A stretch of DNA of 63,942 bases, filler included, from Chrysochromulina tobinii (lineage: Eukaryota), in NCBI GenBank assembly GCA_001275005.1. It is 9 parts of 9 records of this genome, joined end to end, with 100 filler letters (N's around TTAATTAATTAA, not from the genome) between each part and the next. Parts side by side here need not be neighbours in the genome. Positions count along the whole stretch, not along the records: positions 38,234 to 44,980 come from JWZX01000341.1; 8 more parts are not named here. The stretch is one strand, 5' to 3'. Shown here one piece after another: positions 1 through 63,942 of this stretch. Positions within the stretch are counted from its first letter, which is position 1. Each line of letters starts with the position of its first letter. A program made the position numbers and the translations under genes. The notes beneath the pieces were generated by a model. The model was given only the letters and a program-made list of their open reading frames with translations. It was not told the origin of the DNA and searched no databases.

Positions 1-297
1 TCTGCCGTCGTTGTCTTGCCGCTGCCTCCGCCGTCCGTGCGAGTGAAGCGCTTTTTTCAATCATGCCGATCATCTGCGGTCCGATCTTGATTTCTTCAAA
101 AAGTTGTCAAACAGCCAAGGCGAAGGTGTATTGGGGGAAATACTTTGCCGCATCAACGGCGGGTCTTGGTTTTCGCTTATTTCCTTTGGGGAATTGTGAC
201 TGTGCAACATGATTCCAGGTTTGCGGCAATCTCCGAATCTCGAAACCACACCACGTTCTCACACTCCACCCCGGGAACCCGCACAGCACTCGCAAAG

Positions 298-434
298 ACC
301 CCCTGGAACGGGCGGAAGGGATTCCGTGGACAGAGCTCCCAGAGCAGGACGCGAGGACGAACCCAGGAACCCCCTGGAACGGGTGGAAGGGATTCCCACA
401 CAGGACAGAGCTCCCAGAGCAGGACGCGAGGACG
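298..434. repeat. Two-copy ~71-75 bp imperfect tandem repeat
   Basis: ACCCCCTGGAACGGGYGGAAGGGATTCC...GGACAGAGCTCCCAGAGCAGGACGCGAGGACG occurs at 298-359 and 369-434. Confidence 0.85.
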
Positions 435-603
435 GACCGGCCAGGTGGACACGAAAGGCCAGGTCTGCCCGCCGTCAAAACGCACCGCAGAACACAATCT
501 CAACCGCGAAGAACCGAAGCGCAGCGAGCGCCGGAGGCGGAGCAGAGGGTGCTTCGTCCTTCGTGTCGCGCTGACCGGTGACCGCTTGTCGCCGCGGGTC
601 CCG

Positions 604-3600
604 TCAGGCCTCGTGCTCGTGCACCAGGTCGAGGAACCTATCAAGCGAGCCGCCCGACGGGCCGAGGAAGAGCTCGGACGCCCAGGCGGGGACTTCCTGG
701 TTGTGCTCTGCCGCGCGCGCCGCGCTGTCGTCGAGGAGTGCGTCGGCAATGGGGGCGGCGGCTTCGTCGGCGGTGACTGTGGAGATGTGCGACCAGGCGA
801 TCCAGGCGGCGGCCGTGGGCGTGTCCACGGTGCCTGTCGGGTACACCTCCACCACACTTACCGGCCGCGGCTGCCGGCGCGAGGGCAGAGCGGGCGCGGC
901 CGATTGAGTGGCGACGCTGCTGGCGGCATCGGTGGCGGAGGAGGTGCGGGTGGGTTGGTGTAGGGCAACTTGGGCCTCGAGCACCATGAGCTCCTCGAGC
1001 AGCTTGGCCGCCGCGTAGAGCTGCCCCCAGCTGCCCCGCGCGAAGAAGGGAGTGATGCCGACGTCCTCACTCGCCGGCTCCGAGGGCACCTGCCAGTAAG
1101 GCGCGCCTGTGAGGAGGTCGATCACACCCTGCCGCACTGCCAGCTGCGACGCGCCGCTGCCCACGACGATGACGCGCGGCTCGCCCTCGGCGCACCACCA
1201 GTAGCCGTCGTCAGCGGCCGCGGAGGAGGCGGGCTGCACATTGGTGAGCAGGCGCAGGAGCTGGCGGTGGGAGGTGAAGTGGACGCGTGCGACTCGCGAG
1301 AGAGGCGCGTCAAGCGTCGCGTTGTACTCCGCATTGCCTGGGCTCGCCGCGAACGTCGCACTGCGCAGGCACGCAGCCGGGCCGGCCGCGTCGAGGGCTG
1401 CACGCACGGCGGCCGTCAGGGTGGCGGGACCTTCGGTGGACGCGAGATCGGCGACGAGGCACGTGGGGCGCAAGACGAGCGTCGCACCGCCAGCGCTGGC
1501 GTCGGTTGCAAGGCGCTGGGCCAGCGCATCGCACTGTGAGGGCGTGTGTGTGGCGAGGAGCACCTGCCGCCCCGCGGCCACAAGGCGAGTCGCGGCCGCG
1601 AGGCCGATGCCTGACGTCCCTCCTGTGATGAGCTCCATGGGGATGGGCACGGCAGGCGCGGTCTGTGGCGACGACGTGACGGGCGGCGGTGAAGAGGCAG
1701 ATATGTCCGCCGCCGAGAGGTCCGCCGCCGCCTGCGCCGCCGCCGCCGCGAGCGTCTCGGCCGGTAGGTCCCAGCCTTGCCCGACATCGCCAAAGAGGGA
1801 GACGGAGCCCTCGACGCATGCCTGCGCTCTCCGGACGGCGTCCACGCCGGCGACCCCGATGAGATTCTCCGGCCGGTCGTCCTCATGCGCGTAGCCTGCG
1901 TACGCTCCACGTGACAAGCCCGCCTCCGACACGCCGGCAGCTATCCATGCCTCGCAGGTCGCGTCGTAGGCCGGCGGCACCGTCGGCTGCGATGCGGCCG
2001 CGTGCCACGGCCGGCCTTGGGCTTCGACGCCATCGCTCATGCATACAAAGGAGAGGAGCGAAGCGGCAGGAGCGTGCGGCCAAGCGGGTGACTCGAAGAT
2101 CGCTCCATCGACTGGCTCGGCTTGGAGATGGCACATTCCGGTGCTGGGGCGATGGGCGGCGGCGAGCACGCGCATCCAGCCAGCGACCCCGAGAGACTCG
2201 ACGGCGGTGGAGCGCCACCACGCGACCGCCTGCGACGAGTTGTAGCGCGTCGCCACCTGCAGCATCGTCGTCAGCCGTAGAAACTCGCCCGTGCGCACCT
2301 GCGGAGCCTCGGACGCATCGAGCCGACGGAAGCGGTGCGAGTGCCATCGAGCGCCCACGAGAGCGCGCCTCTCGCCCTTCGGGTGCTCGATATGCATCTG
2401 GCCGGCGACGCGCGAAATGTCCAAGATGCGCTCAAAGAGGCCGAGGGCTGCGCCCGAGCGCCGCGCTTCCTCGGGCGTTCCCACGAACAGGAACGTGAAC
2501 ATCGCGCTCTCCGAAAACTCGAGGATGAGCGTCCAGCGGCGCTCGTTCTTTACGGCGCGCAAGTTGTCGGCGTGCGCGCGCGCAATAACTTCGAAGGTCG
2601 CCTGCTCTTGAAACTGCAAGTCGGTCAACTCCACGACCCCAAAGCACAGCGCCCCTTCCCACAATCGCAACGTGACGCGCCACACCACGCCGAGAGCCGT
2701 GCGCCCCGCCGTCACCGCCCGATGGAGCGCCGGCTGCTCTCGCCGCCCCCATGTGGCGAGGGTGCCGTTGGGCAGCACGAGCGTGTACGTGAGCACGTTA
2801 TCGACGGCGAGGCCATGCAGTCGACTCGAGAACGTGATCCCTCCAGCCGTCAGCAGCCCCGCCACCCCCACGCCAGCGCAGCCGCCGCCTACCGCGTACA
2901 GCGCCTTGCCGCCGCCGGCCGCAGCAGTGTGCTCCTCAAGCGCGCGGTAAACGTCACCCCAAACGGCGCCGCCTTCAACGTCGGCCACCCACGATGACGC
3001 TCCGCCCTCGTCAGCCATCTCGCCCGCCGCCGCGCGTCGCACGGTGACGCGCCGCCACGCCTTCATGTCGACCGTCAGCCCAGAAGGCGCGAGGCTATGG
3101 GCCGTGGGCGCGTGGCCACCGTTGCGAACGGCAACGCGCGCGCCAGCGAGGCGCGCGACGCGCAGAGCGGATGCCACGTCCGCGGACGAGGCGGGCGAGA
3201 GCACAGCCCGCGGCCGGCGCGCACCCTGCAAACGAAAGTTCCACGCCGTCACCGCGTCCTCGAAGCGATCGCCATCGCCTTCGCACGTGAGGCGTGCGCT
3301 CGGCGAGACGGCAGCGAACAGGCCAGGGCACAGGGCGAGGCGTGTGACCGGGAGGACGGGTGCAGACGTGATTGGTGGTGCCCAAGTGCTCGGCAGGACG
3401 CGCGGTGCCGCCGGCGGCAGTGGTGACGACTGATGGGCGTCTAAGCGAGCGAAGGGGACAGGCACGCCGCCAGAGCTGCGTGATTGGTGAGGATGCGACC
3501 TCAGCGCGAGCCACACGCCGAGCGCGCCCATGCCGAGGCCTAGAAGGCACACCGTCAGAAGCGTCCACATGCGGCACGTGCGCCTGCTGCCGCCTGGCAG

Positions 3601-3729
3601 CACGCTGGTTGACACATCCGGCTCTCCTTCAACGGCACCATACTTGATGCGGGCGCCCTTTTTGACCCAGGGGCCGATGACGCGGTAGGGTGGGTAGCGC
3701 AGCTTGCTCGAGGTGATAGGGGCGGGCAT
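604..3729 (-). CDS. Membrane-anchored FAD-linked oxidoreductase (berberine-bridge/FAD_binding_4 type) fused to a C-terminal short-chain dehydrogenase
   Basis: FAD domain motifs RPRAVLSPASSADV, VRNGGH, VEGGAVWGDVY, GGGCAGVGVAG and HGLAVDNV. SDR motifs ITGGTSGIG, VGSGAS and YAAAK. Hydrophobic segment WTLLTVCLLGLGMGALGVWLAL near the N-terminus. Start codon uncertain (ATG at 3729 or 3774). Confidence 0.8.
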   Translation of the reverse strand: MPAPITSSKLRYPPYRVIGPWVKKGARIKYGAVEGEPDVSTSVLPGGSRRTCRMWTLLTVCLLGLGMGALGVWLALRSHPHQSRSSGGVPVPFARLDAHQSSPLPPAAPRVLPSTWAPPITSAPVLPVTRLALCPGLFAAVSPSARLTCEGDGDRFEDAVTAWNFRLQGARRPRAVLSPASSADVASALRVARLAGARVAVRNGGHAPTAHSLAPSGLTVDMKAWRRVTVRRAAAGEMADEGGASSWVADVEGGAVWGDVYRALEEHTAAAGGGKALYAVGGGCAGVGVAGLLTAGGITFSSRLHGLAVDNVLTYTLVLPNGTLATWGRREQPALHRAVTAGRTALGVVWRVTLRLWEGALCFGVVELTDLQFQEQATFEVIARAHADNLRAVKNERRWTLILEFSESAMFTFLFVGTPEEARRSGAALGLFERILDISRVAGQMHIEHPKGERRALVGARWHSHRFRRLDASEAPQVRTGEFLRLTTMLQVATRYNSSQAVAWWRSTAVESLGVAGWMRVLAAAHRPSTGMCHLQAEPVDGAIFESPAWPHAPAASLLSFVCMSDGVEAQGRPWHAAASQPTVPPAYDATCEAWIAAGVSEAGLSRGAYAGYAHEDDRPENLIGVAGVDAVRRAQACVEGSVSLFGDVGQGWDLPAETLAAAAAQAAADLSAADISASSPPPVTSSPQTAPAVPIPMELITGGTSGIGLAAATRLVAAGRQVLLATHTPSQCDALAQRLATDASAGGATLVLRPTCLVADLASTEGPATLTAAVRAALDAAGPAACLRSATFAASPGNAEYNATLDAPLSRVARVHFTSHRQLLRLLTNVQPASSAAADDGYWWCAEGEPRVIVVGSGASQLAVRQGVIDLLTGAPYWQVPSEPASEDVGITPFFARGSWGQLYAAAKLLEELMVLEAQVALHQPTRTSSATDAASSVATQSAAPALPSRRQPRPVSVVEVYPTGTVDTPTAAAWIAWSHISTVTADEAAAPIADALLDDSAARAAEHNQEVPAWASELFLGPSGGSLDRFLDLVHEHEA

Positions 3730-4360
3730 CGGAGTTCCCGCTGGCTCCAGGGTCTCGGCGCCCAAGTCACGCATCTTTCCCCTCTTTTGAGCAAAAACAC
3801 CACAAGGTTCGCTCGGCGAATCCAACAGTTTCCCCACAAGCGGCATACAGTATGGATACGAAGTCCTCGCTTTACATTTCGCAAATGGGCTGGAAGGAAG
3901 GAGGGGCCACTGCCGCGAAGTGCTCGCTCGGCGAGAGCATTTCACATGTATTCTTCACGATGAGAACGGTCCGCCGAAAACGTTGAGCGAAAAGTGTCGA
4001 TGGCGCCGTATCGGCAAGGGCGTATCGGTCGCCTCTCGGTCGCCCCCCCAAGCTGAGAACCTGAGTCATAGTGTCATACATGTAACAAAGACACAGCGGA
4101 CGGGCCAAAGGACCCGGACGAACGTACATGTACGTACATACGATACGAGATAGGGAAGGGAGGGTGGGGTCCACTTCGCACTCGGTCTCGACGGACGACG
4201 CCAGCACGGTAGGCAAGGCGAAGCGCCACGCTGACGAGACTCGAGAGCACAGCTGCCTATAAGCTGCCTGCAGGCCACGATCACTCGGAAGATAAGAAAC
4301 ACTTGGAGAGTGGTCCGTGCGAGCTGTCCGACGCGGCGCAAATATGATAAGTACAGCTTC

Positions 4361-4645
4361 GGGGGGAAGCCGGGACACGGGGACCCCGCGGGGGGTCGGG
4401 CCGAATGCCGGGACCATGGCCGGGACGACACTTCGGTGTCCGTTCCGCGGCGGGACAGGGAACACCGAAGGTGGAAGGAACAGCGCAACAGGAACAGCGA
4501 ACGTATGTAAGCCGGCTCTTAGCCGGCTCGTAACTGCTCCGCAATAGCGCCAAAATACGAATCGTGCGTCGCGGGCTACCCCGTTTCGTTTTTCGTTCCG
4601 GTCTTGGCACCCCGCAAAACTTCGTCGTGACGTGTCCGCCTCAAC
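4361..4645. repeat. Dispersed structured repeat, copy 1 (~285 bp)
   Basis: Aligns with 8966-9260. Starts GGGGGGAAGCCGGGACAC, ends CCGCCTCAACC, and has an internal stem CTTCGGTGT...ACACCGAAG. Confidence 0.85.
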
Positions 4646-4734
4646 CACACTGATGGGTTTGGGGGCACTGGAGTGTGCGTGGGGGTGCGTTTTATGAGCC
4701 TGCCAAGCGGGAGGGCGCGAGGATTCAATGGTGA

Positions 4735-5075
4735 CCCGTCAGACGAATCGATATGAGTACCGGACGGTCTGCAAGGAGGACCAAAGGCTGAGCCCATACA
4801 TGGCCGAATGGCTTCTCGCGTGGGGAGCCTCGATGAACATCCAGCGCTGCACCGGCGCGGCGTTGATGCACTACACCGCGAAGTTAACCGCGAAGTACGT
4901 TGCCAAACCCGAGAAACCTGGCTTCATCCACAACAACGTGAGCGAGCGCGAGCGCCACGCCCTGCAACGCACGCAGATTCACTTCCTCAACGGGCGCGTC
5001 GTGGGCTTAGTCGTGGGCATGCCGGAGGCGGTACAGCGCACGTGGGGCTTCAACATGAGTGCGGGCATGGGTGTT
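4735..5075 (+). mobile_element. Helitron Rep (HUH endonuclease) C-terminal fragment, degenerate
   Basis: LSPYMAEWLLAWGASMNIQRC...HYTAK(LTAK)YVAKPE...RVVG..PEA..WGF resembles the Helitron PYxxxLLxxWxAxMNIQ / YxxKYxxK / RxxxxxEA region. No helicase present. Confidence 0.7.
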
Positions 5076-5270
5076 ACTCACCATTGTGTACGTGTGATTA
5101 CTAACACACACGAGTGACACGGTGACAGAAAACCCCACCGTATGACGAAACATTGACGAGTCACACGTTTGCATGCTTGTGATGACATGCTCGATTCCAC
5201 GTGAATGACAAGTTGAGCGCCACACAAGTTACAATTTCTTTGGCTTTTTAGGGGACAAAATTGCCACTTG

Positions 5271-6269
5271 ATGCAGCCCATGCTCGTCGTCGGCTTATTC
5301 GTGCTCCTCAGCGTGGCACTGCAGAGTCCCGATGCGCTCTCGTTGACAGGAACTCCCAAACCGGGGCTCGCTCCACACGCGCCGGCACCAGCACCGGCAC
5401 CGGTGCAAGCACCTGCAACGCACTCGCGTGCGCTCGCTGCCATAGTAAGCTTTTTCGTGCATGCCCCCAAACCACCTGGTAAGGCACCACGCGCCATACA
5501 AATGTCTGGAATAGGCGAGTTTGCCCTCCAGAACCATGATAGCTACGCTCGCCGGCATGGGTATTTGCACCTGACGCAGGCGAATCTCTCAACAGTCAAG
5601 GCTAGACAGTATGTTGCGATGATAACCCCGCCATCTTGGGCAAAACTCTGGCTGTTGATGGAGCTGTTCACTGATGAGCGGTTCGCATCGGTCAAGTACT
5701 GGGCATGGCTGGATGCAGATGCCTTTGTTGTTCGTCACGACTGGACTCTCCAGAGTGTCTTCAAGCGCGCAAATGGGAAGCCTGGCTGCGGTGTTATCGT
5801 CGGCTGGGATATCGGCTACGATGACAAGGCTAAAACTTGGCTGTCAGAGACGGAGCGAGTCGGTGGCTCACACAATATGACAGCAGCGCGTCCCTTCTTC
5901 CGGTATATTTTCAACGCCGGCGTGATGCTTTTGCGCAACGAGCTTAGCACTATTGATCTTTTGACACGTGCCATGGACATGGCTGTGCATGTGCGCTATC
6001 GTTCGGATTGGGAGCAGGGCGCGTTTACTGATCTGTACCTCGATCACCTTTATGTCCGAAAGGCTCTTTGCCCTGTCGACCGCCACCTACTGCAAGGCAT
6101 GGTGAGGCTTCCTGAGGACCGCGCACTGGTGGATAAGGCACACGTTTGGGTTGCACACCTAACAGGCGCAAATCTGGACAAGTCGGGAGTGCAGGCGCTC
6201 CTCAGCGGTGCTTACCAACGCCGGATGAATTACAGCAAAGGGTCGCGCGCCGTCCTCCCGTCCCAATAA
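5271..6269 (+). CDS. GT34 / GMA12-MNN10-like glycosyltransferase with N-terminal signal or anchor
   Basis: PPSWAKLWLL, YWAWLDADAFV (DxD), FNAGVMLLRN and WEQGAF motifs; hydrophobic N-terminus followed by a Pro/Ala stem. Confidence 0.85.
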   Translation: MQPMLVVGLFVLLSVALQSPDALSLTGTPKPGLAPHAPAPAPAPVQAPATHSRALAAIVSFFVHAPKPPGKAPRAIQMSGIGEFALQNHDSYARRHGYLHLTQANLSTVKARQYVAMITPPSWAKLWLLMELFTDERFASVKYWAWLDADAFVVRHDWTLQSVFKRANGKPGCGVIVGWDIGYDDKAKTWLSETERVGGSHNMTAARPFFRYIFNAGVMLLRNELSTIDLLTRAMDMAVHVRYRSDWEQGAFTDLYLDHLYVRKALCPVDRHLLQGMVRLPEDRALVDKAHVWVAHLTGANLDKSGVQALLSGAYQRRMNYSKGSRAVLPSQ

Positions 6270-6393
6270 CGTGTAAATAACTTGCGCCACAGCTAGCGCC
6301 CCGCGCTGGAGCCCGGAACCGACACGGGGAGCGAGGACGAGGACAGCTCCGAAGAGGAGCCCGAGCACGAGGCCGAGCGGCGCCCCCGAGCAC

Positions 6394-6460
6394 AGGGTGT
6401 ACGTACGCTCCCCGAGCACGAGGCCCCCGAGCGGCGCCCCAAGGAGCGTACGTACACCCT
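6394..6460. repeat. Perfect 18-bp inverted repeat with 31-nt spacer
   Basis: AGGGTGTACGTACGCTCC (6394-6411) and GGAGCGTACGTACACCCT (6443-6460), lying among CCCGAGCAC short repeats. Confidence 0.9.
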
Positions 6461-7090
6461 CGGCGCATCATGATCGCGCGCCCCAAGCTCATCGGCGTTG
6501 AGCTCTGCCGTGCGTCTACGACCGTGCGAGCGCGTCTGTGGGCTGACGCTCATGGCTCGGCATGGGTGTGAGCTCTGACGTAGTGAGCTCGCAGTTGAGG
6601 CTTAAGCTTCCGATCGGATACATGAACATGGAGCTTGTAGGACGGTCGGATGTGAGTAACGTTTTGCTTAACAATTCGGAATTACCGGCCGAGAGCTATA
6701 GACCGGGCCTAAAGCGCAGTACTCGAAATCCGAATGCCGCATCAGGTCTTCAAGTTCAAATTGTCGATATCCAACTGACCCGGCTCCCGGGCATGGCGGT
6801 CGCATGGCGGGGCTCGAGGCGCGCCGAGCCCGTCGACGCGTGGCGCTCACCCATGGATTTCACACCGTCACACGCAGCATGACACACAGTTCATAATTAA
6901 GTCGGCCATGCAATCTCCGCGCGCCCCATATCGTCTTCGACAACGCACATGCACCCCCTCGGACACATCTCCATCGTAATGCACCGAGTGGTGCGAAGCC
7001 CCAGCCCGGCTGCCGACGCGGTGACAGCACCTCGCTCGACACGTGCTGTGCCAAGGGCAGATCGAAACGCTCCTGGCCCAGAAGACGTAC

Positions 7091-8443
7091 TCAGACGTGG
7101 TCTCTGACATTATCGTTGTCATTGGAGAATTCCAGCAGCTTGTCGATCCTTGACAGCGAGAGCGTCAGCAAGGCCGACTCGCAGTCATTGACGCCGTACG
7201 AGAAGTGGAAGCTTGGCCCTTGGCGGAAGCCGCCCATCACAAACTGCACACCGTCGCAGACAGCGTGGCGCTCCGTCACGACTCGCGCGTCACCCTCGCC
7301 CCTGCTCTCCAAGGATGGCAAGCACAGCTCGCGCGAGAAGCGCCGGATGCTCAGCTTCGTCTCGTCAATCGTGAAAAAGATCTGCCGGTAAGAGGAGCCG
7401 AACTCGTACGGCCCCTTCTCGTCCGCACGTGGCAGGTAATGGACGTGGCCCACGGCGAGATACGCGTTGAATTCCTCTACCCAGATTGGATGGATTGAGT
7501 TGTGCACCTCGGTCGAGAAGCTCCTTGGCGCGCGCCGCTGCCTGAGCATGACGGGTTGTCGCATGTTGTCCAACCTGTTGTCCATGTCTCCCGTCTCGAG
7601 CTCCTGTGGGCTGAGAGGCACCGACCAAAAGGTCGTCTTTGGAGCTATGTCCACCAGCTCAACCGCTGTGCCGTTCCGTAGCAAAAGCACCCCTCCATTG
7701 CGTGGCGCTTTGAGTTGATGCATCCCAGAGTCGGTGCGGCCGGTGGCGTTCCTGTTCGTGTGCCTCATCCTGACCTCGAACGTGACATTGTGCTCGCCGC
7801 GCCCGTCCATCTCTCTCTCGGCCGTCCTCCTCGTTATCCACGGCCTGGGTGGCCGCGTCAGATTCAAAGGCGTGAGGAAGTAGCCAAGTCGCTTATGGCA
7901 GTGGCTCGGCATGTAGTTGGCGTACGCTAAGAATATGGCACTGCTGTTCTCCAGCCTGAGCAAGCGGCTGTCGGAGATTCGGTTGGCTCCTCTGATGCAG
8001 CCCTCACTCCGCGCGAGCGAGCGGCCAAGTATGCGAAAGTCGCGGTCCAGCAGCGACAGACGCGTCTCACCGACGGGGCTACCGCTACTCTCAGTGAGGT
8101 GATCCACTTTTCCTAGGAACTTATGCACGTTCGGATTGTGGCACGGAACCAGATTGTTGTTTCGGTGGTACCGATCAGCAGCCAGGTACGCAGGCGGCCT
8201 CAATAAATTCAAGCCTGCAGGAAGCAAGCTCGCATCGACCGGCACGATCGAAGGGTTGAAGCCCAGGCCAAGCAGCGGCATGACCGAGCAGTTGACCGTC
8301 GGGAGGAGCTGCGATGGCTCAAAGGCCACCGTGTCTTTGAGGATCATGCACGGCAGCAGCATGCCCGGACAAACGTTGCCGGCTCTGCCGAGGCCGTTGC
8401 ACGCGCTGCTCTCGTAGTGCTCCGCATGGTACTTGCGAGGCAT
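7091..8443 (-). CDS. Five-bladed beta-propeller glyco-enzyme-like protein (GH130/GH43-fold or beta-mannosyltransferase-like)
   Basis: 450-aa ORF with DSRLL, YLAVGHVH, FFTIDE...FSRELC, GVQFVMG and a C-terminal FSYGVNDCES motif typical of this fold. Exact family uncertain. Confidence 0.55.
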   Translation of the reverse strand: MPRKYHAEHYESSACNGLGRAGNVCPGMLLPCMILKDTVAFEPSQLLPTVNCSVMPLLGLGFNPSIVPVDASLLPAGLNLLRPPAYLAADRYHRNNNLVPCHNPNVHKFLGKVDHLTESSGSPVGETRLSLLDRDFRILGRSLARSEGCIRGANRISDSRLLRLENSSAIFLAYANYMPSHCHKRLGYFLTPLNLTRPPRPWITRRTAEREMDGRGEHNVTFEVRMRHTNRNATGRTDSGMHQLKAPRNGGVLLLRNGTAVELVDIAPKTTFWSVPLSPQELETGDMDNRLDNMRQPVMLRQRRAPRSFSTEVHNSIHPIWVEEFNAYLAVGHVHYLPRADEKGPYEFGSSYRQIFFTIDETKLSIRRFSRELCLPSLESRGEGDARVVTERHAVCDGVQFVMGGFRQGPSFHFSYGVNDCESALLTLSLSRIDKLLEFSNDNDNVRDHV

Positions 8444-8965
8444 CGCGCGACGACGCGCAACGATACGGAAACTTCATGTGACCTCAGTTCATGCATGCAC
8501 GGTCCAGGGTAGTTAATCACATACGTGGGGGGGGGGGCTGTTACATGTAGTTGGTCTGTTTATTTATAGCTCACAAAAGCGAGCAACGTGGTCCGTGGCC
8601 GTTCGGCGCGTTCCTTCGCGTGAGTGTACTGGTTCCTCTAGTTGCGGTTCAGCCGTCAACGCCGCCTCGGCCGTCACGAATTCCGCAGGGGGGCCAATCA
8701 AGATGGACCAGGTCTATTGTTGGTGGAGAAGCTGCTCCATGGCGCGCAGCTTGCAGCGGATCACGAGCGTTCGCAGCCAGACCATAAGCCAGACCAAGGC
8801 CGCCTCTTTGATTTAGCTCCCGATGCCGACCCTCTTTACGGGCCATTGATGACTGCATGTGACTCCGGCCGAGACGCGGGGTGCCCAACAGTGCTTATCC
8901 TGTTGTTCTCCACGTGAGTATGGTCGAGGGGGGAAGGGTGGCAACGCTCGGCGGCTCGTTAGCCC

Positions 8966-9260
8966 GGGGGGAAGCCGGGACACGGGGACCCCGCGGGGGG
9001 TAGGGCCGAATGCCAACGAATGCCGGGACGACACTTCGGTGTCCGTTCCGCGGCGGGACAGGGGACACCGAAGGAATAACCGAAGGAACAGGGCAACAGC
9101 GGAACTTTTGTAACATACATGTAAGCCGGCTCATTAAACTGCTCCGCAATAGCGCCAAAACGAATCGTGCGTCGCGGGAACTTGGACGTCTACCCCGTTT
9201 CGTTTTTCGTTCCGGTCTCGGCACCCCGCAAAACTTCGTTAAGACGTTTCCGCCTCAACC
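8966..9260. repeat. Dispersed structured repeat, copy 2 (~295 bp)
   Basis: Same orientation as 4361-4645. Perfect 11-bp stem CTTCGGTGTCC/GGACACCGAAG. Confidence 0.85.
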
Positions 9261-9368
9261 TGCTTTTTACCTACAGTTTACCCTAACCCGAACCCTCAGA
9301 AGACGTGAAAATCAATCATCAAGATTCGCCCCATCTTGGAACGCGCGCGGCGGCACGCGCGCCTGCCG

Positions 9369-10767
9369 TCACCCCGAACTCCGTCCACGTAGTGATGACA
9401 TGCATGTGCTCATCCATTCTGTGATCACCTCCAGATCTGATCTGTTCAGTGGTGGTGCATCCCATGCGAGGGCGATAATGTCACGCGCCCCTGTTGAGAG
9501 CTTGCCCCACACGCCCGCAAGCGAGGTCCTTTTATGAGGGGTATGGACATCATGCAGCAGGGTCCTATCCAGAGAAGTCATCTTAGTCTGCTTGATGCCG
9601 GCCATGGGAGACTTGAAAGCCTCCAGCGCACGCCCAATAGCCAAACGGTGCGTCCGCCAATGTAGCCTTGGATTCCAAGACAGTATGCGGCTATGCGGCG
9701 TCTCTCGCCATGGTTCACTGCCGTTTGTATCGAGCCAAAGCGAAACCTCGACCACGCACGCATTACGAGGGATGAAGATATTGTTGGCTAGGCCAGCGCC
9801 GTGGTACCCTAGGACCGCGTCTGCCCTCGCAAACAGCTCCATCGTCGAGATTGCGTCCTCGGTACCATTGAAAACTACGAGCTCCGCTGGCCGAGCTTGC
9901 TCCTGTGCGTAGACGGAACCGAGGGCGTTGCTGGATCGAAGCCAGCCACGCAGGGCGGCGAGTATTTCAGGCATGTTCGTCCAGCGGCGAGAGCGTAGGC
10001 GCTCTAAGAGCAGTATGACGCCCGTACGAGGCGCTTCTGCGAAGTGGCTCACTCGCAGCAGGTGCACGTGGAGACCCCATGACACATGCCGCAGCTGCTG
10101 TGCTGCTGTCGCCATGAACGTGATGGCATCTGCAGCTGTCGTGGCCGAAAACGTGCTCGGATCTGCGGCAGCGAGGGACCCCTGTTTGCCAATCTGAGAA
10201 TCGCTGCAGCGCGATCCGTCAAAGACACGCACCCGTGGTGCCGCAAGCGCTGTCAGCGAGGTAAGAAGGATGCCCGCATCCGCCCGTACGCACGCTGTAT
10301 GATTGATCGCCCCGCTCGCGTGCTCGCCAGCGAGCACAAACTTGTCGTACCTGTGCATGGATCGCGCATATTCATTGCTATGGACGTGCAGGTGCTCGTG
10401 CATGGGCGTGTGCGTGTGCGTGTTGCGCTGGGCTTGGGGCGTTCGGGCCTTCTGGAGCCGCACGGTCGTGCTCATCGATTTCGGCACGCATGGTCATCCT
10501 CCTGGAGCCGCAATCTCCCAAGAACTTGTCCGTCAGGCGTGGGATGTTCTGAAAGGTGGTATAAGTGGTGCTCCCATTGCATGGACGCATGGCACCGCGG
10601 GCATGGGTTGCAAAGGTGATCGCCATCATGTGAGGAAGGTGATCGCCAACAACCGTATCTTACATGGGGAGGAGGCAGTCGATGAGTGTGTGGAAATAGA
10701 GCCCTCGATATGGATGATGGCAGCGCATGTCAATGATCAAGCTACATTCTGTTGGACAAGACGCCAT
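9369..10767 (-). CDS. GT61 (DUF563) glycosyltransferase, two exons (10767-10664 and 10350-9369)
   Basis: RSRRWTN and MELFARADAVLGYHGAGLANNIF...VVEV. The GTAAG...CACAG intron (10663-10351) joins YFHTLIDCLLP-M-YDKF in frame. Start could also be 10866. Confidence 0.8.
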
Positions 10768-10949
10768 TGACGGAGGCGCCTTCCTGTGATGAGGTCGTGT
10801 GAACAAATGGCGGACCCCGTGTGTGTGTCTGTTGAAAACAGGACCACACAGTACAGCGGCGCTCATGCAGGCGCGTCCCCGGGGGGCGCGTTTACATGAC
10901 TACTGGCAACAGGCCAGCAAGCGGGGCGCCGCTAAGGAGGTGAGATTTC

Positions 10950-11450
10950 CTGGATTTCGCCCAGATGGCGACGGGGAGCGCCGCGCCGATCACGGCGGCG
11001 AGCGAGATGAGGCGCAGGTGGTGCGTGAAGAAGGAGGTGGTGGCCGTGCGCGACGTGCCGTAGACCGTGCGCGCGTGCGGTCGATGCACCCCTCGGCGCG
11101 CGTCTCGGCGTGCCACGCGTACAGCATCCCCACCGCGTCCTCGGGGTGCACCGCGCCGGTGGTCTCGATGACGATGAGGACGACCTGTCGGCCCTTGGCG
11201 AGGGCATCGGCGTAGTGCCCTGCATGCCCAGCCACGTGTCCGACGCCCGTGGCGTGGTCGAAGGGCGCCTGGTCCGCCGTGCCGCGCTGCTTGCAGCCGA
11301 GGGTGAGGTGGCGCGCGCTCTCCGCGGTGCCGCCGAAGGCGATGTGCGAGCCTTCGTTGGTCGAGACGGCGCCGCCCTTCTTCGTCGAGCCGTGTCCCAG
11401 CGCCTGGAACTTCCTGATCGGCGTCCAGCACTTGACCTCGTTGAGCGTGT
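10950..11450 (-). mobile_element. 3' fragment of an RLE-type non-LTR retrotransposon, frameshifted
   Basis: EVKCWTP...HYADALAKGRQVVLIVIETTGAV, then after a frameshift YGTSRTATTSFFTHHLRLISLAAV. Resembles the restriction-like endonuclease tail of CRE/R2-type elements. Confidence 0.55.
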
Positions 11451-11651
11451 GTGTGTCTGTCTGTCCGTGTGCCAGTCTGTCGTCCCAAATTTGGGAGCAC
11501 AAAAGCGGGCGCTTCAAGCTCCTTCGAACGGCGTCCCAAATTTCTCCACCGGCCGAAGAGGCTTCCATGTGACAGCGCCTCGGCTGGCGCTGCTACGCAG
11601 CAAATCGCGCCGCCGACGCGCGCCCCGGCCGGCCGCGGGCCCACCGACGCC

Positions 11652-11751
11652 NNNNNNNNNNNNNNNNNNNNNNNNNNNNNNNNNNNNNNNNNNNNTTAAT
11701 TAATTAANNNNNNNNNNNNNNNNNNNNNNNNNNNNNNNNNNNNNNNNNNNN
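11652..11751. other. Artificial contig linker
   Basis: N44-TTAATTAATTAA-N44, with stops in all six frames. Confidence 0.99.
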
Positions 11752-14700
11752 TGCCGGTGCGTCCTCGCTCGCCGCCACCTCGACCTCAATCGTCTCGCCC
11801 TCGTGCAACCACTTCCAGCCGTTGGGCGGCACCGAAGCGCCCGGCACCGGCGGCTCGTCACCCTGTGCCGGCTGCTGCGTCTCGCGCTTGACGGGAGCGG
11901 GCTCCAGGTTGAAATGGCGCGCAATCTCGGCGCGAGATCGGAAGCGCTTTCCCTGCGCCGGTGGGGGCAGGGTGGGGCGGGCGAAGGCTCAACAACGGCC
12001 TGCATGGCTGTGAATATGAATAGGCTCAAGAAAGGCCTGCAGAGCTGTGCGCGCGAGGGCTGTTCGCACGACTGCGCCGCGCGCTCCCACTCACCTGCGC
12101 GTTGAAGAAGTATGAGTCATAGGTGCCTGCAGTGGCGCCCTCCTTGCGGAATTCGGTCTTGGTGTACCAGCCATTGATCATCTCCGTCGAGCCGCCGCAG
12201 TTCTCGAGGTACTCCGCCAGTGACGCGAGTAGCTTCACGGAGCGCTCGGCTTCTTGGGCGGGGTCGAAGGAGGTGCGCAGCTTCTTGGGCGGCGGAGGCA
12301 CCGCGCTACGCGTCTTGTACACTTCTCCGGAGGGGGAGACGTAACGATAGTGGTACCCGACCTCCGCCACACCAGACCTGCGGACCTTCCATCCGGCGGC
12401 GAAGGCACCCACCCACAGCTTCGCGTCGACTTCATCCGCAGGCTCCTCGTGCACTAGCTCCTTGTGCTTTGACAGACGGCGCTCTGCCTTGAGCTTGGCG
12501 CGCTCCTCGCGCTCGATCTCATGCACACGCATCTTGGCTGCACGCATCACAATCTCCTCGAGAATCTTGGAGATTACCAGCCGGTCACGCTCGTCACGCT
12601 GCGCCTGCTTCTTGGCCGCCAGCTGCTCAGCCTTCTCGCGCCGCTCCAACTCCCTGGCGGCTTCCTTGGCGGCTTGCAGCTCGAGCTTCTCGCGCTCCTT
12701 GGCGCCACTCGCCGCTTGGCGCGCGCGCTCCTTAGCCTCCGTAGCCAACCGGTGCAGCTCCGCCACACGCTCGGGGTTACTGCCGAGGCATGCCTTAGCC
12801 TCGAGGATGAGCGCCCTGTACTCTTCTCGCGCGACCCTCTCCTCCTCACAACTCGGGGGCCCGGAGGAGGCACCGGCCCACAACCCAGTCCCGCCCTCGC
12901 TCTTCTTGATCGTGGGTGCGCCAGCGGCGTGATTCACCTCGAGGCTCATCTCCGACAGGCGCATCCTGTCAAAGCCATCCGGATAGAGCGAGACCACAAA
13001 CGAGACGCGCTCCATCGCTGCATCCTCCTCGGCATTCGAAACGGCGTCAGCGCCGCTCACGCCCATCGAAGCGTCACCGCTTGTGCCCTCTCGGGTCTCC
13101 GCGGCCGAGCCGCTCGAAGACGCACTGGCCTCGCCGCTTACACCGGAAACAGGCAAGTGGTTCAGCAGATGCTTGAGGCGGCGCAGTAGCGCGCGTGGGT
13201 CCACAGAGTACTTCCGCGCCGAGGGTAACGCCACTGCGGCATCCGCAACGTCACCGTCGCTGTCGCCGTTACCGTCGCTGTCGCCGTCGCCGTCGCCGTC
13301 GCCGTCGGCGTCGGCGTCGGCGTCTGCGTTTGCGTCACCGTCACCATCGCCCTGTCTACTCGCGCTATCTACTCGCATGCCAATCGACGCTTTGTCTACA
13401 CGCACGCGCTTGGCCCGTCGGCGCCAGTCCGAGCCCTCCTCCTGCCACGAGAACCAGTCGTCCCACTGATCTGAGCCGTCGGGCAGCACGATGCGTGCCT
13501 GGAAGGAACCGTCGATGCGGACGGTGAGTACCTCGGCCGTGACCCACACTGCCGGTGCGTCCTCGCTCGCCGCCACCTCGACCTCAATCGTCTCGCCCTC
13601 GTGCAACCACTTCCAGCCGTTGGGCGGCACCGAAGCGTCCGGCACCGGCGGCTCGTCACCCTGTGGCGGCTGCTGCGACAGCGTCTGTGTGAACTGTTGT
13701 GGCGCCCCCCTCACCGCGCTACGCGACTTGTACACTTCTCCGGAGGGGGAGACGTAACGGTAGTGGTACCCGACCTGTGCCGTGCCCGACCTGTGGATCG
13801 TCCATCCGGCGGCGAAGGCACCCACCCACAGCCTCGCATCGACCTCATCCGCAGGTAGCGAGCCACTTGTCCTTCCATCCGCGGCGTGGCTGGCGGCGTG
13901 GTTTGAGGCCAGCAACTTGACTGGAGGGTCGATGCCGCCAGCCACGGCGCTCGAACACGGCGCAATGTCTGTGAACGCGCCGAGTGAAGCGTCGGCGAAG
14001 ATGGCCTCCCAGTTGGCATACCCGTGCGTGTGCACGCCCACTAGCAGCGCCGCGTCATGGTCCTTCGTCCATTCGGCGAGGTGGCTGGCGCTCGTTTCGG
14101 ATGGCGCGAGCTCGGGGCATGCAAACTTGATCGGCACGTGAGGCGCCATGAAACCATCCGGGGGCGCGGCCTCGATGGCGGCGTGTAGCCGGCGCATGTC
14201 GATGAGATGCGCGGTGAGCTGCTTCGCCTTCGAGATGATGCGCGTGTCGAACCACGTGGCCATCGACGGCTGCACGCGGACCATTTCCTCGGGCGCCTCG
14301 GGCGGCTCCTCGCCCGCGCGCAGCGCCTGGCCACTTCTCATGAAGAACCAGAGGCGCGCGAGCTTCATGGCAGCTGATGCTCCAGGGTCCGGCGGCTGCT
14401 GCTCCTGCCTTGCCTTGTCGGCAGCTTCCAAGTGCTTTGCAATGGCGAGCGCAGCCTCCACCGCTGTCGCAGAGTAGCCTAAGAACGTGGTGACACTGCG
14501 GCCTTGCGAATCGGTATGTGTACACTTGGCTCCGAATGGAGTTTTTCGCCGTATGTCCATGTACACGCCCATGTATCCCGTCGAGTTGTTCGCGGAGAGA
14601 TGCAGCCTGTAGCCTTCCGCCTCCTCGACGACGGCCGTGGGCTTCTCACTTGCCTCCTCCCCCTCCTCCTCCTTGTCGTCCTTGCCTGCCGTACCCTTCC

Positions 14701-16754
14701 GTCGACGAGTCGCGTCCTTGTCGTCTGCCGAAGGCTGGCAGGCGGTGCGCAGCGCGAGGGCCGTCGTGTACTGGCTCGCACGCTCCACCTCGTCGATGGA
14801 ACGCATGCTGAGCGCCGCTGACGAGGCGTGCAGCCGCTCGGCGCGCCCAAAGCCAAAGGACAAGAGGCCTGAGTAGAGTGCGCTTAACTGCGTGCGGGTC
14901 CACTCATTCGCCTCGCGCTTCCTCTTTGACTCCTTGGGATCTTTGGCATCCTCCTCGTCGCTCCAGCTGGGCGCCATGCGCTGTGGCTCACCGACAGAGC
15001 GTCGCGAGCGCCGCCGAATACGAACACCGTCTTCGTCGTACTCGTCTTCGTAGTCAGCCTCGTCGTCATCCTCGCCTCCAGCCTCCTCGTCACCGAGGAC
15101 CTTGGTCCAGAAGTCGGGATCGTTGAGGTCGAGCTGCGCCTCGGTCCCGTTGTGCGAGACGAACGCGGCCTGCGCAAAGGTGCCCTTGGCCTTCGCCTTT
15201 TCGTCTTCCTCGGTGCCCGTCTTCTTTGTGGCGCAACGGCCGAGGATCGAGTCGATGTCCTCTGCCGAGAAGGCAGCAATGCGCTCGTCGTGCTCGTCGG
15301 TGAAGAGCTCCTGCGCGCCGTGCTTGAGCAGCCCCTCGAGCTCCGCCGCCCGCTCGGCCTCCTTGGCCTTTCCTCCCTTGGCCTTGCCACTCGTGCTACC
15401 GCCGCCCTCGTCGTCCGCAGCGCCAGCAGTCGTCTGCGCAGCGTAGTCGCCTCGCCCGATGATGGCTTGTTCGAGGCCGAGCTTGATGTTGGCGCGCTCG
15501 TACATGGTCTGCTCGTACGTCCCCTTGGTGATCAGTCGGTAGACGGAGACCACCTTCGTCTGGCCGATGCGGTGGCAGCGCGCCTGTGCCTGCACGTCGT
15601 TCTGCGGGTTCCAGTCGGGGTCGTAGATGATGACCGTGTCGGCGGCCGTCAAGTTGATCCCTACGCCGCCCGCACGTGTGCCGAGCAGGAACAGGAATGT
15701 CTTCGACTCCGGGTGCGAGAAGCGATCGATGGCCGCCTGGCGCTTCTCGCCCGTGATCGAGCCGTCGAGGCGCTCGTACGAGTACCGCGAGAGCTTCAGG
15801 TAGTCCTCGAGCAGGTCGAGGAGCATCGTGAATTGGGAGAAGAGGAGGACGCGATGGCCCTGCTGCTGCAGCTTGGGCAGCAGCTTGTCGAGCAGCACGA
15901 GCTTACCCGACGAGGCCACGAGCCGCGTGAGGTACTCGGCGTCCTCCGCGAGATCGATGCCCTCCGCTTGCATCACGCCCTTGATCAGGAACGGGTGGTT
16001 GCAGCAGTGGCGAAGCTGTATCGCGAGGTTGTTGAACGAGGGGCCGTTGACGTGGCTCGCGCCGCGCAGCAGCAGCGATCGATTCTGCTCGAGCAGCGCG
16101 CGGTACGTCTGCTTCTGGTAGTTGGTGATCTCGACGGTCACGAGAGTCTCCTCCATCGGCGTGATGCCGAGGTCGACGTCCGCCTTGGTTCGACGGAGCA
16201 GGTACGGGCGGAGCCGCTCGGTAAGCGCGTCCACCTGCGCAGCCGAGGTCATGTCGCCGTACTGCTCGAGGAAAGTGTCGAGTGAGGGGAAGCCCTCGGC
16301 GTCCAGCAGGTTCAGAATCGACCAGAGCTCGCCCACGTTGTTCTGAAGCGGCGTGCCCGTCAGCGCGAGCGTCGGAATCGGCCCAAGTGACTGGAGAGCC
16401 GCGAGCGCCTTGCCAAACTTGTTCTTGAGCCGGTGCGCCTCGTCGAGGATGAGGTACGCCCAGCGCTCCACTTTACGGAACGTCTCGGCGCACGCGGTGA
16501 ATGTCTCGTATGTCGTGATGCACACGTCAAAGTTTGGGCGCGCGAGGGTCGCGCCGAAGCCCTTGGCCTTCGTGAGCGCGCGCGGCTTCGAGGCCCACTC
16601 GTAGTCGAGAAGGATCTCGCGCGCGTCCGCGGGGCCGTGGAAGAGCACCGCATGCAGCGACGTCCAATCGCGCACCTCGCGCTGCCAGTGCGGCACCGTC
16701 GAGAGCGGCACCACGATCAGGTACGGTCCCTTAGCCTTGTGGAACGTGTGCAGG
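11752..16754 (-). CDS. CHD-family SNF2 chromatin remodeller, partial at both ends, with SANT/SLIDE-like, AP2-like, MBD-like and Tudor-like modules; intron 12094-11953
   Basis: VVPLST, ILDEAHRLKN, LTGTPLQNN, LRHCCNHPFL, HRVLLFSQF, DWNPQNDVQAQARCHRIGQ; SLIDE-like WTKDHDAALLVGVHTHGYANW. Splicing GTGAGT...CAG gives YDSYFFNAQ-GKRFRSRAEIARHF (MBD). Confidence 0.9.
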
Positions 16755-16854
16755 NNNNNNNNNNNNNNNNNNNNNNNNNNNNNNNNNNNNNNNNNNNNTT
16801 AATTAATTAANNNNNNNNNNNNNNNNNNNNNNNNNNNNNNNNNNNNNNNNNNNN
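16755..16854. other. Artificial contig linker
   Basis: N44-TTAATTAATTAA-N44. Confidence 0.99.
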
Positions 16855-16888
16855 TCCGTTCCTCACGAGCCACAGAAGGGCGAGCTCG

Positions 16889-17543
16889 GGTTCGCTTCAC
16901 GCGCGATGAGTGGTTCCCTTCTACTTACAGTCTACCATCCAGGATGCGCAAGCCGCGCTTCTGAGTTGCTGAGTGTTCGATACGTCATCACATACCAGGA
17001 TGTGTATGCCGCATCTCATTGCGAGCTACATACTGGTCGTGTACCAATGTCAGCCGCATCATAGCATGCGGCAGACCGTGACTCTTACCCGAAATGGCAG
17101 CCTTCTCTGCAGCCAATCGGGACGCAGCAGGGAAGCCTCGGTGCTTCAACTTTTGGCATCGGGCGCCTGCCGCAACCCCGTCTGTCGTTTCGCTCACGCG
17201 TGAGCGGAGGATTGAGCTGTGCGCCATAGCGCTACGAGTCTCCACCCTTCGCTCCACACGAGCTACTTCATGGCAAGCTCTGGTTCGCTTCACGCGCGAG
17301 GAGTCTTCGCCCTCTGATCCACAGTCCGCCATCGGGATGTGCAAGCCGCACCAAAGATGTGCAGACAATCGATTCCACCATGCAGGATATGTATGCCGCG
17401 CCTTTCGACGTGCGAGCTACATACTGAGGTGGGTTAGATACTTGTCCACCAACCGGATGTTCACGCCGCATCTCTCGACATGCGAGCCACAACCTGGTTG
17501 TGTATGTGTCTGCCGCATCGTAGCGGGCGGCATACCGTGACTC
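16889..17543. repeat. Diverged direct duplication (offset ~393 bp at its start)
   Basis: Shared blocks GGTTCGCTTCACGCGCGA (16889 and 17282), TGCGAGCTACATACTG, and GCCGCATC.TAGC..GCGGCA.ACCGTGACTC. Confidence 0.65.
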
Positions 17544-17603
17544 GATCGTATGATTGTTGATAGTATGATTGCGATTCAGACATTCATGATTCTCTATCCT
17601 CCC

Positions 17604-19690
17604 GTCGAGACGCGCTCGTACTTGCGCTCACGATGCCCTTCTTTGGCGTCTGGCCGCCGATGATGTCGATGTGCTCTCGCCGTCCAAATAGGACGTTTAT
17701 ACCGCTCTCGCCATCGGGCAGAGTGATCGTACAAGTCGAGACGCACTCGTTGTGCGCTCATGGTACTCGATGCCCTTCTTTAGGCGTTGGACCGTGCTTC
17801 CGCCGCGGTGCTCTCGCCGTCCACATAGGACGTTTGTACCGCTCTCGCCATCGTGCCGGGCGATCGTACAAGTCGAGACGCGCTCGTTGTGCGCTCGTGG
17901 TACTCGATGCCCTTCTTTGGCGTCGGACCGCCGCCGCCGCTGTGGTCAGCTCTCGCCGTCCACATAGGACGTTCATACCGCTCTCGCCATCGTGCAGGGC
18001 GATCGTACAAAGCGAGACGCGCTCATTGCGCGCTCATGGTACTCGATGCCCTTCTTCGGCGTCGGACCGCCGCCGCTGTGTGCTCTCGCCGTCCACATAG
18101 GACGTTTGTGCCGCCGCTCTCGCCATGGTGCAGGGCGATCGTTCAAGACGAGACGCGCCCTTTGTGCGCTCACGGTGCTCGATGCCCTTCTTTGGCGTCG
18201 GACCGCCTCCGCTGTGTGCTCTCGCTGTCCACATAGGACGTTTGTACCGCTCTCGCCATCTGGCAGGGCGATCGTTCAAGTCGAGACGCGCTCTTTGTGC
18301 GCTCACGGTGCTCGATGCCCTTCTTTGGCATCGGACCGCCGCCGTCGCTGTGCTCTCGCCGTCTACATAAGACGTTGATACCGCTCTCGCCATCGTGCAA
18401 GGTGAACGTACAAGTCGCGAGACGCGCTCGTTGTGCGCTTATGGTACTCGATGCCCTTCTTTGGCGTCAGGCCACCGCCGCCGCGGTGCTCTCGCCGTCC
18501 ACATCGGACGTTTATACCGCTCACCCGCCATCGTGCAGGGCAATCAGTCTAGTCGAGACGCGCTGTTTGCGCTCACGGTGCTTGAAGCCCTTCTTTAGGC
18601 GTTGGACCGTGCTGCCGCTCCTGTGCTCTCGCCGTCCACATAGGACGTTTATACCGCTCTCGCCATCGTGCAGGGCGATCAGTCAAGTCGAGACGCGCTC
18701 ATTGTGCGCTCATGGTTCTCGATGCCCTTCTTTTGCGTCAGGCCGCCGCGCCGCAGCTGTGCTCTCGCCGCCCACATAGGACGTTTGTACCGCGCTCTCG
18801 CCATCGTACAAGTCGAGACGCGCTCGAAGCGCTCATGGTTCTCGATGCCCTCTTTGGCGTCGGACCGCCGCCGTCGCTGTGCTCTCGCCGTCCACATAGG
18901 ACGTTTACATACCGCTCTCGCCATCGTGCAAGGCGATCGTACAAGTCGAGACGCGATCTTATTGCGCTTCCTGGTTCTCGATGCCCTTCTTTGTCGTCGG
19001 ACCGCCTCCACTGCTGTGGTCTCGCCGTCCACACAGGACGTTTACAATACCGCTCTTGCCATCGTGCAGGGCGCTCAGTCAAGTCGAGACGCGCTGTTTG
19101 CGCTCACGGTGCTCGGTGCCCTTCTTTAGGTGTTGGTCGCCGCCGCAGCCGCTGTGCTCTCTCCGTCCACATAGGACGTTTACAATACCGCTCTCGCCAT
19201 TGTGCAGGGCGATCGTTCAAGTCGAGACGCGTTCATGGTGCGCTCATGGTTCTCGATGCCCTTCTTTGGCGTCGGACCGCCGCCGCAGCTGTGCTCTCGC
19301 CGTCCACATTGGACGTTTGTACCGCTCTCGCCATCGTGCAAGGCGGGATCGTTCAAGTCGAGACGCGCTCGTTGTTTGCGCTCATGGTTCTCGATGCCCT
19401 TCTTTGGCGTCGGCCGCGCCACTGTGCCACAGTGCTCTCGCCGTCCACATTGGACGTTTGTACCGCTCTTGCCATCATGTAAAGCGATCATACAAGTCGA
19501 GACGCGCTCGTTGTGCGCTCATGGTTCTCGATGCCCTCTTTGGCGTCAGGCCACCGCCACCGCTGTGATCTTACCATTGACATAAGACGTTTGTACCGCT
19601 CTCGCCATTGTGCCGGGCCATCGTACATGTCGAGACGCGCTTCTTGCGCTCACGGTGCTCAATGCCCTTCTTTGGCGTCAGGCCGCCGCC
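17604..19690. repeat. Satellite array of ~16 units of ~135 bp, running off the contig end
   Basis: Units start GTCGAGACGCGC at about 17604, 17735, 17872, 18012, 18147, 18280, 18414, 18552, 18687, 18812, 18945, 19083, 19221, 19357, 19496 and 19629. Indels do not preserve frame. Confidence 0.95.
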
Positions 19691-19790
19691 NNNNNNNNNN
19701 NNNNNNNNNNNNNNNNNNNNNNNNNNNNNNNNNNTTAATTAATTAANNNNNNNNNNNNNNNNNNNNNNNNNNNNNNNNNNNNNNNNNNNN
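19691..19790. other. Artificial contig linker
   Basis: N44-TTAATTAATTAA-N44. Confidence 0.99.
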
Positions 19791-20616
19791 AGCGGGCGCG
19801 TACGGCCGGGGCATGTCGACTTTGGTGGCGTGAGCTGATCGAGCAGCGTCGCGCAGGGCAGTGACGTGTTTGGTAAATTGGGAAGGGAAGGAAAGGGACT
19901 GGAAAGGGAGCAGGAAAGAAGAGGGAGTAGCATAGAACAGGTGCCAAAGTCCCAAAAGAGGGGGGGGTCTCAAAACAAAGCTGCATGCTAAGTACCCATG
20001 GAGTGTAGTTCAGGACTCAAATAAATGTAGTTGGTTACTCAACGCATATTATCATGCACATTCTCACGCATCATGTTTGTTTCCGGGCACGACGCGGTGG
20101 CACCGAATGGCACCGGCAGCTCGGCACAACGCGTGAAATACCTTTTTCCTCGCCACGTCACTGTTTGTTCAGGACGGGCGACACAGGACGTCTCTCACTG
20201 TTCCCCCGCCCGAGATCACGCTCTCTCGTGATCCCGTCGGCCTCTTCGGTCTCTCTCCGAATCGTCGCACTCCCTGCGGCCATAGCCGCGTCCCGCGTCA
20301 ACGGTCCTACGTAAGTACATGCATTCCCTTTTTGTTAAACCCACTTCATGCCACTTTTGGGTTGTGTCTTTTGTAAACGTCTATACATAAACAACAGACA
20401 ACACCGTAGCCTGACTTCAGTGTTCAGACTTGACTTTCACATTCACGACAGACAAGTCCCGCAATGGTCCTCAGCGTCTTCCTCACATGCTTCGGCCACT
20501 TGACCATGGTGATCCCGACGCCTCGAAATGCCATGGACGGTCCCCTAGCCGTCTTCGTTTATTCCGGAACATGAAACAGAAACAGTTCGAAAAACCCTGT
20601 TCACACCGCGAATACG

Positions 20617-21864
20617 ATGGCCGCCTTGATGAGTGGCGCTGTCGGTGCTTGCAACGCGTCCACCGCTGCGAGCTCTGCCGCGCTCTCCCGCTTTGGCTTC
20701 AGCCTCTTCGCGAACCTTTGCCACGCGAACCCCGCGCACAACGTAGTTCTGTCGCCACTCGTCGTCGCCGGCGCGCTCTCGATGGCCGTCGCCGGCGCGA
20801 CAGCCGGAGGCAAAACGGAGCAGGAGCTGCTCGGCCTGCTCGGCTTGAGCACGCACGCCGACTTTGCGGTCCTCACATCGGCGGTCTTGGCCTCCAGTGG
20901 CGCTTCCGTGAGCGCCGCCAATGGCATCTTTACGCGAGCAGCGGTCAGACCCGACTTTGTGGCGCTCGTGCGGTCGGCGCACGGCGCGTACGCCGACAAG
21001 CTCGGCTCCTCATACGGCCCCATCAATCAATGGGTCTCTGAGAAGACGCAAGGCCACATCCGAGACCTGCTCAGCGATCCCGTCGACCCGCTCACGGTGG
21101 CGGTGCTTGTGAGCGCCGTCTTCTTCAAGGGCTCATGGGCGACAAAGTTCGACGCAGCCTTGACGGCGGCGTCGGTCTTCTCAGCTCTGGACGGGCGTGC
21201 GTTGCCAGCCATGATGATGCGTCGCTCCGGCACGTTGCATGCGTCCGCGTCCGTCGACGAGCTCGCTGGCGCCGCCGCTGTCCGGCTCGACTATGGCGCG
21301 GGCGATGGACCGCATGACTTTTGTGCGCTGCTCGTGCTGCCTCCGGTGCCGGGCGCCACCGCGCTAGCGGCGACGGTGCTGGCCATGTCGTCGGGCGACG
21401 CGAGTGGCACGGCGATGCTGTCCCGTCTGCACCCGCAAAGGGTCGACCTCGAGCTGCCACGGCTCAAGGCAGAGTACGGCGCCGCATCCCTCAAGGTAGC
21501 TTTACGCTCCCTGGGGCTCGTCGAGAGCTTCGACGGCCACGGGGGCTTCCTTGGGCTGTCTCAGGATGAGGCAGTGCGCATCGACGACGTGGTGACCAAG
21601 GCGATGCTGGAGGTGGACGAGGAGGGCACCACCGCCGCCGCCGCCGCCGCCGTGATCATGCGGACCAAGTCGGCCGCGGCCCCACGCCCGCCGCTCCGGC
21701 TCGTTTTCGACCGACCCTTTGTGATGGCGGTGCTGCACGTGCCCACTGGCGTGCCCCTGTTCGTGGCGCAGCTCAATGAGCCTGCTGTGCCCGCCGTGGC
21801 ACACCTGATCGGCGATCACGGTCGCGCTCACGGTCACGGTCACGGTCACGATCGCCACCACTGA
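20617..21864 (+). CDS. Serpin (inhibitory-type hinge) with His/Gly-rich tail
   Basis: NVVLSP, INQWVSEKTQGHI, SAVFFKGSW, EVDEEGTTAAAAAAVIMRTKS and FDRPF; tail HGRAHGHGHGHDRHH. Confidence 0.95.
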   Translation: MAALMSGAVGACNASTAASSAALSRFGFSLFANLCHANPAHNVVLSPLVVAGALSMAVAGATAGGKTEQELLGLLGLSTHADFAVLTSAVLASSGASVSAANGIFTRAAVRPDFVALVRSAHGAYADKLGSSYGPINQWVSEKTQGHIRDLLSDPVDPLTVAVLVSAVFFKGSWATKFDAALTAASVFSALDGRALPAMMMRRSGTLHASASVDELAGAAAVRLDYGAGDGPHDFCALLVLPPVPGATALAATVLAMSSGDASGTAMLSRLHPQRVDLELPRLKAEYGAASLKVALRSLGLVESFDGHGGFLGLSQDEAVRIDDVVTKAMLEVDEEGTTAAAAAAVIMRTKSAAAPRPPLRLVFDRPFVMAVLHVPTGVPLFVAQLNEPAVPAVAHLIGDHGRAHGHGHGHDRHH

Positions 21865-22184
21865 CCCTGCTGGTCTGCACCGTCGCAGGGGCTACCGCCT
21901 CCTCAGCCGTGCGCGGCTTGCTCAGCCATGGCTGCAGGTCACGGTGCTCGATCGCCGCGATGAGCGCACTGACGACCCAGGTACAGGGCCTCGGGTGCCG
22001 CATCACCTCGCTGCAGGGGCTGCGTGACTGGATCCGGTGGCTCTACTGGCAGGACATGCTCAACCCCGGCGTCGAGTGCGGCGTTGCCTTCCTCCTCGAG
22101 CGAGGGCACGTCGGCATCTGTTGGCTTCCGATGGCCTCTGGTTGCGTCTGTGGTCGCGCTCGATGCGTTCCTGATGTATCCGTC

Positions 22185-22421
22185 TGGGAACGGGAGCCCC
22201 TGGCTCCAGGACCCCTTGCATGCCGCTTAGAGGGTCCGGCGTGTAGACCTGACCTCTCTAGAGCGGGTCGAAGTCCGAATGAGGTTCTTGGATGTCACCA
22301 CTGGACAAACACTCTTCGACTCGCGCGCGGAAACACCGCGCGCCCTTTCACCGGGACAGCGCTTGACGTAACTCTACGTGCATGCGACCGGAACGTCCCG
22401 GACCCGGTTTACCGACTCGCA
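22185..22421 (-). repeat. 3' LTR (237 bp, TG...CA)
   Basis: Minus strand begins TGCGAGTCGG directly after G8 and ends GTTCCCA. Its last 44 nt match the contig-terminal copy. Confidence 0.8.
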
Positions 22422-22435
22422 CCCCCCCCAATTAA
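22422..22435 (-). promoter_or_regulatory. Polypurine tract
   Basis: TTAATTGGGGGGGG immediately 5' of the LTR TG. Confidence 0.7.
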
Positions 22436-22488
22436 GGTGGAGCCTGAATTGATTTAGAGGAGGTTACTCGTCTCCTGATCCCGTGCTG

Positions 22489-25400
22489 TCACCCGTCGCT
22501 ACGCAGTCGAAGCTTGTGGCCCGGGTATCCCCTCTGTCCAAGAAAGCGAGGGTGTGGAGCGCGACCACCATGAAATTGTTCGTGAGCTCCGTCGCGTTCT
22601 CGACGAGGATGGTTGTGGCTTGAACCTGAATGGCGTCGTCTCGACGCACAGCTCCTCGAGCTCATGGTACATGGAGCTGAGCTTTTCGAGCTCGTCGGCG
22701 AAGGCCGTGTCCTGGTCGAGCGCCTTTTTGTTGATGCCCTTCTCGTGAAGCGTGTTGAGCTTTTGACGCACTGCTGGATTTCCGCCCGCATCTGCTTGAA
22801 GGACATACTCGTGTGCGCACCGGTGGCTGCGTACGCTTGCTGCGGCAGCGTGCCAAGCTTGCAGATGTGCTGTTCAAACACCTCCGCCTTCTGCTGGAGA
22901 ATCGCCTTTTTCTGCAAGAGCATGTCTACCTGCTTGGCCGTGTCTGCGCGCCCCTTGGCCGCGTCAGCTGCCTTGAAGCACATCTCGTCGAGCCGCTCCT
23001 GCGAGGCTTGTGAGGTTTGTGCCCTCGCGCGCTGCGTGTCCGCGATTTTCCGACTCGCGTCAAGCACCTCGGCCGCGGCCGCGAGACGCTCCTTGGCCAC
23101 GCACAGCTCCTCGGCCGCTGCGCCACCCGACTGCCACTCGTCTCCCGCTGCGTCGGCGTCTATGGTGCGCTCGAGCGCCTCCTTGAACTCGTCCTGCCGA
23201 TTGCGCAGATCCTCCGAGAGAGACGCGCGCAGCGACGACACACTCGCGTGCGCTCGGGCGGCCGCGGGCGCAGCGGCATCTCGCTCCCTGCGCTTCTCGC
23301 GCAGCTGCTCCTGCTTCTCGGTGAGCTCGCGCCGCCCGGCGTCCGTCGGCTTCCCGTCGGGCTCGAAGTTCGCCTTGAGCGCCTGCTGCACTGCGCGCAG
23401 CTGCTCCTGGTCCGACTCAATCGCGGCCTGCAGCGCCTTGTGCGCGCTCTTCTTTTGCTTATTGACTGCCTTGCGCGCGTCGCGCGACGTGCCGATAACG
23501 CCGCCGGTGATGCCGCTCGACGACGACTCAGCGCCACCGCGGTCGGTGCCGCCGCCGCCCGTCGTCCCCGTGTCGATGGCCTCGAGCACATCTTCGAGAT
23601 CGGCCTCGCGCGGCCGCTTGTTGTGGGCGACGGTGTGCTTGTCGAGCTCGCCCTGCGTCTCGAGCGCTCTCGCCTCGTGCTGCTCCTTGTCCCGCTCCAG
23701 CTGCGTGAGGTTCGCGTCGAGCGCCTTGAGCCGCCCGCGCAATTGCGCGAGGTCTGCCTGTGCCCTGCGCGACTTGCGCGCCTCGTGCCAGCCGCTTGAC
23801 ATGGAGCCCTTACAGATCGCCTTGTCGCCGGCGAGCGTGACGCGGTTGACGTCGTGCTCTCGAGGCTTGGCCGCACCCGTCTGCGCGAACACCGTCTTGT
23901 GGAAGACGTGCCGGAAGCGCTCCCTGAACTGGAGCACCAAGTACGCTGGCTTGAAGTAGAACACCTTGTCACCCGGCCCAGCGGCCTTGACGTACGAGTT
24001 GAGCGACAGCCTGCCCTTCGCAACGCCGAGCGCGCGCAGCTCCTCCTCTGTAAAGGCATGCTTCGGGCTCGCGCTCTTGAGCTGCTTCTCGAGCGCCGCC
24101 GTGAGCGGCGCGTTCTCGAACTCGACTCCGTCCTTGGGTACGCCCTCGCCCTTGTTCTTCCACTTGAGGCCGAGCGTCGCTCGCCCCTTGGGCACAAAGG
24201 GCATCACGCCCTCGCCAGGGTCGGGCTCGGGCTTGACGCGCAGCCGGTTGAGAGGCATGAACGTCGCGCGGCCCGCGCTCGCCTGCTTGAGCTCCTCGAC
24301 GAGTTTGGGCGTTACGTCGTCGCTGTCGACGACCATGTGTAAGAGCTGGTTGCCTGCGGCCACGTTGACGGCCGTGTTGAACTTGCCGTCACACCTGATC
24401 AGCTCGAGCAGCAGGCCGTGCGCGCACTTGATCCGCTTTTCGCGCACGATGCGCTTGCATGCGTCGAGAGCTTCCCACTGATTTCGGCTCATCGAGTGCG
24501 CCAACGTGCGCTCTGGCTTGGCAAGCTGTTCCTCTATCGCCTTGCGCTCCTTACGCACGTTGGCGTCGCGCCGCCACAGTTGCTTGCGCTGATCCGTCGG
24601 TTCCGCGTACTCGGTGCGCCAGCGCGCGCACTTGTCCTGCGCGTCCGCCACGCGCTTGCGCCGCTCGTCCGCCTTAGAACGCCGCTCGGCCTCGTGTTCT
24701 TCCGACTTCTGGCGCTGGTACTTGGCGGCGTCGAGCTCCTTCTCGAGGCTTTTGGCCTGCTCCGACTTCTTGTCAATGGCCTCGCGCAGCAGCTCTGCCT
24801 CCTTGGTTAGGTGCTTGTCGCGCTCCTTCTTCGAGCTGAAGCGATGCCCGCCGGCCTCTTTCGAGTGTAGCTGCAGCAGCACCGCCTCGATGCGCTCCAT
24901 CTCGCGCGCGGCCGCGGCGGCGGCGTTCTGCAGTGCCGCCCGCGGCTCTAGCTCGCCGAGATTCTGCTCGACGTCGGCGATGCTCGCATCCACCTGCTCG
25001 AGCTCCGCCTCCTTCTCGCGCTTTGTGTGCGCGACCTCCTCAGCCTTGTGGTCTGCGTCGAGGCGCGCCGTGTGCTCGAGTCGCTTCTTATGCTCGGCCG
25101 CACGTGCCTTGGTCTCGGCGACGGCGCTCTTGAGGCTCTCGCCGAGCACTCGGAGCTGCCGCTCGTGCTCCTTGGTCGTGCTCGTGAGCTCCTCGTCGTC
25201 CGTAGCCGAACGGGAGGCCATCTCGCTCGACTGGGCGCGTTTGGAAACCGACGAGGCGATCCCGCTTTTGGCGCGCATGAGCTCCGTGTGGTAGTACGTG
25301 TATTCAACCACCTTGCGCCGCCTGTCGAGGCGCGTGTAGGCCTCGAGCTCATCCTTCTCAGCTGCGAGCCCCGCGAGCTTCGTCTCGATCGTCGTCGTCT

Positions 25401-28092
25401 GCTCCTTGCACCGTTGCGTGTTATCCTCCGAGTCGGCGAGTGTGCGCAGCGACTTTGCCTTCTGGTCGTCGTACGTCGAGACGCCCGCACCGTCTTTGAG
25501 CGTGTTGAGCCCCTGCTTCTCGCTTGCGCATTCAGCCTCGTGCCTCTGCTTATCGGCCGCGGCCAACTCCATGTAGGCCGCCTTATCGGCCTCTTCGAGT
25601 ACCTTCCCCTGCGCCTTGATCATCTCGGCTATGGCGAGCGCATCAAGCCCTGGGTGCGTCGCTGTCAGCATGAGGCTCTCCGCCGCGGTGTAGAACTGGA
25701 CAGCGGTCTTCGCGACGCGCGGCCCGTGTTCTGCCTCGCGCTTCTTCTTGGTCTCCTCGGCCGCTTCGTCCTCGGCGGTCGTGGCGGCCGCTGCGCGCTC
25801 GCTCGCCTTGGCGGCGCGCGCCTCCGCCTTTACAGCTTTCTCCTCTTCCTTTGCTGCCCGTGCCTCCGCGCGAGCCTTGGCCTGTGCGAACTTCGTCGCC
25901 TCGGGCGTCGTCTTGTAGAGCTCGAAGGCGTTGATGACCCCGTACTCCTCGAGGACTTCCTTGTCGCCGTCGTCGTGGTCCACATGGAACAGCGGCGACT
26001 CGTCCTCGCCATCGCCGGCGGGCAGCCAACGCGTGATCCGGCCGAGCACCATCAGGCTACCCTCTAAGGGGCGCGCGACGCGACGCCCGAGGTACTCGTG
26101 GCCCTCGTCGCGCCAGCCCTCGGTCGGGTCCTCTTCCGCGCCCTTCGTCGGCTCCTTGGTTAGCTCCCGAAGCGCCTTTTCGAACTTGGTGCGCATGGCC
26201 TTGGACTTGATCTTGGTCGTATCGGCGAGGTCCTCCCTGCTGCTGTACGGCAGCGGCGTCGACGGCATTGGCGAAAGCTCTATGCGCTCCGTCGTGTGGA
26301 AGAAGCGCACCGGGTAGCGCTCGCCCTCGGCATCCGTGCGCAGGGTGCCAGCCACGCGGGCGGGCCACCATGGGAATCCGCGTATCTTGGCCCAAACAAG
26401 GTCGTCCTGCTCAAAAGTGGGGGCGACGGCGGGGTCGTCGTCGAGCATGTGCTCGGGGTCCACCTGTGCCATGCTGGGCTCGTCGGCCACCTGCGGCATC
26501 TCGGTCTCGGTCGACGTTGCGCGAAGCTCTGCGCCACGGCTCCCGCGCTTCTCAAGCTCCCCTGGCTTTGACCCTGACTGTGGCTCTGGCACTGATTGTT
26601 GCTCTGGCTCTGATTGTTGCTCTGGCTTTCGTGGCTCTGGCTGCGCCTCTGTGTCACGCGGCAGATGCTTCCCGCGCTCACGCGGGCTCTCTGGCCCGAT
26701 TTGCGTCGCATCGACGCGCGGCTGCTGCGGCCGCTGCGCGAGAGCTGACTGCTCCTCGCGCTCCCGTGAGCTCTCTGGCCCGATCTGCGTCGCACCGACG
26801 CGCGGCAGCTGCGGCCGCTGCGCGAGAGCTGACTGCTGCACGCGCTCACACGGGCTCTCTGGCCCGGTCTGCGTCGCACCGACGCGCGGCAGCTGCGGCC
26901 GCTGCGCGAGAGCTGACTGCTGCACGCGCTCACACGGGCTCTCTGGCCCGGTCACGCGCGGCTGCTGCGGCCGCTGCGCGAGAGCTGACTGCTGCACGCG
27001 CTCACGCGGGCTCTCTGGCCCGATCTGCGTCGCACCGACGCGCGGCTGCTGCGGCCGCTGCGCGAGAGCTGACTGCTGCACGCGCTCACGCGGGCTCTCT
27101 GGCCCGATTTGCGTCGCACCGACGCGCGGCTGCTGCGGCCGCTGCGCGAGAGCTGACTGCTGCACGCGCTCACGCGGGCTCTCTGGCCCGATCTGCGCCT
27201 CTGTGGCACGCGGCTGCTGTGGCCGCTGCGCGAGAGGAACGCTCTCCTTGTGCTCACTGTTTGGCCCGATCTGCGCCACTGCGACGTACGGCTGTTGCTG
27301 CGGCTGGTGCAAATGCTGCGGCCGATAGAGGCCATGCTCTCGTGAATACTGCCGTTCGGCTGTTTCAAGAGTCGCTCTGACTTCAGCCTCACGCCTCAGT
27401 GTTTTGTGCTGCGCGGCATCTAGCTCGCAGCCTTGCTGCACGCGCTGGCGGAGCACTTCGATCTGGCACAACTTCTTTTGCAAACGCTGAATGACCACTG
27501 CCTGAGTCCGAAGGGTCTCGAATTCGGGCGAGCCCGGCACGGGTCTGTCGCCCACGGTCGGGTAATTCCGGACATCTGCCTCCGAAACGGAACGGGCATT
27601 TCCCGTCGCATCGACGGCCTCTGTCGTTCTCGGCGTGTTCTGCATTGTTTTTGCCCAAACTTTGTCGGCATGTCGACCCACACGGGGGGCTCGAACCTGC
27701 GGTTCGTAGTGCGCCTCGCTGGGCATCGCACGCGGGAGTGTGGACGATCCGTCCTCCGCTTCTGCCTCTTCGTACGTTGCTTCGCCGTACGTGAAGGTTT
27801 CGTTGCGTGCCTTGGTTCCGGCACTTGACTCGGGCATGGCCCGTCGCGGGAGTGTGGACGATCCGTCCTCCGCTTCTGCCTCTTCGTACGTTGCTTCGCC
27901 GTACGTGAAGGTTTCGTTGCGTGCCTTGGTTCCGGCACTTGGCTCGTACGAGTTCTCGTCGTACGCTGGGGCCTCTGGTGGTGCCTTGGTTTCGGCACCT
28001 GTTCTGGGGTTCACCCAGGGATCGTTGAAGATCGTTGACTTACCACTCGCTACCATGGGAACGGGAGCCCCTGGCTCCAGGACCCCTTGCAT
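22489..28092 (-). CDS. Chimeric intronless 1867-aa ORF: repeats + PWWP + Tudor-like + degenerate HMG-box + SMC3 coiled-coil/hinge without ATPase heads; SMC3 frame lost near 22763
   Basis: PWWP: DLVWAKIRGFPWWPARV. HMG-like: PRVAKTAVQFY...YMELAAADKQRHEAE. SMC3-like: AGVSTYDDQKAKSL...RRRKVVEYTYY, FSSKKERDKHL, TAVNVAAGNQL..VVDSD, RATFMPLNRL, FRHVFHKT, LGTLP. The INKKALDQ continuation lies in another frame. Confidence 0.75.
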   Translation of the reverse strand: MQGVLEPGAPVPMVASGKSTIFNDPWVNPRTGAETKAPPEAPAYDENSYEPSAGTKARNETFTYGEATYEEAEAEDGSSTLPRRAMPESSAGTKARNETFTYGEATYEEAEAEDGSSTLPRAMPSEAHYEPQVRAPRVGRHADKVWAKTMQNTPRTTEAVDATGNARSVSEADVRNYPTVGDRPVPGSPEFETLRTQAVVIQRLQKKLCQIEVLRQRVQQGCELDAAQHKTLRREAEVRATLETAERQYSREHGLYRPQHLHQPQQQPYVAVAQIGPNSEHKESVPLAQRPQQPRATEAQIGPESPRERVQQSALAQRPQQPRVGATQIGPESPRERVQQSALAQRPQQPRVGATQIGPESPRERVQQSALAQRPQQPRVTGPESPCERVQQSALAQRPQLPRVGATQTGPESPCERVQQSALAQRPQLPRVGATQIGPESSREREEQSALAQRPQQPRVDATQIGPESPRERGKHLPRDTEAQPEPRKPEQQSEPEQQSVPEPQSGSKPGELEKRGSRGAELRATSTETEMPQVADEPSMAQVDPEHMLDDDPAVAPTFEQDDLVWAKIRGFPWWPARVAGTLRTDAEGERYPVRFFHTTERIELSPMPSTPLPYSSREDLADTTKIKSKAMRTKFEKALRELTKEPTKGAEEDPTEGWRDEGHEYLGRRVARPLEGSLMVLGRITRWLPAGDGEDESPLFHVDHDDGDKEVLEEYGVINAFELYKTTPEATKFAQAKARAEARAAKEEEKAVKAEARAAKASERAAAATTAEDEAAEETKKKREAEHGPRVAKTAVQFYTAAESLMLTATHPGLDALAIAEMIKAQGKVLEEADKAAYMELAAADKQRHEAECASEKQGLNTLKDGAGVSTYDDQKAKSLRTLADSEDNTQRCKEQTTTIETKLAGLAAEKDELEAYTRLDRRRKVVEYTYYHTELMRAKSGIASSVSKRAQSSEMASRSATDDEELTSTTKEHERQLRVLGESLKSAVAETKARAAEHKKRLEHTARLDADHKAEEVAHTKREKEAELEQVDASIADVEQNLGELEPRAALQNAAAAAAREMERIEAVLLQLHSKEAGGHRFSSKKERDKHLTKEAELLREAIDKKSEQAKSLEKELDAAKYQRQKSEEHEAERRSKADERRKRVADAQDKCARWRTEYAEPTDQRKQLWRRDANVRKERKAIEEQLAKPERTLAHSMSRNQWEALDACKRIVREKRIKCAHGLLLELIRCDGKFNTAVNVAAGNQLLHMVVDSDDVTPKLVEELKQASAGRATFMPLNRLRVKPEPDPGEGVMPFVPKGRATLGLKWKNKGEGVPKDGVEFENAPLTAALEKQLKSASPKHAFTEEELRALGVAKGRLSLNSYVKAAGPGDKVFYFKPAYLVLQFRERFRHVFHKTVFAQTGAAKPREHDVNRVTLAGDKAICKGSMSSGWHEARKSRRAQADLAQLRGRLKALDANLTQLERDKEQHEARALETQGELDKHTVAHNKRPREADLEDVLEAIDTGTTGGGGTDRGGAESSSSGITGGVIGTSRDARKAVNKQKKSAHKALQAAIESDQEQLRAVQQALKANFEPDGKPTDAGRRELTEKQEQLREKRRERDAAAPAAARAHASVSSLRASLSEDLRNRQDEFKEALERTIDADAAGDEWQSGGAAAEELCVAKERLAAAAEVLDASRKIADTQRARAQTSQASQERLDEMCFKAADAAKGRADTAKQVDMLLQKKAILQQKAEVFEQHICKLGTLPQQAYAATGAHTSMSFKQMRAEIQQCVKSSTRFTRRASTKRRSTRTRPSPTSSKSSAPCTMSSRSCASRRRHSGSSHNHPRRERDGAHEQFHGGRAPHPRFLGQRGYPGHKLRLRSDG
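26670..27280 (-). repeat. Coding 84-bp tandem repeat, ~7 copies (GPESPRERVQQSALAQRPQQPRVGATQI)
   Basis: CTCTGGCCCG recurs every 84 nt; one unit is 72 nt. Confidence 0.95.
27731..27941 (-). repeat. Coding ~114-bp tandem duplication
   Basis: SAGTKARNETFTYGEATYEEAEAEDGSSTLPR occurs twice. Confidence 0.9.
28043..28055 (-). promoter_or_regulatory. Primer-binding site (initiator-Met tRNA-like)
   Basis: TGGTAGCGAGTGG abuts the LTR-terminal CA and is complementary to a tRNA ending ...CUCGCUACCA. Confidence 0.7.
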
Positions 28093-28099
28093 GCCGCTT

Positions 28100-28199
28100 N
28101 NNNNNNNNNNNNNNNNNNNNNNNNNNNNNNNNNNNNNNNNNNNTTAATTAATTAANNNNNNNNNNNNNNNNNNNNNNNNNNNNNNNNNNNNNNNNNNNN
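28100..28199. other. Artificial contig linker
   Basis: N44-TTAATTAATTAA-N44. Confidence 0.99.
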
Positions 28200-28371
28200 C
28201 TCAGCACGGCGCCCCAGCGGAGGCGGCACCGAGAGCAGCGGACACGTGGCATGCAAGTGCTCAGCACGGCGCCCCAGCGGAGGCGGCACCGAGAGCAGCG
28301 GACACGTGGCATGCAAGTGCTCAGCACGGCGCCCCAGCGGAGGCGGCACCGAGAGCAGCGGACACGTGGCA
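28200..28371 (+). repeat. 60-bp coding tandem repeat at contig start (AQHGAPAEAAPRAADTWHAS)
   Basis: ~2.9 exact copies; same unit as 37945-38133. Confidence 0.95.
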
Positions 28372-28837
28372 CGGGTCCGCATCAGTGCACCCGACTCCCT
28401 CCTCCGAGGTCATCAGCGCCAATCAGCGCCAATCACGAGCTCTGATTGCGCCTCCCTCCTCCGAGGTCGAGCGTCGTGCCCAGTACGGCGCCCATGCCCC
28501 GCACCTTACGAGCGTGATGCCCAGTACGGCGCCCAACACGACGCCAAATCTGGCGCCCAACACGGCGCCAAGCGCCGCGTCCGACTCGGCGCTCAGGACG
28601 CGGAAGTGCGTCGCACACCAGTTGCATGCACCCGCCTCGCCAGTCTCGTCAATCTCGCCAATCTCGCCGACGGCGGCCGCGGCGGCCGCGGCGGCGGCAA
28701 AGGCGACTGTGGCGGCCAAGGCAGCCAAGGCAGCAAAGGCTGCGGTGGATGCTGGCGCCAAGCAACTCCACTTGAGCCTCAGCCTCAGCGCTCAGGGGAG
28801 GGTCTCGCGCTGCACAATGCAAGGCCAAGGCACTTAG
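28202..28837 (+). CDS. 3' end of a low-complexity protein (continues the frame that leaves the other contig end)
   Basis: Open from contig start to TAG at 28835-28837. Contains TAPNT motifs like those in 34528-38133. Possible 57-nt intron at 28409-28465. Confidence 0.55.
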   Translation, partial: QHGAPAEAAPRAADTWHASAQHGAPAEAAPRAADTWHASAQHGAPAEAAPRAADTWHGSASVHPTPSSEVISANQRQSRALIAPPSSEVERRAQYGAHAPHLTSVMPSTAPNTTPNLAPNTAPSAASDSALRTRKCVAHQLHAPASPVSSISPISPTAAAAAAAAAKATVAAKAAKAAKAAVDAGAKQLHLSLSLSAQGRVSRCTMQGQGT

Positions 28838-29139
28838 ATCATACCGTGAGAACCGTAACCCTATGGGTATGGCTATGCGCGGTATCGGCGCGTCTATCCT
28901 TTCGTACGGATATGTAATATAGTCTTAAAATATTAACGTCAGAGAGCACATTGTCGCGGAGCAGCGACTGCAGACCACCTCGACTCGCAAACCCACACAC
29001 ATGGAACGACATGGAAACGACCACGCCCTGTGCGGTACCCGCCATGATGTGCGGGAAATGTGTGTGAATGTGCATGTGTGTCAGTGCGTGCTGCTCACGT
29101 GGGTGCTGTTCACATGATCGTGAGGGGGTAATCGACTTG

Positions 29140-30832
29140 TTAGAAAGAAACCGTGAGCCATGAGTCATGTGAGATTCCGCGCGCCTTGCAAGCCTCCTTC
29201 AGCGCAGTCGAATTGCCGTCGTTGCCATTAAAGTCGAATGTCTTGAGTGCCGGCGCCGCGCCCTCGCGGATCGCCGCCGCCAGCGCCGCAATCCCGCGCG
29301 TGCCGATGCTGTTTAAGCTCAAGTCGAGCGTCTCGACGCGCCGCAGGAGCGGCAGCACCTTGGCGAACGCCTCCGCGTCCGCGTCCCCCCACTCGAGGTT
29401 GCTAAACTCGAGCACCCGCGCCTCGCCGAGCGCGGCGCAGAACGCGTCGGCGTACAACCGCGCCACCACCTCGCAGTCGGAGCCGTTGGTGAAGACCTTG
29501 CGCGACAGCTCGGCCGCAAACTCGCGAGGGTGCATCGGAGGCGCGCGGTACCCGCTGTCGCCCAACAAGCCGCGCGGCATCGCGGGGTCGGCGATGCGCC
29601 GAAAGGAGGTGTTAGTCCCCCTCTTGATAAAGCCGCTCACGGCGCGCTCAAACGAGGGCCACCCCTTGCCTCGAAGCCAGCCCTCGGGGAAGAAAAGCGC
29701 GGCCTCGGCCGAGCGCGGCCAGCCCGGGGGCAGCTCGCTCAGGATGACCGTCGTCGTCAGCCGATGGGCGTACCACGTGTTCACGGTCTTCAGCGCGGTT
29801 TTAAAGGCGGCTTGCTCGGGCTCCGTCCGCTGCCCGTCGGCGTCCTTTTGGTGTATGCTGCCCCAGCTGCGCGCATCGTGGGACGACACACACACGCGCA
29901 CCCGGATCAGTGCGCGTTAGCGCGCCGAGGTTGCACAACGCGGGGCCAATCAGGCGCGCCGGCGCGGCAGAGGCGCAAGAGGGGGCTGCGGCGGCGTCGA
30001 GTGGCTACTTTCGGGGGGGGAGGGGGGTTAGGGGGGGAAGGGGTCGTGCGAGGAAATGGGCGGCGGCGAGAGAGCGAGAGAGAGCGAGCGCGAGCACTCA
30101 CTCGTAGAAGACGCCAAACTCGCCCGAGGGGAGCTGATCCGCCGTGTCGCCGCACTGCTGGCCGGCGAACGGGATGACGTAGCAGCAGTAGCCAGCACAG
30201 AGGCCGAGGCAGAGAGCGTTCCAGCACAACGACCAGCCGACTTCGCAACAGTCTCCCGGGCAGCACCGCCGCTCGCGCTCGATCTGCTCGGCGAAGCGCC
30301 TCAGCTGCTCGCCATCCGGGTCCGGGTGCTCGGGCGTGAGCCACCCGTAAGAGATGGCGATGATGCGGAGCGGCTTGTCGGCACGCCAGTCGTCCTCAGA
30401 CAGCACGAGGCCGCAGGTCTCGCACATCTCGCCCACGTGCCCGCGCGGGAGCGCGCGCACCTCCGCCTCCGACAGGAACGCCTCCTCCGGGAGCTCTTGC
30501 CGGCGCGACAGCACCGCACCGCGGCGGGCCTGCTTGAGCAGCCACGAGAGGCGGAGGAGCCGCACGGGCGCGGGGCTGCCGTCGCTCCCCTGGCGCAGCA
30601 GCGAGTACATCTTCTCCGGCTTGAAGTAGATCTCGCCGTCGCCGGGCGGCTTCCCCTCGCTGTCTTTCAGATATTGCGCCCAGACCCTCTCGCCAAACGC
30701 CACGGCCTCCTCTTGCGACTGGACGAGCGGCTTGGGTCCACCAGAGGCGGGGCCGCTGCGGGCCTTGCCGGCGGACACCGGCCCCTGCTTGGCCTCGCGC
30801 TCCATGGCCTGGGGAAAGGGTGCCACATTCAT
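29140..30832 (-). CDS. HET-like domain protein with C-terminal RNI-type LRRs, two exons (intron 30101-29867)
   Basis: ISYGWLTPEHPDP; spliced VFYD-WGSIHQKD; WYAH; KGWPSFE; then LDLSLNSIGTRGIAALAAAI. Intron is GTGAGT...GCAG. Confidence 0.75.
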
Positions 30833-31178
30833 CGTTGCCCTCCTGCGACGGCAGCGGGCACGTCGCGCAGGGGGGTCAGAGAGAGAGGACAGACTCTTGC
30901 GCCCTCTTGCGCCTGGAATCACGAGTTTATGAATGAGAGGGTATCTCTTGCCGTCTTGCGCCCTGAGGGCGGGCGGGAGTGCGCGCGCGGCGACGGACCC
31001 CGGAGGAAGGTGCCGCCGGGCCGAACAGATGCGTCGCAAGTTTGAGATACCCCACACGGCAGAGTGCGTCTACTTGTGGTGTGAACGTTAACCCCGAAAC
31101 TTAGCTCTCCCGCATCCCCCCGTCTAGTTCTATGATGGATACCGTCCCTGTAACCTTCACGTTGAGCCAATGTCGTCA

Positions 31179-32219
31179 TCATGAAGGAAGGTAGCCGGCA
31201 TCTTGAAGAGCCCACAGCGCCGCGGCACCGATCAAGCCAAGGGTAAGCCCCAGCGCCGCATGCAACCCAACATTCCGCGAGGGCGCTGTCGTGGGCGGTT
31301 TGGGAGACGGGTCTTCCCTGTGGCGCGCTGTCGTGGCGAACTCCTCCAGGTACGCCTCATCCCTAATTAGGATCGCCTCCTCCAGGTACGCCTCATCCGC
31401 GGCGATCGCCTCCTCCTCGGCCGCGATCGCCGCCTCCTCGTCGAGCTCCTCAAATGAGTCCTTGCGCTCCGCGCCCGGGACGACGCGACCGCTGCGGATC
31501 CAAGCGTCGTCAACGGCTGCTGCAGCCTCTGCCGCCGCACGACGCGCGTCGGCGGTCCGGCGCTCTGCCGCGAGCACGCGCGCCTGCGCGCCAGCAATGG
31601 CGGCCTCGGCCGCCTCGGTCGCCTCCATCTCAGCCAGGCGCCCCTCTTCGGAGGCTAGCTGAGCCTCTTCTGCCTCCGCCTTGGCCGTCGCGTCTTCCAT
31701 GCCAGCCGCCTCCGCCGCCTCCGCCGCCTCCGCTTTGGAGGCTGCAGTGGCCGCGAGCGCCTCGGCCGCGTCGCGCGCCGACGCGATCCACTCGCGCGCC
31801 GACGCGATGCCGCGGATGGCGGCCGCGCGCGTCTCAAGCTCCTCCAAGTACGCCTCATCGGCTGCGATGCCCAACTCCTCGGCGGCCATCGCCGCCTCCT
31901 CGGCAAGGTCCTCCTCGAGGCCCTCGAGCTGAAAGGCATCGGCATCGGCGATGCTGCTGGCGTCGAAGTCCGTCGATGCTGCTGATGCGGCTGATGATGT
32001 CGTGCCCGCCGACGTGCACATTGCCTCCTTCAGCTTCATCCGAAGAGCCCGTTGTGTGGCGAGGAGTGCCGCTTGTTTGTTCTGAGCTATGGCCGCGTCG
32101 AGAAGCGCCTCGTCGGCCTCTGAAATGTGTCCATCACTCGAGTAGGGCGTTTCGCTCTCTGACGCGTCGCTGTGCTCATGGTGGCGCCGACGACCAGCCG
32201 GCGTCTTGCCCTTCGGCAT
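31179..32219 (-). CDS. Hypothetical Ala/Glu-rich coiled-coil protein with C-terminal membrane anchor
   Basis: Repeated IAADEAYLEE motif; terminal LHAALGLTLGLIGAAALWAL. Confidence 0.6.
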   Translation of the reverse strand: MPKGKTPAGRRRHHEHSDASESETPYSSDGHISEADEALLDAAIAQNKQAALLATQRALRMKLKEAMCTSAGTTSSAASAASTDFDASSIADADAFQLEGLEEDLAEEAAMAAEELGIAADEAYLEELETRAAAIRGIASAREWIASARDAAEALAATAASKAEAAEAAEAAGMEDATAKAEAEEAQLASEEGRLAEMEATEAAEAAIAGAQARVLAAERRTADARRAAAEAAAAVDDAWIRSGRVVPGAERKDSFEELDEEAAIAAEEEAIAADEAYLEEAILIRDEAYLEEFATTARHREDPSPKPPTTAPSRNVGLHAALGLTLGLIGAAALWALQDAGYLPS

Positions 32220-32453
32220 CGAAAACACAAACAAAGCGAGTGTGAACTACAGGACGTGTGAACGTTAAAAGCCTCTCCCGAAAGCTGCTGCCCAAAACAA
32301 CGCGCAAGGCCTCCGGACCCCAAAAGTTGGTGAGCCCAAGAAGGCCGCCACGCCGCCACCGGGCGTCTCGCCGAACCGTGAATGGACTTGACTTGACTTG
32401 ACATCTTGACTTGACTTGACGTGAATCGACACGCGCACCGCAGCCGCAGGGTC

Positions 32454-34244
32454 CTACGCTGGCAAGACCGCTATTGTACCACTATTGCTAATGTTGGATC
32501 CCGCAGCAGGATGTGGCTCATTTGGCCACATCCAACGCAGCCGCCCTTGGCTCTCCAGCGCCTCGAGCATCACGTTGATGTCTTTCAGCCGGTTCGGATC
32601 GACGTGGCCTGACTGTCCTCCGACCACACTCGTTCCAAGCCCAAACGCCCGACCGGATGGCGCTGCCAACTGGTGCTTGACTGCCAGCAGGGCGATCCAT
32701 GTTTGCTCCACGATGGAAACCAGACGCATCTCACGCGACGCCGTCGCATTGAGCCACGCTTCGAGCACTGACACAGAGAGGTCGCACTTGCGCCACACGG
32801 ACCACGAGTCCTGCAGGTGCCAGGCGTTGAGCACTCTCGGCGCCTGCTCTGGCGCGATGCCGACTACGCGCAGTACAAGGGGCACATCCTCCGGCCGGCG
32901 AGCCACCATGTTGTTTGCGCGCCGCTTGCTGGCGAACCACGTCTGATGGAACGAGTTTGGAAGGTCGAGATAGATGCCGGGCAATCCGACTGGCAGTTGG
33001 TCGCGCCGCACATTCAGCCAGTCGATCAGCGGACGCAGCGATCGCCGGAAGTAAGGCAGCGGCTGCCTTCCCGACAGCGCCATGTATCCGGGACGTGCAA
33101 CATCCGCGTAGACGACAAACCCACCCTCGGGCAGCGCCTTCAGCGCCTCGAGGATGATGAACGGCTTCCAAAGCATATTCCCTCCTCGAAATGAGGCCTC
33201 CTCCTGGCCCAGCCGCTCCACCATCTCCCGCCGCAGCCGAGCGAACGCAGGTACCGCATAGAGCTCTCGTGGCGTCCACGCCTTCGCCTGGTCCGCGCGG
33301 CCGACCGACACCGCGCTCGACGCCCACCCTGCCTGCCGCTCTTCGTATCGGTCGCCGCGGCACATGGCGTCGACGCAGTTGACGGCGAAGTTCACAAAAT
33401 GTACCGGCGGTAACCTCGTCGACTCGTCGCACGCGGCTGCGCATTCGCCTCGCATACCTGGCGCAAGCCCACCACAGCCGAGGCTGCGGAATCCGAGCTC
33501 CTGTGCTGCTTGCGCAACCATCGCCTCGGGGTTGTGCTTGTTCCACTGCCAGGTCGCCTCGCTGATCGCCGCAAAGCGCGTGTCCCAGTGGTACAGCACT
33601 TGGCTCCATATGTGTGGTCGCGCCCAAACGAAATTGTCACCACCGCCTACATCGCCTCGCTCCCTAACCCCGCCTGGGGTCGCTTCCGCCGTGTACAGGG
33701 CGCCGTCGACCGTAGCGTTGAAGCAGCAGCTCACAACGCAGCGCGGCAGCGAGCCACCCTGCCGCAGCCGGTACATATCTGGCCTCACACGGACGTACAC
33801 GTCGAATGGCGCGAAGCCGTGACGGGCCACATGCTCGTCTGCCATGCGTGCTGCAACCCTCATCGAGTAGATGGCAGCCTTGATGCCCGCCACGGTCATA
33901 CCAGAGAGGGCCCACTTCTCGTGCATCGCCGATGATGCGATGGTCTGGTGCTCAATCCTGAGTCCCGCCGGCTGCAGTAGCTGCACGAGGCGCGTCACAT
34001 CCACCGAAGCAGCGGCTCGTCGAGCCGCCTTGTAGTAAGTCGTAGTGACGGGCTCCGTTCTATTCCACGTGTGCACAAAAAGAGCATAGTGCGAGCTGGA
34101 ACGATCGCACTGTGACAGGAAGCGTCGCAATGGTGCCGTCGTCCCCGCGCTCTCGAGCGTGTCACGGAAGTGGCCCGACAGCAGCACGGCAATAGATGGC
34201 AGCGCGCGTAGAGGCGCCGCATTGCCATCGTCATGAGGCGACAT
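32454..34244 (-). CDS. Two-domain glycosyltransferase-like protein
   Basis: N-terminal domain IAVLLSGHFRD..LFVHTWN..FDVYVRVRPD; C-terminal domain FVNFA..WKPFIILEAL..GFVVYAD..EQT. Intronless, 596 aa. Confidence 0.6.
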   Translation of the reverse strand: MSPHDDGNAAPLRALPSIAVLLSGHFRDTLESAGTTAPLRRFLSQCDRSSSHYALFVHTWNRTEPVTTTYYKAARRAAASVDVTRLVQLLQPAGLRIEHQTIASSAMHEKWALSGMTVAGIKAAIYSMRVAARMADEHVARHGFAPFDVYVRVRPDMYRLRQGGSLPRCVVSCCFNATVDGALYTAEATPGGVRERGDVGGGDNFVWARPHIWSQVLYHWDTRFAAISEATWQWNKHNPEAMVAQAAQELGFRSLGCGGLAPGMRGECAAACDESTRLPPVHFVNFAVNCVDAMCRGDRYEERQAGWASSAVSVGRADQAKAWTPRELYAVPAFARLRREMVERLGQEEASFRGGNMLWKPFIILEALKALPEGGFVVYADVARPGYMALSGRQPLPYFRRSLRPLIDWLNVRRDQLPVGLPGIYLDLPNSFHQTWFASKRRANNMVARRPEDVPLVLRVVGIAPEQAPRVLNAWHLQDSWSVWRKCDLSVSVLEAWLNATASREMRLVSIVEQTWIALLAVKHQLAAPSGRAFGLGTSVVGGQSGHVDPNRLKDINVMLEALESQGRLRWMWPNEPHPAAGSNISNSGTIAVLPA

Positions 34245-34527
34245 GAAACCGTTTTGGTATGAACAAACAGCGAAGCCTGTTAGTTTCCCGTTTTAGTCTA
34301 CCACTTGTCCCCCACACTTGTCCTCGACCAGGCGTTCGATTTCGAGGACGGCGAAGATGGCATTGTCTGCATGTTCAGCCACATCACATTCGGCACGGAG
34401 TGTGAACCCTGGGTGTAAATCAAAGTCCAGACTTGGAAACCCCCTTGTGTTGACGAAACTGAAACGGTGGGCAGTGGACGCGAGGAGCTCCTTCGTCTCC
34501 TTCTCCGCGAGCGTCGACACAAACCTC

Positions 34528-37500
34528 ATGGCGAGCTCGATCGACTGGCGGCGCTCGCTGAGAGACCGGCCGACGCCACCCATTCGCCAATCCGTTCGCC
34601 AGTCCGAGATTGAGAGTCGATGGGAGCGTCAAGCGCTTGGTGCGAAGCGGAAGCCTCGCAGATCCCATTCGGCAGCGGCTCTCGCCGTCCGAGCACCTCA
34701 GCCACAGCTCCTCATCGACGGTGATGGCCCTATTGGAGGCCTCACGGTCGAGGAGCTGGCCGAGTTGCGCGCGATCATTGCGAATAGCCCTCTTGGTAGC
34801 CTCACAGCCGAGGAACTGGCCGAGCTGCGCGCGATGAAGGCGAATCCGAGCCTCACTGCCGAGGAATGGGGCGAGCTGCGTGCGATGCAAGCGGCTGCCG
34901 CGGCTGATGCAGCAGCGCCATTCCCGGAGCCAAGCCCAGCACTCCTCGAGGCGCCGCCATCAAGAGGCACGCAAGGACCTGCACGGGCCCATCCAGAGGC
35001 CCTACCAGAACGGAGTCCGGTCATGCTCGATGCGCCACCAAGACCGACGCCCATCCCCGTGCACTCGGGGGCGGGGCACTCGGAGGCGGGGCACTCAGAG
35101 GTCGCGACAGCGGCGGTCGTGGCTGCGACCGTGGTGCAGTGCGATGCGGCAGAACCCACGAGACCCGACGTGGACGACGAGCAGAATCATGGCTCCGTCT
35201 CAACTGTGAATGATGGCTCAGCTGTGAATGGTGGCTCCGCCTCAACCGCGTGGGCGCTAGATGGCGCCGTGTCGGGCTCCTCGTCGTCCGTGGTGGGAGG
35301 CGCCGTGCTGGGCTCCATGTCGTCCGCTGTGGAAGGGACGAGCGTCCGTTTGGCAGCGGGAGTGGCTGAACCTCTGATGAGGGTGGGCGTCGCCGCCTAC
35401 GAGCGCCGCCCAACATCCTCTCCTGCTAATGATGCCTCTCCTGCTAATGAGCGCCGCCCAGCGTCCTCTCATGCTCATGAGGTATCCTCTCCTGCTAATG
35501 AGGTAGCCTCTCCTGCTAATGAGCACCGCCCGGTATCCTCTCCTGCTAATGAGCACCGCCCAGCATCCTCTCCGAGCAAGTTGGCGCTCCATCGGAGCCG
35601 TCGGTATACGTGGGACGAGGATGGCGAGGGGCCTGAGCCGTCCACGCGCCGTGCTGAGCAGGAAGCGCGCCGTGCTGAGCAGGCTAGCGAGCTCGACGAG
35701 CGCTCCTTTGGCTCCTACCCAAATACGTGGGAGAGGGACAGTGCTGCTGAGGAGCATGCGGCGGGGCCGCCGCCGGAGAGGTCCATGGAGCTGCGTGAGA
35801 TGTTGTTCTTCTGTGGACCGCAATCTCGACCACAATCTCGCGGGCTTCACGACACCTCGGAGAGTGACTTGGAGTGGCCACTGGCCTCGCCATCGCACCC
35901 CTCGCCGTCGCCGTATACGGCGCCCAACACGGCGCCATGGCACCCCGCACAGTCGCCCTCGCACCCAGCGGTGCCATCGCCATCATATCCCTTGCCATGT
36001 CCATCATACCCATCGGCGCCATCGCCCTCGGCACCCTCGCCCTCGCTCTTCACACCCTCGCCCTCGCTCTTCACACCGTCAACCCGCTTCTGCTTCGCAT
36101 GCGGCACGAAGTTGGTACGCACGAGCGCCGCGGGTGGTATCCTAAAAACAGTCGCGCCCCTCTTCTGCTCAAGTTGCGGCCAGCCGCAGGCGCAGCCGCA
36201 GGTGCAGCCGCAGGTGCAACCACAGCCATCGGGATCGGGGCACTCATCTCATACGCAATCATTCGCAATCAAGGGATCGGGGCACTCATCTCACACGCAA
36301 TCATTCGCAATCACGCCGTCGTACGTGGAGGAGGCGGCGGAGAGGCACCCGTCAGCCTCGGGTGACGTGGCGCCCAACACGGCGCTGAACCCGCGCCGTT
36401 TTGGGCGCCTCCCCGCCGACGAGCTGAGCGCGTTGTTGCGGGCGCACGCTCTCCTCTCCGACGCCGCGTACGGCGAATTGATCGCGACACTCCGAGCCGC
36501 AGCCGATGATGACGACGACGACGACGACGACGACGATAGGGAGGTGGAGCTCGTGGAGGAGCTCCGAACCTGATGATTGCCTCTGATTGCCTCTGATTGC
36601 CACTGATGACGATAGGGAGGTGGAGCTCGTGGAGGAGCTCCGAACCTGATGATTGCCTCTGATTGCATGCAGGAGCTCGAGGAGGAGCTCCGAACCTGAT
36701 GATTGCCTCTGATTGCCTCTGATTGCCACTGATGGTCTCCCTGATTGCATGCAGGAGCGCGAGGCGGGGCGAGAAGGCGGCGGCGAGGACGTCCGATGGG
36801 CTCGAGATCTCCTCGCAGCTCGGGCCGAATCTCGGGGCCAATCTCGGGATCTCCTCGCAGCTCGGGCCGAATCTCGGGGCCAATCTCGGGATCTCCTCGC
36901 AGCTCGGGCCGAATCTCGGGGCCAATCTCGGGATGCCCTCACCGCTCGAGATTCGTCACGAGATTCGTCACCGCCGCGCAGCCGCAGCTCGGCGAGGGGC
37001 ACGCCATCGCGCACCGCCGAACGGAACGGCGAGCCTGGCGGCGCTCGGGACGGCGCTCGGGACGGCGCTTGGGATGGCGCTCGGGACGGCGCTCGGGACG
37101 CTCACCTCAGGGCGGCCGCGGCCACCGAGGCCTCTCTCATTGCCGAGGTGAGCTTCCTTGATGGCTACTTGATTGCTTTGATGGCTACGTGATGGTTCAT
37201 GACAGTCCGTGATTGCGCCTGATTGCGCCTGATTGCGCCTGATTGCGCCTGATTGCGCCTGATTGCAGGTGAGTTTGCTCGAGGCTCAGAACGCATCGCT
37301 CACGGCCCAGATGGCACGGCTTCAAGCCGCGCTGCGGGTGCAGGTGAGCAGCGCGTGGCGCGCGATCACAGCGTTCGCGGAGGCCGGCTCGGAACTTGCG
37401 GAGGTGGCGACGGCGACGGCGACGGCGTTACCCTTGGCGCTGACGGACGGAGCGCTGACGAGATTGCCGAGATTGACGGACGGAGCGCTGACGAGATTGC

Positions 37501-38133
37501 CGAGATTGACGGACGGAGCGCTGACGAGTGACGCGCTGACGAGTGACGCGCTGACGGCGACGCCAACGATCAGGGCCCTGCCAGCCGCATGCAATGTCAG
37601 CAGTACAGCGAGCACAGCCGCTCGCCTTCGGAACGTTGGAGATTCGTCAACTGCCGCATGCAATGTCGGCAGTACAGCGAGCACGGCCGCTGCGCCAGGC
37701 GAGGGCGCGGTAGCAAGCGTCGTGTTGGGCGCCTCCAGGCCAGGCGAGGGCGCGGTCGCAAGCGTCGCTGCGGCGCATGACGTGGAGGCGCCCAACACGA
37801 CGCCCAGCATGGCGCCCAACACGGCGTCCAACATGGCGCTCAGTACGACGCCCAACACGACGCCTGTCGTCGAGGCGCCAGAGGCGTCGGAGACCGAGCT
37901 CAAGCCGGAGGCATCGATCGCTTTGAAGCAGACGGATGCAGCCGCGGAGGCGGCACCGAGAGCAGCGGACACGCGGCATGCAAGCGCTCAGCACGGCGCC
38001 CCAGCGGAGGCGGCACCGAGAGCAGCGGACACGCGGCATGCAAGCGCTCAGCACGGCGCCCCAGCGGAGGCGGCACCGAGAGCAGCGGACACGTGGCATG
38101 CAAGTGCTCAGCACGGCGCCCCAGCGGAGGCGG
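34528..38133 (+). CDS. Large low-complexity protein with double zinc ribbon; probable introns 36544-36754 and 37148-37268; open at contig end
   Basis: RFCFACGTKL...LFCSSCGQ and a coiled-coil exon. The GT..AG introns contain (GATTGCCTCT)n or (GATTGCGCCT)n and restore frame. Start uncertain. Confidence 0.55.
36805..36932 (+). repeat. 42-bp coding tandem repeat x3 (RDLLAARAESRGQS)
   Basis: GATCTCCTCGCAGCTCGGGCCGAATCTCGGGGCCAATCTCGG repeated three times. Confidence 0.9.
37945..38133 (+). repeat. 60-bp coding tandem repeat at contig end
   Basis: ~3 copies, same unit and orientation as 28200-28371. Confidence 0.95.
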
Positions 38134-38233
38134 NNNNNNNNNNNNNNNNNNNNNNNNNNNNNNNNNNNNNNNNNNNNTTAATTAATTAANNNNNNNNNNN
38201 NNNNNNNNNNNNNNNNNNNNNNNNNNNNNNNNN
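38134..38233. other. Artificial contig linker
   Basis: N44-TTAATTAATTAA-N44. Confidence 0.99.
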
Positions 38234-41200
38234 AGGAGATCGGCGACGAGGGCGGCATGGTCGTCGCAGGTCTCATACCTGCTATGTCGGTGCTCGCGCG
38301 CGTCGACATGCGCGGCAACAACTTGGGCGTCGAGGGCTGGACCAGTATCTTCAACGCCTTGCGCGACAGCCCCACCAGCAAGATCTCCGCATGGGACCTG
38401 TCCCGCGAGAACTTGGGCCCTGGGATCGCTACGCCACTGGCCGAGTACCTCTGTACTTCTACAATGATCACCGAGTGCAACCTGCGCGGCAACAACTTGG
38501 GCGTTGAGGGCTGGACCAGCATCTTCAACGCCCTGCGCGACAGCCCCACCAGCAAGATCACCGCATGGGACCTGTCCGGCGAGAACTTGGGCCCTGGGAT
38601 CTCTACGCCACTGGCTGAGTACCTCGGTACTGCTACATCGGTGCTCGCGCGCGTCGACATGCGTGGCAACAACATTGCGGGCGACAGCGCCGCGCAGCTC
38701 TCAGCCGCTGTCCTCGGCAACCTCAAGATCGAGATGTTCAACGGGATCCCGATCAAGGAGATGCGCGCCAACTCCATCACCGAGCTCGACCTGAAGGGCA
38801 AGGAGATCGGCGACGAGGGCGGCATGGTCGTCGCAGGTCTCATACCTGCTATGTCGGTGCTCGCGCGCGTCGACATGCGCGGCAACAAGATCACGGGCGA
38901 CAGCGCCGCGCAGCTCTCAGCCGCTGTCCTCGGCAACCTCAAGATCGAGATGTTCAACGAGATCCCGATCAAGGAGATGCGCGCCGACTCGTTCACGGAG
39001 CTGGACCTGGAGGGGAAGGACGTCGGAGTCGAGGGAGGTATGGTCGTGGCAGGACTCATACTCGTCATGGGCGCCTTGACACAGGTGCTCGCTTTCTGAC
39101 ACCCCCTTGACTGCCTTGAAAGTTACTCTGACCCTTGGTTTTGCTTTGAATGTTATTTTCAGCTGGACCTCTCATACAACCAGCTGTGCGGCCTCGATCG
39201 TTATGGGGAAGGAACTTACAATGCAGAGGGGATCACAGCAATTGCCGACGCTTTGCGCGTTAATGGCGGGCTGACAAGTCTCAATCTCTCGTCCAACAAT
39301 CTCTGTTCCTTGGTGAATGAGACTGGCTACATCAAGGCAAGCCAGGTCCAGGGCTCTTCCTTCAATGTGGGCGACAAAGTTGTTTATCAGGGCAAGGAAA
39401 TGATCGTCTCTAAGGCCAAAGATAGAGATGGTGACCTCAAAATGACCAACTTGCCAGACTGGTCTGGTCTCAATGCTCTTGCGGATGCCTTCCGCGTTAA
39501 TGGCGCGCTGACGAGCCTGGACATCTCAAACAACAGGATGGGTGACGACGGTGTGAAACTGATCTGTGAGGCCCTCAAGCAGAACAGCAGCTTGAAGGTG
39601 CTCGACCTGAACGCGAGTTATACCAGAGGTGGAGAAATCGGTCCACAGGGCGCCCAATATCTCGTCGACATGCTCAGCGTTAATGGCGGGCTGACGAGCA
39701 TCAAGATGTCCGGAAATGATCTCACTGACTCCGGCGGGGACATGACGGGCATCAAGGAGCTCGCCGCAGCTCTTGGCGTCAACGGCGCCTTGACACAGGT
39801 GCTCGCTTTCTGACCCCCCAGAGGCCATTTCTGTTCCTCTAACCCTTGCCTTTGTTTTGGATGGTATCACAGCTGGACCTCTCACACAATCAGCTGTGCG
39901 GCATCGATGCTGATGGCAAAGGACAATACAATGCAGAGGGCATCACTGCAATCGCCGACGCCATGCGCATGCGTGTTAATGGCGGGCTGACGGTGGCCAA
40001 CCTCCTGGGTAATCAGCTCGATGCGGAGTCCGCCAAGATGCTCGCTGAGGTCGCCAAGCAGAAGGGCATCTCGCTCTGCGGCATCCAGCGCGACCAGACC
40101 ACCGCTGACTTCTCCCTATACGAGCCGCCCGATGCGATCCTGCTGGCGTCGGACCTGTCACAGGCTGTAGTCACGGGCGTGCTGACGAGCCTGGACCTCG
40201 AGGGCACGCTGTGCGGCCTCGACAGCCATGGGCGTGGAACTTACACTGCAGAGGGGATCACAGCAATTGCTGAAGCTCTGATCGTCAATGGCGTGTTGAC
40301 AGGCATCAACGTCCGCGACGGCGATATTGCGGGCGACGGCGCTACGCAGCTCTCAGCTGCTGTCCTAGGCAACATCAAGATCGAGATGTTCAACAAGATC
40401 CCGATCAAGGAGATGCGCGCCGACTCGTTCACAGAGCTGGACCTGAAGGGGAAGGGCTTTGGAGTCGTGGGAGGCATGGTTGTTGCGGGACTCATACCCG
40501 TCATGGGCGGGCTGACGAGCATCGACCTCTCCGGAAACAACTGGTTGTGTGGCATCTGGACTGACGGCTTTGGCGACCAACAAGGCACCTACACAGCAGA
40601 GGGCATCATTGCAATCGCCGACGCCCTGCGTGTTAATGGCGGGCTGACGGTGACCAACCTCCTGGGGAATCAGCTTGATGCGGAGTCCGCCAAGATGCTC
40701 GCTGAGGTTGCCAAGCTGAAGGACATCTCACTCTGCGGCATTCAGCGTGACCAGACCACCGCCGACTTCTCCTCGTACGGACTCCTGCCACCCGATGCGA
40801 TCCTGCTGGCGTCGGAACTGTCACAGGCCAGTGTCACAGGCGCGCTGACGGCCCTGAATTTGTCCTCTAACTGCCTCGGAGATGAGGGCGTAAGCGCAGT
40901 CTGCAAGGCCATCCAGAGCAACAAGGAGACCAAGCTCGCGTCGCTCAACTTCGAAAATAATGGAATCGGTCCAGTTGGAGCAAACGCTGTGGCGGCTATG
41001 GTAGCCGTCACAGGCGGCCTGCACGGCCTGCATCGCGTCTCGCGTCATCCGCTGCTCTGGTCGCTCGCGTTCGTCGGCCTAGGTGCCGCGCTCGCGGTGC
41101 CCTCGGTGCCGCAGGCCGTGTGGCTGTGCGGCCCGGCCCTAATGGCTCTGTTGGGCGGCGCCCACATTGACTTCCGTCATCGGCGCCAGCTTGGGGCCAC

Positions 41201-43190
41201 GCTGACAAGCATCGACCTCTCCGGAAACCAGCTGTGTGGCATCTGGACTGACGACGATGGCGACCAACATGGCACCTACACCGCAGAGGGCATCACTGCA
41301 ATCGCCGACGCCCTGCGTGTTAATGGCGCGCTGACGGTGACCAACCTCCTGGGTAATCAGCTCGATGCGGAGTCCGCCAAGATGCTCGCTGAGGTCGCCA
41401 AGCAGAAGGGCATCTCGCTCTGCGGCATCCAGCGCGACCAGACCACCGCTGACTTCCGCAACCAGGACCTCCAGCCGCCCGATGCGATCCTGCTGGGGTC
41501 GGACCTGTCACAGGCTGTTGTCACAGGTGGGCTGACAAGCATTGACCTCTCCGGAAACCAGCTGTGCGGCATCTATTTTAAATGGGGAGAATATATTCGA
41601 GGCACCTACACCGCAGAAGGCATCGCTGCAATCGCCGAGGCCCTGCGCGTTAATGGCGGGCTGACGTCACTCAACCTCTCGTCGAATCTTATCGGAGGCT
41701 ACTGGGACCACGAACAGCGAACAAACGTCTTCACCCCTGAGGGGCCAAAAGCTATTGCAGATGCGCTTTTGGTCAATGGCGCGCTGACGAGCCTGGACAT
41801 ATCAAACAACCGGATGGGTGACGATGGTGTGAAACCGATCTGTGAGGCCCTCAAGCAGAACAGTAGCTTGAAGGCGCTAGACCTGAACGCAAGCCAGACC
41901 AGTGGTGGAGTAATTGGTCCACAGGGCGCCCAATATCTCGCCGACATGCTCAGCGTTAATGGCGCACTGACGGCCCTGAATTTGTCCTCTAACTACCTCG
42001 GAGATGAGGGCGTAAGCGCAGTCTGCGAGGCCATCCAGAGCAACAAGGAGACCAAGCTTGCGTCGCTCCACATGGGCAAGAACCGCTTCGGTCCAGTGGG
42101 AGCAAAGTCAGTGGCGGCCATGGTGGCCGTCACAGGCGTGCTGACGTCTATCAACCTCTCCAACAACGTGCTGTGCGGTGTGGAACATTGGGGCCAGGGC
42201 ATTTACACTGTAGAGGGCATCACTGCAATCGCTGACGCCCTGCGAGTTAATGGCGCGCTGACGAGCCTGGCCATATCAAACAACCGGATGGGTGACGACG
42301 GTGTGAAACCGATCTGTGAGGCCCTCAAGCAGAACAGTAGCTTGAAGGCGCTAGACCTGAACGCAAGCCAGACCAGTGGTGGAGAAATTGGTCCACAGGG
42401 CGCCCAATACCTCGCAGACTTGCTCAGCGTTAATGGCGCATTGACGTCCGTCGACCTCGGGGGCAACAAGCTCGGGGACGAGGGCTGGGGCGCCATCTTT
42501 GCCGCCATCTGCGGCAACAAGGACAGCAAGATCATGTCTATGGACGCGTCCTCCGAGAGCATCGGCCCTGCTGGTGGCAAGCTGATCGCCGAGGCGCTCC
42601 GCACGAGCGTCACAGGCGCATTGACGTCCGTCGAGCTCAGAGGCAACGAGCTTGGGGACGAGGGCTGGGGTGCCATCTTTGCCGCCATCTGCGGCAACAA
42701 GGACAGCAAGATCATGGCTATGGACGCGTCCTCCGAGAATATCGGCTCTGCTGGTGGCAAGCTGATCGCCGAGGCGCTCCGCACGAGCGTCACAGGCGCA
42801 TTGACGGTGACCAACCTTCTGTGCAATCGACTTGATGCGGAGTCCGCCAAGATGCTCGCTGAGGTCGCCAAGCAGAAGGGCGTCTCGCTCTGCGGCATTC
42901 AGCGTGACCAGACCACCGCTGACTTCTCCCACTCCCTACTCGAGCCGCCCGATGCGATCCTGCTGGCGTCGGACCTGTCACAGGCCGTTGTCACAGGCGC
43001 GTTGACATGCGTCGACGTCCGCAGCAACAACATCGAGGACGACGGCGCTGAGCAGCTCTCGGCCGCTGTCCTTGGCAACCTCGAGATCGAGATGTTCAAC
43101 GGGATCCCGATCAAGGAGATGCGCGCCAACTCTTTTACGGAGCTGGACCTGATGGGGAATGGTGTCCGTGGTGTTCGAACACGACGATGA
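38234..43190 (+). CDS. NLRC3/RNI-like leucine-rich-repeat protein, 5'-partial; introns 39085-39162 and 39799-39872
   Basis: Dozens of LTxLDLSxNxLxxEG repeats ending ...ALRVNG[AG]. Both introns begin GTGCTCGCTTTCTGAC and end CAG|CTGGACCTC. Confidence 0.9.
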
Positions 43191-43921
43191 CGGCGGCCGC
43201 CGCATAGCTCCACTGGTCCGCGCTCATGGTGACCCTGTGAACATGAACCTCATGGTGTGAACATGAACCTCATGGTGCTACGCCCATGCCTGGGTGATCA
43301 TTGGCGAGATCGCCGACACGGCGGTGCCCGACACGGCGAGATGCCTGGCACGGGGTGTCCGCGCCCGAGGCAAACCCCAGGCGGCGCAAAAGTGTGGGGG
43401 CAGCACGGCGTACTGTTGCTGGATTTCTGGAGCGGTGTACGCGGTTCATGTACTCTCACGACGACGGAGCGTGTATGAGTATGTGTCGGCGGGAGAACGG
43501 AAGGCGGAGAGAACGGAAGCCGGAAGCAACTCGGTGTGCGGTCACGTTGAAAGACTGGAATAAACGATACATTTGTCGCAATCACGCATGATTGTGCATT
43601 GTCGATGTCGTGTGCTAAAAAACGAAACGGTATATCACTATCTTTCTGGATGCTGATGTTTCATGTTACATCTGGCCACACGTCGACAACGAACGTGAAA
43701 AGGTCGTGCCAGACCCGTTCTCCCTCTCTCAGGTAAACAGGTAAACCCCCGCGGTCATACCATGGGCCGAATGACCCGGCGTATCCCGGCGAAACATCAA
43801 CGGCTTGGGTTCACTGGAGCCTACGAACGACACGGTCGGTGTCGTGCTGTTTGGGGTATCGTGGACGCAAACGACGCATTCGCCTACCCCAACATATTTC
43901 CCACACTGGTGGTTTGGCCGT

Positions 43922-44980
43922 TTACACTACTGCTGGACAGGAGCGCTGACTCGAGGCCTCGCCCCATCCGTCGATGATCGAAATCTCAGTGTCCTCTGGG
44001 TTGGGCGCGGGTGGTTTATTGCCCGGCATGGTATCGAGCATGCGCGTGCGCGTGCGCGTGCGCGTGCGCGTGCGGCCGGGGCCCGTCTTGGAGACCCTCT
44101 CATCCATTAGATCCTTGTGTGATCGCCGATCGTTGGTGGGCTCGCGCATCGAAGTGCGGTCTTCGCGCAAGAGCTTCTTGGACGACGCAAACAAGAGCTT
44201 CTTGGACGACGCAAACAACGCTTGCTGGGTTTGCTGCTCCCGGGCTTGCGCGCCCGCCTCCTCCTCCGCCGACGCCGCCCCATCGCCCTCGTTGAGCTCC
44301 TCGTTGAGCTCCTCGGCGAGGGCCGGATCGTCCTCGATGTCATCGACCAGATACGCGGAGGCGCGCTCAGGCTGCAATGTGAGAAGGTCCTTCGCTGAGG
44401 TGCGCTTGGCCTTTTTCGACAACGCCATGAAGAACTGTTTCGACAACGCCTCGAGGCGATCCTCTGCGGAGCCTCCAACGAGGCTAGACGTTGAAGCGTC
44501 CATGGGCAGCCGCCCCGACCGCATAGACTTGACCTTCGAGAGCGCCCTCACAAGCGACGGCCGAGGGGCGGCCTCGGGCTCAGTGGCAGCGTCCGCAAGC
44601 ACCTGCTGCTCGTCTTGCACGACGGGAGCGTGCGCTTCGATCGACTCGTGCGTCAGACCGACGAGACCCTCCGGCACTACGAAGGCGCCCACCACCTTGC
44701 GCGCCATGAGGAACTGTGTCTGCGCCGCCATGAAGTCCTTGAGCGGCGTGAGGTAGATCGCTTCAACCGAGCCCTCCCCGGAGCCAGCGAGCACTGCCGC
44801 CTTGGCCATGAGCGTCTCGAAGTCTTTTTGTACTCTGTCATCGAGCATCTTGGAGATCGAGACCTCGATGTCGTCGGCGGGCTTGCGCCGCTTCTCCTCT
44901 GGCTTGCCCGCATCCTCATCCGCCTTGGCTGCTGTGGCCTTGGCCTTGATCTTGGCACGTGCGTCTTCGGCCTTTTCGAG
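43922..44980 (-). CDS. Hypothetical protein, 3' part only
   Basis: Frame open from the contig end; charged, helical sequence with no recognisable motif. Confidence 0.5.
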   Translation of the reverse strand, partial: LEKAEDARAKIKAKATAAKADEDAGKPEEKRRKPADDIEVSISKMLDDRVQKDFETLMAKAAVLAGSGEGSVEAIYLTPLKDFMAAQTQFLMARKVVGAFVVPEGLVGLTHESIEAHAPVVQDEQQVLADAATEPEAAPRPSLVRALSKVKSMRSGRLPMDASTSSLVGGSAEDRLEALSKQFFMALSKKAKRTSAKDLLTLQPERASAYLVDDIEDDPALAEELNEELNEGDGAASAEEEAGAQAREQQTQQALFASSKKLLFASSKKLLREDRTSMREPTNDRRSHKDLMDERVSKTGPGRTRTRTRTRTRMLDTMPGNKPPAPNPEDTEISIIDGWGEASSQRSCPAVV

Positions 44981-45080
44981 NNNNNNNNNNNNNNNNNNNN
45001 NNNNNNNNNNNNNNNNNNNNNNNNTTAATTAATTAANNNNNNNNNNNNNNNNNNNNNNNNNNNNNNNNNNNNNNNNNNNN
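44981..45080. other. Artificial contig linker
   Basis: N44-TTAATTAATTAA-N44. Confidence 0.99.
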
Positions 45081-45113
45081 ACCTCGACGACCGTGGTCTC
45101 CCCATGTTCGCAG

Positions 45114-45328
45114 CCAAGATCCAGAATGACCTTCGCATCCTCACCGAGCGGCTGGCGCGCATCAATGACAACCTTGCGCGCAAGGTTTCATCGCGTACAG
45201 AGTACGATAAGACGATCACCGAGACCGAGGCGGCCTACTCCAAGATCATGGAGGCGTCGCAGACGCTGCTGCACGTGCTCAAGCGCGAGAGCGTCAATCT
45301 GACGAAGAAGAAGCAGGCTTCCTCGTGA
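45114..45328 (+). CDS. SSNA1: SSNA1/NA14/DIP13 homolog, last exon of second copy (5'-partial)
   Basis: [54 protein letters not shown], preceded by acceptor TTCGCAG. Confidence 0.85.
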
Positions 45329-46080
45329 GCGCCCCTACCTCGTGTGTGTGCTCGTGAGGCATCATGGCGTCACAGGATTAGAGTACACCGTGTTCGAAGT
45401 GTATTATTGGCCCCGCCGCCGCGGTCCACAGTGTGCGGGGTCTCGTCAGTCGTCTCGGCCTCCGACAGTCGCACCCCCTTTAAAGCGCGGCGCGCCGGGT
45501 CGGCTTCGGCCCCGTGGTGGAATTGGAGAATCAGTAGCGACGTGGGCAATGGTGCTAACCAAAAACGGATATCGTTAATCGTAAAAACCGGGTGTGCGCC
45601 GGCACGACGACAGTTGTTACCGTACTCTCGAGCCGGTCGTGGACTTGCACAACTCGTTTTTACGTACCCGCCTGGGCGCGGGCGGTCGGTCACCTTCGCG
45701 CGTGGACCGTGGTAAGTCGGAAACGCCCGAGGCTAACGGGCGAGACCCGCGACCGGGCGGTGGGGAGTCGGGCCGCTGCAACCCGAGCCGACCGAGCACC
45801 GACACAAAGCTCAAAGGACGTCCACGGTCTATAGTAGTTTGGTACATGCCCCGCCCACCTCCATGCTCAAATCCCGCTGCCAGCGGCGAGTGCCAATGTA
45901 GACCAGTGGTACGGCTGCGAGCATTACAACGGCGAAGGCTCCACCAATGAGCAATTGTCAAAGTCCACGTGCTCCATGTGGTATGAGCCCACATATCAAC
46001 AATGCGAGCGGTGACATCCCCGGCCAGCTCTGCGACTCTTGCAGGACTGAAGATGACGCCCTTGCCTGGTCAGGGGCCGA

Positions 46081-46640
46081 TCACGAGGAAGCCTGCTTCT
46101 TCTTCGTCAGATTGACGCTCTCGCGCTTGAGCACGTGCAGCAGCGTCTGCGACGACTCCATGATCTTTGAGTAGGCCGCCTCGGTCTCGGTGATCGTCTT
46201 ATCGTACTCTGTACGCGATGAAACCTTGCGCGCAAGGTTATCATTGATGCGCGCCAGCCGCTCGGTGAGGATGCGAAGGTCATTCTGGATCTTGGCTGCG
46301 AACATGGGGAGACCACGGTCGTCGAGGTCAGCGAGGCGGAAGATGCCAGTAGGGTTGCGTCAGCGGTGCGCTTTGGGCGATGGCGCACCCTTCTCTTCCT
46401 CGTCAGCAGCAATCGATCGGTTCAGCTCCTCACGCTTCTCCCGAAGCTGCGGCGAACAGCAAGCAAGCCGAGGGCATCGTGAGCAGTCCGAAATGGGAAC
46501 CGAGAGCACGGGCGCCTCCGCACGTGAGCCGAGGCCCTCACTCGCGCGCTGTGCGCGCGGCCGTGTGCAGACGCACGTACCTCCTCAATGCACCCGACCA
46601 AATCGTTGTTGTAGTTTTGCAACGTGGCGCCCTCGGCCAT
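46081..46640 (-). CDS. SSNA1: SSNA1/NA14/DIP13 microtubule-associated protein, 3 exons (46640-46581, 46446-46389, 46295-46081; 110 aa)
   Basis: [32 protein letters not shown]...; two GT-AG introns restore frame. Confidence 0.92.
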
Positions 46641-46904
46641 GGTGCTAGATGCGCGAGAGCTTCGGACTGATCATTCGACACCGACTGCGCGATGGAAATG
46701 AACTTCGTAAACAAACTCGTCTCGGCAAACGCGGTGCTCCAACACCGTACATGTAACTGCGCGTGCGCGTTAATGCTTCCCCGCACGTGATTTACCGAGC
46801 ACCCTGGTACGTGTCCAGTGACCGCGGCCCCGTCCACCACGTATCGCTTCGCGAACGCGTAGGTTGGCAGAAGCAGCTCCTCGAGATCGCCACCAGTTAG
46901 CAGC

Positions 46905-47864
46905 ATGTCGAAGTGGTATGAGGAAGAGCTCGAGCCTGGCCTGCGCGCCCAATACGGGCTCAAGAAGATTTTGCACTCGGGCCAGAGCAAATTCCAGACC
47001 GTCGACATCGTCGACCTGGAGCCCTTTGGCCGTACGCTGCTCGTCGACGGGCTGATCCAGTCGAGCCAGATCGACGAGTACGTGTACCATGAGGCGCTCG
47101 TGCACCCGGCTCTGCTCTCGCACCCGTGCCCCAAGTCTGTGTTCATCGGTGGCGGCGGCGAAGGCAGCACGGCCCGTGAGGTGCTGCGGCATGCGACGGT
47201 GGAGCGATGCTTGATGGTGGACATTGACGAGGACGTCGTCAAGTTTTGCCGCGAAAACCTGCCCGAGAACGCGGCGGCCTGGACCGACCCACGATTCGAG
47301 CTCGTCATCGCCGACGCGAAGGCGACACTCGAGAACTCGCCCACGAACTTCGACGTGATCATCATGGACCTCGACGACCCTCTGGAGGGCGGCCCTTGCT
47401 ACCAGTTGTATTCGGTCGAGTTCTACCAGACGGTGAAGCGCAAGCTCAACCCGGGTGGCATCTTCATAACGCAGTCGGGGCAGGCGGGAATCACGCGCCA
47501 CCACCTCGTGTGGTCGCCTGTCTACTCGACCCTCAAGCAGGTCTTCCCTGCTGTCAAGGCATACACCCAAGCGGTGTACTCCTTCCTTGATGAGTGGGGA
47601 TGGAACATTGCCTCGACCGACGAGAGCATCAGCCCGCTGCTCCTCAGCCCCGAAGAGGTCGACAAGCGCATCGCCGCGCGCATCAAGGGCGAGATGAAGT
47701 TTCTGGATGGCGAGTCGTACACCGGCCTCTACTGCCTCTCGAAGAAGCACCGGCAGACACTCGCTGCGGAGACGGCCGTCCTCTCGATTGAGAAGGGCAC
47801 CTTCGCCGTGATGCACTCGCAGGGGCTCTGCGTCGCGGAGGCGGGCTCGGCGGAGGTGTCCTGA
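46905..47864 (+). CDS. ACL5: Polyamine aminopropyltransferase, thermospermine synthase (ACL5)-like
   Basis: DEYVYHEALVHP, FIGGGGEGSTAREVLRH (GEG rather than the GDG of spermidine synthase), DLDDPLEGGPCYQLY. Confidence 0.85.
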   Translation: MSKWYEEELEPGLRAQYGLKKILHSGQSKFQTVDIVDLEPFGRTLLVDGLIQSSQIDEYVYHEALVHPALLSHPCPKSVFIGGGGEGSTAREVLRHATVERCLMVDIDEDVVKFCRENLPENAAAWTDPRFELVIADAKATLENSPTNFDVIIMDLDDPLEGGPCYQLYSVEFYQTVKRKLNPGGIFITQSGQAGITRHHLVWSPVYSTLKQVFPAVKAYTQAVYSFLDEWGWNIASTDESISPLLLSPEEVDKRIAARIKGEMKFLDGESYTGLYCLSKKHRQTLAAETAVLSIEKGTFAVMHSQGLCVAEAGSAEVS

Positions 47865-49282
47865 GCGAGTCCCGGTAGATCGTGCCCAAGCCGCGGCTGC
47901 TAGCGACGTAACGGCTGCTAGCGACGTCACTCGGTGGCTCTCAACGGAGAGGATCGGCGTCCACATGGAGAGGGTGGACACACACCGGGCGGCGACTGGT
48001 CGGGGCCACATGGAGAGGGCGACTGGTAAGGGGTACGGTTGTCGGGCCTATTGCCCACCCCCCCGCTCTGGCAACGGCCCTCGGCGGCTTCGGTGGCAAC
48101 GCATGGGTGGCTGTCTGGGTGGACCAACAGGGTGGCTTGGACGGGGGCCGAGTCGAGCGGTGGAGGGCCCCTTCTCGACGGCGTATCAACCTTCCTCGGT
48201 GACGGCGGTCTTGGACAGCGGGACCTGGAGCCGCTAGGAAGCCGCGGTCTCTGGTTCCTGTGTTCTTCTGTATTGCCCTCGGGGTCCGGCGCGGGCGTCA
48301 TGGCGGGCGTGTGGCGCGGGGTACTGTGTACCCATGCCGTTATGGTGGCGCGCCGGACGTTCCACGGTGGCGGTTCGGTCGGCGCGCTTGCCGTCGATGG
48401 ACGGCGGTCGCGTGGGCGCGGTCCAGTCTGGTGCGCCCCTCGAGGCACTCGGTCGTGCTACCCGTTCTACGCACGTACGGGCAACGGGGTGCGCGCGCGG
48501 TCGGCGCAAGGACCGGCGTGAGGACCGGCGGTACCCGGCGGCCACCCGCCGTACGGCCCATGCTGATGCTCCATTGTCCATGGGCCTGCGCCCCTCTACC
48601 GATTTTTTATAGGCCCATCACAGAGAACAAACTCAAACGGCTCCGCTCGTGTGCAGCACGCTGCACGGGACCTACTGCCACTTTCCGGTGCCCCCCGCGC
48701 GATCAAACTCTCGTCCATTCGCCGTCCATCGCGCGGTAAGGGCGCCATGGTGGGAGCGTGCGCTCTGCTCACGTCTGACGTGCGCGCGCGCCAACTTGCT
48801 ACTACAGCCGCGCACCGCGCGTCCCAAGACAAGCACGGTCCCGTGCGCTTCCCCATGCTCTGAAGCCTGCGATTGGCTTGCTCGCCCACCCATCGCGTCG
48901 CCGCCGCTCTCCGCGGCCAGCGGCGCCCACCGCAGCGCCCACACTCCAACCGTGCATTGATTCGAGATGCCACGCCTCTCTCACGCCCCCGAGGATCGAC
49001 CCAAATAAGGATCGACCCAACGTAATGGATTGAGGCACGGGAACGTTCGTCGAGTGGGCCATGGACCTCTCGCATATCCATCGCAAGTCCATGGGAGCCG
49101 TTACGAATGCAAGTGGTCCATGGGAGCCGTTGGAGCCGCGAGCACACTTCCCACGAGCACCGCCAACCGCCTTCTGCCCGGCATGGCGCGCGCGCGCGCC
49201 GCGGGCGGCTTGCTGGGGTCGACAATCCGAGATCATCCTCGAGATCACCCCCGAGATCTCACCTCGAGATCTCACCTCGAGA

Positions 49283-51215
49283 TCACACCCATGGCTGAGG
49301 AGGGACGCCGTAGTCGTTCCGCTCGTGCAGCTCGAGCTGAGCGTGCAAGTGCGCGAGCGTCGCCTTCGTCTGGTCACGTGCGGAGGCCTCGAGCCTGCCA
49401 CCCATGGCTGCCTGCACGCGCGTGCGGAAGGATCGCTCGGCGGCCTCGGTGGCGAGCTGATCGGCGAGCAGCTCCCTCTGTGTCGTCTCGAAGTGCTCGA
49501 GGGCCGCCTGCCGTGTGCGCCGACCGTGCAGCAGCTTGCGTCGCACCTCCTCGGACGTGGCCGCCGCGAGCAGCAGCCTCTCTTTCTCAAGGGTGAGGGC
49601 GTGCGCGTACAGGGCGCGGTACCCGAGCTCCTCCTTCGAGCTGCGACGGGCGTCACGCGCGGCTTGCTGCCGGCTCGTCTCGACACCCATCCGCTGGGCG
49701 CGCAGCGCCTCGATCTTCATGTCGCGCCGTGCGTTGCGGTCGGCCGCCATGCCGCGCTGCACCTCGAGCGCCTCTGCCCGGCGCACCCCCGCGATCGAGT
49801 GCTTGACCAGGGCCGTGTATGCCGAGGCAGCGCGCGCCCCAAACTCGTCGCCGGTGAGCGTGCGAGCGAGCCGCGCCGCCGCCTCCGCGTCCGGCTCGCG
49901 CGCACGGATGCGCGCCTGCAGCGCCGCAATCTCGGACTGAATCTCGGACGCGAGACGCGAGCTGGCGGCCTTGCCCGCCGGCGCTGAGAGTGGTCGCCGA
50001 GTCTGCTGGGCGACGGCATGCGAGATGGCGTGTAGATGCATGCATGCGGTCGGCGCCTTGGTGCGAGTCACCACGCGCCCGCGCCCGCCGCCGCGCGGCG
50101 TGCGCTTACGCGCCGCTGCGCCCGCGCTCGCCGCCTCCGCCGCCGCCGCCGCCACCGCATCGACGCACGCGGCGGCGCACGCGGCGTACGCGCCGCCGTC
50201 GGTGCGGCGTCCACTCGCGGCACCGCCGGCCATCACGGGCGGCGGCGGCGGCGGCGGCGGCAGGACGCCAGCCATGGCCGGTGCGGCGGGTAGAGCGGAG
50301 CCCTCGTCCATCTCCTCCGCGTCCTCATCCGCCTCTCCCGTAGGTTCGGGCGCTTCCCCATGGAGCACGCCGTCCGTCGGTATGGCGCCGCCCTGGGCCG
50401 AGGCCGGGCGCGCCGCATAGCTGTGGATCTGATTCGACTGCGGCACCGCCGATGCGGGCCGTGCGGGCGGCTTGCCTGCAGACGCGACCCCAAGACAGAC
50501 GGCGCACCAAGGCGTGTGAGGAAGAGGCGTGAAAGGCAGAGAGGAAGGGCGGCGGCAGCGGCAACGGCGGCGGGTCGCAGGTGGCGCGGGCACAAAGGCG
50601 AAGGGGGGCACGGATGCGCAGCGCGAGCAGAGGCGGTGGAGGGCAGCAGCGGCGGTGACGCACGTCCTGCCGCGACGGCCATGGCCGAGGAGCTGCCCCC
50701 ACGGTTGTCCTGGCTGAGCAACGCATCACAGAGAACCTCGAAGATACCCGCAAAGTCGTGCAGCGACTGCAAGTCGCCCTCAGCGAGGGCCTGCGCGCTC
50801 AGGCCTTTGGTCTCGGCCACGGACGCGACATGCTCGTCTGCCTTGATGGCCTCGAGCACGATGCTGAAGTTGCTCGCATGTTCCTCGGCCGAGGATGGTG
50901 AGGTCACGATGCCCGGGAGCTGCACAAAGGAACGAGGGCGTAAGCGAGTGTGGCCATGCCCGTGGTGCGCGCGCGGACACGTTGGCAGGCGCACGCGCAT
51001 GCATGAGCACGCGCGTGAGCACGCGCGTGAGGCACACGTTCCATCCACCAGGACGTGTGGCGCACCTTGCCGACCAGCTTCTTGTACATGAGTACGAAGA
51101 GCGTGCTGTCGCAGTCGCGAATGCTCCACACCGTGTCATTGAGCCCGGCGAGCACGAGCGCAGTGTTCACACGGTCGAGCACCGCCTGCTTGGCCTGCCG
51201 TCTATCCTCAGCCAT
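49283..51215 (-). CDS. CEP95/DUF5745-like centrosomal protein, multi-exon (first intron 51065-50920; later junctions unresolved)
   Basis: CH-like N-terminus SIRDCDSTLFVLMYKKLVGK-LPGIV...; C-terminal coiled coil EELGYRALYAHALTLEKERL...LEHFETTQRELLADQL resembles CEP95. Confidence 0.55.
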
Positions 51216-51611
51216 TATCGGGTCGGTCGGTAGGGCTCCACCCGTCGCGGTCCGAACCAAGAACAAGCAGTTCTCGACTTCACAGCTCCGTAGTTGTAAC
51301 TTGTAAAAAGACACCGGGGGGAGCCGGGACACACACGAGACACACGGAACACGCGGACGCACAAAGGCACACAGACCACACAGACGAACCTCACAACCAT
51401 CGAAACCCAAGTTGTAACTTGTAAGGAACTTAAGCGGTGGTGCACGTCCACATGCACACGGTACCCTTAAGAGCTAGGTGCTTCACATATGTTACATAGA
51501 AGACACCTGTCGAACCTCTTCTACATCTAAGACTCGTAGCGCCTGTGTGCGGGGTGGGCCCGACATAAGGCCAACAAAGAGAGCTCCCAAACCGTAACTC
51601 AGTCGCTCTCT

Positions 51612-52586
51612 TCAGTGGTTCATCTTCTGGCGCTTCTTCAGGCGCATGCCCAGGACCTGTGCGTCACGCTCGGCGGGCTCGGTGCTGCCTTCGGGCCGTT
51701 CACGCTTGGGCTCCTTGAGTCCCTTCATCCTGGCGGTGGCCATCTTGGACAGGTCCTGTCGCGGCAGGCGCAGCTGGCCCTGCTTGCCGAGGAGCTTGGA
51801 GCGCGTCACGTTCTTGATCTTCTTGGGCGCCTGCGCAGAGACCTTCGGGCGCGTCATCGCCGCCGCCATCAGCTCATCGGACGCGTAGTGCGTGCGCCGG
51901 ATGCTCAGGTCCAACGAGGGTCCCATCTCGACGAGGCTCACATGAGGGCTGGTCCCCTCGGCGCTCTTGAGGAGGCGCGCGAGGTAGTGGCGGAGCAGCA
52001 CTTTGCCGCCCACCGCGGTGAAGCACAGGAAGTGGTCGATCCCGAGCGGCGAGATTGACTCGATCACCTCGAGGTTGAAAAAGTCGACGAGCAGACCGCG
52101 CAGGTGCTGCAGCTCGGCCGTGTGTGACCAGTCGGCGCCCGAGAAGAGGAGGCACGGCTTGGCACCGCTCGTTGAGCCGCCACCCGCGCCTGGAAAGCTC
52201 CCCATCGGCTCGTACGCGCTGATGCCCAGCTCGACCATGTCGAGCACGTGGTGGTCGAACATGCGCCCGAGCACCAGGTTGTTTGGGCGTTTCTTGGAGT
52301 GCGTGCCGAAGGCGAAGAGGCTCGCGTCATTCTTCTGGCAGAGAAACTCGAGCGGCGCCGCGTCCTCGAATGGGTGCACCGCGTTGTGCCGTTTGAAGTG
52401 AACCGAGTGCGGCTTCTTGAGCATGTACAGGTCGGTCAGCGCCGCGTTCACGAGCGCCGAGGTTTTCTGGCCGCGTGCGATGAGTGTGTTACGCGCGTTC
52501 TCGATGAGCTTCGGCTCGCGCTTCTGCAGCACGCGCCGGCCACGAGCGGTCTTGGCCGCCTTGACGGCCGCCGACTGAACCGGCAT
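51612..52586 (-). CDS. RPF2: Ribosome production factor 2 (Brix domain)
   Basis: REPKLIEN, HPFED, LEFLCQKNDASLFAFGTHSKKRPNNLVLGRMFD, LVEMGPSLDL. Confidence 0.95.
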   Translation of the reverse strand: MPVQSAAVKAAKTARGRRVLQKREPKLIENARNTLIARGQKTSALVNAALTDLYMLKKPHSVHFKRHNAVHPFEDAAPLEFLCQKNDASLFAFGTHSKKRPNNLVLGRMFDHHVLDMVELGISAYEPMGSFPGAGGGSTSGAKPCLLFSGADWSHTAELQHLRGLLVDFFNLEVIESISPLGIDHFLCFTAVGGKVLLRHYLARLLKSAEGTSPHVSLVEMGPSLDLSIRRTHYASDELMAAAMTRPKVSAQAPKKIKNVTRSKLLGKQGQLRLPRQDLSKMATARMKGLKEPKRERPEGSTEPAERDAQVLGMRLKKRQKMNH

Positions 52587-53769
52587 TGACGACTTCAAGA
52601 GGCGAGAGGGACGACGTCGACGACATTTCGATTCACACAACTTTCACAGCGCGTCGACAGCTTGCGGATGCTCCTTTTTCAGTTTAGACAGGAACCAGTC
52701 CTGGCCGCACAGTGAGCGCTTGAAGCGGCGGCTGAGCGCTATGGACTCGATTGCGCTCAAAAGTGCCGCCGGCCGATCAAGCCCGAAACCCTTGCGCCTT
52801 GGCCCGAAAGCCGAAGTCATAAGAATCAGGAAATTGCAGGCAGCTTAAAAACCACAACAGGGCTGAGAGATAGCTGTGCGAGCCTGACTCCGCCGTCGAG
52901 CAGCGGAATGGCGCCCTTGTACACGAGCAGGTTCGTCGGCACGGCGGCGATCGGCACAGCGCGAGGCCGAGGGCGAGCAGCAGCGCGGCGGTGGCTCCGC
53001 GGTCGGGCATGCTTGCATTCAAATGACTACGGACAACAGATGTTGACGCAGTTGTTTGAGAATCTGAAAAATCTTGGGGGATCTTTGCTTCTATGTGGCG
53101 CGGTCGCGGGCACAATGTCAAGTCCCGCCGTGTATCTTGGCATCACGATGCTGGCGTTTGGCGCGTTGAACTTTGCCATCGGCATTTCGATGCTCGGAGA
53201 GCGCGGCGCACGCAACCGGGTACGCTGCGCAACCTGAATTCATTACCTCCGCCGCTGCTGATCGGTGATCCTCCGCGCAAAATTGCAGGCGCAGCTCGCC
53301 GAATTTCTCGCTGCTGATAGGAAGGCATCCACGCAAGAGAAGGCGTGATTTTGCCAACGAGCCAGCATCAGAGTATAGCATAGGGCATAGGGTATAGTTG
53401 TGGCATCTGCACACGGCACGGTCAAAGAACAAGTCTTTTCAGAAAGTGCCATCGCCGGGGGTCCGTTATTGAGCGCGGGCGCGGTTGCGCGTGTGGCCAC
53501 ACACCCAGGGTGTGTGCTTCGAGGGCAGTGAGTTAGCGCAGCCTACAACTCAAGATCCCTTTCATCATTGGCGCTGTTGATACACGTACTGCGGATTACA
53601 CAAGAGCAAAACCTCGTAAAAACTAGCCACGCACGCACGCGCGAGCGACGTCGTTGCGCGCGATCGGGTAGCTGATAAAGGCTCTGAGCTCTTGGTGCAA
53701 GAAGCACGTTACGTTCGTGAGCGCTCACTGTACTGTAGGTAGGTGAAGCAGAGTGACTCCGCCATTGCT

Positions 53770-53858
53770 GCAGTCTCGACGCGCGGTGCTCGGGCGGTGC
53801 CCCAGGCAAGACAAAGTCGCCATTGGGGGCAGCGCCGTCATGGTGCGCGCGTGACTGC
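53770..53858 (-). promoter_or_regulatory. Eukaryotic SECIS element (type II)
   Basis: Helix I ACGCGCG/CGCGCGU plus GCAGUC/GACUGC; core AUGAC...CGAG; helix II GGCG-C-UGCCCC/GGGGCA-C-CGCC; unpaired AA; apical GGC-GAC-UUU-GUC-UU-GCC. Lies ~340 nt 3' of the ArsM stop. Confidence 0.85.
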
Positions 53859-54197
53859 GGAGGAGGTGGAGACGAGGCCGGCTCGCCTAACGGCTCCCTC
53901 TCACTCTCTGCGACGGGTAGCTCTTGGTCATTCAGGTAGGAAGGTCTAGCAGTCACCAATTCTCTTGGGTGAGATCGGGTGAGATCGGTTGAGATAGGTC
54001 GAGATCGGTCGAGAGACGCTGCCGAGCGACGCGCCCTACCCGCGCCGCGACGAAAGAGCGACCTCGCGAGGCCCTAATATGGTAGTGGCCTCGTGAGGAG
54101 CCGCCCTCCCTAAAATGGTAGAGCCGCCCTCCAGTCGCCGCCGGGCAGTACACGGAGGTGCGCCTTGGCATCAGCCCTTGGCGCCCTCGGCAGTCGC

Positions 54198-55118
54198 TTA
54201 ACATCAGCTCTTGGCGCCCTTGGCAGTCGCCATCGCGACGGGTGCGGCGATGCCTCCAGGGGGACCAGCGGCCGTCGCGGGCTTGCGAGCGGTCACGTTG
54301 GCCGAGACTACGTACTTCTCGGCCTCTGAGCCCGGGAGCCAATCCTTGATGAACTCGGCCGACTCGGGCTTCATCACGACGCTCACATCGATGAATCCGG
54401 CATCGCGCAGCAACCCCTCGATTTCAGTGGGAAGCGGCGCGCCCGCGACTCAGCAGGCGAGGGCCTGCTCGTCCTTGAGGCGCTGCGGCAGCTCCTGCGT
54501 ACGCACTACGTCCGAGACGGCCACGCGCCCGCCCGGCTTGAGCACCCGGAACGCCTCGCGGCAAACGGCCGCCTTATCGGGCGACAAGTTGATGACGCAG
54601 TTGGAGATCACCACGTCGGCCGTCGCGTCGGGCAGTGGCAGGTGCTCGATTTCGCCGAGCAGGAAGTTGGTGTTGGCCACGCCGAGGCGCCGTGCCGCCT
54701 CACGCGCCTTTTTGAGCATCGCCGGCACCATGTCTACCCCAAAGGCCTTGCCGGTCGGCCCAACAGCCTTGGAGGCGAGCAAGCAGTCGATGCCCGCACC
54801 GCAGCCCAGGTCGACGACGATCTCGCCCTCACGCAAGGCAGCGAGCGAGACCGGGTTTCCGCAGCCCAGGCCGAGGTCGGCACCCGATGCCTCGCCGAGC
54901 TGCCGATCCGAGGCGGAGTAGCCCATCGCCCCGCCCTTGTCCTTGACTGCGGTGACGCAGCACGATTGCGTGCCCTCCGCGACGCCCTCGTAGGCGCGGT
55001 AGACGGCCTCGCGATCCATCACATAGACAGCCTCGCGCTTGCGACGGGCGAGAAAGTAATAGCCGATCGCCGCGCCGGCGAAGCCCGCCGCCACGGCCGC
55101 CACGTACCGCGACGCCAT
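54198..55118 (-). CDS. arsM: Arsenite S-adenosylmethionine methyltransferase, selenoprotein (UGA at 54452-54450; probable second UGA at 54206-54204)
   Basis: [42 protein letters not shown] continues in frame to LRDAGF...[12 protein letters not shown] and ends KS-TGA-TGT-TAA. SECIS lies downstream. Confidence 0.9.
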
Positions 55119-55306
55119 GGGGCCTCCTGCGCCGTGATCGGAACAACGCGAGCTTGAAGGATAGTGTGGGTAGTCGGAAGTGGGATGTGTTTCGGTGACC
55201 CTAATCGCGAGAACGTTGGGGCTATCTTTCCCGCGCTCTGTAAAGACAAAGTCCGACTGCGAGCGCGCCCGGCCTGCTCGCTGCCTTGCGTCCCGCCGGG
55301 GCCGCC

Positions 55307-57631
55307 ATGCTGGCATCGGCAGACCAGCTCTCGAGCCTCACCATCAAGCCGCTCAAGGCACTCTGCGCCGCACACGGCATCGATCACGGCCTCTCCGGCA
55401 AGAAGAAGTCTGAGCACGTGCAGCGGCTGCTCACGATCAAGAAGGTGACCGCCGCCGAGTGCCAGCGCCACCACGCGGCCGCGGCCGCGGCGCCCGCCAA
55501 GTCGCCGTCCAAGTCGGGCGCCGCGCGCAAGGCGACTCAGAAGAAAGCCCTCGAAGCCTACTTTTCGTCGGGTGGGCGAGGCATCCAGTGCACCAAGTGC
55601 GGATATCCGCTCCTCGAGGTCCAGGAGATCAAATCGCTGCACGGCAATCACTCCTTCACGAATGTGTCGTGCTGCCGCTATCCGCAGTGCAAAGGAAACA
55701 ACGGGCTCCTCGGTGCGTACTTGGAGCTGTGCAAGCTTCGCATGCCGCGCATTCGATTCGAGGCGCACAGCCTTGAAGGCATCAACGGCGCCACGAGGCA
55801 CACGTTCTCGGTGAGCGTGGAGGCGGTGCATGCGGAGGTCCTCGAGGAGCTGGTGACGAGACATCAGCTCACGCGCCTCATATTACCCCTACCGGCCGCC
55901 GACCGCTCGGACTTTGCATCGCCGGACGCGCCGCGCCGCGGCCACATATTTGAGTTTGGCTCCCTGCGCGTGGTTTTGGGAGCGGCAAGGCGGCTGGCGG
56001 CCGCGCGGCAGGGAGTGCGAGTGAGCGGGCTGGCCGAGTGCGAGAAGCAGCTCGAGCTCTTCCGGCACGCGGCCGGGCTGCCGAGCGAGTCGGGGTTCGA
56101 AACTGGCAGCGCCGCCGCCACAGCCACCGGCAGCGCCGCCGGCGCCTCTGCCGACGCTCCTCTCTCGACGGCGCGCAAGCCGGCGGCCGCCGCCGAGGAC
56201 CGAGCGCGCGTGGCTCATTACGGCGCGGCGCGCGTGCGTGTTCAGAACTACGTCGAGGACCACGTCCTCGCAGCGGCGGGCGAGGCGCGGCTGGTTGCAT
56301 GCGGGCTGTGGGGAAGGCTGCGCTCGTACCAACGGGAAGGGGTGCTGCGGGCCCTGCGCATGGGGGGCACGTGCCTGATCGCGGACGAGATGGGGCTAGG
56401 CAAGTCGCTCACCGCGCTCGCGATCGTCGCCGCACTCGATGCGTGGCCTTGCCTCGCGATCGTTCCCGCCGTGTGCCGTCGCGGCTGGGCAGAGGAAGCA
56501 GAGCGATGGCTAGGCGGCCTTCTTGCCCCGTCGGACATCCACGTCGTGTACGACCAGTTCGGCGCCTTGGAGGAGGGCCGCCCGGTGCCGCGCCTCGTGC
56601 TTGTGTCGCCCAAGATGGCCGACTTTACGCACCAGCATGCCAGCCTCGCGAGGCGCTCGTGGGGCTCATGCATTCTTGACGAAGCACATGCATGCATCAC
56701 GACCAACGCGCTGCGCGCCGAGGAGTCGGACCAGACGAAGGCGCTCATGCAGCTGCTCAAGCTGATCCCTCACCGGCTGCTGCTCACGGGCACCCCTGCC
56801 GTTGCCAAGGCCTTCGACTCGTTCAACCAGGTGCAACTGCTCCGTCCGGGGCTGCTCGGAGTGAACAAGTTTGAGTTCCGTCATCGGTTTTTCGACGAAG
56901 CCACGGGTGCATGCAAGCTGCCTCGTCAGCTGCCGCTGCTGCTCCATCGGTTCGTCATGATCCGGCGCACCAAGGCGCAGGTGATGCAGGCGCTGCCCGA
57001 GCGCACAGACATCTTCGTCACGCTACCCGTCGGGCGCGATGCATGCAAGGCACTCCTCCGAGACTATGCACCAACGGAGGAGCAGCGCGCCGTAGCGGCC
57101 ATGGCGGCCGCGGGCCAGGCGGCCAAGCAGGCCGAGGCGGCGGCCAAGGCGGCGGCCAAGGCGGCGGCCAAGGCGGCGGCCAAACTGGCGAGGGGGGGCA
57201 AGCGGGCCGCGACGGCCGGCATCACTGAGGCGGGGGCGGCGGCAGAGCCCGCGGAGGAGGCGGAGGAGGAGGAGAAGGAAGAAGCAGCAGCGGGAGAGGA
57301 TTCCGAGCCTACGGACTCGTTGCGCGTGGCGGGCATCAAGTCAACGGCTCATCGCGTCGGCCTGCTCAAGGCGATCGTCCTCGCTCGGGATGGCTCGTGG
57401 CTGCACGAGCGGCTGCGCGCCCTCGTGTACGCCGCGATCGAAGCCCTCGCCACCGGCGCCGGCGCGGCGGGCGGGCGAGCTGGGCAGCCTCGCAAGCTCG
57501 TCATCTTTGCTCATCACGAGCTGGTGATGACGTCCCTCGAACGAACGATCCAAACGCGCCTCGCAGAGCTGTCGGCCGGTGGCGGCCTCGGCCGCGGGGG
57601 ACGCGGCAGCGGAGGCGGCGGCGGCGGCGGA

Positions 57632-57667
<36 letters not shown>
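55307..57667 (+). CDS. SMARCAL1/ZRANB3-like SNF2 annealing helicase, 3'-partial, with N-terminal SAP-like and Cys-rich motifs
   Basis: [60 protein letters not shown]...CCRYPQC. Confidence 0.8.
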
Positions 57668-57767
57668 NNNNNNNNNNNNNNNNNNNNNNNNNNNNNNNNN
57701 NNNNNNNNNNNTTAATTAATTAANNNNNNNNNNNNNNNNNNNNNNNNNNNNNNNNNNNNNNNNNNNN
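57668..57767. other. Artificial contig linker
   Basis: N44-TTAATTAATTAA-N44. Confidence 0.99.
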
Positions 57768-57953
57768 CCCGTGTATTTCCAGGGGGTAGCCATGAAACCC
57801 GGCTGCCTCAGCGGCGCGGGAATCTTACTGCACAACAATCTAGCGGGCTCACGCTCAGCCCGTTACACACTAATTTGGTAAACACAGTCGACGGTTAGGG
57901 ATTGCATGCCGCTGCATGCCTCCGGGACCAGGGGTGTGGCCTGGCAGGCCTCA
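57768..57953 (-). repeat. Putative 3' LTR (truncated) of the copia element
   Basis: Minus strand GATTGGGGGCGCGCG followed by TGAGG shortly after the pol stop. No second LTR available to confirm. Confidence 0.45.
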
Positions 57954-58029
57954 CGCGCGCCCCCAATCTGGCCTACGTATCGCGTAGGGCCGATTGTTAG
58001 TGGGACCGGTATGTCACCGTTTCCTTCCG

Positions 58030-61000
58030 TCACTGGTCTTCGTATCTCGCATCCGAATCGTAGAAGAACTCCGGGTCTTCGAAGCACGAGGGCTCGTAAG
58101 TGGATGGCCCCGGGAGGCCGTTGTCGTCAAGTCGAACGGCAACGTGCTTTGGGTCTGCATGCGCCGTGTCAGGCGGGGGGCCGAGTTGGGCGGGCACGAC
58201 GGGGTTAGGCAGCGGCGCATCGAGCGGGGTCCCGGGTTGCACCACGGGGCTAGGCAGCGGTGCTTGGTACTTCCGCTTGCTAGAGCGCAACGTCATGAAT
58301 GAGGGACCCGCCTCGAGCGCCGAGACCTCTAGCGTGAACATTTCGGGCTTGGCGTGTTTCGTGGAATGATCGCCGTACGGGTCGCCGTCGTCGTCGTCGT
58401 CCGCGCGAGCGGTGTTGCGGTGCTGCTCTGCGCGGCGCTTGCGCTCGTTGATCACCGTGAAGTAGGACATCCATTCATCCTTGACATCTTCGTAGTCTTT
58501 TTCAGACATCTCCTCGTGGTGACCCCATCCTGGTGCGTCGGTTGGCTTGGCAGCGACGCTCTGGGATGAGGGGAAGGGCGAGAGGCGGGCGGCGCGCTCG
58601 GCTTCCTTGAGCTCGATGGAGGCGATGGCCTGGAGCACCAGTGACAGCTTGGCTCCCGTGCCAAGGTACAGGGCGACCGTACCGTTGGCAACGTTTCCGA
58701 AGGTGATCGGATCGCCGCGGTCAGTGACAAGCTGGGCAAGCTCGTCGTTGCGCTTTCTGAACGAATCGTAGTCGAACTGCAGCTCGTCGGGGGCTGGCAT
58801 GTTGCCAGCGTATACGGCGTACAGCTGTCCGAGGCGTTCAGTTCGCGCGGCGGGCGGGAGGTCGAAATCGGCGAGCAGGCCGGTCGTCTTACGCATCGTC
58901 GGTTCCGCAGCCGAGGCAGCGGCGTTCGTCAGTACGAAAGGCTCCAGCTTGGTAGCCGTGGTCGGGTCATCCCGGATCCAGAGGTAGGGAACGGCGTCGA
59001 CTTTGAGCGTCGGGGTCTCAAGGGCTGATGCTTCGGCGCTCGTGGAGATCTGGTTCTTGGAGTTGGTGAGGTACGCGACCGCCGTATCCGTCTGCTTCTT
59101 GCCCTTCCACTTCGTCATAAAGTCGACGGGCATGGACGCCGTGTCGACCTTGGCGAGAGTGATGTTGCCCTGGCGTACGTGCGCCCGAATGTGCGCCCAC
59201 CGGCGCACCGCGTGCTTCGCTTTGCCAGGCGTGGCCGTACCGAGGCCGAGTGTCAGGTTGGCCGAGTTGTCCGTGCCGATCATGATGGGGCTGGTCGGCG
59301 GGTGGCCGAAGGCGCGCAGGATCTCGATCGCGTACACTGCGACTTGCGAGGCGCGCTCAGTGGCGACGCTCTCGTTCCCGACGCTCCCGAGCTCGTCGAT
59401 GATCTCGGCGACCGTGCTGATCTTCTTGACCGCGTGCGCGACAACTCCGCCGTTGTGCGTGAGGACCAGCGCATAGACGGAGCGGCCGTCGACGTTGGCG
59501 TCGGCATGGACTTCCGGCTGTTCGGGTGCCGTTGCCTCGAGGTCCACGTTCGCGAAGAGCCCGCCTTGCAGCATGACGCGTTCAGCGAGTTGGCCGCCGT
59601 AGGTGATGCCTTCTTTGCGCCGCGCGTAGAGGGCGGCGATGAGCGAGCGCGCGACTGTGAGTGCTTCGGGTTGCTTGGCCATCGAAGCCACGCACGCGAG
59701 GCGGTGTTGGAAGAGGCTGAAGCGCAGTTGGACGCCGGCGACGATGTATGATGTAGCGCCGGCAATCTGTTGCGTTTCCTTGCCGGCCGTGCACATTTTC
59801 TTAGGCATAATCTCAGGCTTGCACAGGGCGTCGGCCGCCGCTTGCAGCTTGATGCCGCTCAGGATGTCGGCGGGCAGAGGCGCATCGACATCGAGGAGCT
59901 CGGGCACGTAGTCGCGCGCCAGTTGCACGATGTGCTGATCCATCGTGAGCGTGACGATGGAGCCGTCGGCAGACCATGCGAGCGCATAACCATTCCACGA
60001 GAGCGGCTTATACTTGACGGTGACGTCTTCGTCGCCGTAGCTCTTCTTGAAGTGCGTGATGAGGCGCTCCGTCAGGACGCGGTTGCGCCCACCAGTTTCC
60101 TTGTAGAGGATGTCGTCAACGTTGGTGATGATCACGAGGAAGCTGTCCACGTTCACGTCTTCCATGAACCAGGCGCCTGGCACCGTGAGGGACTCGGTCA
60201 TGCCTGCCTCGACGAGGCGCTTGTTGCGGTCCTGCTCCCATTCGTTGCCCGCGGCGGCCTCTCCCCAGATTGGGGCGCCGAGCTTGTAGCAGAGCTGGTC
60301 GCCCTCATCGTCGTACATCTTCTCGTAGGTCTCCATGAAGCCAACATCGCGGAGGCGTGCGGCCTTCGGATACGCGTTCTTGAAGTCCGTGGACGTGACG
60401 TCGTTCGGGACGCGGCGGAGCTTTGGGTCCTTGGCCATCAGCTCACGCAGTGTGGCCGCTTGGGCTTGCTCGTCTTGGCCATCTCGCCAAGGGAGGACGC
60501 GGCGTCCTTGGTCGTCTTGAACGTCGCCGAGGGTTGCCGTAGAGAGCATGAGCTTGAACTGCAGGTTGTCCGAGATCGTCGCGTGCGTGGCGGCGTAGTC
60601 CTCAACGCCCCTCGCGATCTGGATGCGCTTGACCTGGTCACCGGCGGAGCAGAGCCTGGATTTGAACTTGAGCAGTTCATGCGTCACGAGGTCCTTCTTC
60701 ACGGAGTCCTGCATCACGACCGGGGAGATGATCGCCCCGAGCGCCTTGGCCACCTTGCGCTTCTCCATCGTGTTCAGCGGGTTCGAGAGGACGGATTCGT
60801 GAGCCGCTTGATGCGAGAGGCGCCATGCAGCCTCGTTCGGGTCGGCCTTGAGCGCGCGCTCGTTCTTGGGGATGGTGATCGTGTACCACTCACCGCTCGC
60901 CGACTTGACGTCGACGATGTTCTTGAGCGCCTTGGAGACCTCGAGATCGTCGGCCAGCTCGGTGGCGCTCACCTCGGTCTGGAACGGGTCGATCTTGTTG

Positions 61001-61595
61001 AGGGCGCACTCGAGCTGGTGGATGTGCTCGCGTGCCTTGTCAAGCTCCTCGATCGACTGCACTTCGATTGGCACGATGTGGCCGAGCCATTGGTGCGCGA
61101 TTGCATTGAAGGTGTCAATGGCCGCAGTCTCCGAGAGCCCTGGGAGGACGCGCTCGAGCGCGGCCGAGACCGGCATTGTCAGCCCGGTCGATCGCAGGAC
61201 TCGACGTGGCGCCCCCTGCTGCAGCGCTATCACTGGGAAGGGCGCGGCAGGCACGGGTGCAGCAGCGGCAGGCGAGGGCGCGTTGAGCAGCCGCCACGGT
61301 TGGTGCTGCGATGTGAGGTCAAAGAGCTTGCCCTTCCACTTCGGATCGTCGGCCCAGCTCCTGTCATCCCAGCTCAGCTCGGTGAACACCTTGCCCGACT
61401 CTTGCTTGTGGGACTTGGTGACCGTGGCCGGGAACCATGTAGGCTTCTGCTTGTCCGTGTCGAAGCACATCTCGAGTCGCGTGCCATCAGGCAGCGGCTC
61501 GTAGCCTGCCTGGATGATGATCGGGGCGGGCGGTGGCTTCGGCGGGGCAGCGAGCACGAGCGGCGCGTAGGTCGCATCGTCGTCCGTCTGCACTT
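58030..61595 (-). mobile_element. Ty1/copia LTR retrotransposon pol (RT-RNase H), 5'-partial, uninterrupted
   Basis: RT: FKSRLCSAG, TDFKNAY, PIWGEAAAGNEW, ITNVDDIL. RNase H: HADAN, NESVA, GTDNSAN, KAKH, VDTASMPVDFMTK. Confidence 0.9.
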
Positions 61596-61695
61596 NNNNN
61601 NNNNNNNNNNNNNNNNNNNNNNNNNNNNNNNNNNNNNNNTTAATTAATTAANNNNNNNNNNNNNNNNNNNNNNNNNNNNNNNNNNNNNNNNNNNN
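61596..61695. other. Artificial contig linker
   Basis: N44-TTAATTAATTAA-N44. Confidence 0.99.
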
Positions 61696-63942
61696 GGATA
61701 TACTGGCGTCCTATGGCGATTTGGGAAGTTGTGGACCCCGCCCACGTCGAGCGCTTCCATGATCCTGATTACTTGAGGGTTGGTTTCGAGTGGCGCCTTC
61801 TTCATGAACTCGATCGATTCTGCGCCGCCTCCTTTGATGTTTGCGTGGACGAGGCGGTAGTAGATGGTGTCCCAGTCGCAGGTGGATACGATCCTGACGG
61901 ATGTTGAGAGGCTGGAGATGAAGTCCCCCGGCCGTAGGTCCCTGGGCCTTGGCTTAATTGTAGTCTCTTCGTGTCGCGTCTCGACGTACATTCCAAGGGT
62001 CTTGGTGATTTCGTCGAGCCCGAAGTCGTGCAGTGGATCGTCCCAGTATTCGACCGTCGCGCGCTTGCTCTCCGTGCGTTGTGTTGTACTCGACGGCATC
62101 GTGGATAGGGATACGGACACGCCGTCACTGTTGATGAGGCTTTCATCCCTATAGTAGCCGATGCCGCGTGGCCCATTCTTGAAAGTCATGCCTAGACGTG
62201 CTCCCCGCCATTTGTCGGATGCAGTGAAGGTGATGTCATTGTCGATAGGGAGGGAATGTATCGCGGGCGGCAGCGAAAGCGGCGGCGGTGGTGGGGTTGC
62301 TGACGCTGACGATGCACGCGCGCGCTTACTGTGGCGGCGTCCAGCTCCATTGAGTACCCCCAATGCATGCAGGGTACTTTTCGCGCGGATACCATAGTGT
62401 CCGACGGTACGCTCGTCTTCGACCTGCTTACCTTCGAAGATAAGGCGCTGGTGGTGGGCAGGTATACCTGCCTTATCGTCGATTCTTGCCTTGACATCGG
62501 CGATGGAGGTGAGTGGTGTGACATCGAGAGTGGTCGTAGCACCATCAAACTTCCTCACAAAGATCTGGATGCATTTGGGGAGGTCATCGGTCCTGCCGTG
62601 GATTCGTGGTGGTGGGGCGATGCAGGCTGCTATCTCCGTGGCTTTGAGTATAGCATGGGGCTTGAGTTCCAAATGCACCCGTTCCGAGAAGGTGATGGAT
62701 ATAGCGAGTGCGCAGCGGCGTGGCTTCGGATCGTCGACTTTGCAGCTCGCCGCAGGCTTCTGTACGAGGGCAGGCGTGGCGGACGTTCCTTGTGCAAGCG
62801 GTGCTGGGCGCGGTCGGGCGCATGTGTGCTTGCGACACGATGGCAGTGCACGTGCAGATGCGCGCATGAGTCGACGGCTTGCACGGTGCGCACGGCGCCG
62901 CGCCTGCAAGGGCGGTAGTTCGTGGTGGCACTCCTTGCGCGATGTAGTGTTGCGGGCACATCGTCTTGGCTGCGGCCTCAGTTGGTGGGAAGCGTCCTTG
63001 TTTGGATCCCACTGTTCTCCGCGCATCTGGGGCTTCGAGCGGCTCCTGGACTGCGAGTTGGTGGTGACGTTGCCCTTCGCATACTGTGGTTCGGTGTAGT
63101 TGGTTTCGCCATCGTCGACTCCGAAAACCACCGGGGCTGACCCACGAAGGTAGGGTGCATTGGCGTACCGAAGACGCAGGCGCGAACGCAGGCATGGTGG
63201 CAGCAGGCACAGTGCGGAGTTCAGGGTACTTGCGTGCCTGGCCATTATTTCGCATCGGGCGGGCGCGATGAAGTGGTAGTCGAAGTTTGCGTCGGCTTTG
63301 GCAGCGGCGATGGCAGTGGCGATGGCGGCGACGGCGACGGTGGTGGCCATCTTCTTGTCATTGGCTTCAACGATGGCCATCTTGCGCGTGCTGACCGTGG
63401 TGGCGGTCGATGCCGGTGTCTTTGGCTCGTCTCGAGTCTTCGTCTGCTTGATCTCAGGCTTGATCTCTTCATCCTTCTGCTTGGGCACAGTCACCGTCTC
63501 GGTCTTCGGATGGTCGTGGGTTCTCGACTTGCGTGTCTTACCCGTAACGAGTTCGAATACCAGAGTCTGCGGCTGATTGTACTTCTCGAACTCTTCGACG
63601 TCCTTGATCGCCTGCAGCGTCGCCCTTTTCTCGCGGTCTTCGTCCCAGTTGTTCCCTTCGACGTGCTGTTTAGCCTTGCACTCGGGTACCATGTGCTTGC
63701 TGACATCGGGCTGTACTTCGTACGTCTTAGCTGCTTCGGGCATTTTAGGCATCTTGGTTGCGTCGGGCATCTCGATCTGCTTGAGGCGGAGCAGCTGCTC
63801 GTGGAGCTTGCTGACAGGGTCCTTAGGCTTCTCGGGCGCCATGTTACCGAGGGCCGGCCATTCCACATCTGCGGACTGTACGTCGGTCAGTGCATTGAAG
63901 TGATGCGACTCGTACACGATGTCGATTGGCACCCCCTCAAAA
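61696..63942 (-). CDS. Partial ORF (open at both ends) with an internal ubiquitin-like domain (~62335-62570)
   Basis: IQIFVRKFDGATTTLDV...VKARIDDKAGIPAHHQRLIFEGKQVEDERTVGHYGI...LNGAG, followed by FKNGPRGIGYYRD. Confidence 0.6.

What the first reader, a model, noticed from the sequence alone, without database searches (positions are those of the whole stretch)
22185..28099. LTR retroelement that replaced gag-pol with a chimeric chromatin protein (PWWP-Tudor-HMG-headless SMC3)
Seen: complete cis signals on the minus strand (LTR end CA, tRNA PBS, G8 PPT, 237-bp TG...CA LTR, 44/44 identity over the comparable LTR part). No RT, integrase or protease motifs. One 5.6-kb intronless ORF starts in the LTR, reads through the PBS and stops ~60 nt before the PPT. 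It fuses histone/DNA-reader fragments to the cohesin SMC3 arms and hinge, with neither ATPase head. Known: LTR elements can capture mRNAs by template switching, and SMC hinges mediate SMC1/SMC3 dimerisation. Inference: a recently mobile multi-gene transducing element whose product might target chromatin or interfere with cohesin. Caveats: high GC makes long ORFs easier to keep, conserved residues are eroded, and the SMC3 frame is lost near 22763, so the cargo may be neutral.
Basis: partly seen in the sequence, partly recalled or inferred. Interest (0 to 1): 0.85.

Follow-up and report, generated by a model that had tools for sequence, protein, structure and literature searches.

The report
Copia element carrying fused host genes
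An algal retrotransposon has swapped most of its own genes for in-frame pieces of two host chromosome genes, and the 1,869-residue fusion changes like unconstrained DNA yet carries no stop codon, which likely reflects selection to keep the RNA translated rather than a new chromatin or cohesin function.

Summary
The element is real. It is a non-autonomous Ty1/copia derivative in a Chrysochromulina haptophyte. Other assemblies give the 5' LTR, 234/234 identical to the 3' LTR, but it lacks its first 3 nt and has no TSD; sister insertions have 5-bp TSDs. An autonomous copia with the same LTR exists (L005). The ORF keeps about 150 gag codons. It then runs through a second short-ORF family, a host PWWP-Tudor-HMG gene and headless host SMC3. 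Both host parents and a second diverged lineage of the fusion were found. The cargo shows no protein constraint: omega is about 0.9-1.1, conserved SMC3 sites are hit as often as variable ones, and HMG, Tudor and hinge motifs are eroded. Yet there are 0 stops where about 6-7 are expected, and all 8 indels in the cargo body are in frame. Best reading: a Bs1-like gene capture whose frame, not its protein, is selected, likely for RNA stability or packaging. Cohesin interference is not supported. The kind of element is known; the open-frame signature is the unusual, testable part.

The parts
28056..28099 (-). 3' end of the 5' LTR, cut by the contig end. The full 5' LTR in L004/L009/L011 is 234 bp and lacks the first 3 nt
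28043..28055 (-). Primer-binding site TGGTAGCGAGTGG, shared with the 5' LTRs of sister copies; the gag ATG overlaps the LTR end and PBS
   Evidence: initiator-tRNA assignment is inferred from the A1:U72 rule (recalled) and untested
22489..28098 (-). Single 1,869-aa ORF (ATGs at 28092 and 28056)
27592..28056 (-). Copia gag 5' part (about 150 codons, with a 114-nt duplication), a mosaic of L005-like and L013-like sequence
26512..27603 (-). Segment from a second family of short ORFs (MVAV...LRLRGDG*): a coiled-coil motif also found in host proteins, plus 84-nt repeats at 26666-27306
25525..26511 (-). Captured 5' part of a host PWWP-Tudor-HMG-DDT gene (PWWP 26152-26403, eroded Tudor 25894-26109, eroded HMG 25525-25731)
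22762..25527 (-). Captured host SMC3 arms and hinge, in frame, no ATPase heads; includes a host-derived 85-aa insertion in the hinge (23932-24198)
22560..22761 (-). Further SMC3 sequence out of frame (frameshift near 22760; a second, inferred, near 22650)
22489..22524 (-). ORF end HKLRLRSDG*, matching the C-terminus and stop of the short-ORF family
22422..22483 (-). Copia 3' segment shared with sister copies, ending in the G8 polypurine tract (22422-22429)
22185..22421 (-). 3' LTR, 237 bp, TG...CA
22180..22184 (-). First 5 flanking bases (GACGG); not duplicated at the 5' end, so no TSD

Best explanation
This is a non-autonomous Ty1/copia element in which the start of gag is fused in one frame to a short-ORF family segment, a host PWWP-Tudor-HMG gene and headless host SMC3; it was likely built by stepwise template switching onto co-packaged host mRNAs, likely moves with help from an autonomous partner, and likely keeps its frame open because its RNA must be translated almost to the PPT, not because the protein works. 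Shown: the anatomy, the parents, the autonomous copia with the same LTR, PBS and gag start, two diverged lineages with the same junctions, near-neutral amino-acid change, and no stops or frameshifts until the last 270 nt. Inferred: an RNA route of capture, repeated transposition (cargo about 8% from its parent while the LTRs are identical), and the cause of frame selection (escape from nonsense-mediated decay, or translation-coupled packaging). The retained gag 5' part would supply the packaging signals in cis.
For: Two LTRs, 234/234 identical, sharing 4 alleles absent from the other LTRs compared, which differ from them at 6-10 sites. The flank/5' LTR junction is in 0-difference contigs of 2 of 2 DNA runs laid (30 letters on the LTR side). 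The HMG-SMC3 junction is bridged in 2 of 2 DNA runs. Autonomous partner L005: same LTR and ORF start, order gag-protease-integrase-RT, RVT_2 E 2e-7. Host SMC3 is 98.2-99.9% identical across the members listed, so the changes lie on the element's branch. Lineage B (P0029, P0003, P0028) shares 49 SMC3 and 16 PWWP-HMG derived changes and the junctions. Neutral sequence: 7 synonymous of 26 SNP rows and at most 30 of 96 pooled changes, against 0.29 expected; conserved sites hit 24/155, variable 98/625, P=1. Open frame: 0 nonsense against 6.0 expected on the window's path (P 0.002) and 7.3 with lineage B (P 7e-4), unchanged by a CpG correction; 8 of 8 indels against the parents and 4 more private to B are in frame. 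Literature passages: mini-Ty1 needs the 5' 380 nt in cis (PMC4974528); copia RNAs with long 3' UTRs are proposed NMD targets (PMC5580714).
Against: No TSD and 3 nt missing from the 5' LTR, so this insertion was altered later or integrated abnormally. No intron loss or DNA-level microhomology could be shown, because no parent DNA was obtained. Ascertainment: the ORF was flagged because it is long, and lineage B was first found by a search limited to >=1027 aa; B's private changes alone predict only 1.2 stops. Deletions between repeated Ala/Glu codons may favour multiples of three by mechanism (inference). Mini-Ty1 RNAs lacking functional products transpose in trans (PMC4974528), so translation is not a universal need. 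Truncated sister copies exist (L001, L013). RNA evidence is contigs only. Identical LTRs could partly reflect assembly collapse or gene conversion. Only one insertion site was seen.
Confidence: 0.6

Rival explanations
1. The fusion protein is functional: PWWP tethers it to chromatin and the SMC3 hinge and arms poison or remodel cohesin, so selection acts on the protein.
For: The PWWP signature GFPWWP...VRFF is unchanged and scores E 1e-11. The N-terminal half of the hinge still scores in Pfam. The ORF is intact in two lineages. RNA-run contigs carry element-type alleles.
Against: Omega about 0.9-1.1 and no sparing of conserved SMC3 sites. The hinge motif GDQVNRKGSMSGG becomes GDKAICKGSMSSG, with G1435S shared by both lineages and two deletions in the hinge C-half; that this glycine motif is needed for hinge dimerisation is recalled. 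HMG W831G and Y853H are shared, and 23 aa of the HMG box are deleted in lineage B. The Tudor segment has no Pfam hit.
Confidence: 0.1
2. Nothing is selected: the cargo is a neutral passenger, and the open frame is luck plus ascertainment among many such captures.
For: Neutral amino-acid pattern. The tail has frameshifted. The window and lineage B were both picked up through long ORFs.
Against: Joint improbability: P about 0.002 for no stop, times 8 in-frame indels of 8. Frameshifts occur only in the last 270 nt, where all three frames stop within 80 nt of the PPT. A search of shorter proteins across the HMG-SMC3 junction returned 0 broken fusions among 6 hits, though only 7,994 candidates were scored. 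In PMC5131818, 14 of 21 LTR retrocopies at >=1% divergence had a loss-of-function mutation (passage); this one is about 8% diverged.
Confidence: 0.17
3. The cargo entered at the DNA level (segmental duplication, gap repair or gene conversion into a resident element) and the element only carried it afterwards.
For: No TSD. The PWWP-Tudor module is shuffled among several host genes, and part of the window copy matches paralog P0018 rather than P0005. P0002 has a parent-like tract in the hinge. No intron loss is shown.
Against: All host pieces are sense, in frame and coding. The PWWP piece begins at about the host start codon. Part of the element's own ORF is replaced rather than interrupted, the feature PMC5131818 uses for template switching.
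Confidence: 0.11
4. Assembly chimera, or two solo LTRs around a genomic pseudogene.
For: Short-read assemblies, a high-copy LTR, repeat numbers that vary between assemblies, and no TSD.
Against: Three further assemblies (L004, L009, L011) contain the whole element. Independent Logan contigs bridge the HMG-SMC3 and tail-LTR joints. The PBS and PPT sit in the correct places, both LTRs share private alleles, and diverged lineages share the junctions.
Confidence: 0.02

Closest known systems
Maize Bs1 (known here through passages of PMC5131818 and PMC13317346; the 2010 primary paper was not held)
   Same: LTR element whose internal region holds fragments of several host genes joined into one hybrid ORF, with copies sharing switch points
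   Different: Haptophyte host; much longer cargo (3.7 kb, 1,869-aa ORF); built on a second short-ORF chassis; Bs1 is described as a translated, possibly functional gene, whereas here the protein sequence shows no constraint
LTR-mediated retrocopies of Tan et al. 2016 (PMC5131818), including CG10212_r; CG10212 is SMC2 (table rows of PMC8022729)
   Same: Part of the element ORF replaced by partial host mRNAs, both LTRs kept, sense and in frame, secondary spread; an SMC gene has been captured this way before
   Different: Their in-frame cases are under 1% diverged and most older ones are broken; this one is about 8% diverged and still open
Ty1/copia superfamily; mini-Ty1 and TRIM/LARD-type non-autonomous derivatives
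   Same: TG...CA LTRs, PBS, PPT, retained gag 5' region, helper with integrase before RT
   Different: Carries a long translated host-derived ORF instead of non-coding internal DNA
Cohesin subunit SMC3
   Same: Arms and hinge, about 88% identical to the host protein over aligned positions (806 of 919)
   Different: No ATPase heads, damaged hinge. A public gene model (P0019) names this element 'SMC3-like protein', which is a misannotation

Membership tests
Ty1/copia LTR retrotransposon (non-autonomous derivative) | Two direct LTRs with TG...CA ends | tested here: met
   234/234 identical; 3' LTR complete; 5' LTR lacks its first 3 nt
Ty1/copia LTR retrotransposon (non-autonomous derivative) | PBS after the 5' LTR and PPT before the 3' LTR | tested here: met
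   shared with sister copies
Ty1/copia LTR retrotransposon (non-autonomous derivative) | PBS complementary to a host tRNA 3' end | not testable with these tools
   no host genome held; no tRNA gene in the window
Ty1/copia LTR retrotransposon (non-autonomous derivative) | Target-site duplication | tested here: not met
   TTCAT upstream vs GACGG downstream; 4 of 4 other 3' LTR ends have a matching 5-bp 5' flank among sister loci
Ty1/copia LTR retrotransposon (non-autonomous derivative) | Autonomous partner with the same LTR and copia domain order | tested here: met
   L005: DSGA protease motif, integrase SH3-like domain, RVT_2; contig ends before RNase H
LTR-mediated retrocopy (Bs1 / Tan 2016 type) | Part of the element ORF replaced by partial host genes between both LTRs | tested here: met
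LTR-mediated retrocopy (Bs1 / Tan 2016 type) | Microhomology at switch points | tested here: inconclusive
   protein level only: one shared Ala at the HMG/SMC3 joint, and repeated AAE flanking the 69-aa deletion; no parent DNA
LTR-mediated retrocopy (Bs1 / Tan 2016 type) | Loss of parental introns | tested here: inconclusive
   the unspliced call P0004 equals the named model P0034 without gaps over the captured part, so there is no intron to lose; PWWP parent DNA not obtained
LTR-mediated retrocopy (Bs1 / Tan 2016 type) | Secondary retroposition (several insertion sites) | tested here: inconclusive
   several alleles and two lineages; identical LTRs with old cargo; but only one insertion site seen
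LTR-mediated retrocopy (Bs1 / Tan 2016 type) | Transcription from the LTR | tested here: inconclusive
   element-type contigs in 2 of 2 RNA runs; contigs cannot show strand or level, and DNA carry-over is not excluded
Functional SMC3 / cohesin subunit | Walker A, signature and Walker B ATPase head | tested here: not met
Functional SMC3 / cohesin subunit | Intact hinge glycine motif and purifying selection | tested here: not met
   G1435S and two deletions; conserved sites not spared

The most novel reading that the evidence does not exclude
Copia derivatives in this alga can persist only if their RNA is translated without interruption from the PBS to near the PPT. Captured mRNAs are then kept as in-frame fusions whatever they encode, which makes the family a machine that produces and spreads very long, expressed multi-domain chimeric proteins without any selection on their function. 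The short MVAV...LRLRGDG ORF family and the shuffled PWWP-Tudor host paralogs would be earlier products of the same process.
Probability: 0.35. Interest if true: 0.72.

Novelty: new variant of a known kind. Interest (0 to 1): 0.52.

Why it matters
It separates two things usually read together: an intact long ORF in a transposon-captured gene is often taken as a sign of function, and here the frame is preserved while the protein decays. If the cause is RNA surveillance or translation-coupled packaging, gene capture by LTR elements is filtered for in-frame fusions, which bears on how chimeric genes arise. It extends Bs1-type capture to haptophytes, for which my searches listed no report, and it shows that a public 'SMC3-like' gene model is really a transposon.

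Tried and rejected
No whole genome is held. Scans of viral contigs for the ORF, the LTR-PBS joint and P0083 found nothing, and genome contigs gave no SMC3 parent, so parent DNA and a codon-level dN/dS are missing. A search for longer proteins with the N-terminus returned only P0001 and P0002, which is weak evidence since it also missed L013's ORF. The ESM Atlas gave no usable hit for the N-terminus and was unreachable for the hinge insertion. A displaced TSD was considered: GACGGTGC occurs 780 nt upstream in L011, but inside a continuous Pro-rich reading frame, so it was rejected. No empty-site sequence was seen. CpG decay as the reason for missing stops was rejected, with no CpG excess. The other copia in the window (58030-61593) is not the partner: no shared LTR, 25% RT identity. 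The paper search for the PBS string gave only unrelated titles in the 10 of 56 listed. The serpin flank had no cover in the two RNA runs, which is not taken as evidence. Earlier-findings look-ups returned nothing. No complex was predicted because no host SMC1 sequence was in hand.
Full report
Context. The window is a string of contigs joined by N-linkers; the finding lies on the contig 19791-28099, whose end cuts the 5' LTR. Named hits place the host in the haptophyte genus Chrysochromulina. The nearest gene is a serpin at 20575-21864.

Observation. The 237-bp LTR, PBS, G8 PPT and 44/44 identity are as described. The minus-strand ORF 28098-22489 has 1,869 codons; the other five frames hold 16-49 stops. 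Pfam gives PWWP (E 1e-11), SMC hinge (E 6e-16) and a weak HMG box. PDB gives human SMC3 residues 147-979. No ATPase-head, protease or RT motif is present.

The whole element. A scan for the LTR end returned 16 loci, 3 of which (L004, L009, L011) hold the complete element. The 5' LTR is identical to the 3' LTR over 234/234 nt, and both carry four alleles absent from the other LTRs compared, which differ from them at 6-10 sites. The two LTRs therefore most likely come from one reverse-transcription event. The 5' LTR lacks its first three bases and there is no TSD (TTCAT against GACGG). In contrast, 4 of 4 other 3' LTR ends have a matching 5-bp flank at a 5' LTR among the loci (ACTGC, GGTAC, CACGT, GTCCC; paired across separate contigs). 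The odd 5' junction is present without differences in contigs of two more runs, with 30 letters on the LTR side. It is best read as a later deletion or an abnormal integration. Contigs with no differences bridge the HMG-SMC3 joint (25184-25757) and the tail-PPT-LTR joint (22404-22837) in both DNA runs. There, the element and the parent SMC3 contigs have similar depth (45 and 47), and the LTR is far deeper.

The partner. L005 has the same LTR and PBS, followed by an ORF of more than 1,785 aa that starts with the same residues and has protease, integrase SH3-like and RVT_2 features in copia order. DNA similarity to this gag start runs from 28056 to about 27592. So the ORF start in the LTR and PBS is simply the native gag start, and gag is truncated and fused rather than removed. 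Passages of PMC4974528 place the cis-acting packaging signals of Ty1 in the first 380 nt, which would explain why this part is kept.

The other sources. Residues 166-530 and the last ten residues match a family of short ORFs that begin MVAV and, in the two complete examples P0072 and P0083, end LRLRGDG*. Whether that family uses the same LTR was not shown. Its coiled-coil motif recurs in host-like proteins P0080 and P0082. The host cargo sits within the last 25 or so codons of this ORF, and the window's ORF ends at that family's own stop. Residues 530-858 come from a PWWP-Tudor-HMG-DDT gene (P0005), with a stretch closer to paralog P0018; residues 858-1779 come from SMC3 (P0004). The 85-aa insertion in the hinge is already in host SMC3.

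Lineages. Close variants (P0002, P0021, P0024) and a diverged lineage B (P0003, P0028, P0029) share the junctions they cover; P0029 runs from the gag start into SMC3. Host SMC3 members listed are 98.2-99.9% identical to each other, while the element differs at 113 of 919 aligned residues. Lineages A and B share 49 SMC3 and 16 PWWP-HMG derived changes. A small tree separates the 5 element rows from the 5 host rows with modest support, 91/88. Cargo DNA is about 8% from the parent (38 of 486 and 32 of 418 nt), while the LTRs allow at most about 1.3%. Capture is thus much older than this insertion, which suggests repeated mobilisation (inferred).

No constraint on the protein. Of the 40 SNP rows shown (363 not shown), I used the 26 in the host-derived cargo and dropped 14 in the LTR, flank and repeat region: 7 are synonymous and 19 not. 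Adding two contig pieces gives at most 30 synonymous of 96. The neutral expectation from the observed spectrum is 0.29, so omega is about 0.9-1.1. This estimate is rough and made without parent DNA. SMC3 sites conserved in six distant homologs are changed as often as variable ones (24/155 and 98/625, P=1). The HMG box carries W831G and Y853H and loses 23 residues in lineage B. The Tudor segment has lost its Pfam match. The hinge has G1435S in both lineages plus deletions. The PWWP signature is intact, which is the main point left for a functional product.

Constraint on the frame. With 127-128 derived missense changes on the window's path, about 6 nonsense changes are expected and none is seen (P 0.002). 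Adding lineage B gives 7.3 expected (P 7e-4), and a CpG-aware version gives the same figure. All 8 indels against the parents keep the frame (one may be inherited from a paralog), as do 4 private to B. The 7 indel events inside the ORF among the 12 rows shown are all multiples of three (15 rows not shown). Frameshifts appear only after 22760, where each frame meets a stop within 80 nt of the PPT. Ascertainment weakens this: both the window and lineage B were found through long ORFs, and B alone is not significant. Deletions between repeated codons may also favour in-frame lengths.

Mechanism. Shown: structure, parents, helper, neutral residues, open frame. Inferred: template switching onto co-packaged mRNAs, as in passages of PMC5131818; mobilisation in trans; and selection against early stops because an untranslated multi-kilobase 3' region would trigger decay or block packaging. 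PMC5580714 proposes such NMD sensitivity for copia RNAs (passage). Against this, mini-Ty1 elements without functional products transpose. RNA-run contigs of element type exist in X11 (for example 22404-22836 and 25791-26169) and X12 (27179-27465), but contigs cannot prove transcription.

Comparison and verdict. The architecture is that of maize Bs1 and of the LTR-mediated retrocopies of Tan et al., one of which (CG10212_r) is an SMC2 copy with several insertion sites. I saw passages of PMC5131818, PMC13317346, PMC5580714, PMC4974528 and PMC12477816, table rows of PMC8022729, and only search listings for the rest; the primary Bs1 paper was not held, and no supplements were read. Listings showed no haptophyte case and no report of frame-only selection in such elements; that is limited to the library searched. 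The finding is a real new variant of a known kind. The cohesin-interference idea is not supported, and the open-frame signature is the part worth testing.

Noticed in passing
L005:1421-1654 (minus) and window 61285-61512 (minus): Two copia polyproteins carry a Tudor/chromo-barrel-like domain between integrase and RT. For L005: Pfam Tudor_5 E 3e-5, below the cut-off; five-strand model at pLDDT 62; best fold matches are chromo-barrel and Tudor domains, all at E>=0.08. The two segments match each other at E 7e-4. PMC12477816 calls a Gypsy case the first TE with a Tudor domain, so a copia case may be new.
   Followed up: partly
window 23932-24198; P0004 residues about 583-668: Host SMC3 has an 85-aa insertion inside the hinge with no Pfam match. 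A 39%-identical piece occurs in an unrelated gene in the L005 flank, suggesting a mobile coding module.
   Followed up: partly
P0005, P0006, P0015-P0018: The PWWP-Tudor module is fused to different C-termini in several host genes at 80-88% identity, which suggests recent domain shuffling.
   Followed up: no
P0058, P0059, P0068, P0072, P0074, P0075, P0083: A family of short ORFs starting MVAV/MVSV with 28-aa repeats; possibly another non-autonomous LTR family. No DNA was obtained.
   Followed up: partly
L001:5195-5700; L013; P0027: Truncated sister copies: LTR, PBS and about 90 gag codons with no second LTR; a gag broken at about 500 aa; and a 78-aa ORF running from the gag start into LTR sequence.
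   Followed up: no
window 28200-28371 and 37944-38133: The same 60-bp tandem repeat lies at both ends of one contig.
   Followed up: no
window 45081-45335 and 46074-46328: A 255-bp inverted repeat at 98% identity, possibly the ends of a small DNA transposon.
   Followed up: no
window 17604-19690 and 38234-43190: A tandem array of about 135-bp units, and a repetitive leucine-rich-repeat gene cluster.
   Followed up: no
L011:800-1151: The 5' flank of the element is single-depth non-coding DNA with a short palindrome, preceded by a Pro-rich reading frame that has a second copy or allele.
   Followed up: partly

What the first reader, a model, noticed from the sequence alone, without database searches (positions are those of the whole stretch)
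38234..43190. LRR gene assembled from shuffled cassettes with hypervariable loops
Seen: about seven cassette types recur in non-tandem order with high DNA identity. Examples: VTNLLGNQLDAESAKM...VVTG x4, SLDISNNRMGDDG...SVNG x3, ALNLSSN.LGDEG...AVTG x2, and the IEMFN.IPIKEMRA cassette x4. Most cassettes in exons 2-3 join at a shared GGCG(C/G/T)RYTGAC junction (G[AGV]LT). Variation concentrates in the loop after LCG: LDRYGE, IDADGK, LDSHGR, IWTDGFGDQQ, IWTDDDGDQH, IYFKWGEYIR, VEHWGQ. The two introns are duplicates of each other. Known analogies: lamprey VLR cassette assembly and brown-algal LRR exon shuffling. Inference: a combinatorial receptor-diversification system using within-exon microhomology.
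Basis: partly seen in the sequence, partly recalled or inferred. Interest (0 to 1): 0.75.

Follow-up and report, generated by a model that had tools for sequence, protein, structure and literature searches.

The report
Mix-and-match algal recognition gene family
This gene of a freshwater alga, like its many relatives, is built from about a dozen kinds of leucine-rich block that nearly all meet at one 17-letter DNA joint; a wild form lacks exactly one block and a piece of an unrelated host gene sits in the array as if it were a block, so recombination at the joint likely creates new binding surfaces, which are fused to a head predicted to tag proteins, probably foreign ones, for destruction.

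Summary
Observation confirmed and extended. The stretch is the 3' three-quarters of a Chrysochromulina (haptophyte) gene. Exons 2-3 hold 24 segments: nine ribonuclease-inhibitor-type LRR cassette kinds plus one foreign insert. The order is reproduced in other assemblies (25 of 27 contigs). The missing 5' end, recovered from L002, is a Skp1 domain fused to an F-box. The joint is 17 bp, GTYA-NN-GGCG-NR-YTGAC, with fixed synonymous codons. Bases left of GGCG follow the upstream cassette and bases right of it the downstream one; 35 of 36 neighbour pairs of the six common cassettes occur in the family. Lake RNA contigs lack one whole cassette across 8 shared bases. A 191-bp piece of the host's NnrU-domain gene, whose ends mimic the joint, is inserted in frame at a joint. 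Best reading: heritable, microhomology-guided cassette shuffling diversifies single-chain SCF-type substrate receptors, probably for defence (inferred). It is not a lamprey-type somatic system (complete gene, no cassette library, stable order) and not exon shuffling (10 of 97 joints carry an intron). Loops evolve fast, but positive selection is not proven. Ten literature searches found no description.

The parts
38134..38233 (.). Assembly linker (N44, a 12-base spacer, N44) that cuts off the 5' end of the gene; the true upstream part (Skp1, F-box, acidic run, cassettes G-C-H-I) is in L002 5405-7460 and L001 1-1470
38234..39084 (+). Rest of exon 1: cassettes G, G, I, I with mostly degenerate joints and 97-98% tandem repeats whose number differs between assemblies
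39085..39162 (+). Intron 1 (predicted, GT..AG, phase 0), 9 nt after the joint Leu codon start of an LCG cassette
   Evidence: splicing not seen in RNA
39163..39798 (+). Exon 2: cassettes L, H, S, D; H (39271-39507) carries an inserted small domain in its loop
39799..39872 (+). Intron 2 (predicted), homologous to intron 1, travelling with a second LCG cassette
39873..43190 (+). Exon 3: cassettes L T L I L T V [insert] L T L Y S V L S W W T I(cut short)
39064..43006 (+). 22 copies of the 17-bp joint GTYA-NN-GGCG-NR-YTGAC (starts 39064, 39259, 39496, 39679, 39778, 39975, 40170, 40284, 40500, 40632, 40833, 41319, 41520, 41649, 41772, 41955, 42129, 42246, 42429, 42609, 42789, 42990), coding V-[NTM]-G-x-L-T
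41016..41206 (+). In-frame copy of an internal piece of the host's NnrU-domain gene, inserted at a joint; both donor ends resemble the joint
41775..41957 (+). 183-bp S cassette absent from lake RNA contigs; the cut lies within 8 shared bases of two joints
   Evidence: (P0124)
43160..43714 (+). 0.5-kb segment duplicated upstream of the gene (L002 4649-5163, end of an M16 peptidase ORF; 89% with indels, 6-8 mismatches); it supplies the last codons, the stop and the 3' flank

Best explanation
This Chrysochromulina gene encodes a Skp1 domain, an F-box and a long array of LRR cassettes that meet at a shared 17-bp joint, and heritable recombination guided by that short homology likely inserts, deletes and swaps whole cassettes among many dispersed paralogues, giving proteins predicted to act as single-chain SCF ubiquitin-ligase substrate receptors, probably against foreign proteins. 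Shown: cassette vocabulary and free order, the joint and its codon fixation, the switch of linkage at its GGCG core, a natural one-cassette variant, a captured host-gene piece at a joint, the Skp1 and F-box homology. Inferred: the repair route (template switching or microhomology-mediated annealing after a break), that the joint is kept uniform by the exchanges themselves, cullin binding, and a defensive role. Because the alga is unicellular and reported as haploid, any mitotic event would be inherited.
For: Order real: L001/L002 match 99.7-99.9% over 6.5-6.7 kb; 25 of 27 contigs carrying long members of the cluster have the window's exon-3 order. Family: 164 hits at E<=1e-20, 120 listed, the named close ones Chrysochromulina; 86 distinct architectures in 94 typed proteins; 35 of 36 neighbour pairs among six kinds, with neighbour information 0.13 bit against 0.05 shuffled, of 2.45. 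Joint: 69 exact copies in six genes, 0 in 78.5 kb of flank; Val GTY 71/71 vs 143/227 elsewhere, Gly GGC 68/69 vs 270/475, Leu YTG 72/78 vs 181/452. In 90 typed joints positions 3, 5, 6 track only the upstream cassette and 11-13 only the downstream one. Relatives with the same cassettes use other joint residues (13 of 96 proteins), so the protein does not need this sequence. Cassettes with degenerate joints stay in fixed order G-C-H-I. Variant: joint 41774->41958 in 4 of 4 lake RNA runs, 0 of 2 culture DNA runs, 300 flanking bases without a mismatch, 8 shared bases, no AG acceptor in any register. Insert: donor on a 5218-nt contig of culture run X1, 2 differences in 191 nt, protein P0158; a second joint-bounded foreign insert in P0002. 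Head: Skp1 profile E 2e-11, fold Z 13.8, rmsd 2.5 over 133 residues; F-box profile hits F-box-type chains at E 0.007-0.9, Pfam F-box-like in 9 of 24 relatives.
Against: No recombination event was observed in time; all data are short-read contigs. Joints are not independent (copies share descent), so the codon P values overstate significance, and typing mislabelled some I and S cassettes. Loop pN/pS is about 0.8-1.0 on the loops' own synonymous sites and pS is raised too in T and 39-residue L loops, so relaxed constraint, local hypermutation or framework homogenisation could give the pattern. The window's own F-box has no Pfam hit. No ligand, viral link or induction is known: no relative in viral contigs. 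Other heads (EF-hand, ankyrin, NACHT, membrane protein) carry the same cassettes, so the SCF reading does not cover the whole family. Some breakpoints lie inside cassettes (3' end at 43160, P0121, P0124).
Confidence: 0.65

Rival explanations
1. Ordinary repeat turnover filtered by protein folding: illegitimate recombination happens anywhere, only joins just before the LxxLxL strand survive, the shared DNA is a passive relic and the loops drift.
For: The joint lies at the natural LRR boundary; loop pN/pS is near 1; in-cassette crossovers exist; I, W and V windows do not exceed the neutral simulation (190, 131 and 22 of 200).
Against: Synonymous positions are fixed across otherwise unalignable cassette kinds; a non-LRR donor entered where its DNA mimics the joint at both ends; degenerate joints lock cassette order; T, L39 and L43 loops exceed the simulated neutral maximum (0, 2, 0 of 200).
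Confidence: 0.15
2. A dedicated site-specific or programmed system: an unidentified recombinase or nuclease recognises the imperfect palindrome GTCA-N9-TGAC, cuts at the GGCG core and reshuffles cassettes during vegetative growth, perhaps on infection.
For: Inverted arms around an invariant 4-bp core and a sharp left boundary of exchange; three versions of one paralogous locus with different middle triplets (L004, L006, L010) and single-contig variants P0121 and P0127 in an alga reported haploid (PMC4580454).
Against: Three of four arm bases follow from the amino acids alone; the right boundary is soft (mixed codon pairs); the NnrU donor's right end lacks the GTYA arm; relatives use other joints; no recombinase, transposase or reverse transcriptase among 50 ORFs scanned; order is stable on 25 of 27 contigs; the L004/L006 switches begin inside long near-identical cassettes, as assembler paths would.
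Confidence: 0.12
3. Former exon shuffling: each cassette was once an exon, and introns were later lost through retro-copying, leaving precise joints.
For: 10 of 97 joints are followed by a predicted intron 9 or 14 nt after the Leu codon start, and those introns travel with their cassette; the genes are dispersed among housekeeping genes.
Against: The introns lie downstream of the exchange point and in two phases; the polymorphic cassette and the NnrU insert, both recent, have no flanking introns; 87 of 97 joints are intron-free.
Confidence: 0.06
4. The order is a short-read chimera of paralogues.
For: All data are short-read; exon-1 repeat number differs between L001 and L002; L004/L006/L010 disagree.
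Against: Same exon-3 order on 25 of 27 contigs; contigs of DNA runs tile unique neighbours in window order; a 17-bp joint is shorter than usual assembly words, so chimeric paths cannot create new neighbour pairs (inference).
Confidence: 0.02

Closest known systems
Fungal NLRs with high-internal-conservation repeats (Podospora HNWD and others; PMC13449251, passages read)
   Same: Near-identical repeats with a few hypervariable positions, length polymorphism between strains, repeat exchange within and between genes, heritable.
   Different: Those arrays repeat one unit kind; here a dozen unalignable cassette kinds of 28-79 residues share only a 17-bp joint. The head is Skp1-F-box, not NACHT/NB-ARC, and foreign gene pieces are captured as cassettes.
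Lamprey/hagfish variable lymphocyte receptors (PMC6995607, passages read)
   Same: LRR cassettes joined by very short homology; combinatorial binding surfaces.
   Different: VLRs are assembled somatically on an incomplete gene from a flanking cassette library; here every gene is complete, donors are other genes, order is largely stable, LRRs are ribonuclease-inhibitor type and the head is an intracellular SCF module.
[quoted passage not shown]
   Same: Protist candidate immune genes with intra- and intergenic LRR shuffling.
   Different: One fixed-length repeat per exon with recombination in introns; here exchange is inside coding sequence and 87 of 97 joints have no intron.
F-box/LRR (FBXL) substrate receptors of SCF ligases (Skp2, TIR1, COI1; PDB rows; function recalled)
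   Same: F-box followed by LRRs; Skp1 fold.
   Different: Skp1 is fused in the same chain; the LRR part is a reshuffled cassette array.
Integron-type cassette arrays (recalled)
   Same: Interchangeable units bounded by a common short, partly palindromic site.
   Different: Units are parts of one reading frame in a eukaryote; no integrase found; exchange point not fixed to one base.

Membership tests
Variable lymphocyte receptors | Incomplete germline gene completed from a flanking library of cassettes | tested here: not met
   Complete gene in L002; no cassette match elsewhere in the window; 0 exact joints in 78.5 kb of flanks of six genes
Variable lymphocyte receptors | Joining by very short sequence homology | tested here: met
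   8 shared bases at the natural variant, joint-like donor ends; the copy-choice chemistry itself is inferred
Variable lymphocyte receptors | Somatic, cell-by-cell assembly | tested here: inconclusive
   25 of 27 contigs share one order; single-contig variants and L004/L006/L010 may be assembler paths; no raw or long reads
Variable lymphocyte receptors | Secreted or surface receptor with LRRNT/LRRCT caps (recalled) | tested here: not met
   Head is Skp1 + F-box; LRRs match ribonuclease-inhibitor-type chains
Brown-algal / Tetrahymena LRR exon shuffling | One fixed-length repeat per exon | tested here: not met
   10 of 97 joints have a predicted intron; exon 3 holds 20 segments; cassettes 99-237 nt
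Brown-algal / Tetrahymena LRR exon shuffling | Intra- and intergenic reshuffling of repeats | tested here: met
   86 architectures in 94 proteins; same cassette kinds in many genes
Brown-algal / Tetrahymena LRR exon shuffling | Diversifying selection on exposed LRR sites | tested here: inconclusive
   Framework pN/pS 0.25-0.55, LCG loops 0.8-1.0; only L43 has pN 0.39 > own pS 0.16
Fungal HIC-repeat NLRs | Repeats 80-100% identical with hypervariable positions | tested here: met
   86-97% within T, S, V, W kinds; entropy peaks in each of six kinds
Fungal HIC-repeat NLRs | Repeat-number polymorphism between strains | tested here: met
   One-cassette variant in lake runs
Fungal HIC-repeat NLRs | NACHT or NB-ARC domain | tested here: not met
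   Absent from this gene; present in relatives P0054 and P0071
F-box/LRR SCF substrate receptors | F-box motif | tested here: met
   Profile A3: ten of eleven PDB rows align on its first 60 positions, nine named F-box, best E 0.007; Pfam F-box-like in 9 of 24 members, best 3e-6, none for this gene's own copy; three helices at pLDDT about 90
F-box/LRR SCF substrate receptors | C-terminal LRR substrate-binding domain | tested here: met
   Pfam LRR_6 E 2e-32
F-box/LRR SCF substrate receptors | Binds a separate Skp1 protein | tested here: inconclusive
   A Skp1 domain is fused in the same chain; binding was not tested
F-box/LRR SCF substrate receptors | Cullin-1 binding and ubiquitination of a substrate | not testable with these tools
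   Needs biochemistry
Site-specific recombinase cassette systems | Conserved palindromic site required at both partners | tested here: not met
   GTYA-N9-TGAC in LRR joints, but the NnrU donor's right end has no GTYA arm and relatives use other joints
Site-specific recombinase cassette systems | Cognate recombinase gene | tested here: inconclusive
   None in 50 ORFs scanned at six loci; no whole genome was held

The most novel reading that the evidence does not exclude
A unicellular alga runs an anticipatory immune system: a dedicated activity acting on the GTCA-N9-TGAC joint reshuffles LRR cassettes during vegetative growth and can capture pieces of host genes as decoys, so that each lineage makes new single-chain SCF ligases that destroy viral or parasite proteins.
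Probability: 0.12. Interest if true: 0.92.

Novelty: new variant of a known kind. Interest (0 to 1): 0.72.

Why it matters
How bloom-forming microalgae recognise viruses and parasites is largely open. This family offers concrete candidates: many receptors with a built-in ubiquitin-ligase adaptor and a visible rule for making new ones. The design differs from known repeat shuffling: structurally different LRR modules are made interchangeable by one short coding joint, with no introns needed, and the same joint lets unrelated host-gene pieces enter in frame, a direct glimpse of how integrated domains arise. A natural Skp1-F-box-LRR single chain with modular, swappable binding blocks would also be of interest for protein-degradation and binder design. 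The claims are testable with long reads of one cultured clone and a cullin pull-down.

Tried and rejected
No whole genome was held, so family size and a genome-wide recombinase search are open. Summed contig depth on cassette frameworks is over 100 times that of unique loops in culture DNA, but the tool says this is no copy number; kept as a hint only. Viral link: no relative of exon 3 or P0073 in viral contigs; of two hits for P0117, L015 holds generic LRR genes and L016 was not read. Splicing as the cause of the lake variant: rejected, no AG end in any of nine registers; template switching in library preparation is unlikely because the full form has no cover at 41834-41941 in both lake runs. 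A joint 41519->42609 with GT..AG ends in 3 of 4 RNA runs could be an exonic intron or a T-W paralogue; it was not listed at 96% likeness on a stretch that did not reach 42609, so undecided. Splicing of the two introns was not among the 15 joints shown (11 were hidden). L004/L006/L010 as proof of somatic change: not accepted, probably assembler paths. Single-sequence fold failed (pLDDT 39). Atlas gave nothing for the head and 0.89 (lead only) for NnrU. First script for foreign inserts printed nothing and was rewritten. The complex prediction of Skp1 domain with F-box was not run, so their docking is untested. Earlier scan notes: nothing on this family. Literature: searches (listings and abstract starts only) found no description of the family or of a natural Skp1-F-box fusion; the C. 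tobin genome paper has no occurrence of 'leucine', 'NLR', 'F-box' or 'Skp1' in its main text. Subscription journals and supplements were not seen and may mention it.
Full report
Observation. Removing two predicted introns (39085-39162, 39799-39872) leaves an open frame of 1600 codons from 38236 to 43190, with Pfam LRR_6 hits in all three exons. From the joint at 39064 onward there are 24 segments in the order L H S D L T L I L T V X L T L Y S V L S W W T I (letters are my labels). Copies of one kind are 86-97% identical for T, S, V, W and 63-82% for L. The introns share 57 positions over 78 and 74 nt and both follow an LCG-cassette joint.

Is the order real? Loci L001 and L002, from two metagenome assemblies, match the window at 99.7% and 99.9% over 6.7 and 6.5 kb. 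In the protein cluster, P0001, P0122 and P0123 (1, 13 and 11 contigs) have the window's exon-3 order; P0121 and P0127 (1 contig each) differ; three short members were not counted. These assemblies may come from related cultures and are not independent biology. The window is a string of contigs joined by linkers: L002 does not match it beyond them.

What the gene is. Named close homologues are from Chrysochromulina tobinii and C. parva (164 hits, 120 listed). L002 supplies the 5' end; the full model is 2205 residues in L002 and about 190 longer in L001, where near-identical exon-1 repeats are more numerous. A profile of 25 family members matches SKP1-like protein 1B at E 2.2e-11; the alignment-based model (mean pLDDT 73.5) superposes on Skp1 at Z 13.8, rmsd 2.5 over 133 residues (Foldseek agrees). 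The next 60 residues are an F-box: profile hits to F-box chains, Pfam F-box-like in 9 of 24 relatives but not in this copy. A Skp1/F-box-type motif is present in 57 of the 120 proteins (regex); others carry ankyrin, SPRY or NACHT domains or EF-hands. The LRRs are ribonuclease-inhibitor type. The six loci examined are singletons among housekeeping genes (49 of 161 candidate ORFs plus one head exon scanned).

The joint. It is 17 bp, GTYA-NN-GGCG-NR-YTGAC. It occurs 22 times in the window at one mismatch, all in the gene, against 0.33 by chance, and 69 times exactly in six genes against 0 in 78.5 kb of flank. In 78 joints Val is GTC/GTT in 71 of 71 (143 of 227 elsewhere), Gly GGC in 68 of 69 (270 of 475), Leu CTG/TTG in 72 of 78 (181 of 452). 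Copies share descent, so the P values are inflated, but the same codons are the majority in nearly every cassette kind. Among 97 joints, 90 typed ones show that bases up to position 6 carry information only on the upstream cassette and bases 11-13 only on the downstream one; in proteins the N/T/M residue follows the upstream kind (L 210 of 218 N, T 120 of 122 T, I 61 of 61 M). The right side is softer, so exchange falls in or just right of GGCG, not at one base. Strictly adjacent typed cassettes show 35 of 36 possible pairs among six kinds in 370 pairs from 79 proteins, with little dependence on the neighbour. In-cassette homologous crossovers cannot make new pairs (inference), so crossing at the joint must be frequent. 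Where the joint is degenerate, cassettes G-C-H-I keep a fixed order (P0049, P0102, P0180). Thirteen of 96 proteins, mostly more distant, use the same cassettes with other joint residues, which points to lineage-specific homogenisation and away from a protein requirement or a conserved recombinase site.

Shuffling seen in nature. Four of four lake RNA runs hold a contig joining 41774 to 41958. At 96% likeness the contigs match 231 + 69 and 146 + 74 bases without a difference and share 8 bases at the cut, while two culture DNA runs show the window's order. No register gives an AG acceptor. P0124, from another assembly, has the same deletion. Which form is older is uncertain. Second, 41016-41206 is a copy of an internal piece of the host NnrU-domain gene: P0158 (C. 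tobinii) matches the translated insert except one residue near its end, and a 5218-nt contig of culture run X1 matches 191 nt with 2 differences. The donor piece starts with Gly-Leu and ends with Gly-Gly-Thr-Leu-Thr, so both ends mimic the right half of the joint; the right end has no GTYA arm. Lake contigs span the insert with 28 and 40 flanking bases in 3 of 4 runs (the left side is under the tool's 31-base rule). P0002 has a second joint-bounded foreign segment. Third, the gene sits between two copies of a 0.5-kb segment, and its last cassette is cut and joined to the downstream copy outside a joint; the other five loci show no such repeat.

Evidence on somatic change. One paralogous locus appears in three versions with different middle triplets (L004, L006, L010/L014). 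C. tobin is reported haploid (PMC4580454, passages read). But the switches start inside long near-identical cassettes, as assembler paths would, so I do not count them. Stable order on 25 of 27 contigs argues against high-rate assembly.

Variation. 134 distinct LCG cassettes have 129 distinct loops by a loose pattern, enriched in W, Y, H, R, D; every one of six common kinds has its own variable patches, including the residue after the LxL strand. Framework pN/pS is 0.25-0.55 and LCG loops 0.8-1.0. The best five-codon window exceeds a neutral simulation for T, L39 and L43 (0, 2, 0 of 200) but not I, W, V (190, 131, 22 of 200); synonymous divergence is raised too in T and L39. Diversifying selection is therefore plausible, not proven.

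Mechanism. Most likely a break in one array is repaired by annealing or template switching: long homology inside a same-kind cassette on one side, or the 17-bp joint on either side. Joint-to-joint events delete or insert whole cassettes in frame, spread one joint sequence over all kinds, and now and then capture unrelated DNA that looks like the joint. No recombinase was found nearby. Products would be single-chain SCF receptors with changing specificity; a defensive role is inferred from rapid turnover, variable exposed sites and NACHT-bearing relatives, and from giant viruses reported for C. parva (listing only). No ligand is known.

Comparison. It works like fungal high-internal-conservation NLR repeats (PMC13449251, passages read) and, in its use of short homology, like VLR copy choice (PMC6995607, passages read), but is a member of neither. 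It differs from Ectocarpus (PMC3341825, abstract and two sections read) and Tetrahymena (PMC6564038, passages read) because 87 of 97 joints have no intron. Ten searches found no account of this family or of a natural Skp1-F-box fusion; supplements and subscription journals were not seen. Verdict: real, a new variant of known repeat-shuffling receptor systems, interest 0.72.

Noticed in passing
window 39271-39507; P0075 52-159; P0017 791-868: Small domains inserted into the variable loops of cassettes (H cassette; an SH3-like piece and a Cys-rich piece, labels recalled), a second route to integrated domains.
   Followed up: partly
P0002 397-434: 38-residue Gly/Ser-rich non-LRR segment bounded exactly by two joints; donor not sought.
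   Followed up: no
L014 8140-9999: Same cassettes behind a different head: EF-hands plus a stretch resembling HET/TIR-type motifs (recalled; no Pfam hit).
   Followed up: partly
P0180 (3761 aa): Skp1-F-box head with G-C-H-I cassettes followed by a second, unrelated array of long LRR-plus-SPRY-like repeats with variable patches (label recalled).
   Followed up: no
P0073, P0082, P0085, P0086, P0090, P0101, P0117: Distant metagenome proteins with the same cassette vocabulary, Ser-ending joints and often an F-box-like start without Skp1; organisms unknown, P0117 on a 649-kb contig.
   Followed up: partly
L014 57-2888: Y-family DNA polymerase ORF about 5 kb upstream of one paralogue; probably coincidence.
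   Followed up: no
window 28200-28371 and 37944-38133: A 60-bp tandem repeat at two contig ends is 98% identical, suggesting these contigs overlap or adjoin in the genome.
   Followed up: no
window 58033-61590 (-): Long ORF with a weak copia-type reverse transcriptase hit (E 0.24), on another contig.
   Followed up: no
window 41134: Lake contigs carry a 9-base in-frame duplication inside the NnrU insert, so the insert is polymorphic yet keeps the frame.
   Followed up: no
window 41520 and 42609: Joints after T, W and V cassettes read ACAG|G and could serve as splice acceptors; one GT..AG skip of 1089 nt appears in 3 of 4 RNA runs.
   Followed up: partly

Follow-up and report, generated by a model that had tools for sequence, protein, structure and literature searches.

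Here we show that a short intronless gene on the minus strand of a 63,942-nucleotide stretch of Chrysochromulina tobinii DNA (the whole stretch analysed, hereafter the window) is a genuine selenoprotein gene, belonging to an already known algal family, and that selenocysteine (Sec, U) is the most likely reading of its two in-frame UGA codons, under one SECIS element in the 3' untranslated region (UTR). Judging from its sequence, the product is likely an enzyme that methylates arsenite (ArsM). The first Sec of the family is already known and the second has been printed once, with no discussion of it found in the consulted parts of the literature; new here are the clade-wide conservation of the tail Sec, the U-C order of the terminal pair, and a subclade with a predicted membrane segment.

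Read from the ATG at 55118, the minus strand holds 222 codons, TGA 54452-54450, 81 more sense codons, TGA 54206-54204, TGT, and TAA 54200-54198; with UGA read as Sec, this gives a product of 306 residues in which the two UGAs are residues 223 and 305 (Table 1). The first-pass annotation had placed the first TGA at the last conserved ArsM cysteine, with homology continuing in frame beyond it and the gene ending UGA-Cys-UAA. All three statements were borne out: the codon follows Cys222 (A-C-U-V-A-G-A) and aligns with Cys224 of CmArsM, the frame is open to the second TGA with the ArsM alignment going on beyond the first, and the terminal triplets are present, their Sec-Cys reading being supported by the tails of relatives. 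An intron or a sequencing error at either UGA was considered and rejected, as the RNA-library contigs of six runs contain no joint or difference in the gene and two DNA runs concur; a divergent strain with 14 substitutions (L002) retains both TGAs, which also speaks against sequencing error. We regard decoding as Sec as almost certain for the first UGA and as very probable for the second.

Table 1. Features of the selenoprotein gene and its surroundings, with positions along the window.
Feature	Position	Strand	Basis or remark
Ribosome production factor 2 (Rpf2, Brix) gene	51612-52640	-	best named matches are haptophytes
Longest RNA-library contig (run X11), holding start codon, both UGAs and hairpin	53565-55127		1563 bases, 0 differences, 0 gaps
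SECIS-type hairpin, type II shape (AUGAC core 53841-53837, AA 53824-53823, GA 53791-53790)	53770-53858	-	folding, pattern scan
Tandem duplicate (33 nt) of the gene's last 11 codons, in the 3' UTR	54165-54197	-	4/33 differences
CDS, ArsM-type SAM methyltransferase, 306 aa, two UGAs most likely read as Sec, no intron	54198-55118	-	PRK11873; RNA contigs without joints
Terminal TGA-TGT-TAA, very probably Sec305-Cys306-stop	54198-54206	-	39/39 complete related loci with UGA in last three codons
Ala/Pro/Gly-rich linker, residues 280-304, predicted disordered	54207-54281	-	low pLDDT
Cys222-Sec223, TGA (54452-54450) at the arsenic-binding CmArsM Cys224 position	54450-54455	-	alignment, row counts
Cys174 (ISNCV), equivalent of CmArsM Cys174	54597-54599	-	alignment; 81/81 rows
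DLGCGAG, presumed SAM-binding motif I, residues 103-109	54792-54812	-	sequence and alignment
Cys86 (GCGNP), equivalent of CmArsM Cys72	54861-54863	-	alignment; 81/81 rows
Cys53-Cys54, N-terminal cysteine pair	54957-54962	-	conservation in Sec-clade and prokaryote-like rows
N-terminal hydrophobic segment, residues 6-24, then RRKR; predicted signal-anchor	55035-55103	-	hydropathy 1.73
Divergent ORF, start about 170 nt from the methyltransferase start, running into an N gap	55286-57715	+	ORF
ORF of 1187 aa without NCBIfam match	58030-61593	-	ORF, profile search

Sixteen of the 20 listed sequencing runs contain the stretch, with six recorded as RNA, and the runs may stem from one campaign. A single contig covers both UGAs and the hairpin in three of the six RNA runs (X11, X13 and X16), in run X12 a contig joins the second UGA to the hairpin, and in X14 and X15 the region is covered in separate pieces. 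Contigs from RNA libraries give neither the strand nor the true ends of a transcript; that they reflect RNA follows from a 69-base GT..AG intron of a neighbour, which is spliced out in five of the six RNA runs and in neither of the two DNA runs. The SECIS thus lies within the transcript, which in three runs spans the hairpin rather than ending before 53858, the case raised against the gene model at first pass. At the other end, none of the six RNA runs has cover beyond 55109-55130, where DNA cover extends further; this weakly suggests 55118 as the start. An upstream ATG at 55316 is an unlikely start, given this limit of RNA cover and homologues that begin at the methionine of 55118.

The hairpin at 53858-53770, described in the first-pass annotation as a canonical SECIS, has the layout of that form, with an AUGAC core, an upper stem of 11-12 bp, unpaired AA, a mini-stem and a 3' GA, and its core lies 363 nt beyond the second UGA. 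It folds at -45 kcal/mol (z -3.94; 0/200 shuffles as stable); the SECIS model of Rfam gave no match to it at a threshold as loose as E<=10. SECIS detection in the related loci and in the window relied on a purpose-written pattern-and-fold scan, which returned three matches on the two strands of the whole 64-kb window, this hairpin being the lowest in energy. The same pattern occurs within 500 nt of the stop in the 3' regions of 14 of 19 non-redundant loci, compared with 0/19 antisense controls, 2/190 shuffles and 0/13 prokaryote-like loci. The remaining matches in the window lie at 1676 and at 47590, the latter inside a coding region and taken as a false positive of the scan. Five loci that failed the strict scan (L007, L008, L010, L014 and L017) each carry a hairpin with an AUGAC core whose apical loop has CA or GCA instead of AA, seen in a relaxed scan that had no control; these are possibly a non-canonical SECIS type in these algae.

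Profile search, with U read as C, places the protein above the cut-off of the arsenite methyltransferase model NF008823/PRK11873 (288.1 bits against 263). It did not pass the arsenosugar/arsinothricin ArsM models NF038099, NF040538 and NF040539 (79/400, 126/500 and 75/240 bits) or the double-Sec fusion models NF041536, NF041537 and NF047649 (150-159 bits against cut-offs of 460-575). Its best sequence matches are ArsM structures, and on alignment to CmArsM and CrArsM, Cys86, Cys174 and Sec223 fall on Cys72, Cys174 and Cys224, respectively. Cys53 and Cys54 are both present in 13/13 Sec-clade rows and in 66-67 of 68 prokaryote-like rows; one of them is likely the equivalent of CmArsM Cys44, the pair itself lying outside the stretch aligned to CmArsM. 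The DLGCGAG stretch we take to be SAM-binding motif I. An AF2 model (pLDDT 89, pTM 0.85) forms a class I methyltransferase core to about residue 278-279, and Foldseek ranks 1-11 for it are all ArsM structures; residues 281-306 have a mean pLDDT of 53-58, with no modelled secondary structure after residue 278 and no domain past 279.

Position 223 is Cys in 68/68 prokaryote-like rows. The preceding position is Cys in 13/13 Sec-clade rows and in only 6/68 prokaryote-like rows and is, in these alignments, a mark of the Sec clade. Compared with ArsM and AS3MT proteins of known structure (CmArsM 4FR0, CrArsM 5EVJ, human AS3MT 8XT7), the class I fold, the SAM motif and the equivalents of Cys72, Cys174 and Cys224 are shared, whereas in this protein Sec, preceded by an extra Cys, takes the place of Cys224, a loop is shortened, the short core of bacterial type ends at 279 without a folded C-terminal domain, and a Sec tail and a predicted membrane segment are present. 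The clade's own active-site mark (Cys222 with the shortened loop) and the membrane segment of this subclade would also suit an ArsM-like enzyme with another main substrate, such as a selenium or antimony species, or one acting on an arsenosugar or arsenolipid step at a membrane. Such a reading may also draw on the consulted parts of PMC5398495, which place AS3MT homologues in the same algal groups (these may be this gene or a second, Cys-type gene), and of the 2007 and 2020 algal catalogues (PMC2375036, PMC7539508), which give no substrate. All ArsM cysteine positions are retained, however, and the protein passed PRK11873 while failing the arsenosugar/arsinothricin models, so that we judge a different main substrate unlikely and arsenic a reasonably probable one.

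A metagenome scan for relatives yielded 68 loci: the catalytic site reads Cys-UGA-Val in 46, carries a Cys codon in a prokaryote-like context in 18, and lies outside the covered sequence in four. The comparison of homologues at the first Sec site thus sides with the first-pass annotation, Cys in all prokaryote-like rows facing UGA in these loci. Among the best 120 profile matches in protein records, 88 break off at the Cys that precedes the catalytic site, which is what gene callers halting at the UGA would produce, a pattern known from the protein records alone; surveys of arsM genes that require the conserved cysteines can consequently miss or misjudge the family. No full-length Cys form of the Sec clade occurs among these best 120 matches. 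A quick tree of 67 core domains puts 40 Sec-clade rows on one side of a branch and 27 prokaryote-like rows on the other (SH-aLRT 97); the tree is unrooted and has no distant outgroup, and therefore no donor is claimed. One branch of the Sec clade (L016:80-1162; P0336, P0338, P0342, P0343, P0344, P0346, P0348 and P0362) has an N-terminal thioredoxin-like domain lacking CxxC in place of the membrane segment, with Pfam PF00085 matched on P0342, P0346 and P0348.

After seven of the 46 Cys-UGA-Val loci were left out (five without TAA or TAG before the contig end, two broken by introns), 39 complete loci remained. All 39 contain one more UGA and no others, invariably within the final three codons ahead of TAA or TAG, the background chance of a TAA or TAG within three codons being 0.027. 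One of the incomplete loci, L030, reads C-UGA and then 38 codons without TAA or TAG to the contig end. The complete loci give 16 non-redundant tails of 2-127 residues, ending C-U-stop (6), C-U-x (5), U-C or U-C-x (3, including the type of this gene), G-U-H (1) and P-U-stop (1). Cys stands beside the tail UGA in 14/16 of these, in either order, compared with a background Cys-codon rate of 0.03. The second Sec site proposed at first pass thus recurs among homologues, while the further claim that a terminal Sec-Cys pair is the unusual part of this gene does not stand: a tail Sec is the rule of the family, and one was printed for Ostreococcus tauri in 2007. One tail type, present at four loci (L010-L013), has Sec without an adjacent Cys, and a vicinal pair is therefore not always needed. 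Long tails (91-127 residues; L018-L022, L025-L026, L032, L048-L061) carry a helical-looking His block, H-H-A-x-H-T, before the terminal C-U, and the block also appears in published Ostreococcus rows.

Alternatively, the second UGA may be mainly a stop, the SECIS making UGAs leaky and a backup TAA or TAG being selected, with the protein ending at Ser304 and the tail having no selenium role. UGA is followed directly by TAA in 7/16 tails, which could be tandem stops, and L016, which ends P-UGA-TAA, has no tail, linker or Cys; the consulted parts of a review (PMC5398495) describe the C-terminal domain of AS3MT as unconserved and suggest that it has no specific function. In the other 9/16 tails one or two sense codons separate UGA from the stop, so that there is no double stop there. 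A single UGA-to-UAA change would moreover cure a leaky stop, yet every complete locus retains UGA; the Cys codon after the UGA in this gene and in two other tails would be of use only with readthrough; and Cys adjoins the UGA far above its background rate. We consider this alternative very unlikely and a functional tail probable. A Cys-Cys pair within the last 25 residues is found in 23 of 113 full-length prokaryote-like homologues and is the likely precursor of the Sec tail; the other 90 lack it, from which it follows that the core presumably works without a tail.

The family was described as a 'methyltransferase' selenoprotein of O. tauri, O. lucimarinus and Thalassiosira pseudonana (Lobanov 2007, PMC2375036) and kept as the family 'MT' by Jiang 2020 (PMC7539508). 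By eye, against the printed supplementary alignment of the former, this gene has the same A-C-U-V-(S/T/A)-G-A site and downstream blocks. In the O. tauri row, C-U-Q forms the end and includes a second Sec, which passes uncommented: of the two U's, the first alone carries a star, and where two-Sec proteins are discussed, other proteins are named. The row of O. lucimarinus ends with the Cys, and that of T. pseudonana lacks a tail. The consulted parts of PMC2375036 contain no discussion of the second Sec or of a link to arsenic for this family. The protein differs from O. tauri MT in its U-C rather than C-U order, its short 27-residue tail and its N-terminal hydrophobic segment. Prokaryotic Sec arsenite methyltransferases and two- or three-Sec fusions have been catalogued (PMC13188914, PMC9312934); those with a UxxG motif have Sec at the same catalytic position and may be joined to a second Sec module (PMC13188914). 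In contrast to the named double-Sec fusions (NF041536, ArsM/DUF2284; NF041537, ArsM/AhpD; NF047649, methyltransferase/UXPK-star), the second Sec here belongs to a tail without structure rather than to a domain, and the SECIS that serves it is a eukaryotic one in the 3' UTR. The consulted parts of PMC5552862 and PMC6627142 do not treat a Sec form. A partial search of the literature found no discussion of a conserved C-terminal Sec in the MT family, which does not establish its absence from print.

The first-pass annotation had also described a hydrophobic N-terminal anchor. The segment itself is present, with a 19-residue hydropathy that is moderate (1.73) and an Ala/Gly-rich composition, and for these reasons its role as an anchor can only be conjectured. 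It was found in 19/21 rows of the gene's subclade, in 0/19 other Sec-clade rows and in 0/26 scorable prokaryote-like rows, and 15 of the 19 rows that bear it have more positive charge after than before the segment. According to the positive-inside rule, cytosolic flanks of membrane segments carry the positive charge. The segment and its charge pattern would fit a signal-anchor that leaves the enzyme cytosolic; it may alternatively be a cleaved targeting peptide.

Taken together, we give roughly an even chance to a membrane-tethered two-Sec ArsM enzyme that methylates arsenite and whose Sec-Cys tail re-reduces its own active site. ArsM is described as cycling through a disulfide cascade, with disulfides that need thioredoxin (consulted parts of PMC6138428). 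Following that model, As(III) would be held by Cys174 and Sec223, SAM would give its methyl group to the bound arsenic, and the N-terminal cysteines (Cys53/54 and Cys86) would reduce the bound As(V) intermediate, leaving a disulfide. By analogy, the tail Sec305-Cys306 would then swing in and resolve the disulfide, to be recharged by the thioredoxin or glutathione system, while the N-terminal segment would keep the enzyme at the cytosolic face of an organelle membrane. The C-terminal Gly-Cys-Sec-Gly of animal-type thioredoxin reductase and the Cys-Cys of mercuric reductase are swinging arms of this kind. They share with the present tail a vicinal Cys/Sec pair at a flexible end; the likeness is one of design, both enzymes differing from this protein in having an unrelated fold and a flavin. 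Were translation to stop at the first UGA under selenium shortage, the 222-residue product would lack the catalytic residue, and activity would thus depend on selenium.

The chief rival, modelled on the C-terminal Cys-Cys of mercuric reductase, keeps a two-Sec enzyme but has the tail pair capture As(III) or MAs(III) from its complexes with glutathione and pass it to Cys174/Sec223, or remove the product. Vicinal thiol/selenol pairs suit trivalent arsenic, and the indifference to C-U or U-C order across relatives would be no less compatible with chelation than with a defined redox step; several Cys-Cys pairs are common in prokaryote-like tails, and additional Cys-Cys and His clusters occur inside some of the long tails of eukaryotes. 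The lone Sec of L010-L013 would, however, be a poor chelator, and animal-type thioredoxin reductase, the classic redox relay, likewise carries its selenium at a flexible C-terminus. We accordingly hold a capturing arm to be somewhat unlikely, and the larger share of our expectation of a functional tail goes to a reductant rather than a carrier. More tentatively still than the enzyme mechanism itself, it is possible that in a widespread phytoplankton ArsM clade an optional bacterial Cys-Cys tail became an obligatory selenium redox arm, giving a self-resolving enzyme with two Cys/Sec pairs that is membrane-tethered in haptophytes.

If this is true, arsenic methylation carried out in algae by this enzyme would depend at two codons on how much selenium is available, linking the selenium and arsenic cycles of surface waters directly at the molecular level. 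Irrespective of that, arsenic methylation is a likely function, beside a conserved second Sec, for a family that the consulted catalogues have listed since 2007 only as 'methyltransferase'. The gene being short and intronless and its tail removable, the idea of a built-in reductant is directly testable.

The near-duplicate of the gene's end noted past the stop at first pass is indeed present at 54197-54165, with CAA where the first copy has TAA, so that the stop is lost. It is a tandem duplication in the 3' UTR: the echo matches 23/27 bases in this species and at most 15/27 in the other 18 non-redundant loci, a comparison that yielded no support for a function. The duplicate is private to this species among these loci and probably inert. 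Further small repeats in the 3' UTR (53965-54110, minus strand) include an array of 10-mers near 53965-54014, which also matches other transcripts, and two occurrences of a ctaccat..ttaggg unit; this UTR is thus prone to short duplications.

A haptophyte host, as stated at first pass, is supported by the neighbouring Rpf2 gene, whose best named matches are a Scyphosphaera-like MMETSP entry and Emiliania huxleyi. For the latter species, 96 selenoprotein genes have been predicted (consulted parts of PMC7539508). Just past the 3' end of the selenoprotein mRNA lies a short spliced transcript (RNA cover 53066-53559, intron 53219-53287), whose GT..AG borders are on the plus strand and which is therefore convergent to the selenoprotein gene. 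On the other side, the divergent ORF at 55286-57715 contains what we take to be SNF2-helicase-like motifs, and the ORF at 58030-61593 presumably covers reverse transcriptase and RNase H of a copia-type retroelement.
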